From NCBI GenBank assembly GCA_041659405.1, contig JBAZYK010000006.1, positions 1-32,000 on the forward strand: a stretch of DNA of 32,000 nucleotides. Direction: 5' to 3'. Made by a program: the position numbers and the translations under genes. The notes beneath the pieces are model-generated. The model was not told where the DNA came from and ran no database searches. It saw nothing but the letters and a program-made list of their open reading frames with translations. Shown piece by piece: positions 1-32,000 of this stretch (the stretch's first letter is position 1; every line of letters starts with the position of its first letter). Origin of the DNA: Candidatus Altimarinota bacterium (lineage in GTDB: Bacteria > Patescibacteriota > Gracilibacteria > UBA1369).

Positions 1-2
1 TG

Positions 3-42
3 GAGGGAATGGTGATGATTTAGTCATCTTTCATCATCCCTC
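3..42 (-). terminator. Imperfect hairpin immediately downstream of the PAS/HisKA ORF (candidate end of the operon)
   Basis: Arms gaggga(3-8)/tccctc(37-42) and tgatga(13-18)/tcatca(31-36), with a 12-nt loop and a 4-nt bulge. The window edge hides whether a T-run follows on the minus strand. Confidence 0.25.
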
Positions 43-55
43 TTTTTGTTGTGGC

Positions 56-1168
56 TTAAAACCTGTTTTTTCTCTTTCCCTCAATATCAAATCCGTCTCG
101 CACTCTCGAAATCTTGGAAAGGGGTGTATCAAAATTATGACCCATTTCAATTCTGGAAAGATTCAACAAATCGCTTACCAGACGAATTGAGCGCTCATTA
201 CTGACAATAATTCCATGGACATAGTCTCGTTGTTCTTCATTTAATTTATGCTGTTTATTTTTACTTAGTAATTCGGCAAACCATTTTATGGCTGTTAGCG
301 GCTCACGCAATTGATGCGATGCCAAAGAGATAAACTCCGATTTCATGCGATCAAGTTCCCGGAGTTTTGTAATATCATGTTCCGTCCCAACAAAAAACTC
401 CACATTGCGTTTACTGTCCAAGACCGGAGTAATAACAATTTCCGCATCATATAATTCACCATTTTTCCTTTTATTCTGAACCTCCCCGCGAAAGACCTTT
501 TTGTCCTTATAAATGGTATTCCACATGTCCTTATAGAATTTTTTAGGCATATTTCCTCCCCATAATTTACCGGAAGATTTCCCAATCATTTCTTTTGGAT
601 CGTAACCCGTAACCACCTTTACACCTTTATTGGCATACAAAATTTTATCATCCGGATCTGTAATAATCAGATGAGTCGAGGCCTCTACAACCATTTTGAA
701 TTTCTTAAGTTCCTTGGCCAGATTTTTGGAAACAGATTTTGCTCTTCCCATCTGCTCCTCAAATTCTTCACGTTTACCAACATCTTCAAAAGCAAGAAAA
801 ATGGATTCCTGATGATCAGAACTGCAAATTATTTTAACGGCATTCAATAAAATAGTTTGCTTTCCAATTCGCGGAAAATCAGCCTCTATTTTAAAATCAC
901 AAAAGAAAGAATTTTTAGCCAAAATTTCCTCCAATAATTTTCTTAACTTTGGAATATTCCACTGTTTATCATTAAGCTGATAAATACATTTATCCAATAC
1001 TTCCTTCGCTTTAACTTTAAAAAATCGATAAAAAGCATTATTGGCCATCCTTACATTCAAATCCTGGTCCAAAACAAGCAAAGGCTCATGAATTGAATTT
1101 ATAATTTCGCCAACGTGTTCAGGGAAAGCCAATGAAGTTTTTTTTGAGTTTTTATGATTTGTATTCAT
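56..1168 (-). CDS. PAS-PAS-HisKA sensor protein, histidine-kinase-like but without a HATPase_c catalytic domain
   Basis: 370-aa ORF. The first PAS-like segment reads EPLLVLDQDLNVRMANNAFYRFF...QWNIPKLRKLLEEIL. The second reads THLIITDPDDKILYANKGVKVVTGYDPKEMIGK...GTEHDITKLREL. The H-box is SEFISLASHQLREPLTAIKWFAELL and is followed by LLNLSRIEMG. The ORF stops (TAA, 56-58) shortly after the dimerisation helix. Confidence 0.8.
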   Translation of the reverse strand: MNTNHKNSKKTSLAFPEHVGEIINSIHEPLLVLDQDLNVRMANNAFYRFFKVKAKEVLDKCIYQLNDKQWNIPKLRKLLEEILAKNSFFCDFKIEADFPRIGKQTILLNAVKIICSSDHQESIFLAFEDVGKREEFEEQMGRAKSVSKNLAKELKKFKMVVEASTHLIITDPDDKILYANKGVKVVTGYDPKEMIGKSSGKLWGGNMPKKFYKDMWNTIYKDKKVFRGEVQNKRKNGELYDAEIVITPVLDSKRNVEFFVGTEHDITKLRELDRMKSEFISLASHQLREPLTAIKWFAELLSKNKQHKLNEEQRDYVHGIIVSNERSIRLVSDLLNLSRIEMGHNFDTPLSKISRVRDGFDIEGKRKNRF

Positions 1169-1196
1169 GGGAAAGTTATTAAAGTTTAAATCTGTA

Positions 1197-4100
1197 TCAC
1201 GCAGATTTAAACTTTTTCCTCATTCTATAAAGCAAAAACATTCCAACCAGAATGACCACAACCGTAATCAGGGTTGAATACAGATTCAGGTAATAATAAG
1301 CCATTACCCAGAAGTTTTTATTAACGGTAAAAGTTTTAATGGCACTTGGTAAACTTTTCACCTTGGCAATTGGGTCAAGCGCTACGGCAAAAATGGAATG
1401 TTCACCGGGAGTCAGTTCCACATTACTTTGCAAATGATCCAAATTCCAAATTCCGTTACCATCCGCCTTTACCCTATAAACTAAAGCCTGATCACTATGA
1501 AGATAGAGAACCACTTCCTGATTTGGTAAAGCGCGTCCACTGAACTTAATCACATTCGCGGTTGAAGTTTCCGTAGTTGCTCCATTTTGGATTGAAACTA
1601 TCTGTGGTTGAGGAATATTTGGCAGCACAGTTGCCTCAGCCGCCTGGCCAATTGTAACTATTGCCGGTATAGGCAAAGGAGCTCCCGGGGCAATGCCACC
1701 AACAAGCGTTGTAGCGCCACCGGTAGGCCTTGCGGCACCAGGCAAAGCAGGTCCGCCCACCGCAGCTGCTCCCGTTAAACCAGCTGGAGCAACCACACGA
1801 TTTACATCTAACAAATTAACCGCGCTCGCATTTCCGGCAGGATCAACCACCACCAATTCAAACTGATGTTTTCCAAGAGCAAGGGTAGCGCCAGAAGGAA
1901 GATTGAAAGTCCAATTGCCAATTTCATTGGTTGCAGTGGTAAATTTAGTTTTCTTGTCCACGGTAATTTGAACTGTGGAATATGGTTCCGCAAAACCATT
2001 TAAAGTAGGTGTATCAGTTGAAATATTTTCATTTTCCGCAGGGTTAGCCACACTTGGTAAACCCGGAGGAGTTAAATCAATCAGCAAAGGCATTCCATTG
2101 GAATTTGCACTTGGATTATTGAACGAATCTACAGCTTTAACAGTCAAAATATGTTGACCTTCCGTAAAGGTGAAAGTCTGTCCAAATCTGCCATTGGCAT
2201 CAGCCAAAGCGGTAAAATAATCAACAAAAGTTCCATTATCATAAAGAATTATTTTGGCATTTGAGACAGCTACACCGGAAACATTCACGCTGGTTTTATT
2301 GGTTGGAGTCGCAAGACGATCCAGTACCGGAACATTCAATAAAGATGCGTTGAAAAGTACTGCAGGAGTTCCACCACCACCACTAACAACCGGCGTTGGA
2401 GTAGGTGCTGGAACTTCAAATAGATTAATAGATACAACCGTCGCTTCATTGCCATATTTATCCACAGCCCAAATTTTCACAAAATAATTATTGGTCAAAG
2501 GAATCCCTGTAATTGTAGTTATGGAAGTCAAAACATCACTCAAAGTTGGATCTTCCGTCGTGCTCCATTTTGTAGCAGTACCGATTCGCGCATCAACGTC
2601 AGTTTGGCTTGTCCCATGCCATAATTCGTAATGATCAAAATTACTCTCGGTCACAGAACCTGCCCAGTTTAAAGTTGCCGCAGTTGTAGTCGAAGAAAAT
2701 TTCGTTAGAGATGTAAGCCCAACCGGAGCTAAAGTATCTACCGCAAAATCGGTTGATTCAAAGACGCTGGAGTTTCCAAAACTGTCCGTAGCCTGTAAAC
2801 GAACACGGGCATTGGCTATTTCCGTAGTTGCCAAATCAACAGCAGGATTCCACGAAATTGCTTTACCGGCGCCGGCCGTTTGTCCGCTGCCAAAATTTCC
2901 GGCAAGTGTTGACGTTGCTACAGTCCAGGTTGTCCCGCCATTTTTAGAAATTTCCGGAGTGACTGTAATGTTAGAAGACGCATCATCGGCCAAATCATAA
3001 GCGATTGAAACCGCATTGTTTGCCCCCAAAGTTTGAGTGGCAATTAACGCACTCACAACCGGAGCCTTGGTATCGATTGCAAAATCAGCCGAATTGGCAA
3101 AAACACCCTGGTTTCCAAAATAATCCTTGGCCTTAACTCTGACTTTCATATTAGTTTTATGTTGAGCGCTAAAATCAGTTCCGGCGTCCCAGGTAAACGT
3201 TTTCGCACCGGTAGTAATACCCGTTCCAATTGCTCCGGTTACCGTTGTTGCCGGAACCGCCCAGGTAGTTCCACCATCCGCAGAAAACTCAGCCTCAACC
3301 AAAAATCCGGCCGGAGTGTTATCCGCCAAAGTATAGTTAACCTCAACATTGTCTGTTCCAGCTGTTTGAGCCGCAGTTACGCCGCTAACCACCGGCAATT
3401 TTGTATCGACTGAAAAATCATCGGAAGCCACAAAAGTACCAATGTTATCATAGGCATCGGTTCCACGGATTTTTATCTTCATTGTAGTACTTTCCTGATT
3501 TGCGAAATCAATTCCCGCATTCCAGGTTATATTTTTATTTGTGCCGATTGAGATGCCGGAACCAACATCACCAGCCATTGAAGTTGTGGCAACAGTGTAA
3601 GTTGCGCCACTGTCATCAGAAATCAAAGCCTCAACCGAATTGTTCGTACCGGAATTATCCACCATATCATAATGAATCGTTAAACCATCTGTCCCCGGAA
3701 TCTGCCCGATATTAATATTTGAAATTACCGGACCAAGCGTATCAACCGAAAAAGCGGAGGAAGTAGCCAAATTACCTGATGTTAAACCATCATTCGCCTG
3801 CAATCTTACATAAACGGTTGAACTGCCAAAGTTTGCCAAATCCGCCGCCAAATCCCAGGCAAAAACAAAAGAATGACCGGAAGAAGTAAACGCCAAACCA
3901 CTTATACCATCAGCTCCCACTCCCGCTTTTTGAGTCATGGTATGCCAGATGGAATTATCGGTGGAATATTCATAAGAGGTTAGATCATTTGTGTCATTTT
4001 GAGCGTCCGTTCCGGAGTAATTAACTAAAACATAACTTCTATTCAAAGGCTGCGCAACACTTGTAATACTTATAACCGGAGCAGTATTTGCAACAGCACC

Positions 4101-7100
4101 AACATTGGAGAAACTGCTTTCACTGCCGGATTGATGTGCAGTATCAGCCGGATTTCGTGATTTAACTTCAAAACTATATCGAGCCACCGGAGAAGTTAGA
4201 CCGGTCACGGTAATTTTTCCGCTTACACCGGAGCTATTTCCCCATTGCCCCGCTGCCGTTCCCAAAGTTTTCCAGACTGCAGCTGTATCCAATGAACCAT
4301 TTGTCTGCACATATTTACCGGTTGTAGTTTCAAAAATCGCATAAGGAACAGTACTCGATTCCCCTGTATGAGGATTTACCGTTACATCCACACTTGTATT
4401 TTGAGGATTGCCAACGGTTGGTGCATCCGGTTTATAAGGTTTAACGTATTTTTTAGTAGTTGAAGGCGCAGTATTTTCATTCGTAGCAGTTTTTCCATAA
4501 AGATCGCCCTCCGTTATTTTAACTTTGGAAACATAATCACTACCGGTAAGAGTTTGGCCGGCAGCCGTAGCCTGTGCCGGAGGAGTTGCGGTATTACCGG
4601 TTCCAGCCGTACTGGCGCCATAAGCCAAACCATTCAAAGCAAGCGCAAAATCATTGGTGCCCGGATTAGATTCGGTAAACGAACCTTCAATCAAAGCGGT
4701 TGTATCACCGGCATTTGGTTGAGTTGAAAGATCAGCCGCCGCATTGGTTGCAGGCGCCAAAGTATCCAAATTAAACGCCGTGGAAGAAACATTGTCACTA
4801 ACATTATTAAATCCATCCGTGCCACGCAATCTAACCATCATGGTTGATTTTTGGTGGTTTGTATAATCCGTTCCTGCATTCCAGGTTATGGTTTTACCGT
4901 TTCCGGCAGGTACCGCAGCGCCAAGATCACCGGCCGCAGTGATATGGGCAACAACCCAGGTACTTCCGGAATTATCGGAAATATCCATGGCAATTGCAGA
5001 TGTAGCGCTATCGGCAAGATCATAGGTAATCACAAAATTTTGTGATCCCAAAGTTTGAACAGCACCAATATTGGTAATAACCGGACCTTTGGTATCAACC
5101 GCAAACGAAGATGGAGTCGAAACACCGGCATTCCCAAACTGATCGGTCGCACTAACTTTAATTAAAAGATTTTGTTCATGATTTGGATAATCCGTTGCCG
5201 CATTCCAGGTAACAGTTTTATTAACAGCCGGAGTCACTCCGGTTCCCACAGCACCGGTTGCACTTGTTACCGGCACTATCCAAGTCACACCATTATCATT
5301 TGAAACACTGATTGAAACCGTGGAATTATTGGCATCAACAAGGTCATAAGCAATCGCGATCGTTCCCGCCCCGGCATTTTGGGAAGCCGTTACGTTACTA
5401 ACAACCGGAGCCTTTGTATCAACTTCAAAATTACCGGAAACCGTAAAATCACCTGCGTTACTATAAGAATCAGTCGCCTTCAAACGAAGTTTCATGATCG
5501 AAACTTCCTGATTTGCAAAATCGGTTCCGGCATTCCAGGTTATGGTTTTTCCGCTACCAGGAACAACACCTGCATTAATATCGCCACTCGCTGTGGTTAT
5601 TGGAACAACCCAATCACCTCCATCGTTGGCAGAAATATTAAGCTCAACATTAGAAACAGAAACATCACCAAGAGTATAATGAATCGTCACAGTGCCGGAA
5701 CCATTTGTAAGCATGCCAGCTGTTATGGCAGAAATAACCGGTTTTTTAGTATCAATTGTAAAAGAACTGGAAACGGCAGCAGCACCACTGGTATGACCAT
5801 CATTAGCCTGAAGACGTACATAAACCGTGGCATCTTCCGCATTGGCAAGATCCGTTCCAACGTCCCATTTAAAATGATGCAAAACTCCGGAGTCGCTAAA
5901 CGCAAGACCGGTCACTCCCTCACTTCCAACTCCACTTTTTTCGGTCATTGTGGTCCAGGTACTATTATCGGTTGAATATTTATATTGAACCAGACTGGAA
6001 GTTTCACTTTCCAAATCGATACCGTTGTAACTTATATCAACTATTTTAGAACCATCTGTACTTTGTGAAATCGAATTAAATGTAATGTGCGGCGATTGAT
6101 TGGCCGAAGAAGCTCCACTGGAAAGTGCACTTTCACTGGAAGGCGCAAATCCTGTATCACTTGGATTGCGTGACTTGACCTCAAATCCGTAAGTATAGGA
6201 ATGTCTGGTCAATCCGCTCACATTAACTTTGCCGGAAACACCCGAGCCATTTCCCCACTGTCCGGAGCCCGTTCCCAAAGTTTGCCAAACCGGACTCGCC
6301 CCTATGGTTCCATTACCCTGCACATATTCAGAAAGTGTAGCTTCAAAAATCGCATATTCCAGGGAATCAGCCTCTGCCGGATTTTTGTTGACTGTTACAT
6401 CAACCGTCCCAACTCCGGGATTATCAACCGTTGGAAGCGCAGGTGTATAAGGTTTAACATATTTTAACGCCGCAGATGGAGAAGTATTTTCATTGGTTAT
6501 CGATTGACCATATTTATCGGTGTGCGTAATTTTCACCTTGGAAATATAATCGTTACCTTTAAGCGTAACTCCCGTAGCCGTTGCCTGATTTGTCGGAGTT
6601 GCGGTATTTGTAGTACCCGCCGTACTTGATCCGTAACTTCCAACATCAACCGCCACATAAAAAGCATTGGTGCTTGGATTGGCTTCTGTAAAAGATCCAC
6701 CAATTAAAGCAATTGTATCACCTGCACTTGGTTGAGTTTGTAACTCGGCAGCTGCATTAACCGCCGGAGCCAAAGTATCCAAAGCAAAATTGGTTGAATC
6801 TACATCGCCCGAAGCATTATTAAAAATATCCGTTGCCTGAATACGAACCTGCATTGTTCCAAGTGTCTGATTTGGGAAATCGGCTGCCGCATTCCAGGTT
6901 ATAGTTTTTCCTGTTCCAGAAGCCACACTAGCCCCCAAAGCTCCGGTTGCGGACGTGGTTGGCACCACCCAACTTGATCCGCCATTACTGGAAATTTGCA
7001 ATTGAACGGTTGAATTATTTTGATCCGCCAAATCGTAAGTAATATTTACAGTCGTTCCACCCAAAGGCTGAGTTCCAGCCACCGTGGTCACTCTTGGAGC

Positions 7101-10100
7101 TTTAGTATCCAAAGAAAAAGCGGAAGAAGTGGTATTGGAAACATTGATATGTTTATCTGTAGCCGTAATTTTGATCTTCATGTCCGCATGTTCCTGATTA
7201 TCAAAATCGGTCCCGGCATTCCAGGTAATTGTTTTGCCTGCACCCGGCACAGTAGCGGCCCCAAATGCCCCTGCCGCAGATGTAATTGGCACCACCCAAG
7301 TTGAACCGCCATCGCTTGAAATAGCCAAGGCCGTATCAACATTTCCGTTATCTTCAGAAACGTCATAATGGAATGTAAATGTTTTTGCCACAGCATCCTG
7401 AACAGCGGTAACATTGGAAACCACCGGCGCTTTGGTATCCGCCTCAAAAGCGGACGAAGAACTATTCACGCCCTGATTGCCAAATGTATCAGTCGCCCTA
7501 ACCCGCACCATCATCTGAGTCGTATATTCTCCGTCATAATCACTGGCAACATTCCAGGTAATGGTTTTCCCCGCACCCGGAGTGATTCCCGCGCCAATTG
7601 CACCGGTTGCAGAAGCATGAGGAACAGTCCAGGTTGAGCCGCCATCAGCGGAAACATCCATTTGAACATTACTATTATTGCCATCAGTAAGAGTATAAAC
7701 AACCGTCACAGTTGTTGAAGTATCGCTCATTGACGCGGATGTAACAGCTGTAACCGGAACCACGTTATCAATAGCAAAAGCCGAAGAAGTGGCCACCGCA
7801 CTATCCAAAAGTGAATCATTTGATTTCAGTCTGATCAAAACGCTTGAATTTTCCACCCCCGCCAAATCGGTCCCGGAATCCCAGACAAATTTATAATTGC
7901 TACCGGTTGGCAAGAACACCAGATTGATTGTGCTGTTGGACCCAACTCCACTTTTTTCCGTCATTGTAGCCCAGATGCCACCACCATTTGTGGAATATTG
8001 AAACGAAGCCAAACTATTAATATCGCCCTGACCGTCGGTACCGGTATAATTAATGTTTACATATTTTGTACCATCGGTAGTTTGCGCAATACTCCCAAGA
8101 GTAACAGTTGGCGCAGTATTGGTAATTTGCGAAGGTGAAGACAAAGCCGATTCAGAAGACGCAGCATGCCCACCGTCATTTGGATTACGAGATTTTACCT
8201 TAAAAATAAACGTGGAAATATGTGGAGTAAGTCCGGTTACATTCACCTTGCCGGTAACTCCCGTCCCATTTCCCCATTGACCCGCTCCCGTACCCAAAGT
8301 TTGCCAAATCGCACCAGCTCCAAGCGCACCATTTGCCTGAACATATTGACTGGTAGATGTTTCAAAAATGGCATATTGCAGACCACTGGCCTCACTTGCA
8401 TTTGGAACAACCGTTAAATTTAAATTATTGGTTATTGGATTTGTAAGCGTAGGCGCCTGTGGAGTGTAAGGCTTAACATATTTGTAAGTCGCAGATGGTG
8501 AAGTATTTTCATTAGTCCCCGATTGCCCATATAAATCAGCATGCACGATTTTTACTTTTGAAATGTAATCGTTACCTTTAAGTGTTGTTCCGGCAACAGT
8601 ACTTTGATTTGATGGCGTAGCCGTATTCGGAGTACCAACCGTTCCCGCGCCATAATCCGCACCACTCACTCCAACAGAAAAAGTATTTGTACTTGGATTG
8701 GCTTCTGTAAAAGATCCACCAATTAAAACCGCAGAATCACCGGCATTTGGTTGAGCAAACAAATTGGCTATAGCATTGGTTGCCGGCGCCAAAGTATCAA
8801 GCGCAAAACTGATAGACGCAACAAAAACTCCCTGATTTAAAAATTTATCTTTTGCTCTAACCCTAACCTGAATATTGCTTTGTTGATGAGCCGGATAATC
8901 CGTCCCCGCATTCCAGGTTATGGTGTTCCCGATTGCCGCAGTCACTGCAGCACCAACTGCACCGGTAGCGGACGTAACTGGCACTGTCCAGGTCACTCCG
9001 GAATCACCGGAAACTGCCAATTCAACCAGCAAATTATCGGTAGTGTTATCTGTAAGATCATAAGTTATTTGCACCGAAGTAGTGCCCAAAGTTTCCGTAG
9101 CAACAACATTGGCAACCACCGGATTCACATAATCAACCGCAAAAGCGGAAGAAGTCGCAACCGCACTATCAAGAAAGCCATCATTAGCCTTAAGACGAAC
9201 CAGCACAGTCGCATTATAAAAACTTCCAATATCCGCAAGCGCATTCCAGACAAAAGTATGCGCAACTCCCGCCGCAGAAGTAGTAAGCCCAGTAATTCCG
9301 CTATGAGCAGGATCGGAAGTCGCAGCCGTCATTGTCTGCCAGGTCGTTCCATCAACCGAATATTCAGAAGCATTCAAATTGGAAACATCACTTTCGGGAT
9401 CCTGCAAATTATATGGCAAATAAACCAGGCCGGTAGAAGTCCCCTGGGCCGGTGTAAGGCTCGCAACCACCGGAGGATTATCCTGGGTATAATTGATCGA
9501 AACATTATTCAAAATTACCTGTTGGCTGCCATTACCGGACAAAAACGCCTTCCACCTGATTTTATTGGTAGTTTTGGTAAAAGTGGCGATATTCGTATTA
9601 ACAATGGCTGCGGTATTATAGTTGCCCGCTCCGGCTGTAGCCCAAGCCGTACCATTCCAATATTGCCAGGTTACCCCATCATCACTGGAAAGTTGATAAT
9701 TAATTTCTCCACCATTTTTAGTCGCCGTTTCCGCAAACGAATCCCAGCTTAAAACCTTTGCCGGATTCAAAGAAGTCGTCGGAGTTATGGTTGGACTGCC
9801 ACTATCGTAAACATGTGAGGTATTTGACCAGTTTAAAACAACATTATCAAAACCGGAAGTATAGGCATCACTTTCATCGGTAGTTAAATTATTAGTTGCA
9901 TAAGCGGCAAATTTTAAATAGTAAGTACCGGCCGCCCCCAATTTTGTGTGAACATCAATATTGGATACACTTGCCCAGGGAGTCGTTGCACTAATTTCTC
10001 CGCTATCCCAAACTTGCGTTCCCAATACCGGATCAGTATTTGCAGAATCAACAAAAGCGTAAAGATGATAGGTCTGTGGAGCAGTCGGTGAAGTAAAAAC

Positions 10101-10835
10101 TGTACTCGACCAATCGAGCGAAACTGTTGCCGTAGCCGGGTTTGCAACCGTAGTCACAAATGATTGTCTCCGATAACCTGCTACCGTTAAATTCTTTCTT
10201 GAAGCAGTAAGCGCAATACGAACGTAAGCATCGGGATTCCCACCGGAAGCTTGACGATTACTGGTTGCATTTGTACTAGGAGGTTGCAACCAGTTCGGAA
10301 AATTCCAACCGGTTAAATTGCTATCAAATCCAGCATTGGTTGTGGCTCCACTGAAGGTTACTCCCAAATCTTTTAATTGCGCATTCCCACCAGTTAATTC
10401 AATCTTTGCAGAATCAAATGTAAAGTTTGCAGGAGTGGTAAAAACCCAACTTTGTGTACTGGCAAACAGGGCCTGCGCGCCCAAAATAAAAAAGGAAACC
10501 ATGCCAATAAAGAAAATTTTAAGTCCATACAAAGCGGCCGCACCGGCTGCTGTAAAAATACCAATCTTGCGCCTGAGAATAAAAAAATGAAGGTGTTCCT
10601 TCTTTTTACCATCATGCGGAAAAATAAAGCCAAGCTGCTGAAGATCTTTCGGCGATACTATAAAAAACAAAGGCAAAGAAACCAGGAATGATCCCAGCTC
10701 AACCAAAAACAACAAAACAAAGTAAGGCAACGCCCTAAAAACGCCTTTTGATTCAAGTATTTTCTTTTTGATCGTAAAAATAAACCCCGAAAGATGAAAG
10801 AAAAAATTTAATAATTTTGTTTTAAATGCTGCCAT
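1197..10835 (-). CDS. Giant (3,212 aa) repeat-rich, membrane-anchored cell-surface protein (adhesin or envelope-structure-like)
   Basis: Uninterrupted 9,639-nt ORF. N-terminal hydrophobic segments lie at about aa 35-60 and 91-125, followed by a ~345-aa beta-rich N-terminal region. The core has 14 domains of ~110 aa, each with one S-x-D-x-G-x-T-W (Asp-box-like) motif and one W-[ND]-x-x-x-D motif. Three ~230-aa L modules (LDTLAP...KYVKPYTP...VKSRNP) separate the domain blocks. The C-terminal part has an FN3-like segment (HYELWHG...YFVKIWAVDKYGN), three Ig-like segments (e.g. GQHILTVKAVDSFNN, GKHQFELVVVDPAGN, GEHSIFAVALDP) and a Pro/Gly/Ala linker. It ends in a hydrophobic anchor followed by RMRKKFKSA. 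No LPXTG motif was seen. Confidence 0.9.
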   Translation of the reverse strand: MAAFKTKLLNFFFHLSGFIFTIKKKILESKGVFRALPYFVLLFLVELGSFLVSLPLFFIVSPKDLQQLGFIFPHDGKKKEHLHFFILRRKIGIFTAAGAAALYGLKIFFIGMVSFFILGAQALFASTQSWVFTTPANFTFDSAKIELTGGNAQLKDLGVTFSGATTNAGFDSNLTGWNFPNWLQPPSTNATSNRQASGGNPDAYVRIALTASRKNLTVAGYRRQSFVTTVANPATATVSLDWSSTVFTSPTAPQTYHLYAFVDSANTDPVLGTQVWDSGEISATTPWASVSNIDVHTKLGAAGTYYLKFAAYATNNLTTDESDAYTSGFDNVVLNWSNTSHVYDSGSPTITPTTSLNPAKVLSWDSFAETATKNGGEINYQLSSDDGVTWQYWNGTAWATAGAGNYNTAAIVNTNIATFTKTTNKIRWKAFLSGNGSQQVILNNVSINYTQDNPPVVASLTPAQGTSTGLVYLPYNLQDPESDVSNLNASEYSVDGTTWQTMTAATSDPAHSGITGLTTSAAGVAHTFVWNALADIGSFYNATVLVRLKANDGFLDSAVATSSAFAVDYVNPVVANVVATETLGTTSVQITYDLTDNTTDNLLVELAVSGDSGVTWTVPVTSATGAVGAAVTAAIGNTITWNAGTDYPAHQQSNIQVRVRAKDKFLNQGVFVASISFALDTLAPATNAIANLFAQPNAGDSAVLIGGSFTEANPSTNTFSVGVSGADYGAGTVGTPNTATPSNQSTVAGTTLKGNDYISKVKIVHADLYGQSGTNENTSPSATYKYVKPYTPQAPTLTNPITNNLNLTVVPNASEASGLQYAIFETSTSQYVQANGALGAGAIWQTLGTGAGQWGNGTGVTGKVNVTGLTPHISTFIFKVKSRNPNDGGHAASSESALSSPSQITNTAPTVTLGSIAQTTDGTKYVNINYTGTDGQGDINSLASFQYSTNGGGIWATMTEKSGVGSNSTINLVFLPTGSNYKFVWDSGTDLAGVENSSVLIRLKSNDSLLDSAVATSSAFAIDNVVPVTAVTSASMSDTSTTVTVVYTLTDGNNSNVQMDVSADGGSTWTVPHASATGAIGAGITPGAGKTITWNVASDYDGEYTTQMMVRVRATDTFGNQGVNSSSSAFEADTKAPVVSNVTAVQDAVAKTFTFHYDVSEDNGNVDTALAISSDGGSTWVVPITSAAGAFGAATVPGAGKTITWNAGTDFDNQEHADMKIKITATDKHINVSNTTSSAFSLDTKAPRVTTVAGTQPLGGTTVNITYDLADQNNSTVQLQISSNGGSSWVVPTTSATGALGASVASGTGKTITWNAAADFPNQTLGTMQVRIQATDIFNNASGDVDSTNFALDTLAPAVNAAAELQTQPSAGDTIALIGGSFTEANPSTNAFYVAVDVGSYGSSTAGTTNTATPTNQATATGVTLKGNDYISKVKITHTDKYGQSITNENTSPSAALKYVKPYTPALPTVDNPGVGTVDVTVNKNPAEADSLEYAIFEATLSEYVQGNGTIGASPVWQTLGTGSGQWGNGSGVSGKVNVSGLTRHSYTYGFEVKSRNPSDTGFAPSSESALSSGASSANQSPHITFNSISQSTDGSKIVDISYNGIDLESETSSLVQYKYSTDNSTWTTMTEKSGVGSEGVTGLAFSDSGVLHHFKWDVGTDLANAEDATVYVRLQANDGHTSGAAAVSSSFTIDTKKPVISAITAGMLTNGSGTVTIHYTLGDVSVSNVELNISANDGGDWVVPITTASGDINAGVVPGSGKTITWNAGTDFANQEVSIMKLRLKATDSYSNAGDFTVSGNFEVDTKAPVVSNVTASQNAGAGTIAIAYDLVDANNSTVSISVSNDNGVTWIVPVTSATGAVGTGVTPAVNKTVTWNAATDYPNHEQNLLIKVSATDQFGNAGVSTPSSFAVDTKGPVITNIGAVQTLGSQNFVITYDLADSATSAIAMDISDNSGSTWVVAHITAAGDLGAAVPAGNGKTITWNAGTDYTNHQKSTMMVRLRGTDGFNNVSDNVSSTAFNLDTLAPATNAAADLSTQPNAGDTTALIEGSFTESNPGTNDFALALNGLAYGASTAGTGNTATPPAQATAAGQTLTGSDYVSKVKITEGDLYGKTATNENTAPSTTKKYVKPYKPDAPTVGNPQNTSVDVTVNPHTGESSTVPYAIFETTTGKYVQTNGSLDTAAVWKTLGTAAGQWGNSSGVSGKITVTGLTSPVARYSFEVKSRNPADTAHQSGSESSFSNVGAVANTAPVISITSVAQPLNRSYVLVNYSGTDAQNDTNDLTSYEYSTDNSIWHTMTQKAGVGADGISGLAFTSSGHSFVFAWDLAADLANFGSSTVYVRLQANDGLTSGNLATSSAFSVDTLGPVISNINIGQIPGTDGLTIHYDMVDNSGTNNSVEALISDDSGATYTVATTSMAGDVGSGISIGTNKNITWNAGIDFANQESTTMKIKIRGTDAYDNIGTFVASDDFSVDTKLPVVSGVTAAQTAGTDNVEVNYTLADNTPAGFLVEAEFSADGGTTWAVPATTVTGAIGTGITTGAKTFTWDAGTDFSAQHKTNMKVRVKAKDYFGNQGVFANSADFAIDTKAPVVSALIATQTLGANNAVSIAYDLADDASSNITVTPEISKNGGTTWTVATSTLAGNFGSGQTAGAGKAISWNPAVDLATTEIANARVRLQATDSFGNSSVFESTDFAVDTLAPVGLTSLTKFSSTTTAATLNWAGSVTESNFDHYELWHGTSQTDVDARIGTATKWSTTEDPTLSDVLTSITTITGIPLTNNYFVKIWAVDKYGNEATVVSINLFEVPAPTPTPVVSGGGGTPAVLFNASLLNVPVLDRLATPTNKTSVNVSGVAVSNAKIILYDNGTFVDYFTALADANGRFGQTFTFTEGQHILTVKAVDSFNNPSANSNGMPLLIDLTPPGLPSVANPAENENISTDTPTLNGFAEPYSTVQITVDKKTKFTTATNEIGNWTFNLPSGATLALGKHQFELVVVDPAGNASAVNLLDVNRVVAPAGLTGAAAVGGPALPGAARPTGGATTLVGGIAPGAPLPIPAIVTIGQAAEATVLPNIPQPQIVSIQNGATTETSTANVIKFSGRALPNQEVVLYLHSDQALVYRVKADGNGIWNLDHLQSNVELTPGEHSIFAVALDPIAKVKSLPSAIKTFTVNKNFWVMAYYYLNLYSTLITVVVILVGMFLLYRMRKKFKSA
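2742..4769 (-). repeat. Super-repeat unit 3 (2,028 nt / 676 aa): L module plus B-A-A-A domain block, the most diverged copy
   Basis: Begins at LDTLAPATNA (Leu codon 4767-4769). KYVKPYKP is encoded at ~4434-4445. Trp landmarks are at 3855, 3522, 3189 and 2850. It ends at FAVDTLAPVGL (~2714-2760). Confidence 0.85.
4770..6782 (-). repeat. Super-repeat unit 2 (2,013 nt / 671 aa): L module plus B-A-A-A domain block
   Basis: Begins at LDTLAPAVNA (Leu codon 6780-6782). KYVKPYTP is encoded at ~6447-6458. Trp landmarks are at 5865, 5535, 5205 and 4881. It shares a 36-nt identical tract with unit 1 (6673-6708 = 8692-8727). Confidence 0.85.
6783..8801 (-). repeat. Super-repeat unit 1 (2,019 nt / 673 aa): L module plus B-A-A-A domain block
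   Basis: Begins at LDTLAPATNA (Leu codon 8799-8801). KYVKPYTP is encoded at ~8466-8477. Trp landmarks are at 7881, 7554, 7221 and 6894. Confidence 0.85.
8802..9475 (-). repeat. Partial first block of the domain array (one B-type plus one A-type Asp-box domain)
   Basis: The array starts at TQDNPPVVA (~9463-9488). Conserved Trp codons of the W-[ND]-x-x-x-D motif are at 9246-9248 (FVWNALADIG) and 8913-8915 (ITWNAGTDY). Confidence 0.8.
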
Positions 10836-10853
10836 CTATTTAAAATTAAACAG

Positions 10854-11675
10854 CTAAAAAATTAGAAAGGTGGAGAATAAACCAATCGCAATAATAAGCA
10901 CCAATGACCAGTTAGCCAGGTTGTCCACGTTTTGGATCAAGACATCAAGCCACAAAGAATTTAGCTTAAAATATCGTTCCTCCGAAAGCTGACTACGCTC
11001 ACCTGTTTTTGGATTAAAACTGTAAAGCCATAAAGAATGATTACCCTCATTCAACTTAAATTCAGCCTGCGAATGTTCAATTTGCCATTGGCCCTTGTCA
11101 TCGGCCTGACCATAATAAATGGCATCCTGCTGGGCGGAAATCATTAAAACCACCGTCACTAAAGGTTGCGCAGTTCCCGTAAACACAAAATTACCACTGG
11201 AATTTATCTCCAGCTTTTTAAAAATCGGAGCAATAATAGCATTGTTGATTTGAGCTGTCTGAATTCCGGTTTCCGTAGAAAGCAATTGTTCATTTTGCAC
11301 AGACGTAGGTGATAACGATGAAACACGATAAAGTGGCAGCGGACCATACAAATATGGCACCGTCACAATCAACAACAATTTTATTACCCAAATAGCCAAA
11401 ACCACACCAAGACCGGCAAGTGTCACAACACGCCTCAAATTATAATTCAGGGTAACTTTTTCATAAGTTCCATGTTCCTTCATGTAAGCCACGGCCTTAT
11501 CGGGCTTGATACTCAAATAAAAAGGCAAAGAAACCAGCGCCAAAAACGTTTCCAACAAAAAAAGTATGAAAATATTAACAATAACTTTTAAACCGGTTTG
11601 TTTAATTATTTTCTGCCTTATTTCGTAAATCCGGTTCGAGAGTTTTAATGAAATATTTAGCCATTGTGTTTTCAT
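10854..11675 (-). CDS. 273-aa membrane protein, a miniature paralogue of the giant protein (shared N-terminal membrane module, one Ig-like domain, C-terminal anchor)
   Basis: N-terminal IFILFLLETFLALVSLPFYLSIKP aligns with the giant protein's YFVLLFLVELGSFLVSLPLFFIVSP. A second hydrophobic segment follows LRR in both proteins. C-terminal FTGTAQPLVTVVLMISAQQDAIYYGQADDKGQWQIEHSQAEFKLNEGNHSLW aligns with the giant protein's last Ig-like segment. It ends in the hydrophobic stretch WSLVLIIAIGLFSTFLIF. Confidence 0.8.
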   Translation of the reverse strand: MKTQWLNISLKLSNRIYEIRQKIIKQTGLKVIVNIFILFLLETFLALVSLPFYLSIKPDKAVAYMKEHGTYEKVTLNYNLRRVVTLAGLGVVLAIWVIKLLLIVTVPYLYGPLPLYRVSSLSPTSVQNEQLLSTETGIQTAQINNAIIAPIFKKLEINSSGNFVFTGTAQPLVTVVLMISAQQDAIYYGQADDKGQWQIEHSQAEFKLNEGNHSLWLYSFNPKTGERSQLSEERYFKLNSLWLDVLIQNVDNLANWSLVLIIAIGLFSTFLIF

Positions 11676-11679
11676 TTTT

Positions 11680-12054
11680 TTAAATTAATTTCTTAATTTT
11701 TTTTGCCAACACAGATAAATCCGTATCAGCCTTAATGAAATAATCAATTGCCCCAAGCGCTTTAGCCTTTCCTATATCAGCTTCATCACCAAGGTTGGAC
11801 AAAATAACCACCGGAATTTGTTTTAATGTTGAGTTTGATTTTAAATTTTTTAATAAAGCAAAACCATCCATTACCGGAAGCAGCAAATCCAGCAAAATAA
11901 TGTCCGGTTTTATTCTTTGGGCGATTTCCAGCGCGCTCTGACCATCACCGGCGGTCGCGATGGTATTTTCACCATGCAACAGCACATACAAAGCCCGCAA
12001 CAAGGGTTCCTCATCTTCAACAATCAAAATTATATGTTTCTTTTTTGTATTCAT
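11680..12054 (-). CDS. Stand-alone response-regulator receiver protein (CheY-like, no output domain)
   Basis: 124 aa. It has the acidic pair in IVEDEE, the phospho-acceptor context DIILLDLLLPVMDG, ILSNLG (S/T position) and FIKAD (conserved Lys). Confidence 0.9.
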   Translation of the reverse strand: MNTKKKHIILIVEDEEPLLRALYVLLHGENTIATAGDGQSALEIAQRIKPDIILLDLLLPVMDGFALLKNLKSNSTLKQIPVVILSNLGDEADIGKAKALGAIDYFIKADTDLSVLAKKIKKLI

Positions 12055-12057
12055 ATT

Positions 12058-12447
12058 TTAGTTTTTCAGTAATGAATTGAGAATAAAATCAACAATTTTT
12101 TTCAACTCGATATCCGCCTTGGTAAAATGCTTTTCCGCTCCCAATACTTGAGTGGATTTTATATCCGCAACCGCATCCAGATTTGAAAGCACCACCACGG
12201 AGATTTTCCTGGTTTCTTTTGCTGATTTTAATTGCTTCAAAACCGCAAAACCATCAAGACCGGGCAAAACCAGATCAAGCAAAATCGCATCGGGACCAAA
12301 TTTCTTGGCCGATTCCAAAACCTTAAAACCGTTATCCACTACCGAAACTTCAACATCTTTTTCCAAAAAACTTTTACTTAAAATCTGCGATAAAAGAGCA
12401 TCGTCCTCAACAATCAATAATTTCTTTTTTGTTTTTTTATTGAACAT
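12058..12447 (-). CDS. Stand-alone response-regulator receiver protein (CheY-like, no output domain), tandem paralogue of the next gene
   Basis: 129 aa with IVEDD, DAILLDLVLPGLDG, VLSNLD and FTKAD. Only 3 nt separate it from the downstream receiver gene. Confidence 0.9.
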   Translation of the reverse strand: MFNKKTKKKLLIVEDDALLSQILSKSFLEKDVEVSVVDNGFKVLESAKKFGPDAILLDLVLPGLDGFAVLKQLKSAKETRKISVVVLSNLDAVADIKSTQVLGAEKHFTKADIELKKIVDFILNSLLKN

Positions 12448-12487
12448 GATTTTATGTTCTTAGTAAGCCATTTAGACCACTCCCGTA

Positions 12488-12496
12488 ATTATACCA
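12488..12496 (-). promoter_or_regulatory. Candidate extended -10 promoter element for the receiver/giant-protein unit
   Basis: The minus strand reads TGGTATAAT (the TGnTATAAT consensus). Its downstream edge is 40 nt upstream of the ATG at 12447. No convincing -35 is present (GGTAAA at the 17-nt spacing). Confidence 0.4.
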
Positions 12497-12590
12497 CCAA
12501 AAGACGTCCTTTTACCAGGCATTTTAGACGTTTTTTACATGTAATTATCCACATTGATTTAATGCTTTACTACGGACTATAGTTGAAGTA

Positions 12591-13496
12591 ATGAATCTAA
12601 AAAAAGAACTATCAACTAACAGGCCCCTCCAAGGCGAAATTTTCATTTTAGGAGAAGTCGTCTTCTGGAGCCTGTTTTTTGTTTTCTCCAAAATCGGAAT
12701 TCTGAGTCTTTCTCCACTTTTTAGCCTTGGCTTAAGCTCACTTTTTGCCGCTTTGTTTTTTGCGACTGTCATCACTTTTCAGAAAAAATGGCATCAAATT
12801 AAAATAAGAACAGCCTGGAAAAACATCCTGCTCGCAACTTTTTTCATCGGTATTGTTTTTTATTGCCTGATGTTTTGGGGATTACAAAGAACTTCAGCCG
12901 ATAACGGCAGCATTATGGCTTTAATGGAAGTATTTTTCTCCATGGTGATTTTTGGACTGACCAAAAAAGAAATCCTTAACACAAGACAAAAACTTGGCGC
13001 TTTTTCGATGGTTTTGGGAGCCTTAATTATCTTATATAGAGGCAATTTTCAACTAAATTCAGGAGATTTAATTATTTTAATCGCCACGGTGTTTCCACCA
13101 ATTGGCAACTATTATGCCAAAAAGGCCATGAAAGAAGTCGGATCATTGATGATTATGTTCATCAGGAGTTTAATTTCGGGAATATTCATTCTTTTCATCG
13201 CATTTTTGCTGGAAAAAACGCCCACCGCCTTTGAACTTGGAAATTCATTATTTTACATTGCCCTAAATGGTTTGCTGGTTTTGGGATTATCCAAAGTACT
13301 CTGGCTGGAAGGAATCAGCCGAATCCAAATCACCAAAGCTGCCGCATTGGGGGCCATAGCTCCCGCCTTCACCCTTTTATTCGCTTATTTACTCTTAGGG
13401 GAAAAACCCAACTACTGGCAATTTTTAGGCTTCGCCCCAATGCTTTTAGGAATTTTCCTTTTGAATGAGTATAAAAAAAACAATGAACAAGTATAA
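12591..13496 (+). CDS. DMT-superfamily (EamA-like) transporter
   Basis: 301 aa that is almost entirely hydrophobic, with about 10 helices in two halves. The C-terminal AYLLLGEKPNYWQFLGFAPMLLGIFLL is typical of EamA domains. Confidence 0.7.
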   Translation: MNLKKELSTNRPLQGEIFILGEVVFWSLFFVFSKIGILSLSPLFSLGLSSLFAALFFATVITFQKKWHQIKIRTAWKNILLATFFIGIVFYCLMFWGLQRTSADNGSIMALMEVFFSMVIFGLTKKEILNTRQKLGAFSMVLGALIILYRGNFQLNSGDLIILIATVFPPIGNYYAKKAMKEVGSLMIMFIRSLISGIFILFIAFLLEKTPTAFELGNSLFYIALNGLLVLGLSKVLWLEGISRIQITKAAALGAIAPAFTLLFAYLLLGEKPNYWQFLGFAPMLLGIFLLNEYKKNNEQV

Positions 13497-13593
13497 CGGA
13501 TCTCGTTGCTTTTTATCGCAAATTTATTCAGAATACCAACCGGTTCACCAGAAATTTTTGTCTGAGCCAAAAACAATTTTATAACTACAAATC

Positions 13594-14706
13594 ATGAAAA
13601 AAACCAAATTCAGCCAGCTTTCACCAAATCTAAAAAAATTGATTATTACCAAAGGTGGAGCCGGAAAAAACGTTGTTGATGGAACATTGTCCCAATATGT
13701 AAAAAAGAACAGCACACCGGTTTCCGCATTTGCTGAAAGAACCTTGAATCACTGCAACGGCGGCTCAACTTTACAGGCCGCAATGTGGCTGAAGAATCAC
13801 CTGGATAAAGGCGGCAAACTGGTTGTTACAATTGCCGGCGCACTAAGTTCTTTTCAGGTTGGAGTAATGCTCGCAGACCTAATCCGTGCCGGAAAAGTGC
13901 ATCTTATTTCTGCAACCGGCGCCAATCATGAAGAGTCATATTACCGCTATGTCGCGCATTCCCATTACGCTTACATTCCGCGCTATACCGAATTAACTCC
14001 GGAGCAGGAAGCCGAACTTCGTGATGCCGGTCTTCGCCGCATTACAGACACGTTTTTGCCTGAAGATGAAAGCGTCCGCATTATGGAACCTCATCTTTTA
14101 AAAATGTGGAAAGACGCCATGAAAAACAAAAAACGCTATTTTCCACACGAATATTTCCGCAAACTTTTTGCCGAAGGATTGATTAAACCGGATCCCGAGG
14201 CCAATCCAAACGATTGCTGGGCTTTTGCAGCCTACAAAAAAAACATTCCAATTGTGATCCCGGGTTTTGAAGATTCCACCATGGGCAACATTTTTGCGAG
14301 CTACACTTATAACGGCAAATATCGCAAAGATAAAAGCACAATCCTGGATCAAAACGTTATGAAAAGTGGTTTGGAATATTTTACTTTTCTTTATGACTGG
14401 TACATGGAAGCCGCAAAAGACACTCCAATCGCCTTCTTGCAATTAGGTGGAGGTATTTCCGCTGATTTCCCGATTTGCGTTGTTCCTTCACTCAAACACG
14501 ACCTGCAACTTCACGGCAAAATTCGCGACTGGGCCGGATTCATTGAAATCGGCTCCTCACCAATGTCCTACGGATCCTATTCCGGCGCAGGTGGCAAAGA
14601 AAAAATCACCTGGGACAAACTTTCCACCAGCAGCTACTATCAAATCATTCAAAGCGATGTGACGGTTGCTTTCCCTTGGATTGCCGCGATTTTGCTTGGA
14701 TTGTAG
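13594..14706 (+). CDS. Deoxyhypusine synthase-like protein
   Basis: 370 aa. TIAGALSSFQVGVMLADLIRAGKVHLISATGANHEES matches the DHS core pattern. LQLGGGISADFP corresponds to the GGG nucleotide-binding loop. GGKEKITWDKLS aligns with the SWGK catalytic-Lys motif. Confidence 0.65.
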   Translation: MKKTKFSQLSPNLKKLIITKGGAGKNVVDGTLSQYVKKNSTPVSAFAERTLNHCNGGSTLQAAMWLKNHLDKGGKLVVTIAGALSSFQVGVMLADLIRAGKVHLISATGANHEESYYRYVAHSHYAYIPRYTELTPEQEAELRDAGLRRITDTFLPEDESVRIMEPHLLKMWKDAMKNKKRYFPHEYFRKLFAEGLIKPDPEANPNDCWAFAAYKKNIPIVIPGFEDSTMGNIFASYTYNGKYRKDKSTILDQNVMKSGLEYFTFLYDWYMEAAKDTPIAFLQLGGGISADFPICVVPSLKHDLQLHGKIRDWAGFIEIGSSPMSYGSYSGAGGKEKITWDKLSTSSYYQIIQSDVTVAFPWIAAILLGL

Positions 14707-14777
14707 GAAGTTTCATCAAACATTGCGCATTCCTAAAAATATGGTATAGTAGAGATCAGTATTTTTTCTCTATTGTC

Positions 14778-15293
14778 ATGCGATTGGCCGAATTGTTAAC
14801 AAACGTTCATCCGGATCAACCTGATTTCACCCCATATTTAAGACCAGGAACTCATCCTCCTCTTAAAACGGAAGCACTAAAATTAGAAGCTTTGGTAGGT
14901 GAACAACGTAAAGCTCTAAGAACTGTTGTAGATGGAATTGGAACCATTGTGATTAGATATAAAGGATCAGAAGGTGCCGTAACCAGCCTTGATGAAGACC
15001 ACAACGGAGAAACATGGACAATCAAACAAGTCCAGGGAGCATCTTCAAGAAGATCATATCGCACAGCCACAGGATTACACTGGCCAAAATTATTGAGCGA
15101 AAGAATTGCTACATATGCTAATCATCCGGAAGCTCAAGCCCGCCACATCACCATGCCGCCATTACATGGAATCACAAATATCGACGGAGCAAGATCTCAA
15201 CATATTGACAGTACCTATGCTGCCGCTCGCACCACCTTAGGCATGCGCTATTCCGAAGAACACGGACTTTACATTGTGGACATCAAAAAATAG
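14778..15293 (+). CDS. Hypothetical protein (171 aa)
   Basis: The ORF track starts at 14676, which overlaps the DHS-like gene's 3' end. I prefer the ATG at 14778 (MRLAELLTNV...). No recognisable motifs. Confidence 0.5.
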   Translation: MRLAELLTNVHPDQPDFTPYLRPGTHPPLKTEALKLEALVGEQRKALRTVVDGIGTIVIRYKGSEGAVTSLDEDHNGETWTIKQVQGASSRRSYRTATGLHWPKLLSERIATYANHPEAQARHITMPPLHGITNIDGARSQHIDSTYAAARTTLGMRYSEEHGLYIVDIKK

Positions 15294-15316
15294 CTCTAAA
15301 AAAGGCCGTTCCAGAC

Positions 15317-16141
15317 TTAAACGCTGAATTGGTTTTTCACACTCGTAAATTTATTCGCCACATCAAACAAAAAATGCATTGTTTGAGCCATATCCGGATG
15401 ATCAATGCGTAGTCCCACCGGAAACTCACGAAAAGAAACCATAAAAACACTTTCGCCCACCAAAATCACATTTGTGGCTCCACCTGCGGCTGGCAAACTG
15501 GCAAAAGCTTCAAAAACTTTCAAATTAGTGAGCCATTCCCTGGTCAGATTTCCCTGCGCAATCAAAATATCGGTCTCGATACAATTTTTCTTCAGATCTT
15601 TTTGAAAATTGGAAATCAAGTCACCAAGCTCCTGCTGCTCAAGTTTTTGGCTAAAAGTATTCGACCCCAAAATGCGAATCTGGAGCAAATTTTGTTCTTT
15701 AGCACGGACAACAATATCCCGATAAAAATCCTGAAGCTTTTCAAAACCGTCATAAATTTGGATTTTTGGAACTTCCTGAAAAGTTGATTTCATGGCTGTT
15801 AATCGCGGCATAAGCTCATTAAATTCCTGCTGCAATCCATCAAAGCGTTCACGCTCTTTTTTAATATAATTCTCAATATCCGAAAATTTCTCCAAATAAA
15901 AAACCGTCATGCCTCCCCTTTTTGATCGCGCCAGTAAGCGACGTTCATATAAATTTTTCAGGATGCGATAAGTTGTCGTGCGATCCATCTTTGAAAATTT
16001 CGCAATGACCGAAGCCGGCTGTGATCCCAATTGAATCACGCTCATAAACACTTTTGCTTCTTTTTGATCCAGACCCAATTTTTCGAAAAAAGTTTCCATT
16101 CGGTGAAGATTATTCAAGTGTGCAAAGTAATGCACAGCCAC
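15317..16141 (-). CDS. TrmB-family-like HTH transcriptional regulator
   Basis: The N-terminal winged-helix pattern is FFEKLGLDQKEAKVFMSVIQLGSQPASVIAKFSKMDRTTTYRILKNLYERRLLARSKRGGMTVFYL. The more likely start is the METFFEKLGL Met at 16099. Confidence 0.65.
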   Translation of the reverse strand: MAVHYFAHLNNLHRMETFFEKLGLDQKEAKVFMSVIQLGSQPASVIAKFSKMDRTTTYRILKNLYERRLLARSKRGGMTVFYLEKFSDIENYIKKERERFDGLQQEFNELMPRLTAMKSTFQEVPKIQIYDGFEKLQDFYRDIVVRAKEQNLLQIRILGSNTFSQKLEQQELGDLISNFQKDLKKNCIETDILIAQGNLTREWLTNLKVFEAFASLPAAGGATNVILVGESVFMVSFREFPVGLRIDHPDMAQTMHFLFDVANKFTSVKNQFSV

Positions 16142-16268
16142 TATATACCTTTTAAATAAGCAAAAGTAAAGCCAAACCCAAGGACTGTTTACATAGATGA
16201 AATATAATGATAATGTTCAAATCTAGTAAAAAGAAAATTTTTGCTCAACAACTTTCCGGCAATTCTCC

Positions 16269-17951
16269 ATGAAAACCTGTCCCCAATGCAAAAACAATTT
16301 TGAAGTCACAGACCTCGATCGCGAATTCTATAAAAAAATTTCGCCAACTTTTAATGGCAAACAATTCCCGATTCCGGAACCAACCCTATGCCCAACCTGC
16401 CGACAACAACGACGCATGGCTTTCCGCAATGAACGCAATCTTTATAAACGCAAATGCGACGGCAGCGGCAAAGAAATTATCTCCATGTTTCCACCGGAAG
16501 CTCCCTACAAAATTTATTCGCAGGAAGTTTGGTGGCAAAGCAACTGGGACGGAGCCGATTATGGACGACCATACGATTCAACTAAAAGTTTTTTCGACCA
16601 GTTTAAAAAATTGACGGAAGCAACTCCAAGAATGGGGCTGGCCAACATGGACAACGAAAACAGTGAATACTGCAATTACACCGGCGACGTAAAAAACAGC
16701 TATCTTATTTTTGGCTCAGTCTACAGTGAAGATTGCTATTATGGCTCCCCTTATTATTCCAAAAATTGTGTTGATAGCCTGGTTTTAAGAGAATGCGAAC
16801 TTTGTTATGAATGCATCGACTGTCGTAAACTTTATAACTGCAAACACTGCCAGGACTGCAATAACAGCAACGATCTTTTGTACTGTTTTGACCTTCAGGG
16901 CTGCTCGGAATGCATTGGTTGCAGCGGCTTACGCAACAAAAAATACTGCATCTACAATAAACAATATTCACAGGAAGAATATCAAAAATTAAAAAACAGC
17001 CTTAACCTTTGTGATCCTCAAACTCAAAAAAAATTACAACAGGGACTTGAAGCTTTAAAGGCTGGAACTCCGCATCTTTTTATGTTGGCCACCGGCTCGG
17101 AAAACGTCACCGGAAGCCATGTTTTTAATTCCAAAAATACTTTTGAATCTTTCTTTGCCGATCGCTGCCAGGACAGTGCGTACTGCGCTCAAGTGGTGGA
17201 TTTAAAAGATTGCCGGGACAACAATTATACCGAAGAAAATGAACTTTGCTACGAATACCTGGGAATGTACTCAACTCAAAAAACCTTTTTCTCACTTTTT
17301 TGCCGACACACTTACGAGGCTTACTACTCGGAATATTGTGTGAATTGTAAGTATATTTTTGGCTGTTCAAATTTAAGAGACAAAAATTATTGCATTTTAA
17401 ATAAACAATACACCAAAGAAGAATACGAGATGCTGGTGCCAAAAATCATTGAACAAATGCAGAAGACGCCTTTCACTCCAGGAAGTTCGGTCGGACAGTG
17501 GGGGCAATTTTTCCCGATCGACCTGAGCCCTTTTGCCTTTAATGAATCAGTCGCTCAGGAATATTTTCCTTTGACCAAAGAACAGGTCATTGCCATAGGC
17601 GGAAAATGGCGAGAAGAAAACCCAAAAGAGTTCCAGCCACAACGCATTCAAATCCCCCAAAATATTAAAGATGTCCCAGACAGCATTTGTTATGAAGTTC
17701 TGGCCTGCGAAATTACCGGTCGAAATTACCGCATCATTCCACAGGAATTAGCCTTTTATCGCCGCATGAATTTGCCAATTCCGCATAAACATCCGGACCA
17801 AAGACATCGCGAAAGAATCTCCAAACGCAACCCGCGCCAGCTTTTTAAAAGAGCCTGTGACAAGTGCAAAAAAGAAATCCTCACTTCTTATCCAACAACA
17901 AATCCCGCCAAAATTTATTGCCGGGAATGTTATTTGAAAGAGTTGTATTAA
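16269..17951 (+). CDS. Cys-rich protein (560 aa, 36 Cys) with terminal zinc-ribbon-like modules and duplicated Cys-repeat core; function unknown
   Basis: CPQC...CPTC at the N-terminus and CDKC...CREC at the C-terminus. The core module ending GCSGLRNKKYCIYNKQYSQEEYQKL (~16917-16990) recurs as GCSNLRDKNYCILNKQYTKEEYEML (~17360-17435). Confidence 0.8.
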   Translation: MKTCPQCKNNFEVTDLDREFYKKISPTFNGKQFPIPEPTLCPTCRQQRRMAFRNERNLYKRKCDGSGKEIISMFPPEAPYKIYSQEVWWQSNWDGADYGRPYDSTKSFFDQFKKLTEATPRMGLANMDNENSEYCNYTGDVKNSYLIFGSVYSEDCYYGSPYYSKNCVDSLVLRECELCYECIDCRKLYNCKHCQDCNNSNDLLYCFDLQGCSECIGCSGLRNKKYCIYNKQYSQEEYQKLKNSLNLCDPQTQKKLQQGLEALKAGTPHLFMLATGSENVTGSHVFNSKNTFESFFADRCQDSAYCAQVVDLKDCRDNNYTEENELCYEYLGMYSTQKTFFSLFCRHTYEAYYSEYCVNCKYIFGCSNLRDKNYCILNKQYTKEEYEMLVPKIIEQMQKTPFTPGSSVGQWGQFFPIDLSPFAFNESVAQEYFPLTKEQVIAIGGKWREENPKEFQPQRIQIPQNIKDVPDSICYEVLACEITGRNYRIIPQELAFYRRMNLPIPHKHPDQRHRERISKRNPRQLFKRACDKCKKEILTSYPTTNPAKIYCRECYLKELY

Positions 17952-17959
17952 GCCCCATT

Positions 17960-19585
17960 TCACGCATCCACGAACGTCAGCGCGATGCCTTTTTGTTCGG
18001 CACGGCCGGTACGACCAATACGATGAACATAATCATCATAAGTGGCTGGAAGATCAAAGTTGATCACATGACTAACATTTGGAATATCAAGTCCACGAGC
18101 CACAACATCGGTCGCCACCAAAATCTTCACCTTATTGTTTTTGAAAAGATTCAAAGCTACCTGACGTCCGGACTGGGTTTTATCACCATGAATTGAAGCC
18201 ACCTGAAAGCCTTTTTGTACCAAAGACCCGGTAAGACGTTCAACTCCACGTTTAGTTCGACCAAAAATCAACACTTTTTCAAATTGTTGTTGTCTTAAAA
18301 GTTCATCCAAAACGTCCAATTTATTCCTGTTCCTGGGAATTTTAACCACATCTTGTTCAACATTTGCTGCCGTTTCCTGCATCTTCACAGAAACCGTAAT
18401 CGGATTTAGTAAGAAAGTCTGAATAAGTTTGTTAATTTCAGGAGAAATAGTCGCAGAGAAGAACAAAGACTGACGAATCTTAGGCAAAAGATGCATAATG
18501 AAATTCATGTCAGGCAAAAATCCCATATCCAACATACGATCGGCTTCATCAATCACCACATTCTGAAATTGGCTAAGATTAAGCACTTTTCTGGTGATAA
18601 GATCCTTGATACGACCGGGAGTTCCGATCACGAAATTAGTTGGTTTACGTAAAGATGAAATCTGAATACCAATGCTCGATCCACCAATACAGGCAACCGA
18701 ATAAAGACCGGTACCAATGGCAAAACTCACAAATTCCGCATTAATTTGCAGAGCAAGTTCACGTGTTGGCGCAACAATCAAAACCTTCTGTGTACGATTA
18801 TTGATAATTTTATGTAGCAAAGGCAGCAAGAAAGCAGCCGTTTTACCCGTTCCGGTATTGGCAATCCCCACTAAATCTTTTTGTTCAAGAATGTGAGGAA
18901 TAGATTCATCCTGAATCGGAGTTGGCTGAACGTAGCCTTTCTTAACAATATTGGCTTTAATTTTTGGATCAAAAGGAAAATCCGCAAATTTATTCTTTGC
19001 CACAAATTCCGGAGCCTTTTCCACAATTTCGGACTTCTTCACAAAACGGGCAGCATCAATACGTTCAAATGCTCTTCCCAAAACTTTTTTAGCTTTTGAA
19101 TTTCGACCACCACCAAACGCACGTGATGAAGATGAACGGGACGAAGATGAGCCGGAAGATCGACCATATGGTCTGGATGAACCGGAATCTCTATATGGAC
19201 GAAGAGAACTTGAGCCTGCAAATGACCTTGAAGAGCCTTCGGATGAGCGCGCAAATGGGCGAGCTGAACCGGACCCTACAAATGATCTGGCCGGACGAGC
19301 TTCAGACGATTGTCCCTGGCTTGAAGCTTCCCCCTGGCTTGCAGATCTGTATGAATGAGCAGGTCTGGCTGAGTATTCTGAGCGAGCCGGACGAGCTGAG
19401 TGCTCAAAACGGGCTGGACGCGCAGAATTAGATGATGTGTGCTCTGAACGAGCTGAATGAGTAGAATGAGACGAATTTGCTGAAGGTTGAGCTGGTTTTG
19501 CTTCCGCAGATGCCAGTCTTGCAAATCTTCCGGAAAACTTTGAATTTCCGCTTCCGCTACCTCTACTAAATGATTTCTTAAACAT
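17960..19585 (-). CDS. DEAD-box ATP-dependent RNA helicase with ~170-aa N-terminal low-complexity extension
   Basis: Q motif GYVQPTPIQ, motif I ANTGTGKTAAF, Ia PTRELA, Ib TPGR, II VIDEADRML, III FSAT, plus ARGLD and HRIGRTGR. The protein ends right after the core. Confidence 0.9.
   Translation of the reverse strand: MFKKSFSRGSGSGNSKFSGRFARLASAEAKPAQPSANSSHSTHSARSEHTSSNSARPARFEHSARPARSEYSARPAHSYRSASQGEASSQGQSSEARPARSFVGSGSARPFARSSEGSSRSFAGSSSLRPYRDSGSSRPYGRSSGSSSSRSSSSRAFGGGRNSKAKKVLGRAFERIDAARFVKKSEIVEKAPEFVAKNKFADFPFDPKIKANIVKKGYVQPTPIQDESIPHILEQKDLVGIANTGTGKTAAFLLPLLHKIINNRTQKVLIVAPTRELALQINAEFVSFAIGTGLYSVACIGGSSIGIQISSLRKPTNFVIGTPGRIKDLITRKVLNLSQFQNVVIDEADRMLDMGFLPDMNFIMHLLPKIRQSLFFSATISPEINKLIQTFLLNPITVSVKMQETAANVEQDVVKIPRNRNKLDVLDELLRQQQFEKVLIFGRTKRGVERLTGSLVQKGFQVASIHGDKTQSGRQVALNLFKNNKVKILVATDVVARGLDIPNVSHVINFDLPATYDDYVHRIGRTGRAEQKGIALTFVDA
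19346..19426 (-). repeat. Three tandem 27-nt (9-aa) repeats inside the helicase N-terminal tail
   Basis: The region encodes SARPARFEH / SARPARSEY / SARPAHSYR (aa 54-80). Further degenerate ARPA(R) units follow. Confidence 0.8.
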
Positions 19586-19611
19586 AAATTTTGTTAAATT
19601 GGTTGACTTAA

Positions 19612-19640
19612 AATGTATAACAAATAACCAAACTTGTCAA
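19612..19640 (-). promoter_or_regulatory. Candidate sigma-70-type promoter of the helicase gene
   Basis: Minus strand: TTGACA (19635-19640), a 17-nt spacer, then TACATT (19612-19617). The -10 ends 26 nt upstream of the ATG at 19585. Confidence 0.4.
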
Positions 19641-19730
19641 CACTTTAATTTATGGGCGGCTAAAAGCCATTTTCAGGATTACGCCCTCGCCTAAAAAGAC
19701 CAAGCGTTTCAAATTAAAAAGTTCAGATAT

Positions 19731-20321
19731 TTAAAGTTGAGCCGTTTTTGGATCTACTTTTACAGCAAAAAGCACTTTGCCATTTTGATCACGAATTCGG
19801 ACCTCAGTATCTTTAACATAAATCAAAGATCTACCCGGCACGTCATTTTTTAGACTGCCAGACAAAAATTGTTGACCGTTAGAAGTAATTGGCTGAGACG
19901 CAATCTCAAATCCAGGATATGTACTTCCTCCATCTTCGGTCACATCACCCAAAATGACCAATTCTAGCGGCCCACCACAGGAATCTTTTATTTCCTGAGT
20001 GAGACCCGAAACATCACAATCCAAAGTAATTCTAGTTCCTTTAACCGCATCTCCCAGATCTTCGCTTTCCATTTTAAATTCATTAAATGTCAATTTAAGA
20101 TTTGATTTCTTTTCAGCTGTTTGACACGCATTATCTTCATAAACATCAGAATTGGCTGCAGGACCGCAAGCTGCCGCCGCCATTGAAGTTGCCGCAGCAA
20201 TTGCCGTTACTGCTTTTCTTAAACGGGAAGGTCCACGCAGCACAGCGGAAGGACGCAATGATGGTCCTGACGATGTTGCAGCACGTGGCGAATCCGAAGA
20301 CTTTGGTGTGTTTTCCGACAT
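19731..20321 (-). CDS. Hypothetical secreted protein, candidate lipoprotein
   Basis: RLRKAVTAIAAATSMAAAAC-GP resembles a signal peptide with a lipobox Cys. The ATG ORF carries about 35 S/P/R-rich residues in front of it. An in-frame GTG at 20241-20243 (VLRGPSRLRK...) would give a conventional-length signal peptide. Confidence 0.5.
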   Translation of the reverse strand: MSENTPKSSDSPRAATSSGPSLRPSAVLRGPSRLRKAVTAIAAATSMAAAACGPAANSDVYEDNACQTAEKKSNLKLTFNEFKMESEDLGDAVKGTRITLDCDVSGLTQEIKDSCGGPLELVILGDVTEDGGSTYPGFEIASQPITSNGQQFLSGSLKNDVPGRSLIYVKDTEVRIRDQNGKVLFAVKVDPKTAQL

Positions 20322-20549
20322 AAAATACGAATTAAAGGCAAATACATTGTACCATATTTTACCAATTAATCAAATCGGCAAAAACAACATATTGTTCAAG
20401 TAACTAAACTGCACATAGCAAAAAGCATTACAAAAAGGAGCCCCATCTTTATGACGAGGCCCCTCAAATTTTTATTTTCTTTGATTTTTCAACCGAATTT
20501 AGCGCAAAAACCTTTTACTCATTTGAACTCGCGTCCCAGCGCCCGCCCC

Positions 20550-22133
20550 CTAAAACTCGCTCCAAATCAGCTGATTACTGACTTCATGATGATACAAAAC
20601 CTCACCGCATTTTACGCGTGTACCAAGAAGCCTTGGGCTTCTATCGGCCACTGCGCGCTTTAAATCGGCATATTTTTGGTGATTGTGCTTGCCCAACATG
20701 TTCATCATGTATTCGCTTTCCGCAAAATACTCAATCGCCGCGTAAATATCACCGGGCAGCTTTTCCGCAACTTTTCCTGCCCCCGCAGTTCCCGCCGCCC
20801 CAAAAACTTTCTCCTCCATTTTCTTAAGTTCACTCGCCGAAGCTTCCATTCCACTCAATCCAACTTTAATCAAAGTATAAAGCCACAAATATGGATTTGA
20901 ATCCGGCGCAACCGTTCTTACCTCCAAACGTGCACTTTTTTCATTTCCGATTGGAACACGCACCATAGAGCCACGATCCGTTGCCGAAATTTTGATCTCA
21001 TTTGGAGCTTCATAGTGCGGATCAAGACGGCGATACGCATTCACGCTGGAATTCATGGTCAAACAAAGCTCATTGGCATGATACAAAACGCCAGTCGCAA
21101 ACTTATACGCCATTTCCGAAAGACTATGCTTACCGTTGGCATCAAAAAACAAATTCTTGCCATCTTTAGACAAAGAAATATTGGTGTGCATTCCACTGCC
21201 ATTAATCCCCTGCACCGGTTTTGGCAGGAAACAAGCGGTTAAACCCATCGTACTTGCCACCTGACGAGCCAACAATTTATAAAGCTGAATCTGATCCGCC
21301 GCATCAAGCGCAATGGAATAACGGAAATTCAATTCAAACTGCGCCGGCGCAACTTCCGGATGATCTTTTTCATTTTGAAAACCCAGCGCGCGCTGAACTT
21401 CCGCGAATTTATCAATAAATTTACGCAAAACATCCTGAGGAAGTGAGCTAAAATATCCACTGGAAGTCACAAGTTCAAATCCAACCTTTTCATCATAAGT
21501 CTGTTCAGCCTTAAAACCTTTAAACAAAAATCCTTCAATTTCCGGAGCAACATTGATCTTCATCCCTTTTGCCGTAAGCTCATCAGACAAACTGGCAAGA
21601 CGTGCCCTAAAATCGCCATCATACAAACTTCCATCTTTATCACAAACATTCGCAAAAATTAAAACTTTCCCCAAACCAAACAGATCTGAAGGAGCATAAC
21701 GAAAACTCGTCCAATCAATGCGCAGTCTTAAATCCGATTCTTTTTGAGCCGTAAACCCACGAATCGAAGATCCATCAAAAGTCAGATTATCCTCGGAATC
21801 AATCAAAAAATCTTTATCATAATCAAGCGCATGCAAACGCCCTTCCATATCCGAAAAGAAAACCGTAACAGCCTTAATCCCCTTTTCTTTTTTTAAAAGA
21901 TCCAAAAAGTATGATCGAAGTTCGTCGCTTGTATTACCCTCAACTCGCCAATGTTTTATCTCCAGATTTTTTTCTTCCAAGTCCAGATAACTCAAATCCA
22001 GTAAATGCGCCGGTCGCACAAAATCGTAATCATAATCCCTGGCACGAGGAGTAATAGTTGAACTTCCGGAAATTTCCGCCTCTACCTTGGCCTCAGTTTT
22101 TGAAGCACTTTTTTTAAGACTTGATTCAACCAT
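20550..22133 (-). CDS. glnA: Glutamine synthetase family protein (glutamate-ammonia ligase-like)
   Basis: 527 aa with FDGSSIRGF, HPEVAPAQFELNF, KPVQGINGSGMHTNISL (ATP-binding signature), NAYRRL and RLEVRTVAPDSNPYL. It has a ~75-aa N-terminal extension with no internal Met alternative. Confidence 0.8.
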   Translation of the reverse strand: MVESSLKKSASKTEAKVEAEISGSSTITPRARDYDYDFVRPAHLLDLSYLDLEEKNLEIKHWRVEGNTSDELRSYFLDLLKKEKGIKAVTVFFSDMEGRLHALDYDKDFLIDSEDNLTFDGSSIRGFTAQKESDLRLRIDWTSFRYAPSDLFGLGKVLIFANVCDKDGSLYDGDFRARLASLSDELTAKGMKINVAPEIEGFLFKGFKAEQTYDEKVGFELVTSSGYFSSLPQDVLRKFIDKFAEVQRALGFQNEKDHPEVAPAQFELNFRYSIALDAADQIQLYKLLARQVASTMGLTACFLPKPVQGINGSGMHTNISLSKDGKNLFFDANGKHSLSEMAYKFATGVLYHANELCLTMNSSVNAYRRLDPHYEAPNEIKISATDRGSMVRVPIGNEKSARLEVRTVAPDSNPYLWLYTLIKVGLSGMEASASELKKMEEKVFGAAGTAGAGKVAEKLPGDIYAAIEYFAESEYMMNMLGKHNHQKYADLKRAVADRSPRLLGTRVKCGEVLYHHEVSNQLIWSEF

Positions 22134-22137
22134 AAGA

Positions 22138-22170
22138 GAATTAAAAATTAAGAATTAAAAATTAAGAATT
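22138..22170. repeat. 14-nt direct repeat, about 2.4 copies, abutting the GS start codon
   Basis: The plus strand reads gaattaaaaattaa | gaattaaaaattaa | gaatt. In the sense of the GS gene this is TTAATTTTTAATTC x2, ending 4 nt before the ATG. Confidence 0.7.
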
Positions 22171-22386
22171 TACTTTCTTAACATCAACAAAATACTTAGC
22201 GGGAAAAATAATGCAAACAAAAAAAAATAGCCCAAAAATGGCTTGTCTAAAAGAAGAACAAACCAACACTTGGCGACAATTTCAAAAAAAACACGCTTCT
22301 ACCCCGCGCATTGTCGAAAAAACCAACAACATAAAACCAAACCCCTCGCAACAAAAAAAACAAACTGTGTTATTTAGTTGGCAACT

Positions 22387-22899
22387 TCAATTCACACCCA
22401 AATTTCCAGCTGATTTATCAACGAATTTAATTGGTTTATCCGCTTGAGATTGTAAATAATCAAAAGATTCCAGCCGTCCTCCATCGCTGCAGTGTTCGTC
22501 TATTGCTTCCACGATTTCCCCAATAGCTTCAATCACAACCGCTTCATCGTTTTGCACTTCTCTATTGAAATTTGGATTATAACTTCTATTGAAAGACTTA
22601 TGATCAACCAGCGACAAACTAACTGTCCCGTCTTCATTATTGGTTATTCCAATTGAAACGCTATAACATTTTGCCTTCCTATCTTCCAGGAGTAATACCT
22701 TTGAACAAGAAATCCATATTTGCTCCCGATCAAGCCCGTTTTTCGGATGATATGTCGGCCTTACCTCTACACGAACACCATCTGCATTAGTCCATTCTGT
22801 ATCAACTACAGCAATATCACTTCGCGCTTCCAAAGCGCTAACTACAGATGGCAGTAACTGTTCGAATTGCCCAAGCTCAGGGTTTTCTTCAAGTAGCAT
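22387..22899 (-). CDS. Hypothetical protein (170 aa)
   Basis: Clean ORF 18 nt downstream of the 57-aa ORF. No recognisable motifs. Confidence 0.55.
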   Translation of the reverse strand: MLLEENPELGQFEQLLPSVVSALEARSDIAVVDTEWTNADGVRVEVRPTYHPKNGLDREQIWISCSKVLLLEDRKAKCYSVSIGITNNEDGTVSLSLVDHKSFNRSYNPNFNREVQNDEAVVIEAIGEIVEAIDEHCSDGGRLESFDYLQSQADKPIKFVDKSAGNLGVN

Positions 22900-22917
22900 A
22901 ACGTAGGTGACTTAAAA

Positions 22918-23091
22918 TTAACGAGACTCTCCCGCTACGGCCAAAATTAGCGCAGCCACTGTTTTTCTTCGCTCATCCACCTCAGGTTTTGTTGCATCAG
23001 GATGAGTTCTTAACCATTCTTCATGACGCTCTAATTGTTCTACCACGGCTGACTCGGCCACTGCAGGGCCCCTTGATAAATCACGTCCCAT
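22918..23091 (-). CDS. Hypothetical small protein (57 aa, predicted helical)
   Basis: The ORF track begins at 23148. I prefer the Met at 23091 (MGRDLSRGPAVAESAVVEQLERHEEWLRTH...) because the upstream 19 residues look like AT-rich read-through. Confidence 0.4.
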   Translation of the reverse strand: MGRDLSRGPAVAESAVVEQLERHEEWLRTHPDATKPEVDERRKTVAALILAVAGESR

Positions 23092-23182
23092 AAAATATAA
23101 GTTATTAAATAACAATCTAATTATAACACTTTTTACCTTTTTGTACAACGCCGGTTTTTCAAAGTCAGTTCATCTATTACTT

Positions 23183-24187
23183 CTATGATTTCCCACTCAA
23201 AATACAAACAATGTTTCCATCAACAGAAATTTTACTAAGCGCTGCAAACACAGATGCGGAAGTTGGCCCACAGGTAAGGGCCGAATCGCTTTCAATAACG
23301 CGCATGGCATTTTCCAATTCTTCTTCCGTTATCCGCACAATCATGCCGCCGCTTTCTTTAAGTGCACGAACGACTTTTGGTGATGTAAACGCGCATCTAG
23401 CCGCAATGCCAGTTGCCTTTGTGTCTGGAATCTTATCAAGTTCTACAAAATCATATCCTTTTTCATATGCCTGATAGACGGGATCACATCCCTCAATTTC
23501 CACGCCAATCATTCTGGGAAGACGCTTCGGCTGAAGCTCCTTAAAACCTTTCCAAATGCCCGCAAGCTGCGTTCCATTTCCCACAGGGACCACTACGGCG
23601 GCAATATCGGGAATCTGGTCCGAAAGCTCATATGCAATAAACTTTGTCCCCTCCTCTGCAAAAGGATTAATGCCCGGCGTAACATTGTAATAAGGATTGG
23701 AATCGATAATTCTTTTGAAAATATCCTCGTAATCTCCTTCCTCTAAATGAACAATTGTTCCCTTCCGTTCAAAATATTCAATGGTGTCTTTTGATGTTTT
23801 TTTTGAAACAAAACAATGTAACGCAACTCCTGCCCGCGCGGCATAATGCGCTGCGGATAGTGCTCCATTACCAGCTGAAACCATACTAATTTCTTTTATA
23901 CCTTCAGCAATCACATGCCGAAAAATGCCTGCAACTTCACGATCCTTAACCGATCCGGTCGGATTGAGTGATTCATCTTTCACATACACCTTACAAGAAG
24001 CCGATGAATAAGCCGGCAAAAAATGTACCGGAGTATTTCCTTCACCATACAGAGAAAAAACGTCCTTATTACCATCAACAACCTCAAGATACGAATAATA
24101 CTGACTATGATGAGGACACGTTAGTATTCTCTCGTCACTCGGAGCGGTAAAAGAACATGTAATGCACTGCAGCCGCATAAATATCAT
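23183..24187 (-). CDS. Threonine synthase-like PLP-dependent enzyme (fold type II)
   Basis: N-terminal Cys/His cluster CITC...CPHH. NPTGSVKDRE matches the PLP-Lys motif NPTGSFKDR. Also SAGNGALSAAHYAARAGV and VVVPVGNGTQLAGIWKGF. Confidence 0.65.
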   Translation of the reverse strand: MIFMRLQCITCSFTAPSDERILTCPHHSQYYSYLEVVDGNKDVFSLYGEGNTPVHFLPAYSSASCKVYVKDESLNPTGSVKDREVAGIFRHVIAEGIKEISMVSAGNGALSAAHYAARAGVALHCFVSKKTSKDTIEYFERKGTIVHLEEGDYEDIFKRIIDSNPYYNVTPGINPFAEEGTKFIAYELSDQIPDIAAVVVPVGNGTQLAGIWKGFKELQPKRLPRMIGVEIEGCDPVYQAYEKGYDFVELDKIPDTKATGIAARCAFTSPKVVRALKESGGMIVRITEEELENAMRVIESDSALTCGPTSASVFAALSKISVDGNIVCILSGKS

Positions 24188-24212
24188 CTATTAAAAGTCA
24201 CGTCTGTTGATT

Positions 24213-24241
24213 ATTGTACGTTCCTTCTAGAATCGTGACAA
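24213..24241 (-). promoter_or_regulatory. Candidate promoter of the thrC-like gene
   Basis: Minus strand: TTGTCA (24236-24241), a 17-nt spacer, then TACAAT (24213-24218). The -10 ends 25 nt upstream of the ATG at 24187. Confidence 0.4.
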
Positions 24242-24295
24242 TGCATTGGTCAACAAAAATTATCACAAGTTGGCAAACTCAACGATTTATCCAAG

Positions 24296-24435
24296 TTTCC
24301 GGAGGGAATGGTTTTTTGGCGACATTGCGAGCGCAGCCGTTCATGGCATCATGATGCCATGAACTTCGTGAGGGCGTACATGCTAGCCCGAACGAACTGG
24401 CGAAGCGTTCGCCAAAAAGCCATTCCCTCCGAAAA
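24296..24435. repeat. GC-rich nested inverted-repeat element (candidate structured RNA, MITE/REP-like element or regulatory DNA)
   Basis: The 22-nt arms ggagggaatggttttttggcga (24301-24322) and tcgccaaaaagccattccctcc (24409-24430) pair over 22 positions with one G-T. They enclose a perfect 26-nt palindrome, gttcatggcatcatgatgccatgaac (24339-24364). The flanks are AT-rich. Confidence 0.75.
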
Positions 24436-24470
24436 CTCAACGGCAAAAAACAGCGATCAGAACTCATCAT

Positions 24471-24499
24471 TTGTCCTTTGCCAAACTATCGACTATACT
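24471..24499 (+). promoter_or_regulatory. Candidate promoter of the tal-gnd-zwf-pgl cluster
   Basis: TTGTCC (24471-24476), a 17-nt spacer, then TATACT (24494-24499). The -10 ends 26 nt upstream of the ATG at 24526. Confidence 0.35.
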
Positions 24500-24525
24500 T
24501 CAAACCAACATAACTCATAAATTAT

Positions 24526-25179
24526 ATGCAACTTTTTTTAGATACAGCCAACCTGGAATCCATTAAGAAATATGCCGCTTGGGGCGTTGTTGATGGCGTC
24601 ACCACAAATCCTTCATTGGTAGCCAAAGAAGGCGTTTCTTTGGAAACAAGAATCAAAGAAATCAGCCAGGTTATTTCCGGACCAATCAGTAGTGAAGTTA
24701 TTGCTTTGGACGCAGCAACCATGGTCAAAGAAGGCCATAAATACGCTGCCTGGGGCAAAAATATTTACGTAAAAGTTCCAATGACACCGGATGGAATTCA
24801 AGCCTGCAAAATTCTAAGCGACGAAGGAATTCCGGTAAACGTAACTTTGATTTTTTCCGCAGGACAAGCGCTTCTTGCCGCAAAAGCCGGCGCGAGCTTT
24901 ATCAGTCCTTTTATTGGCAGACTTGATGATATCAGCGAAGATGGCATGGCTTTGATTGAAGAAATCATCACCATGTTTAAGCATTATAATTTTAAAACTA
25001 AAGTTCTTGTCGCAAGCGTAAGACACCCAAGGCACGTGGTGGAAGCCGCTAAACTCGGCGCTGATATTTGCACAATGCCGGCCGAAATCATGGATAAACT
25101 TATTCAGCATCCACTCACCGACAAAGGCATTAAAGGATTTTTAGCCGATTGGGAAAAGGTAAAAGATCTCCAAAGATAA
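24526..25179 (+). CDS. tal: Transaldolase / fructose-6-phosphate aldolase family (short, 217 aa)
   Basis: MQLFLDTANLESIKK, GVTTNPSL, the Schiff-base Lys context YVKVPMT, NVTLIFS and FISPFIGRLDDI. Confidence 0.93.
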   Translation: MQLFLDTANLESIKKYAAWGVVDGVTTNPSLVAKEGVSLETRIKEISQVISGPISSEVIALDAATMVKEGHKYAAWGKNIYVKVPMTPDGIQACKILSDEGIPVNVTLIFSAGQALLAAKAGASFISPFIGRLDDISEDGMALIEEIITMFKHYNFKTKVLVASVRHPRHVVEAAKLGADICTMPAEIMDKLIQHPLTDKGIKGFLADWEKVKDLQR

Positions 25180-25244
25180 ACACAACCGAAAAACGCATAA
25201 AATCCTCACAAGAAATTCACACAATTTAACCTCACAATTTTCTT

Positions 25245-26651
25245 ATGCAGAAGGCAAAAATAGGATTAATCGGACTGGCAGTAATGGGCGCAAATCTGGC
25301 TAGAAACATTGCCGATAAAAAAATTCCTACAATTGTTTACAACCGCACCAGTGAAAAAACATTAGGGTTTGTTGATCAATACGGAACCCAATATTTAAGA
25401 GGAGAAACCACTCTGGAAAAATTCGTTCAGGAGATTGAAAAACCAAGAAAAATTATTGTTATGGTTAAAGCCGGCGCGGCCGTGGATGAGCTAATTGAAC
25501 AGCTAAAACCTCTGCTTGATGCCGGAGATATTATTATCGACTGTGGAAATTCCTACTACAAAGACAGCGAAAGAAGATTTGCGGATTTGCAAAAAGTAGG
25601 CTTACATTTTTTTGGTTGTGGAGTTTCCGGCGGAGAAGAAGGCGCTTTGCACGGACCAAGTTTAATGCCGGGTGGAAGCCAAAAAGTCTGGAAACAACTT
25701 GAACCGATTTTTAAAGCGATTGCCGCCAAAGATTTTAACGGCAAACCTTGCGTGACCTATTTGGGCGAAGGCGCCGCCGGTCATTATGTAAAAATGGTTC
25801 ATAACGGAATTGAATACGGAATCATGCAAATAATGGCTGAGGCATACGATCTTTTACGAAAAATGTACAAGCTGGAAGCTCCCGAAATCGCCAAAATTTT
25901 CAAAAAATGGAATAACGGGAAACTGGATTCCTATCTTTTTGAAATCGCTTCCAAGATTTTAGAAAAAAAAGACGATCACAAAAAAGGCTATCTGATTGAT
26001 TACATTTTAGATGTCGCCGAACAAAAAGGCACCGGCGCCTGGACCAGTCACGACGCTTTGGACAAAGGGATTCCCCTTTCCACCGTCACCGAGTCGGTTT
26101 TTGCCCGCAATCTTTCCACTTTCAAAGAAACCAGAGTTGCCTTAGGTAAGCTCTATCCGACCAATAAAAAAATGAAGAAACCGGCCCAGGCAAAATTCAT
26201 CGCGCAACTGGAAAATGCTTTATATGCGTCAATTTTGAACAGTTACGCTCAAGGATATGAATTGATTCAAAGTGCTTCCGCTTTTCATGGTTGGCATATT
26301 AATTTGGCCGAAGTTTCCCGCATTTGGGAAGGTGGCTGCATTATCCGTGCCAAAATTTTAAATTTCCTCCACAAAGCTTATCAAAAAAATCCAACTAAAC
26401 ATTTACTGGCGATTCCGGAAGTCACCACCGCGCTCAAAAAAAACATTCCCGATTTGGAAATTATTGTCAGTCTGGCCGCTCAAAACGGCATACCTGCTTT
26501 AGGCCTAAGCAGCGCGCTTTTCTATTTCAGATCCATGACTTCCGCTCAAAGTTCAGCCAATTTTATTCAAGGTTTGCGCGACTTTTTTGGAGCACACACC
26601 TACGCCCGCACAGACCGAAAAGGATTATTCCATGCAGATTGGACAGAATAA
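25245..26651 (+). CDS. gnd: 6-phosphogluconate dehydrogenase, decarboxylating
   Basis: IGLIGLAVMGANLARNIA (Rossmann fold), HYVKMVHNGIEYGIMQIMAEAY, and the C-terminal RDFFGAHTY. Confidence 0.95.
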   Translation: MQKAKIGLIGLAVMGANLARNIADKKIPTIVYNRTSEKTLGFVDQYGTQYLRGETTLEKFVQEIEKPRKIIVMVKAGAAVDELIEQLKPLLDAGDIIIDCGNSYYKDSERRFADLQKVGLHFFGCGVSGGEEGALHGPSLMPGGSQKVWKQLEPIFKAIAAKDFNGKPCVTYLGEGAAGHYVKMVHNGIEYGIMQIMAEAYDLLRKMYKLEAPEIAKIFKKWNNGKLDSYLFEIASKILEKKDDHKKGYLIDYILDVAEQKGTGAWTSHDALDKGIPLSTVTESVFARNLSTFKETRVALGKLYPTNKKMKKPAQAKFIAQLENALYASILNSYAQGYELIQSASAFHGWHINLAEVSRIWEGGCIIRAKILNFLHKAYQKNPTKHLLAIPEVTTALKKNIPDLEIIVSLAAQNGIPALGLSSALFYFRSMTSAQSSANFIQGLRDFFGAHTYARTDRKGLFHADWTE

Positions 26652-26752
26652 AAAAACGCACTTCACTAAAAAGCTACTCCAGCCAAACCTGCGACATTAC
26701 AAACCAAAAATCGCACACTCAACCAACAATCGCACCTTCAAACCAACACACC

Positions 26753-28240
26753 ATGAATTTATTTCACATTAAAGATCCCTTCATTTTAACCATCTTTGGC
26801 GCCAGCGGTGATCTTGCCAAAATCAAAATCTTCCCTGCGCTCTACCGTTTGATGGAACAAAAAAGATTTCCCAAAGATTTTTATATTGTTGGATTTGCCC
26901 GTTCCACCAAAACCGAAAAAGAATTCAGAAAAGAGTTTTACGAATCCGTAGCCGGCAGAATAAAAAGTGAAAGCAGCAAAATGAGTTCAGAGCTAAACAA
27001 AGCCCTTCTTAACGAATTACTTGATCGCGTTTTTTATTTTCAGGGCCAGTATGATCAAAAAGAATCATTTGAAAAATATCGTGAATTTCTAAAAAAATTG
27101 ACCGCCAAGTCGGCAAAAAGAGTCAGCGCAGCAGATGCCAAATCAGGGGCAAAAGGCCTCATGCACATCGCCTATTGTTCGGTTCCACCTCAGGCTTTTA
27201 AATCGATCATTCAAAATCTTGGCGAAACCAAAACCGCCACAGATGAAAATATTCGCCTGGTAATAGAAAAACCTTTCGGCCAGGATCTTGAATCCGCCAC
27301 GGATTTATTCCACTTTATGGCGCGCTATTTTGATGAAAAACAAATTTATCTGCTCGACCATTATCTTGGAAAATCGGCTGTCCAAAGCATTCTTTACCTA
27401 AGGCATTCCAATCGCATCCTTAACCACATGATGAAAAGTTCGCAGATTGCCAATATCCAAATCACGGCTTTTGAAGACACCGGAGTCAGCAATCGCATTG
27501 GTTATTTTGAGCAGGTTGGAATTATTAAAGACATGATTCAGTCGCATCTTTTGCAGCTTTTGGCGCTTGTTACAATGTCCATTCCCATCACCATGATGGA
27601 CGACAGCCTGCACCGCGAAAAAAATAATATTCTTTCTTCGCTGATTATTCCCAAATCCAAAAACAACATTGTTTTAGGCCAATATCAAAGCTACAAAAAG
27701 GAAACAAACGTTCCAAAAGGCTCAAAAACCGAAACTTTTGCGGCACTGCGCCTTTTTATTGACCGTGAAAGCTGGTACAAAATCCCGATTTACATTCGCA
27801 CCGGCAAAAAACTTCACGAAAAGCACACTTACATCACGATTGAATTTAAAAAATTCAAATTTCAGGATAAAAACGAACAGCCAAATGTGCTGATCATTGA
27901 GCTCTATCCCGAAGAAAAACTTAACCTGAAACTTTTAAACCAGAACGGCTACGGTGAAAAAAATTATAAAGTTATTACAACTTCCGACTCGATTGCCTGC
28001 ACCGGAGATGACTGTTTACCCGAACATGGATCTTTATTGCTGGACGTCTTCCGCGGCAACAAAATGCAGTTTTTAAGCTTTCCGGAAATTATTGCCAGCT
28101 GGAAAATCACCGAAGAAATTATCAAAACCATTAAAGAAGAAAAAATCCCCGTGGAAATTTACAAAGACGATTCTTCCGGACCAGAAAGCCAGAAAAAGAT
28201 TAACGCTTCCGACCATTTCCGCTGGTGCGATCCACATTGA
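26753..28240 (+). CDS. zwf: Glucose-6-phosphate 1-dehydrogenase
   Basis: IFGASGDLAKIKIFPALY, RLVIEKPFGQDLESA and DHYLGK. The start is set at the ATG at 26753. The track ORF start at 26639 adds 38 low-complexity residues that overlap gnd. Confidence 0.93.
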   Translation: MNLFHIKDPFILTIFGASGDLAKIKIFPALYRLMEQKRFPKDFYIVGFARSTKTEKEFRKEFYESVAGRIKSESSKMSSELNKALLNELLDRVFYFQGQYDQKESFEKYREFLKKLTAKSAKRVSAADAKSGAKGLMHIAYCSVPPQAFKSIIQNLGETKTATDENIRLVIEKPFGQDLESATDLFHFMARYFDEKQIYLLDHYLGKSAVQSILYLRHSNRILNHMMKSSQIANIQITAFEDTGVSNRIGYFEQVGIIKDMIQSHLLQLLALVTMSIPITMMDDSLHREKNNILSSLIIPKSKNNIVLGQYQSYKKETNVPKGSKTETFAALRLFIDRESWYKIPIYIRTGKKLHEKHTYITIEFKKFKFQDKNEQPNVLIIELYPEEKLNLKLLNQNGYGEKNYKVITTSDSIACTGDDCLPEHGSLLLDVFRGNKMQFLSFPEIIASWKITEEIIKTIKEEKIPVEIYKDDSSGPESQKKINASDHFRWCDPH

Positions 28241-28252
28241 TTTAAAATCCAT

Positions 28253-28951
28253 ATGAGAATCAGAATATTTAGCAGTGAAAAAAAATTCATCAATGAGAGT
28301 GTTGATTTCATCAAAACCCTTTGCACCTCCAAAGAATACAAATACTCTGCGAAAAAAATTTCCATTGCCCTAAGCGGCGGCTCAACACCTGCCCCAATCT
28401 ACAAAGATTTGGCCCGGGAAAGCCTACCTTTTGATAAAATCGTTTTTTATCAGGTTGATGAACGATACGTTGATCCTACTCATCCGGATTCAAACCAGAA
28501 AATGATTCGTGAAATCATGGGAGACGAATTAATAAATACACATTTTTTTGATACCACCATTCCCATTAACGAATCATTAACGGAATATGAAAAAATCATT
28601 AAAAAATTACCAAGTCAAAGTTTTGACTTAGTGATTTTAGGAATCGGACCGGATGGCCATTTTGCCTCTATCTTCCCCGAAAGTCCTCTTTTAAAATCAG
28701 CCGGAAAAGATCAACTGGTCGGCCACACGCAAACCAATGCCTTTGCCGTAAAAGATCGTTTAACCCTGGCCCTAAAACCGATCCTCAAAAGCAAAAACAT
28801 CCTCGTGCTTTTAAAAGGAAAAGAAAAACAGGAAATCATTACCGAACTCCAAAATAAATCGACCCCAACCCCAAAAGATATTTCGCGATTCCCCGCTCTC
28901 GCCCTAATAAAACACAAAAATTTAACCGTTTTCTTCTGCGAGACTGACTGA
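28253..28951 (+). CDS. pgl: 6-phosphogluconolactonase
   Basis: IALSGGSTPAPIY, FYQVDERYV and LGIGPDGHFASIFP. It lies 12 nt after zwf. Confidence 0.9.
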   Translation: MRIRIFSSEKKFINESVDFIKTLCTSKEYKYSAKKISIALSGGSTPAPIYKDLARESLPFDKIVFYQVDERYVDPTHPDSNQKMIREIMGDELINTHFFDTTIPINESLTEYEKIIKKLPSQSFDLVILGIGPDGHFASIFPESPLLKSAGKDQLVGHTQTNAFAVKDRLTLALKPILKSKNILVLLKGKEKQEIITELQNKSTPTPKDISRFPALALIKHKNLTVFFCETD

Positions 28952-28961
28952 CAAGTAAACG

Positions 28962-29333
28962 CTAATTCCATTGAGCACTCCCAGCACTCTTTCCGAAAAT
29001 AATAGTTGCATCCTTAAATTTCCGGTGAACACCTTCACGAATCAGCTCAGCGCGAGCCGCGCCATATTTTCCAAGATCACGTAAATGCTCCAAACGAAAC
29101 TTTACCAATAAAGAATTGGACCTTTCACAAACAAACTTAGCATCACTGGAATCAAATCCAATAATAGTCACAAGCTCGTTTCTGTCAAAACCGCCTCTTT
29201 CAACATAAACCTTTTTACCGACCGTAACATCTTCAGGATTTAGCACAAATCTGTTACGCTCTGCAGAATCTGAATCCAAAGCCCGATCTATATCATCCAA
29301 TTCGTAAGGTGACAGTTCAACATCAGGACGCAT
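28962..29333 (-). CDS. Hypothetical protein (123 aa)
   Basis: Clean ORF and the last gene of a three-ORF same-strand group. Its N-terminus is acidic. No recognisable motifs. Confidence 0.5.
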   Translation of the reverse strand: MRPDVELSPYELDDIDRALDSDSAERNRFVLNPEDVTVGKKVYVERGGFDRNELVTIIGFDSSDAKFVCERSNSLLVKFRLEHLRDLGKYGAARAELIREGVHRKFKDATIIFGKSAGSAQWN

Positions 29334-29388
29334 TATCGATTAAGTTAAGTATTTCCCGAAATACCATTTTTAAATAAACAGGGAAATA

Positions 29389-30285
29389 TTATATATCGAT
29401 ATCGAATTTTGTCAAACCAAGACTCCTAGTCTGCCCCGCAATATCAGATATATCCTTAGAAACACCTGCCTCAAACTTTTTAACGAAATTTATTCGCATG
29501 GAATTATGATAATCGATGACCTTTTTTCCATATTTATTTAGAACGAGTTCTCCATCATTACCTCTTAAATATTCATCTCTATCCTTATCAAAAACGTACA
29601 AATCTGCACACAACTTTAAATTTGGATCACCCGCTAAAACTCTTTCTAAATTCTGCTCATCTTCTGTTGTTTGTGGCCTATAATCATTTTTCCAAAGCCA
29701 ATAAATAACATCTAGCTGACCAACTTCTGCCGTCAACGCCACTGCGCTATTCTCTACCCGCACGGTACTTTGAGATAATTCCTGCATAAAAGCTTCTCCC
29801 GATTTTAAAAGCGCATCCGCAAATCCTTGCTGCCTATACTCAGGAACTGTATAGCGATCTGTTAATTTAAAGTTTTCGTTTCCAAGATCAATGAAATCCA
29901 ATCCACAAAGACCTTGCGAACCTAGACTTAATCTAAACTCAATTTTGATGCTATTTTCACCATTTGCCGTATCAGTAACCCTTACTTTATTGGCTAAAAT
30001 TTTTAAATCGCTCTCTTCATCAAGAAGAGTTTCCCCTAGAGTAAGAACCTTTCTAGTCAGTGTTCCAATTTTTTTATATTTTAAGCCTTTGGGCGAGAGG
30101 TTACCATCAGTGTACCTACCCACCATTTCTTTGCCAAAAATTTTAAATTTTTCAATTAAAGCAGGAGTAAAAGGAAATTTTTCCTTTTTTTGAGGAGGCG
30201 GATTCAAATCCGCACCGCACCCTTTATATTGAGCGATTACATCAGCGAAACTGGGAAGAGATTGCATTTTTTCGGGAGTAGACAT
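29389..30285 (-). CDS. Hypothetical protein (298 aa) with a possible GNAT-like acetyltransferase core
   Basis: RYTVPEYRQQGFADALLKSGEAFMQEL resembles GNAT motif A (V-x-P-x-Y-R-x-x-G-x-[GA]). The rest is unrecognised. Confidence 0.55.
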   Translation of the reverse strand: MSTPEKMQSLPSFADVIAQYKGCGADLNPPPQKKEKFPFTPALIEKFKIFGKEMVGRYTDGNLSPKGLKYKKIGTLTRKVLTLGETLLDEESDLKILANKVRVTDTANGENSIKIEFRLSLGSQGLCGLDFIDLGNENFKLTDRYTVPEYRQQGFADALLKSGEAFMQELSQSTVRVENSAVALTAEVGQLDVIYWLWKNDYRPQTTEDEQNLERVLAGDPNLKLCADLYVFDKDRDEYLRGNDGELVLNKYGKKVIDYHNSMRINFVKKFEAGVSKDISDIAGQTRSLGLTKFDIDI

Positions 30286-30293
30286 ATTTTTTT

Positions 30294-31037
30294 TTACTTG
30301 AAGATTGAAGCGACACTTTCTCTGATTTTTCTTAAAATGGATTCCGCTTTCTTCCCCTCACTTCCCTTCTCAATTTCTGTTCTATGCCATTTCCCAGTCG
30401 GAGAATTTTTTTGATTAAAATACTGAAGTCCTTTTGCAGCTTCAGGATCACCTTTTTCCAAAATTTTCTTCCATTGCCCAAGTAATCTTAGGGCATTATC
30501 ACAATGAGCACTACATGGAGTAAAAGAAGGAGGACGAAAATCTAATTGCTCGGAATATGATTTTCCTGAACGAAATAATTGCATCAATTCAAAATCGAAA
30601 TTCGAAATAATTTTTTTAGGCGAAAAAGATTTTCTAGCTTTAAGATTTTTTTGGGAATGAATGTACTCTTCTGTACAACATTCAGGGTATCCCAAAAACT
30701 TGCCATTAATTTTGTGAGACTCACTATAATTAGCCCCTTCAGGAAGAACAAGTTCACTCCTATAACAATCAGAAATTATTTCAGGTGAAGCAACTTCATA
30801 TATTGGGTCTAAACTATGTGGATCGTTGGTTTGTATGGCTTGTAATCCTAATTTTTCAACCAATTTCAAAAAAGTTTTATGATTACCTCCAATTATGGTT
30901 CCAGGTTTAACTCCTTCAGCCACTAATAAAAGTTGAGCACGATCCAACCCATTCAAGGCTTTCCAATCAGGAGATTCATAAACATCCTTATGTTTAAGCT
31001 CAATTTCATCTGTCGGCTTCTCTAGTTTTTCGACCAT
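30294..31037 (-). CDS. Hypothetical protein (247 aa) with GYPECC and PCSAHC Cys motifs
   Basis: The start is set at MVEKLEKPTDE (31037). The track ORF start at 31085 adds an AT-rich hydrophobic leader. Four Cys in two motifs (LGYPECC, FTPCSAHC) suggest a metal site. Confidence 0.55.
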   Translation of the reverse strand: MVEKLEKPTDEIELKHKDVYESPDWKALNGLDRAQLLLVAEGVKPGTIIGGNHKTFLKLVEKLGLQAIQTNDPHSLDPIYEVASPEIISDCYRSELVLPEGANYSESHKINGKFLGYPECCTEEYIHSQKNLKARKSFSPKKIISNFDFELMQLFRSGKSYSEQLDFRPPSFTPCSAHCDNALRLLGQWKKILEKGDPEAAKGLQYFNQKNSPTGKWHRTEIEKGSEGKKAESILRKIRESVASIFK

Positions 31038-31253
31038 AAATAACTTTAAAAGTATCTTGTTATTATACAACAATATATACGTCAAAGCAAACTAAGCACT
31101 CCCCCAAGAGTTTATGGCTTACTGCAGCCAGTGTACTTTTTCCGGATCTTAACAGCGCAACATTCTTCAATGTGTAAAGAGACCGGCGAAAATAGCGAAG
31201 AAGCGCATCCAAAAACGCTTGGAATAAAAAAAACAAGCCCGCACCCCCTACCC

Positions 31254-32000
31254 TCAAATCATCCCCTCGATCTGCTTCTTTATCTCCGGAATTCCAACCA
31301 TCGTCACCGTCGAAACAAAACATGGCTTAAAGGCCTTATATTTTTTGGCCAACTCTTTGCACTTTTTTTCGATTTCTTTTTTTGTATGTCGAGCCGCCAA
31401 TAAATCCAACTTATTAAAAACGTAAATCATGGGCTTGTCTGCGACCTTAATTTTCTCCAAAATATCATGCACGACCTTCATTTTATCCTCCATTTTTGGA
31501 TCGTTCAGGTCGATCACATGCACCAAAAGATCAGCTTCAATTGTTTCTTCCAATGTGGATTGAAAAGACTTAATTAAAGTCGCCGCAAGATCCTGAATAA
31601 AACCAATTGTGTCCGAAACAAGCACTTCTTTGCGCTCTACTCGGCCATCATCAAAACTCTTTTCAAAATATAATTTCCCAACACGCGTATCCAAAGTGGC
31701 AAAAAGTTTATCGGCCGCGTAAGCGCCTTTATGCGTTAAAGCATTTAACAAACTCGATTTCCCGGCATTGGTATAACCAATAATTCCAACAGTTTTTAAA
31801 TTTTTGCGACGACGACCTTCACGGTGCAATTTACGCACACGTTTACAGTCCTCCAATTCTTCCAAAATTCGATCTTCATGTTTGGAAAGATGCCTTTTCA
31901 TTGTTTCCAAATTGGTTTCACCTGCACCGCGCGTTCCGATTCCACCACCCTGACGAGTTAACTGCATACCCATGCCATAAATACGTGGCCCCATGTGCCG
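31254..32000 (-). CDS. hflX: GTPase HflX (C-terminal part; the gene continues beyond the window end)
   Basis: GGGIGTRGAGETNLE (HflX N-domain signature), G1 GYTNAGKSSLLNALT, LFATLD, G3 DTIGFI and G4 NKLD. The reading frame is open to position 32000. Confidence 0.9.
   Translation of the reverse strand, partial: RHMGPRIYGMGMQLTRQGGGIGTRGAGETNLETMKRHLSKHEDRILEELEDCKRVRKLHREGRRRKNLKTVGIIGYTNAGKSSLLNALTHKGAYAADKLFATLDTRVGKLYFEKSFDDGRVERKEVLVSDTIGFIQDLAATLIKSFQSTLEETIEADLLVHVIDLNDPKMEDKMKVVHDILEKIKVADKPMIYVFNKLDLLAARHTKKEIEKKCKELAKKYKAFKPCFVSTVTMVGIPEIKKQIEGMI

Follow-up and report, generated by a model that had tools for sequence, protein, structure and literature searches.

A conserved Patescibacteria cassette of receivers, a histidine kinase and a giant surface protein, with its kinase gene cut by an insertion sequence

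Introduction

How might signalling proteins that lack an output domain be connected to a giant surface protein encoded in the same gene cluster, and why does the kinase of this cluster appear to have no catalytic domain? Both questions are raised by a locus at positions 56 to 12,496 of the window, the whole 32,000-nt stretch of contig JBAZYK010000006.1 (Candidatus Altimarinota bacterium) that was analysed. An earlier note, made from the letters alone, read the locus as a five-gene operon that couples phosphorelay-type parts to an envelope protein pair.

Patescibacteria (CPR) account for a substantial part of bacterial diversity. To our knowledge, all cultivated members are obligate episymbionts, and the means by which they recognize and attach to their hosts are largely unknown. 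Their giant surface proteins have been noted in general terms only (PMC8080830). The arrangement was not recognized as a described system when it was first noticed, and our search of the literature likewise gave no published description.

Results

Gene cluster and expression signals

Five ORFs run head to tail on the minus strand, separated by gaps of 3, 4, 18 and 28 nt; coordinates and domain content were re-derived and agree with the layout originally proposed. The first two genes encode the stand-alone receivers RR1 (129 aa, 12058-12447; Pfam Response_reg at residues 11-111, E = 2.5e-17) and RR2 (124 aa, 11680-12054; Response_reg, E = 3.2e-20). These are followed by a 273-aa membrane protein (10854-11675) that belongs to no Pfam or NCBIfam family and is referred to, together with its relatives, as M27x. 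The giant surface protein (3,212 aa, 1197-10835; Pfam Big_13) comes next, and a 370-aa PAS-PAS-HisKA fusion (56-1168; Pfam PAS, PAS and HisKA) completes the series.

An extended -10 box had been reported ahead of the cluster, and a candidate is indeed present: the motif TGGTATAAT, read directly from the sequence at 12496-12488 (minus strand), lies 41 nt 5' of the RR1 gene. Promoter and terminator scans return fewer sites than in shuffled sequence, and the candidate is not among them because its -35 element is weak. An alternative genetic code is ruled out for this MAG, which is labelled Gracilibacteria: TGA terminates 6 of the 23 genes, and table 11 gives contiguous ORFs.

Conservation of the cassette

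The order RR1, RR2, 273-aa protein and giant protein recurs in all 16 loci of related Patescibacteria species in which the region is visible, and also in metagenome loci L002-L005. A shorter cassette, with one receiver, a protein of ~265 aa, a surface protein of 0.9-1.4 kaa and a kinase, occurs in lineages that are 21-26% identical. Among distant M27x members (21-30% identity), an RR2-type receiver is encoded directly upstream in five of seven lineages; two distant lineages (L025 and L033/34) have no receiver at this position. In every lineage whose contig reaches far enough (6/6), M27x adjoins a large partner protein that shares its N-terminal module, encoded either downstream or divergently. 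The gaps between RR2 and M27x and between the large gene and the kinase are mostly below 50 nt, or the genes overlap.

The kinase gene directly follows the large gene in L008, L018, L020, L026 and L032. One ORF intervenes in L006, the kinase lies upstream in L009, and L002 has a kinase of the same subfamily 8 kb upstream. In L007 and L015 the ~750 nt that follow the giant gene contain no kinase, and an Rfam search of this ORF-free stretch found nothing. Every complete cassette kinase carries HATPase_c (L006, L008, L020, L026 and L032), as does the L009 protein, and the domain is present in nearly all of the at least 120 kinase homologues among the matches listed. The cassette kinases have a common DHp signature, SHQLRTPLTGIKWF. 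Their sensor parts vary, with 0, 1, 2 or 5 PAS domains or a dCache-HAMP-PAS arrangement; the DHp/CA core and the placement downstream of the large gene are retained despite this variation. The L026 kinase is a 249-aa protein consisting of HisKA and HATPase_c only, with neither a sensor domain nor a TM segment. Pfam detects no Hpt domain in any cassette protein.

Gene-order comparison establishes the cluster as a conserved Patescibacteria cassette made up, in order, of one or more stand-alone CheY-like receivers, M27x, a large surface protein that varies greatly and a histidine kinase. The proposed linkage between signalling and envelope genes is not accidental, since all related loci keep it and it persists between lineages with as little as 21% identity.

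Receivers

Alignment confirms that the acidic pocket, the LLDL phospho-Asp context, the Ser position and the Lys are intact in both RR1 and RR2, as the earlier note had stated, and the phospho-acceptor Asp, acidic pocket, S/T and Lys are conserved across 20 aligned cassette receivers. A third receiver is found in L008 and L020. The view that the receivers have no DNA-binding or enzymatic output holds, since Pfam returns nothing besides Response_reg for RR1 and RR2 and no such output domain in any cassette receiver, the third ones included. An RR1-type orthologue is present in 16 of 16 close loci with upstream sequence and is missing from the single-receiver cassettes, and the single receivers of L026, L027, L030 and L032 score higher against RR2 than against RR1. 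Judged by this distribution, RR1 is a lineage-specific extra copy and RR2 is the conserved cassette receiver, whose gene always sits immediately 5' of the ~270-aa gene.

M27x and the giant surface protein

M27x contains helices at residues 2-25, 29-55 and 75-110. An Ig-like beta-sandwich occupies residues 150-238, and a TM segment (242-272) lies at the C-terminal end. The first AF2 model, from 5 sequences, was poor (pLDDT 60.7), and the model from 59 sequences reaches a pLDDT of 82. In a PDB fold search the Ig part of the model matches Bap, SiiE and FN3 domains, with no match outside the Ig domain; scanning 59 family members against Pfam and NCBIfam yields weak Ig-like matches only. The family comprises ~70 full-length clusters among the best 150 matches, and a third homology search, with a diverse alignment as query, added one new protein among the matches listed. 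The suspected N-terminal membrane module common to the 273-aa protein and the giant is borne out (28% identity, E = 5e-6), and the two proteins also have a C-terminal Ig-like domain in common (31% identity, E = 1e-8), which in both forms an anchor with a TM segment.

The giant protein consists of the N-terminal membrane module, super-repeats, FN3-like and Big_13 domains, a terminal Ig domain, a TM segment and a basic tail. There are three super-repeats of ~673 aa, built of ~110-aa beta-sandwich units; self-BLAST for internal repeats returned the self match alone, and motif spacing, used instead, gives ~20 copies of the unit. Big_13 is the only Pfam domain (32.8 bits, cut-off 27), a Reelin_subrepeat-B match falling under its cut-off, and the sequence matches PDB 7dm0 (Bap C region) at 3.9e-7. 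The protein has no Cys and is rich in T/A/S/G/V/N, and its orthologues range from 1,651 to 4,674 aa. Neither M27x nor the giant has an LP.[TSA]G motif; a hydrophobic segment and a basic tail are found there. On the evidence of its Big_13/Bap, SiiE-like Ig and laminin-G domains and the lack of Cys, the large protein looks extracellular and adhesin-like.

Coupling of the signalling proteins to the surface proteins

The receivers have no output domain and in almost all lineages the receiver gene is packed directly against that of M27x, and action is therefore expected to be post-translational. We infer that the output or the input of the kinase-receiver pair is most likely the surface-protein pair itself. 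In the version that we favor, the kinase of an intact cassette would phosphorylate the receiver or receivers, and the phosphorylated receiver would then bind the membrane module common to M27x and the large protein, at its short, conserved cytoplasmic face. Such binding would alter how the adhesin-like surface protein is assembled, clustered or retained. This picture, of a conserved cassette with an IS-cut kinase here, in which the phospho-receiver of intact copies acts post-translationally on the membrane pair, seems to us about evenly balanced between right and wrong. Helix 2 of the N-terminal module carries positive charge on both flanks, so that the cytoplasm-facing conserved residues, and with them the orientation of the module, are ambiguous. 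The two lineages without a receiver directly upstream (L025, L033/34) also count against it, as do the loci with no nearby kinase (L007, L015) or with one 8 kb away (L002), and no receiver-M27x fusion is found among the longer M27x family members. Finally, the sensor-less L026 kinase is more easily reconciled with a signal that passes from the membrane pair to the kinase than with one in the opposite direction.

This kinase, which needs input from a partner, speaks for outside-in contact sensing, in which the surface protein and its small paralogue would sense, for example, host contact or tension and control the soluble kinase from the cytoplasmic side, with the receivers acting elsewhere. 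Cassette kinase sensors vary freely around a constant DHp/CA core and a constant position after the large gene, and the stop of the large gene and the start of the kinase are 3-41 nt apart or overlap, both of which suit such control. However, most of the kinases have PAS sensors of their own, no receiver target is visible, and the tight attachment of the receiver gene to the M27x gene is left unexplained; we regard outside-in sensing as rather doubtful. Receiver targets under that arrangement could be, for instance, pili, division or metabolism.

The genes may instead be linked by co-expression only, through shared transcription or local synteny, with the two-component genes acting on unrelated targets or through an unlinked transcription factor. 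Stand-alone receivers are generic parts, the adjacent receiver is missing in two distant lineages, and the kinase varies in position (upstream in L009, 8 kb off in L002, none within 750 nt in L007 and L015), as co-expression would allow. It does not sit well with the DHp signature common to the cassette kinases, nor with a four-gene order that is kept at 21-26% M27x identity amid neighbors that differ on both sides, which is hard to account for without functional coupling. We consider mere co-expression improbable and retain receiver action on the membrane pair as the preferred reading.

An insertion sequence in the kinase gene

The fifth ORF has a HisKA domain (8.1e-18, residues 275-343) with the H-box SHQLREPLT and His285, and Pfam finds no HATPase_c in it. 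Its native part, as defined by Pfam and by alignment to full-length kinases, covers codons 1-347 (128-1168, minus strand). The alignments run to ..RIEMGHNFD, and homology then ends exactly at the boundary of an insertion sequence (IS). Window positions 126 to 1 (the IS left end, 1-126, minus strand) match the left end of a 1,333-bp element on contig L023 with 100% identity; the element is bounded by 22-nt inverted repeats and encodes a 387-aa DDE transposase. The terminal repeats match at 21 of 22 positions, with the left copy at window 126-105, and the A of the transposase ATG falls on window position 1. The element supplies the last 23 codons of the fusion ORF (348-370) and its stop codon. 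HATPase_c is missing because the IS inserted at codon 347/348, and the linker is lost along with the entire HATPase_c domain (~165 aa). The hairpin at 3-42, which folds well (z = -3.2) and had been taken to close the operon, lies within the IS left end (42-3) and belongs to the element rather than to the cluster. It has no T-run and stands just 5' of the transposase ATG, and it is rejected as an operon terminator.

The transposase matches DDE_Tnp_1 at 8.3e-13 (49 bits, cut-off 23). The element resembles IS4/IS701 insertion sequences in its single DDE_Tnp_1 ORF, 22-nt TIR, 1.3-kb length and multi-copy behavior in assemblies, but all of its NCBIfam IS4/IS701 matches score far under the curated (equivalog) cut-offs, so it is a distant member. 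A second, diverged copy has identical ends and a different flank, marking an independent site. Because of the IS, the source contig breaks off 140 nt inside the element, a length equal to k-1 for k141. The right junction in this genome lies past the contig end; neither it nor the 3' half of the kinase was found, the transposase being present on contigs of 1.3-1.7 kb only. By nucleotide identity, insertion of the IS after codon 347 accounts for the kinase-less look, the stop codon, the hairpin and the contig end.

These results change the reading of the kinase. The Pfam scan recovers the Response_reg, PAS and HisKA domains and the absence of HATPase_c noted before, but not a kinase-less design: the claim that none of the parts has an ATP-binding kinase domain describes an IS-truncated gene, and the complete kinases at this position all carry HATPase_c. 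The two-component assignment therefore holds for the intact cassette and not for the disrupted copy here. The circuit is probably disabled or locked in this population, with the kinase remnant a PAS-DHp stump that lacks its catalytic domain.

The junction lies at a contig end beside a repeat, as it would in an assembly chimera from a genome with an intact kinase. Yet the contig passes the junction for exactly k-1 = 140 nt with no branching at that point, and the break matches the edge of the terminal inverted repeat to the base, as in a true insertion. The 370-aa fusion protein is moreover on record from three contigs (NCBI, JGI, ENA), although these records may copy one assembly, and we judge a chimera very improbable. 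A relay that is kinase-less by design, with the PAS-PAS-DHp protein as phosphotransferase or phosphatase, could appeal to the intact His285 and DHp without a CA domain and, weakly, to the same three records, but it is hardly credible and as a design feature is refuted by the IS junction at the truncation point: IS sequence accounts for the final 23 codons, the stop and what lies downstream, HATPase_c is carried by every homologous cassette kinase and by almost all of the at least 120 listed homologues, and Hpt occurs nowhere in the cassette. The phosphorelay-type framing does not survive either, as there is no Hpt or Spo0B-like part and the DHp-only look is the product of IS truncation.

Discussion

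Implications

The cassette ties giant surface proteins to a complete kinase/receiver pair without transcriptional output, and this tie is conserved to ~21% identity. It offers a testable entry point to surface proteins under signal control, to the binding partner of the receiver and to the role of the ~270-aa family. Tentatively, it may be a dedicated contact-signalling device of host-dependent Patescibacteria, in which an adhesin and its miniature paralogue are read and/or set by phospho-receivers and a cognate kinase, though we would not call this likely. If it were so, host attachment and intracellular phosphorylation would be coupled without a transcription factor, the receiver target would be of a new class, and the membrane module would define a new family. 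There is also a practical lesson: where a domain seems to be missing near a contig end, a mobile-element junction should be checked for first.

Comparison with known systems

The giant protein is closest to the Bap/SiiE adhesins, as indicated by Big_13 (32.8 bits), the 7dm0 match, the superposition of the M27x Ig domain on Bap/SiiE BIg domains and the tandem ~110-aa units. It differs from them in having neither LPXTG nor a type I secretion signal, and two of its parts, the N-terminal helical membrane module and the C-terminal TM anchor, set the present family apart.

In the Lap system of Pseudomonas, the giant adhesin LapA is governed by the inside-out receptor LapD and the protease LapG. The surface state of this giant repeat adhesin is thus set post-translationally by a co-encoded cytoplasmic signalling input, and the analogy to the cassette, where a giant repeat adhesin is likewise encoded together with a signalling input, is a functional one. 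Kinases that take their input from accessory membrane proteins are also familiar, as in BceS with BceAB and LiaS with LiaF; these are membrane-embedded and work through DNA-binding regulators. The 249-aa L026 kinase resembles them in having little or no sensor of its own and in being encoded beside membrane proteins that may supply the signal, whereas most cassette kinases are soluble and no DNA-binding domain is present in the receivers. Dvh is the Lap variant of Desulfovibrio (PMC13090378). No GGDEF, EAL, LapD-like, LapG-type protease or type I secretion genes are found in the cassette or its flanks; furthermore, the organism here is monoderm-like, and its adhesin is fixed in the membrane at either end by TM segments of its own.

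For the receivers, the nearest parallels are the stand-alone receivers of classical two-component pairs that work through protein-protein contact, namely CheY-FliM, DivK and EpsW-EpsZ, with which the cassette has in common a HisKA+HATPase_c kinase (in intact copies), full phospho-acceptor residues and the absence of a receiver output domain. Unlike CheY-type systems, the cassette contains no chemosensory proteins; CheA, CheW and methyl-accepting chemoreceptors are absent from the window and from the 10-kb flanks of related loci. In all three parallels the partner also differs, the presumed one here being two paralogous surface proteins, each doubly anchored, from a family without a description so far, and not a motor switch or enzyme. 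In EpsW-EpsZ of Myxococcus a stand-alone receiver acts directly on an integral membrane enzyme of envelope biogenesis (PMC12802240), and in the cassette, too, the receiver genes adjoin the gene of an envelope membrane protein.

The five-ORF cluster

The five minus-strand ORFs run head to tail and are separated by gaps of 3, 4, 18 and 28 nt. The first two encode receivers of 129 aa (12447-12058) and 124 aa (12054-11680), in which Pfam detects Response_reg alone. They are followed by the 273-aa membrane protein M27x (11675-10854), which matches no Pfam family, and by the 3,212-aa giant protein (10835-1197), for which Big_13 is the only match. The fifth ORF (370 aa, 1168-56) contains two PAS stretches and HisKA, without HATPase_c. 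The earlier note was accurate on the strand, spacing and domain content of these genes, as judged from the ORF coordinates and the Pfam scan. Alignment bears out its account of the receivers, both of which retain the acidic pocket, the Asp in its LLDL context, the S position and the Lys, and the box claimed to precede the first receiver gene, TGGTATAAT, is present at 12496-12488.

An insertion sequence interrupts the kinase gene

Of the 120 homologues listed for the 370-aa protein, almost all possess HATPase_c; the majority are 350-650 aa in length. The protein aligns with them through ...LLNLSRIEMGHNFD, diverges thereafter and ends 23 residues on. Scanning for exact matches to the region of its stop codon gave a single hit, a 1,333-bp metagenome contig (L023). 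This contig starts with CACCCCTTTCCAAGATTTC and closes with the reverse complement, forming a 22-nt inverted repeat with 21/22 positions matching. It codes for a single 387-aa DDE transposase (DDE_Tnp_1, 8e-13), whose top NCBIfam matches are IS4 and IS701 models, all under their curated cut-offs. L023 (1-1333) is thus a full copy of an IS4/IS701-like insertion sequence, and a second, diverged copy (L035 94-1426) has the same ends and an unrelated flank. The transposase-bearing contigs are all isolated and just 1.3-1.7 kb long, as a collapsed repeat would be.

The window lies at the end of a 110,523-bp MEGAHIT contig (ENA ERZ27249449 k141_167353), which ends just 69 nt past the stop codon of the fifth ORF and exactly 140 nt (k-1) into the insertion sequence. 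Because window positions 126→1 are 100% identical to the left end of L023, with position 1 being the A of the transposase ATG, we place the end of the native kinase sequence after codon 347. By the same match, the insertion sequence supplies codons 348-370 with their TAA stop, and also the hairpin (42-3). The kinase portion missing from the window amounts to ~165 residues, comprising the linker and all of the catalytic domain. Two earlier claims fall with this result. The apparent lack of an ATP-binding kinase domain among the signalling parts is an artefact of the insertion at the contig end, and the hairpin at 3-42, which the earlier note placed after the cluster, is part of the insertion sequence. 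This hairpin is strong (z = -3.2) and lies immediately before the transposase start, where it may limit read-through translation from outside.

Conservation of the cassette

Close relatives of M27x are few. When one genome per species was scanned, the protein turned up in 17 Patescibacteria species. Gene order at these loci was determined by phmmer on six-frame ORFs. The linkage of signalling genes to giant-protein genes, which the earlier note had proposed checking in related genomes, is kept: the order RR1-type receiver, RR2-type receiver, M27x, giant protein on one strand holds in 16/16 loci with upstream and 15/15 with downstream sequence. The giant proteins range from 1,651 to over 3,300 aa, with one of 4,674 aa in L002.

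The 3' end of the giant gene is visible in six loci (L006, L007, L008, L015, L018 and L020). The kinase gene follows directly in three of them: L008 and L020, both 5×PAS-HisKA-HATPase_c, and L018, where the locus end cuts it. Beyond the kinase lie a third stand-alone receiver in L008, and a PAS protein plus third receiver in L020. In L006 one 330-aa ORF precedes the kinase (dCache-HAMP-PAS-HisKA-HATPase_c). Elsewhere, L009 has a complete kinase directly upstream of RR1, and L002 has one of the same DHp subfamily 8 kb upstream. Where other loci carry the kinase gene, L007 and L015 show no ORF over the last ~750 nt before the locus end. These stretches (L007 14012-14750, L015 20382-21177) cover at least 740 nt downstream of the giant gene, with no Rfam match and no ORF >60 aa except, in L015, a 146-aa ORF that starts with GTG and is of doubtful coding value.

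An exhaustive profile search yielded 592 relatives, with ~70 of the best 150 being full-length M27x proteins (255-285 aa), and seven lineages were sampled at 21-30% identity. L026 encodes a receiver, the M27x relative M267, a 909-aa surface protein and a 249-aa kinase of HisKA and HATPase_c alone. L032 has a receiver, M258, a 1,368-aa laminin-G protein, a PAS-HisKA-HATPase_c kinase and a nucleotide cyclase. Two receivers, M273 and a large protein occur in L029, and in L027/L028 the contig stops directly after a receiver and M266. L030/L031 combine a receiver and M274 with a divergently transcribed large protein in two pieces and a more distant kinase. L025 and L033/L034 have M27x and the large protein, without a receiver directly upstream. 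The single receivers of these distant cassettes are RR2-type. In every sampled lineage whose contig continues beyond M27x, its larger neighbour bears the same N-terminal module, and complete neighbours also bear the same C-terminal Ig and TM segments. The invariant core is accordingly the M27x/large-protein pair, which in most lineages is accompanied by an RR2-type receiver and a kinase.

Two distant loci have further features. At L032 9118-10449, an adenylate/guanylate cyclase gene (Guanylate_cyc, 1e-24) comes after the kinase gene and a 52-aa ORF, and could be a downstream output in that lineage. In L030 (6217-9578) and L031 (1-2807), the large-protein gene runs opposite to the receiver-M27x pair and is divided between two overlapping ORFs, a 469-aa ORF bearing the N-terminal module and a 657-aa ORF bearing the C-terminal one; it is separated from a kinase gene by a HEPN/nucleotidyltransferase pair.

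M27x and the giant protein

In the AF2 model of M27x (59 sequences, pLDDT 82), three predicted helices (2-25, 29-55 and 75-110) and a disordered linker lead to an Ig-like sandwich that is modelled with confidence (150-238), and a further helix (242-272) forms the C terminus. Fold comparison superposed the sandwich on Bap, SiiE and FN3 domains and gave no match for the helical part. In the N-terminal module, helix 3 has an invariant Arg-Arg before it and a net-negative region after it, and looks like an N-in/C-out anchor. Both flanks of helix 2 are positively charged, which may mean that this helix is re-entrant or that helix 1 serves as a fourth TM segment.

The giant protein contains three ~673-aa super-repeats built of ~110-aa units, together with FN3-like and Big_13 domains, a terminal Ig domain, a TM segment and a basic tail. 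Its repeats and Ig domains, and the absence of Cys and of an LPXTG motif, fit an extracellular adhesin or envelope fibre.

Source organism and other genes

NCBI labels the source MAG "Candidatus Gracilibacteria". TGA is the stop codon of 6/23 genes, ORFs are intact under table 11, and the cluster relatives are all Magasanikbacteria, Uhrbacteria or unclassified Patescibacteria. On these grounds the organism is a code-11 Patescibacterium, and the label looks wrong. Four third-party MAGs titled 'uncultured Gammaproteobacteria' (L006, L007, L012, L019) carry this cassette, which is specific to Patescibacteria, at 45-49% identity and are probably mis-binned or mislabelled. In the window, the 20 nt upstream of 23 starts are AT-rich, often TTTAA-like, and contain no Shine-Dalgarno-like purine run before any gene, which suggests that translation initiation is independent of SD pairing.

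Metabolism in the window is comparatively rich for a Patescibacterium. A complete oxidative pentose-phosphate block (24526-28951, plus strand) encodes transaldolase, 6-phosphogluconate dehydrogenase, glucose-6-phosphate dehydrogenase and 6-phosphogluconolactonase, with glutamine synthetase (20550-22133) and a PLP enzyme (23183-24187) nearby. The plus strand also carries a bacterial gene of the deoxyhypusine synthase family (13594-14706; Pfam DS, 3.8e-29), overlapped by a 205-aa ORF of no family (14676-15293). ORFs of 123-560 aa at 16269-17951 (+), 19731-20321 (-), 22387-22899 (-) and 28962-30285 (-) have no Pfam match.

Functional interpretation

The cassette is conserved and undescribed, and the finding is real. 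Literature searches turned up only broad comments about giant CPR surface proteins, and nothing that describes the cassette, in agreement with the earlier view that this arrangement is not a described system. It consists of a normal kinase, disabled in the window by the insertion sequence, and stand-alone receivers, genetically tied to two paralogous surface proteins, each of them doubly anchored. The novelty lies in known signalling parts newly arranged around a new membrane-protein family; the signalling chemistry is not new.

None of the cassette signalling parts has a transcriptional output domain, and we infer that the signalling genes are functionally coupled to the surface pair. The phosphorylated receiver would act on the shared membrane module and so exert inside-out control of the adhesin, a mechanism to which we give about an even chance. 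Contact sensing, in which the membrane pair feeds the kinase, is supported by the sensor-less kinase of L026 and seems rather unlikely overall. That the genes are co-expressed and nothing further is improbable. EpsW-EpsZ offers a documented precedent, in which a single-domain receiver has an integral membrane protein involved in envelope biogenesis as its direct target (PMC12802240).

Follow-up and report, generated by a model that had tools for sequence, protein, structure and literature searches.

A 32,000-nucleotide stretch of DNA from Candidatus Altimarinota (GCA_041659405.1 JBAZYK010000006.1:1-32000; hereafter the window) encodes a long series of repeated domains that carry the Asp-box motif S-x-D-x-G-x-T-W or variants of it. 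What do these repeats build, a beta-propeller of the sialidase type or some other structure, and what might be the role of the protein that contains them?

Gene and repeat array

The whole repeat array lies in one intact open reading frame on the minus strand that encodes a protein of 3212 aa. This protein has no cysteine, and its predicted ectodomain is acidic and rich in Thr, Ala, Ser and Gly. Its parts and the gene directly upstream are listed here from the N-terminal side, with window coordinates, strand and, in brackets, the basis of assignment.

10854-11675 (-): context, gene of a 'mini' paralogue (273 aa) that shares both termini with the giant protein, directly upstream
1197-10835 (-): whole gene of the giant putative surface protein P0001, 3212 aa (open reading frame and composition)
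10455-10835 (-): N-terminal membrane module, aa 1-127 (two hydrophobic stretches, aa ~32-62 and ~91-127)
9486-10454 (-): N-terminal domain of ~323 aa with its own Asp-box, candidate distal or ligand-binding domain
9135-9485 (-): B1, Asp-box Ig-like domain, B subtype, SVDGTTW (alignment, profile)
8799-9134 (-): A1, Asp-box Ig-like domain (alignment, profile)
8124-8798 (-): L1, two FN3-like sandwiches, La and Lb (model, profile)
7770-8123 (-): B2, Asp-box Ig-like domain, B subtype (alignment, model, profile)
6780-7769 (-): A2 (7440-7769), A3 (7110-7439) and A4 (6780-7109) (alignment, model, profile)
6105-6779 (-): L2, two FN3-like sandwiches (model, profile)
5754-6104 (-): B3, Asp-box Ig-like domain, B subtype, STDNSTW (alignment, profile)
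4767-5753 (-): A5 (5421-5753), A6 (5097-5420) and A7 (4767-5096) (alignment, profile)
4092-4766 (-): L3, two FN3-like sandwiches (profile)
3744-4091 (-): B4, Asp-box Ig-like domain, B subtype, STDNSIW (alignment, profile)
2739-3743 (-): A8 (3408-3743), A9 (3075-3407) and A10 (2739-3074) (alignment, profile)
1311-2738 (-): C-terminal stalk, an FN3-like domain (aa 2700 to ~2800), then Big_13/Big_6 Ig-like domains (Pfam profiles)
1200-1310 (-): putative C-terminal hydrophobic anchor (aa ~3181-3207), then the basic tail RMRKKFKSA (hydropathy)

The layout of the array is B-A-L / B-A-A-A-L / B-A-A-A-L / B-A-A-A. The first-pass annotation had described three super-repeats in which a B domain opens each block and A domains follow. 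This arrangement stands, except that the first block has just two domains, and the array is slightly wider than claimed (2739-9485 instead of 2742-9475). All 14 Trp codons of the W-[ND]-x3-D motif were found again at the positions given earlier, which are the lowest base of each minus-strand codon; the corresponding residues are 530, 641, 985, 1094, 1205, 1314, 1657, 1767, 1877, 1985, 2327, 2438, 2549 and 2662. Their reported spacings (324-339 nt within blocks and ~1030 nt between blocks) were reproduced, as were unit lengths of exactly 2019, 2013 and 2028 nt in the phase L-B-A-A-A. The periodicities of ~110 and ~672 aa on which the repeat claim had been staked beforehand are both present by autocorrelation. 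The protein gives peaks at lags of 671-673 and 1344 aa (identity 0.23-0.28) and weaker peaks at 110-111 aa (0.11-0.12 versus about 0.10 at the other listed lags), and repeat families in the DNA recur at distances of 2013 and 2019 nt. The family profile recognises every one of the 14 domains far above chance (E 1e-25 to 1e-36).

The A and B domains are homologous. They align over their full length with seven invariant columns and share the signature Y-D-L-x-D, W-N-A-G-x-D and R-V-x-A-x-D. The claim that every domain has exactly one Asp-box holds strictly for nine A domains, whereas A5 and B1-B4 carry variants. The motif is shifted in A5 (SANDGGDW), altered in B2 (STNGGGIW), and shorter by one residue in B1, B3 and B4. 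The N-terminal domain, which is not part of the array, has a fifteenth Asp-box (SSDDGVTW, aa 383-390, window 9666-9689).

Repeated genes are known to be prone to misassembly, and in this 21-contig metagenome-assembled genome the array could in principle consist of collapsed or chimeric repeats; L1 and L2 do share an exact repeat of 36 nt. However, the frame stays open for 9.6 kb, the DNA copies are only 60-83% identical, and every other exact repeat is at most 20 nt long. About 35 complete homologues from other sources also have the identical 14-domain plan with position-specific orthology. An assembly artefact is therefore so improbable as to be negligible.

Fold of the repeated domains

One super-repeat (residues 905-1577) is predicted by AlphaFold2 to form six successive all-beta domains (pLDDT 92.8), and because the pTM of this model is 0.62 the orientations between domains are just moderately defined. 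The A4 domain modeled alone is a sandwich of 7-8 strands (pLDDT 97.7, pTM 0.89) in which strand 33-40 ends on the first residue of the Asp-box, and the motif is followed by a loop and a bridge residue. Foldseek matches both the super-repeat and the single domain to tandem Ig/FN3 ectodomains, with weak-scoring matches that include the S-layer protein SbsC and the adhesins SrpA, Bap C-region and InvE, and none of the matches is a propeller. Models and matches together support the original proposal of a string of beta-sandwiches, each with one Asp-box, rather than a propeller. The spacer between blocks had been thought FN3-like in its second half. The FN3-like character is probable, and both halves of L carry FN3 signatures. 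Although no Pfam model matches the L modules, their profile matches titin FN3 domains (E 4e-4), and the AlphaFold2 strand pattern fits two sandwiches, so that each super-repeat would have six domains.

The name given to one homologue implies a different reading, in which the Asp-boxes form one or more sialidase-type propellers and the protein is an exo-alpha-sialidase or glycosidase. The homologue P0048 is named 'exo-alpha-sialidase' by NCBI, Pfam gives weak BNR matches, and the A/B profile matches GH33 sialidases in the PDB through their Asp-boxes (whole-sequence E 1.8e-5 to 1e-3). The A/B domains do share the S-x-D-x-G-x-T-W hairpin with GH33 and other Asp-box propellers, and the likeness in profile covers ~40 residues, extending over the two preceding strands. 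However, the PDB matches span only 20-40 residues around the hairpin, with single-stretch E-values of about 1 or worse, and the boxes are spaced about 110 aa apart instead of one per blade. The models contain separate sandwiches (pLDDT 93-98) in place of the 6-bladed propeller, and Pfam and NCBIfam scans matched no catalytic sialidase domain. This reading is highly improbable; the sandwich models, the Foldseek results without a propeller and the hairpin-only PDB matches effectively refute it.

Chitobiase, sulfite oxidase and reelin are documented cases of Ig-like sandwiches with a single Asp-box. In these proteins the hairpin lies exposed at the surface and supports contacts between domains, and in reelin it supports a rod-like chain of repeats (PMC2716378). 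Like the chitobiase C-terminal domain (CHB_HEX_C), the dimerisation domain of sulfite oxidase and nitrate reductase (Mo-co_dimer) and subrepeats A and B of reelin, the A/B domain has one Asp-box in a sandwich and no propeller. The models suggest that all belong to the same general fold class, and it is at this level that they resemble each other. In Foldseek searches of the PDB with a single A domain there was no close match and none at E<=1e-3 (best E 0.03, TM 0.42-0.59); sulfite oxidase 2a9a ranked 31 (E 0.2, TM 0.42). Pfam matches to CHB_HEX_C and Mo-co_dimer occur in relatives of the window protein, where they cover the hairpin region alone and their scores are summed over many copies; at the curated threshold neither model matches the window protein or its 14 domains. 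Unlike the three known cases, A/B domains have their own signature and, in bacterial surface proteins, form long tandem runs of 6-36 copies.

Distribution and age of the domain family

Pfam-A and NCBIfam have no model for the A/B domain, and neither profile nor structure searches assign A, B or L to any adhesin domain family that has been characterised. The A/B profile finds 4995 representatives of 50% identity clusters in at least five phyla, including Patescibacteria, Verrucomicrobiota, Planctomycetota and Myxococcota. The Asp-box emphasised by the first-pass annotation is retained in homologues: across 143 more distant proteins, which contain 1208 instances of the domain, its S, D, G and W are kept in 59-75% of instances. 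Other positions are conserved above this level, with W74 kept in 98% and D29, D79 and D96 in 82-87%.

Might these domains be carbohydrate-binding modules, which would make the protein a multivalent lectin or polysaccharide-capturing scaffold instead of a passive stalk? Outside Patescibacteria, large extracellular proteins have the A/B domain next to Kelch, FGE-sulfatase and RCC1 modules, and Asp-boxes have historically been tied to glycosidases (PMC2716378). Single members have weak Pfam matches to Cbm74 (E 8e-4), CBM_56 (E 6e-4) and Ig_Rha78A_N, and the profile aligns to pullulanase N-terminal domains and a xylanase D CBM at E 0.3-0.4. However, these matches are all below curated thresholds and involve only 1-2 of the 14 members. 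Quistgaard and Thirup assign the Asp-box no role in sugar binding (PMC2716378), and the conserved positions look structural (buried Trp, turn Asp, linker Pro). We consider a sugar-capturing scaffold unlikely.

The A/B unit is a widespread but uncatalogued family of ~110-residue stalk domains. It is a new family rather than a new principle, because Ig-like domains with a lone Asp-box have been on record since 2009. Since this common extracellular domain (about 5000 cluster representatives) has no model in current curated libraries, proteins with this domain stay annotated as 'hypothetical', or simply as 'Ig-like', or wrongly as 'exo-alpha-sialidase' on account of their Asp-boxes. With a curated profile and one crystal structure, thousands of large surface proteins could be annotated better, and the proposed role of Asp-boxes as struts between domains could be tested.

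More than 50 orthologues of the giant protein have the same block plan, with quantised domain counts of 6, 14, 18, 20 or 26. Domains at the same position in orthologues are 46-61% identical, versus 19-52% at other positions. Because each domain resembles its counterpart elsewhere more than its own neighbours, the array must be old. Orthologues in three other Patescibacteria genomes are 52-64% identical over the super-repeat and share the B-A-L block plan, the upstream 'mini' paralogue and two-component gene neighbours. Among the Patescibacteria genomes that were sampled, only about 1% were found to have the gene, and a sample of 300 other genomes from the window genome's own class gave no L-module orthologue at comparable score.

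A predicted cell-surface fibre

Most likely, the repeats are the stalk of one surface protein, anchored in the membrane of an ultra-small bacterium of the Patescibacteria (CPR). We think it probable that this stalk belongs to a single giant fibre on the cell surface, a contact or tether protein similar to fibrillar adhesins. The architecture of fibrillar adhesins consists of a stalk, an anchor and a distal domain (PMC8286594). The giant protein agrees with those catalogued by Monzon, Lafita and Bateman (2021, PMC8286594), and with Bap, SiiE and MpIBP, in its long stalk of tandem ~100-aa sandwiches, in having a putative cell anchor at one end and a distinct non-repeat domain at the other, in its acidic Cys-free ectodomain, and in relatives that differ in length by whole domains. 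Unlike the catalogued adhesins, it has a stalk domain without a Pfam-detectable family, hydrophobic modules at both ends and no known adhesive domain. Its repeats are old and position-specific, whereas those of MpIBP and Bap are near-identical. Its anchor would be a transmembrane helix, unlike the anchors of LPxTG adhesins or of T1SS adhesins with an outer-membrane plug, and a Pfam scan of the protein found no RTX nonapeptide repeats (HemolysinCabind or related).

The stalk would comprise 14 homologous Ig/FN3-like sandwiches of the B and A subtypes, with three FN3-like pairs (L) between blocks. Each A/B domain is predicted to have one Asp-box hairpin right after its third strand; its W-x4-D turn is conserved more strongly than the Asp-box, and two other Asp residues are conserved as well. 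The tandem sandwiches number 14, plus 6, plus about 4, with next to no linker between them. In the C-terminal portion, Big_13/Big_6 Ig-like domains precede the anchor (best stretch aa 2936-3010), and the fn3 match over the aa 2700-2800 region is below threshold (E 0.12). If about 26 sandwiches are rigidly joined by the short conserved linkers F-x-[VL]-D-T-K-A-P, then the chain could hold the N-terminal domain of ~320 residues as far as about 100 nm away from the cell, and the fixed number of domains would set the reach of the contact. By analogy with reelin and sulfite oxidase, surface-exposed Asp-box hairpins may stabilise contacts between domains instead of serving catalysis. D29, D79 and D96 may bind Ca2+, as in other extender domains.

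By hydropathy, the C-terminal helix and basic tail fit a membrane anchor that would hold the chain, with the tail in the cytoplasm. The N-terminus is hydrophobic as well. If its membrane module is retained and stays embedded, then the chain would form a loop and not a projecting fibre. The hydrophobic segments at both ends count against a firm fibre topology.

Self-assembly of the sandwiches into an S-layer or other two-dimensional envelope lattice is another possible outcome. SbsC (5ftx) ranks 21 among the Foldseek matches of the super-repeat (E 2e-7), and archaellin is among those of the single domain. However, the super-repeat reaches TM-scores of only about 0.2 against SbsC, the giant protein is very long with hydrophobic anchors at both ends, and its orthologues differ by whole domain cassettes. 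Its presence in so few genomes also makes it too rare for a general envelope component. A lattice protein is quite unlikely.

As a contact fibre, the giant protein family would be a concrete candidate for how Patescibacteria attach. One article (PMC12206443) describes this group as a large share of bacterial diversity whose cultivated members all live attached to other microbes, and states that beyond type IV pili little is known of their means of attachment. An improbable elaboration would make the Asp-box Ig-like domain an ancient extracellular module whose ~40-residue strand-strand-Asp-box unit shares ancestry with the sialidase propeller blade. The hairpins and conserved Asp triad would then make a Ca2+-dependent, stiff and length-calibrated tether anchored at both ends. 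Through the flanking receiver and kinase genes, an episymbiotic CPR bacterium would sense contact with its host from the mechanical state of this tether.

Searches of Pfam, NCBIfam and PDB sequences gave no match to the 323-aa N-terminal domain, and it matches no recognised adhesive family. The domain is 45-59% identical among relatives and thus conserved as much as the stalk, which is unusual for a host-specificity tip and counts against an adhesin. In about 24 related loci the 'mini' paralogue lies directly upstream of the giant gene, and it has in common with the giant protein both the N-terminal membrane module and the last Ig-like domain of the C-terminal stalk.

Domain architecture and periodicity

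A stop-free open reading frame of 3212 codons (window 1197-10835, minus strand) contains all of the repeats and encodes the giant protein, a putative surface protein. Each Trp position listed in the first-pass annotation is indeed the Trp of a W-[ND]-x-x-x-D motif, and these residues fall at 530 and 641; 985, 1094, 1205 and 1314; 1657, 1767, 1877 and 1985; and 2327, 2438, 2549 and 2662. Borders set by the recurring F-x-[VL]-D-T-K-A-P junction give the following map, in which A and B are the ~110-aa domains with an Asp-box and L is the spacer module (halves La and Lb) between their blocks.

Domain map of the giant protein
aa 1-127: N-terminal membrane module
aa 128-450: N-domain
aa 451-567: B1
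aa 568-679: A1
aa 680-904: L1
aa 905-1022: B2
aa 1023-1352: A2-A4
aa 1353-1577: L2
aa 1578-1694: B3
aa 1695-2023: A5-A7
aa 2024-2248: L3
aa 2249-2364: B4
aa 2365-2699: A8-A10
C-terminal of A10: FN3-like domain, then Big_13/Big_6 Ig-like domains
C-terminus: hydrophobic helix and tail RMRKKFKSA
Window 8469-8798, 6450-6779 and 4437-4766: La halves of the L modules

Both periodicities proposed from the first reading, of ~672 and ~110 aa, are present. Autocorrelation of protein residues 450-2750 peaks at lags of 671-673 and 1344 (identity 0.23-0.28), with weaker peaks of 0.11-0.12 at lags of 110-111 against ~0.10 at the other listed lags. The super-repeat lengths of 2019, 2013 and 2028 nt are exact if the unit is phased as L-B-A-A-A, and DNA repeat families within the gene are spaced by 2013 and 2019 nt. 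Tandem Repeats Finder reports nothing on the repeats because the copies are too diverged. The ectodomain is acidic, with an abundance of Thr, Ala, Ser and Gly, and the 3212 residues include no cysteine.

The A, B and L units

The A and B domains can be aligned over their full length, with 38-55% identity between A domains and 20-30% between A and B, and seven residues are invariant across them (P5, Y25, S42, W74, D79, D96 and F110). This sequence evidence argues that A and B are two subtypes of a single domain. The claim that every domain carries one Asp-box stands in canonical form for nine A domains, whereas A5 has a shifted box and those of B1, B3 and B4 lack one residue. A 15th Asp-box is located in the N-domain. 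In 143 more distant proteins, which together hold 1208 domain instances, the box is conserved (S 75%, G 68%, D 64%, W 59%), yet other positions of the domain are kept more strongly (W74 98%, D29 87%, D96 86%, D79 82%).

One super-repeat (residues 905-1577) was modelled with AlphaFold2 from an alignment of this cassette whose 35 rows represent the window and 13 related loci; the model has a mean pLDDT of 92.8 and a pTM of 0.62. Its strand pattern corresponds to six consecutive all-beta domains (B, three A and two in L), as predicted for a string of beta-sandwiches. Foldseek matches this model in the PDB to generic Ig/FN3 chains only (TM <=0.29). Contactin, leptin receptor, a cardiac thick-filament chain (8q6t) and PTP-delta are among them, SbsC, an S-layer protein, ranks 21st, and no propeller occurs, in keeping with the initial reading. 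The A4 domain modelled alone from a 115-row alignment (pLDDT 97.7, pTM 0.89) folds into 7-8 strands, with a helix of a single turn at the W-N-A-x-x-D motif. Despite this confident model, no Foldseek match of a single A domain to the PDB or BFVD reaches E<=1e-3. The best PDB matches of A4 (TM 0.42-0.59) are a mixture of Ig-like domains (PmoB, SrpA adhesin, archaellin, the Bap C-region and DUF3823), with sulfite oxidase only at rank 31, and BFVD, which holds viral predicted structures, yields FN3 and Ig-like domains at an equally weak level. The predicted structures thus support a chain of sandwiches.

Pfam-A and NCBIfam scans of the whole protein, each domain and the L modules give sub-threshold or hairpin-only matches, with none at threshold for A, B or L. 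The Pfam names that fall below threshold in this protein and in relatives are BNR, Reelin_subrepeat-B, Mo-co_dimer, CHB_HEX_C and Tli3; their scores are summed over many copies, and most of the best stretches span 10-35 residues around the hairpin (59 for Mo-co_dimer). A profile search of PDB sequences matches GH33 sialidases through their Asp-boxes, with a best single stretch of ~40 residues and a stretch E of ~1. Reelin_subrepeat-B, Mo-co_dimer and CHB_HEX_C are non-propeller folds with documented single Asp-boxes, whose surface-exposed hairpin supports domain-domain contacts and, in reelin, a rod-like chain (Quistgaard & Thirup, PMC2716378). Like those folds, the A/B domains would carry a single Asp-box within an Ig-like sandwich, so the principle is already known; the A/B family itself is uncatalogued in the libraries searched (Pfam-A and NCBIfam). 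Our literature search found nothing specific on the domain or on CPR giant surface proteins with Asp-boxes. The A/B domain is a new stalk-domain family, and the protein that holds it belongs to a known type, giant fibrillar surface proteins.

FN3-type signatures are present in the second half of the L module, as first suggested, and in its first half as well, and L is therefore probably a pair of divergent FN3-like sandwiches. Titin FN3 domains are the only matches to the L profile (E 4e-4). When the A/B and L profiles are compared by hhalign, La aligns over its full length (96 columns) with an insignificant probability of 4%, which gives only a hint that La and A share an origin. La opens with the recurring junction in the form D-T-L-A-P, and its closing strand (K-V-K-I-x-H-T-D-x-Y-G) resembles the A-domain R-V-x-A-x-D-x-F. 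La may have arisen from an A-type domain through loss of the Asp-box and Trp motif.

Distribution and age of the array

A search of 1.84 billion cluster representatives with the 14-row A/B profile yields 4995 proteins at E<=1e-3, of which 1762 reach E<=1e-10, with up to 36 copies per protein. Full-architecture orthologues (1.8-4.7 kaa, 52-64% identity over the super-repeat) come from Uhrbacteria, Buchananbacteria, Magasanikbacteria, Falkowbacteria and other Patescibacteria. Their A/B counts are quantised at 6, 14, 18, 20 or 26, with block plans of 2/4, 2/4/4/4, 2/4/4/5/5 or 2/4/4/8/8. Ten loci with TPA metagenome-assembled genome titles of 'uncultured Gammaproteobacteria' (L001-L003, L007, L009, L012, L015, L026, L029 and L032) look wrongly titled, because all named carriers of the orthologous architecture are Patescibacteria.

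More distant copies adjoin FGE-sulfatase domains in Verrucomicrobiota (loci L046 and L045) and Kelch propellers in Planctomycetota (locus L058), and others occur in Myxococcota and Nitrospirota; bacterium ADurb.Bin374 has 28 copies beside an RCC1 propeller. Nor does any Pfam model cover the domain in these distant-phylum proteins. Two homologues, P0055 and P0056, carry arrays of 28-34 copies with a period of ~107 aa. Another, P0048 (2595 aa, 14 A/B domains), is named 'exo-alpha-sialidase' at NCBI. This name is probably wrong and owed to the Asp-boxes, because the domains are predicted to fold as sandwiches and a catalytic domain is absent in the giant-protein family. The A/B domain is thus widespread, unannotated and sometimes misannotated.

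The domain is found in 44 of 400 other Patescibacteria genomes sampled, and the multi-copy giant form in only ~3-5. The window's own genome (1.51 Mb, 98.5% complete) has two more single copies (contig C3:137658-138029 and C3:151478-151840), in other large ORFs of 1292 and 1936 aa. No L module at comparable score occurs in 300 other genomes of its class. Horizontal transfer was considered from the lack of an orthologue in these 300 and rejected, because this lack is not significant at a carrier rate of ~1% in the phylum sample.

For 13 of 14 domain positions, the closest counterpart in nine orthologues is the domain at the same position (46-61% identity, against 19-52% for other positions). The DNA copies of the repeats are 60-83% identical, and these two features rule out recent amplification or homogenisation. 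The longest exact repeat in the gene is 36 nt, between L2 and L1 (window 6673-6708 and 8692-8727), and the next longest is 20 nt; exact repeats of <=20 nt are not long enough to confuse assembly or to make recombination frequent. An assembly artefact is ruled out by the positional orthology, the diverged copies and the shortness of these repeats. Positional orthology and copy divergence argue instead for an old, position-specific array under purifying selection.

A possible contact fibre and its gene neighbourhood

The giant protein is a candidate contact fibre for CPR bacteria. Its C-terminal helix and basic tail could anchor it in the membrane, with the chain on the outside of the cell. If its ~26 sandwiches each span ~4 nm, roughly the length of an Ig-like domain, the chain would reach ~100 nm. 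By analogy with reelin and sulfite oxidase (PMC2716378), stiffness of the chain plausibly comes from its Asp-box hairpins and from the short, conserved junctions with Pro. The conserved Asp residues are possible Ca2+ ligands, as in RTX-adhesin extender domains (PMC7493085). In fibrillar adhesins the functional domain is at the distal end (PMC8286594), and the N-domain could, by analogy, be such an end. Caveats to this role are the hydrophobic N-terminus, the lack of a recognised adhesive fold in the Pfam scan and PDB sequence search (the latter giving no match at all), and a variability among orthologues no higher than that of the stalk. In the hhalign comparison of the A/B profile with the N-domain, the 16-residue Asp-box is the sole match.

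The giant gene is fourth in a same-strand run of five genes (window 56-12447, minus strand), the others being:

12058-12447, minus strand: CheY-like receiver
11680-12054, minus strand: CheY-like receiver
10854-11675, minus strand: mini, a 273-aa paralogue that has the N-terminal membrane module and last Ig-like domain in common with the giant protein
56-1168, minus strand: PAS-HisKA protein, with no HATPase_c match

The mini gene is directly upstream of the giant gene in ~24 related loci, and a PAS-HisKA gene is present nearby in 18, in most cases a few kb downstream.
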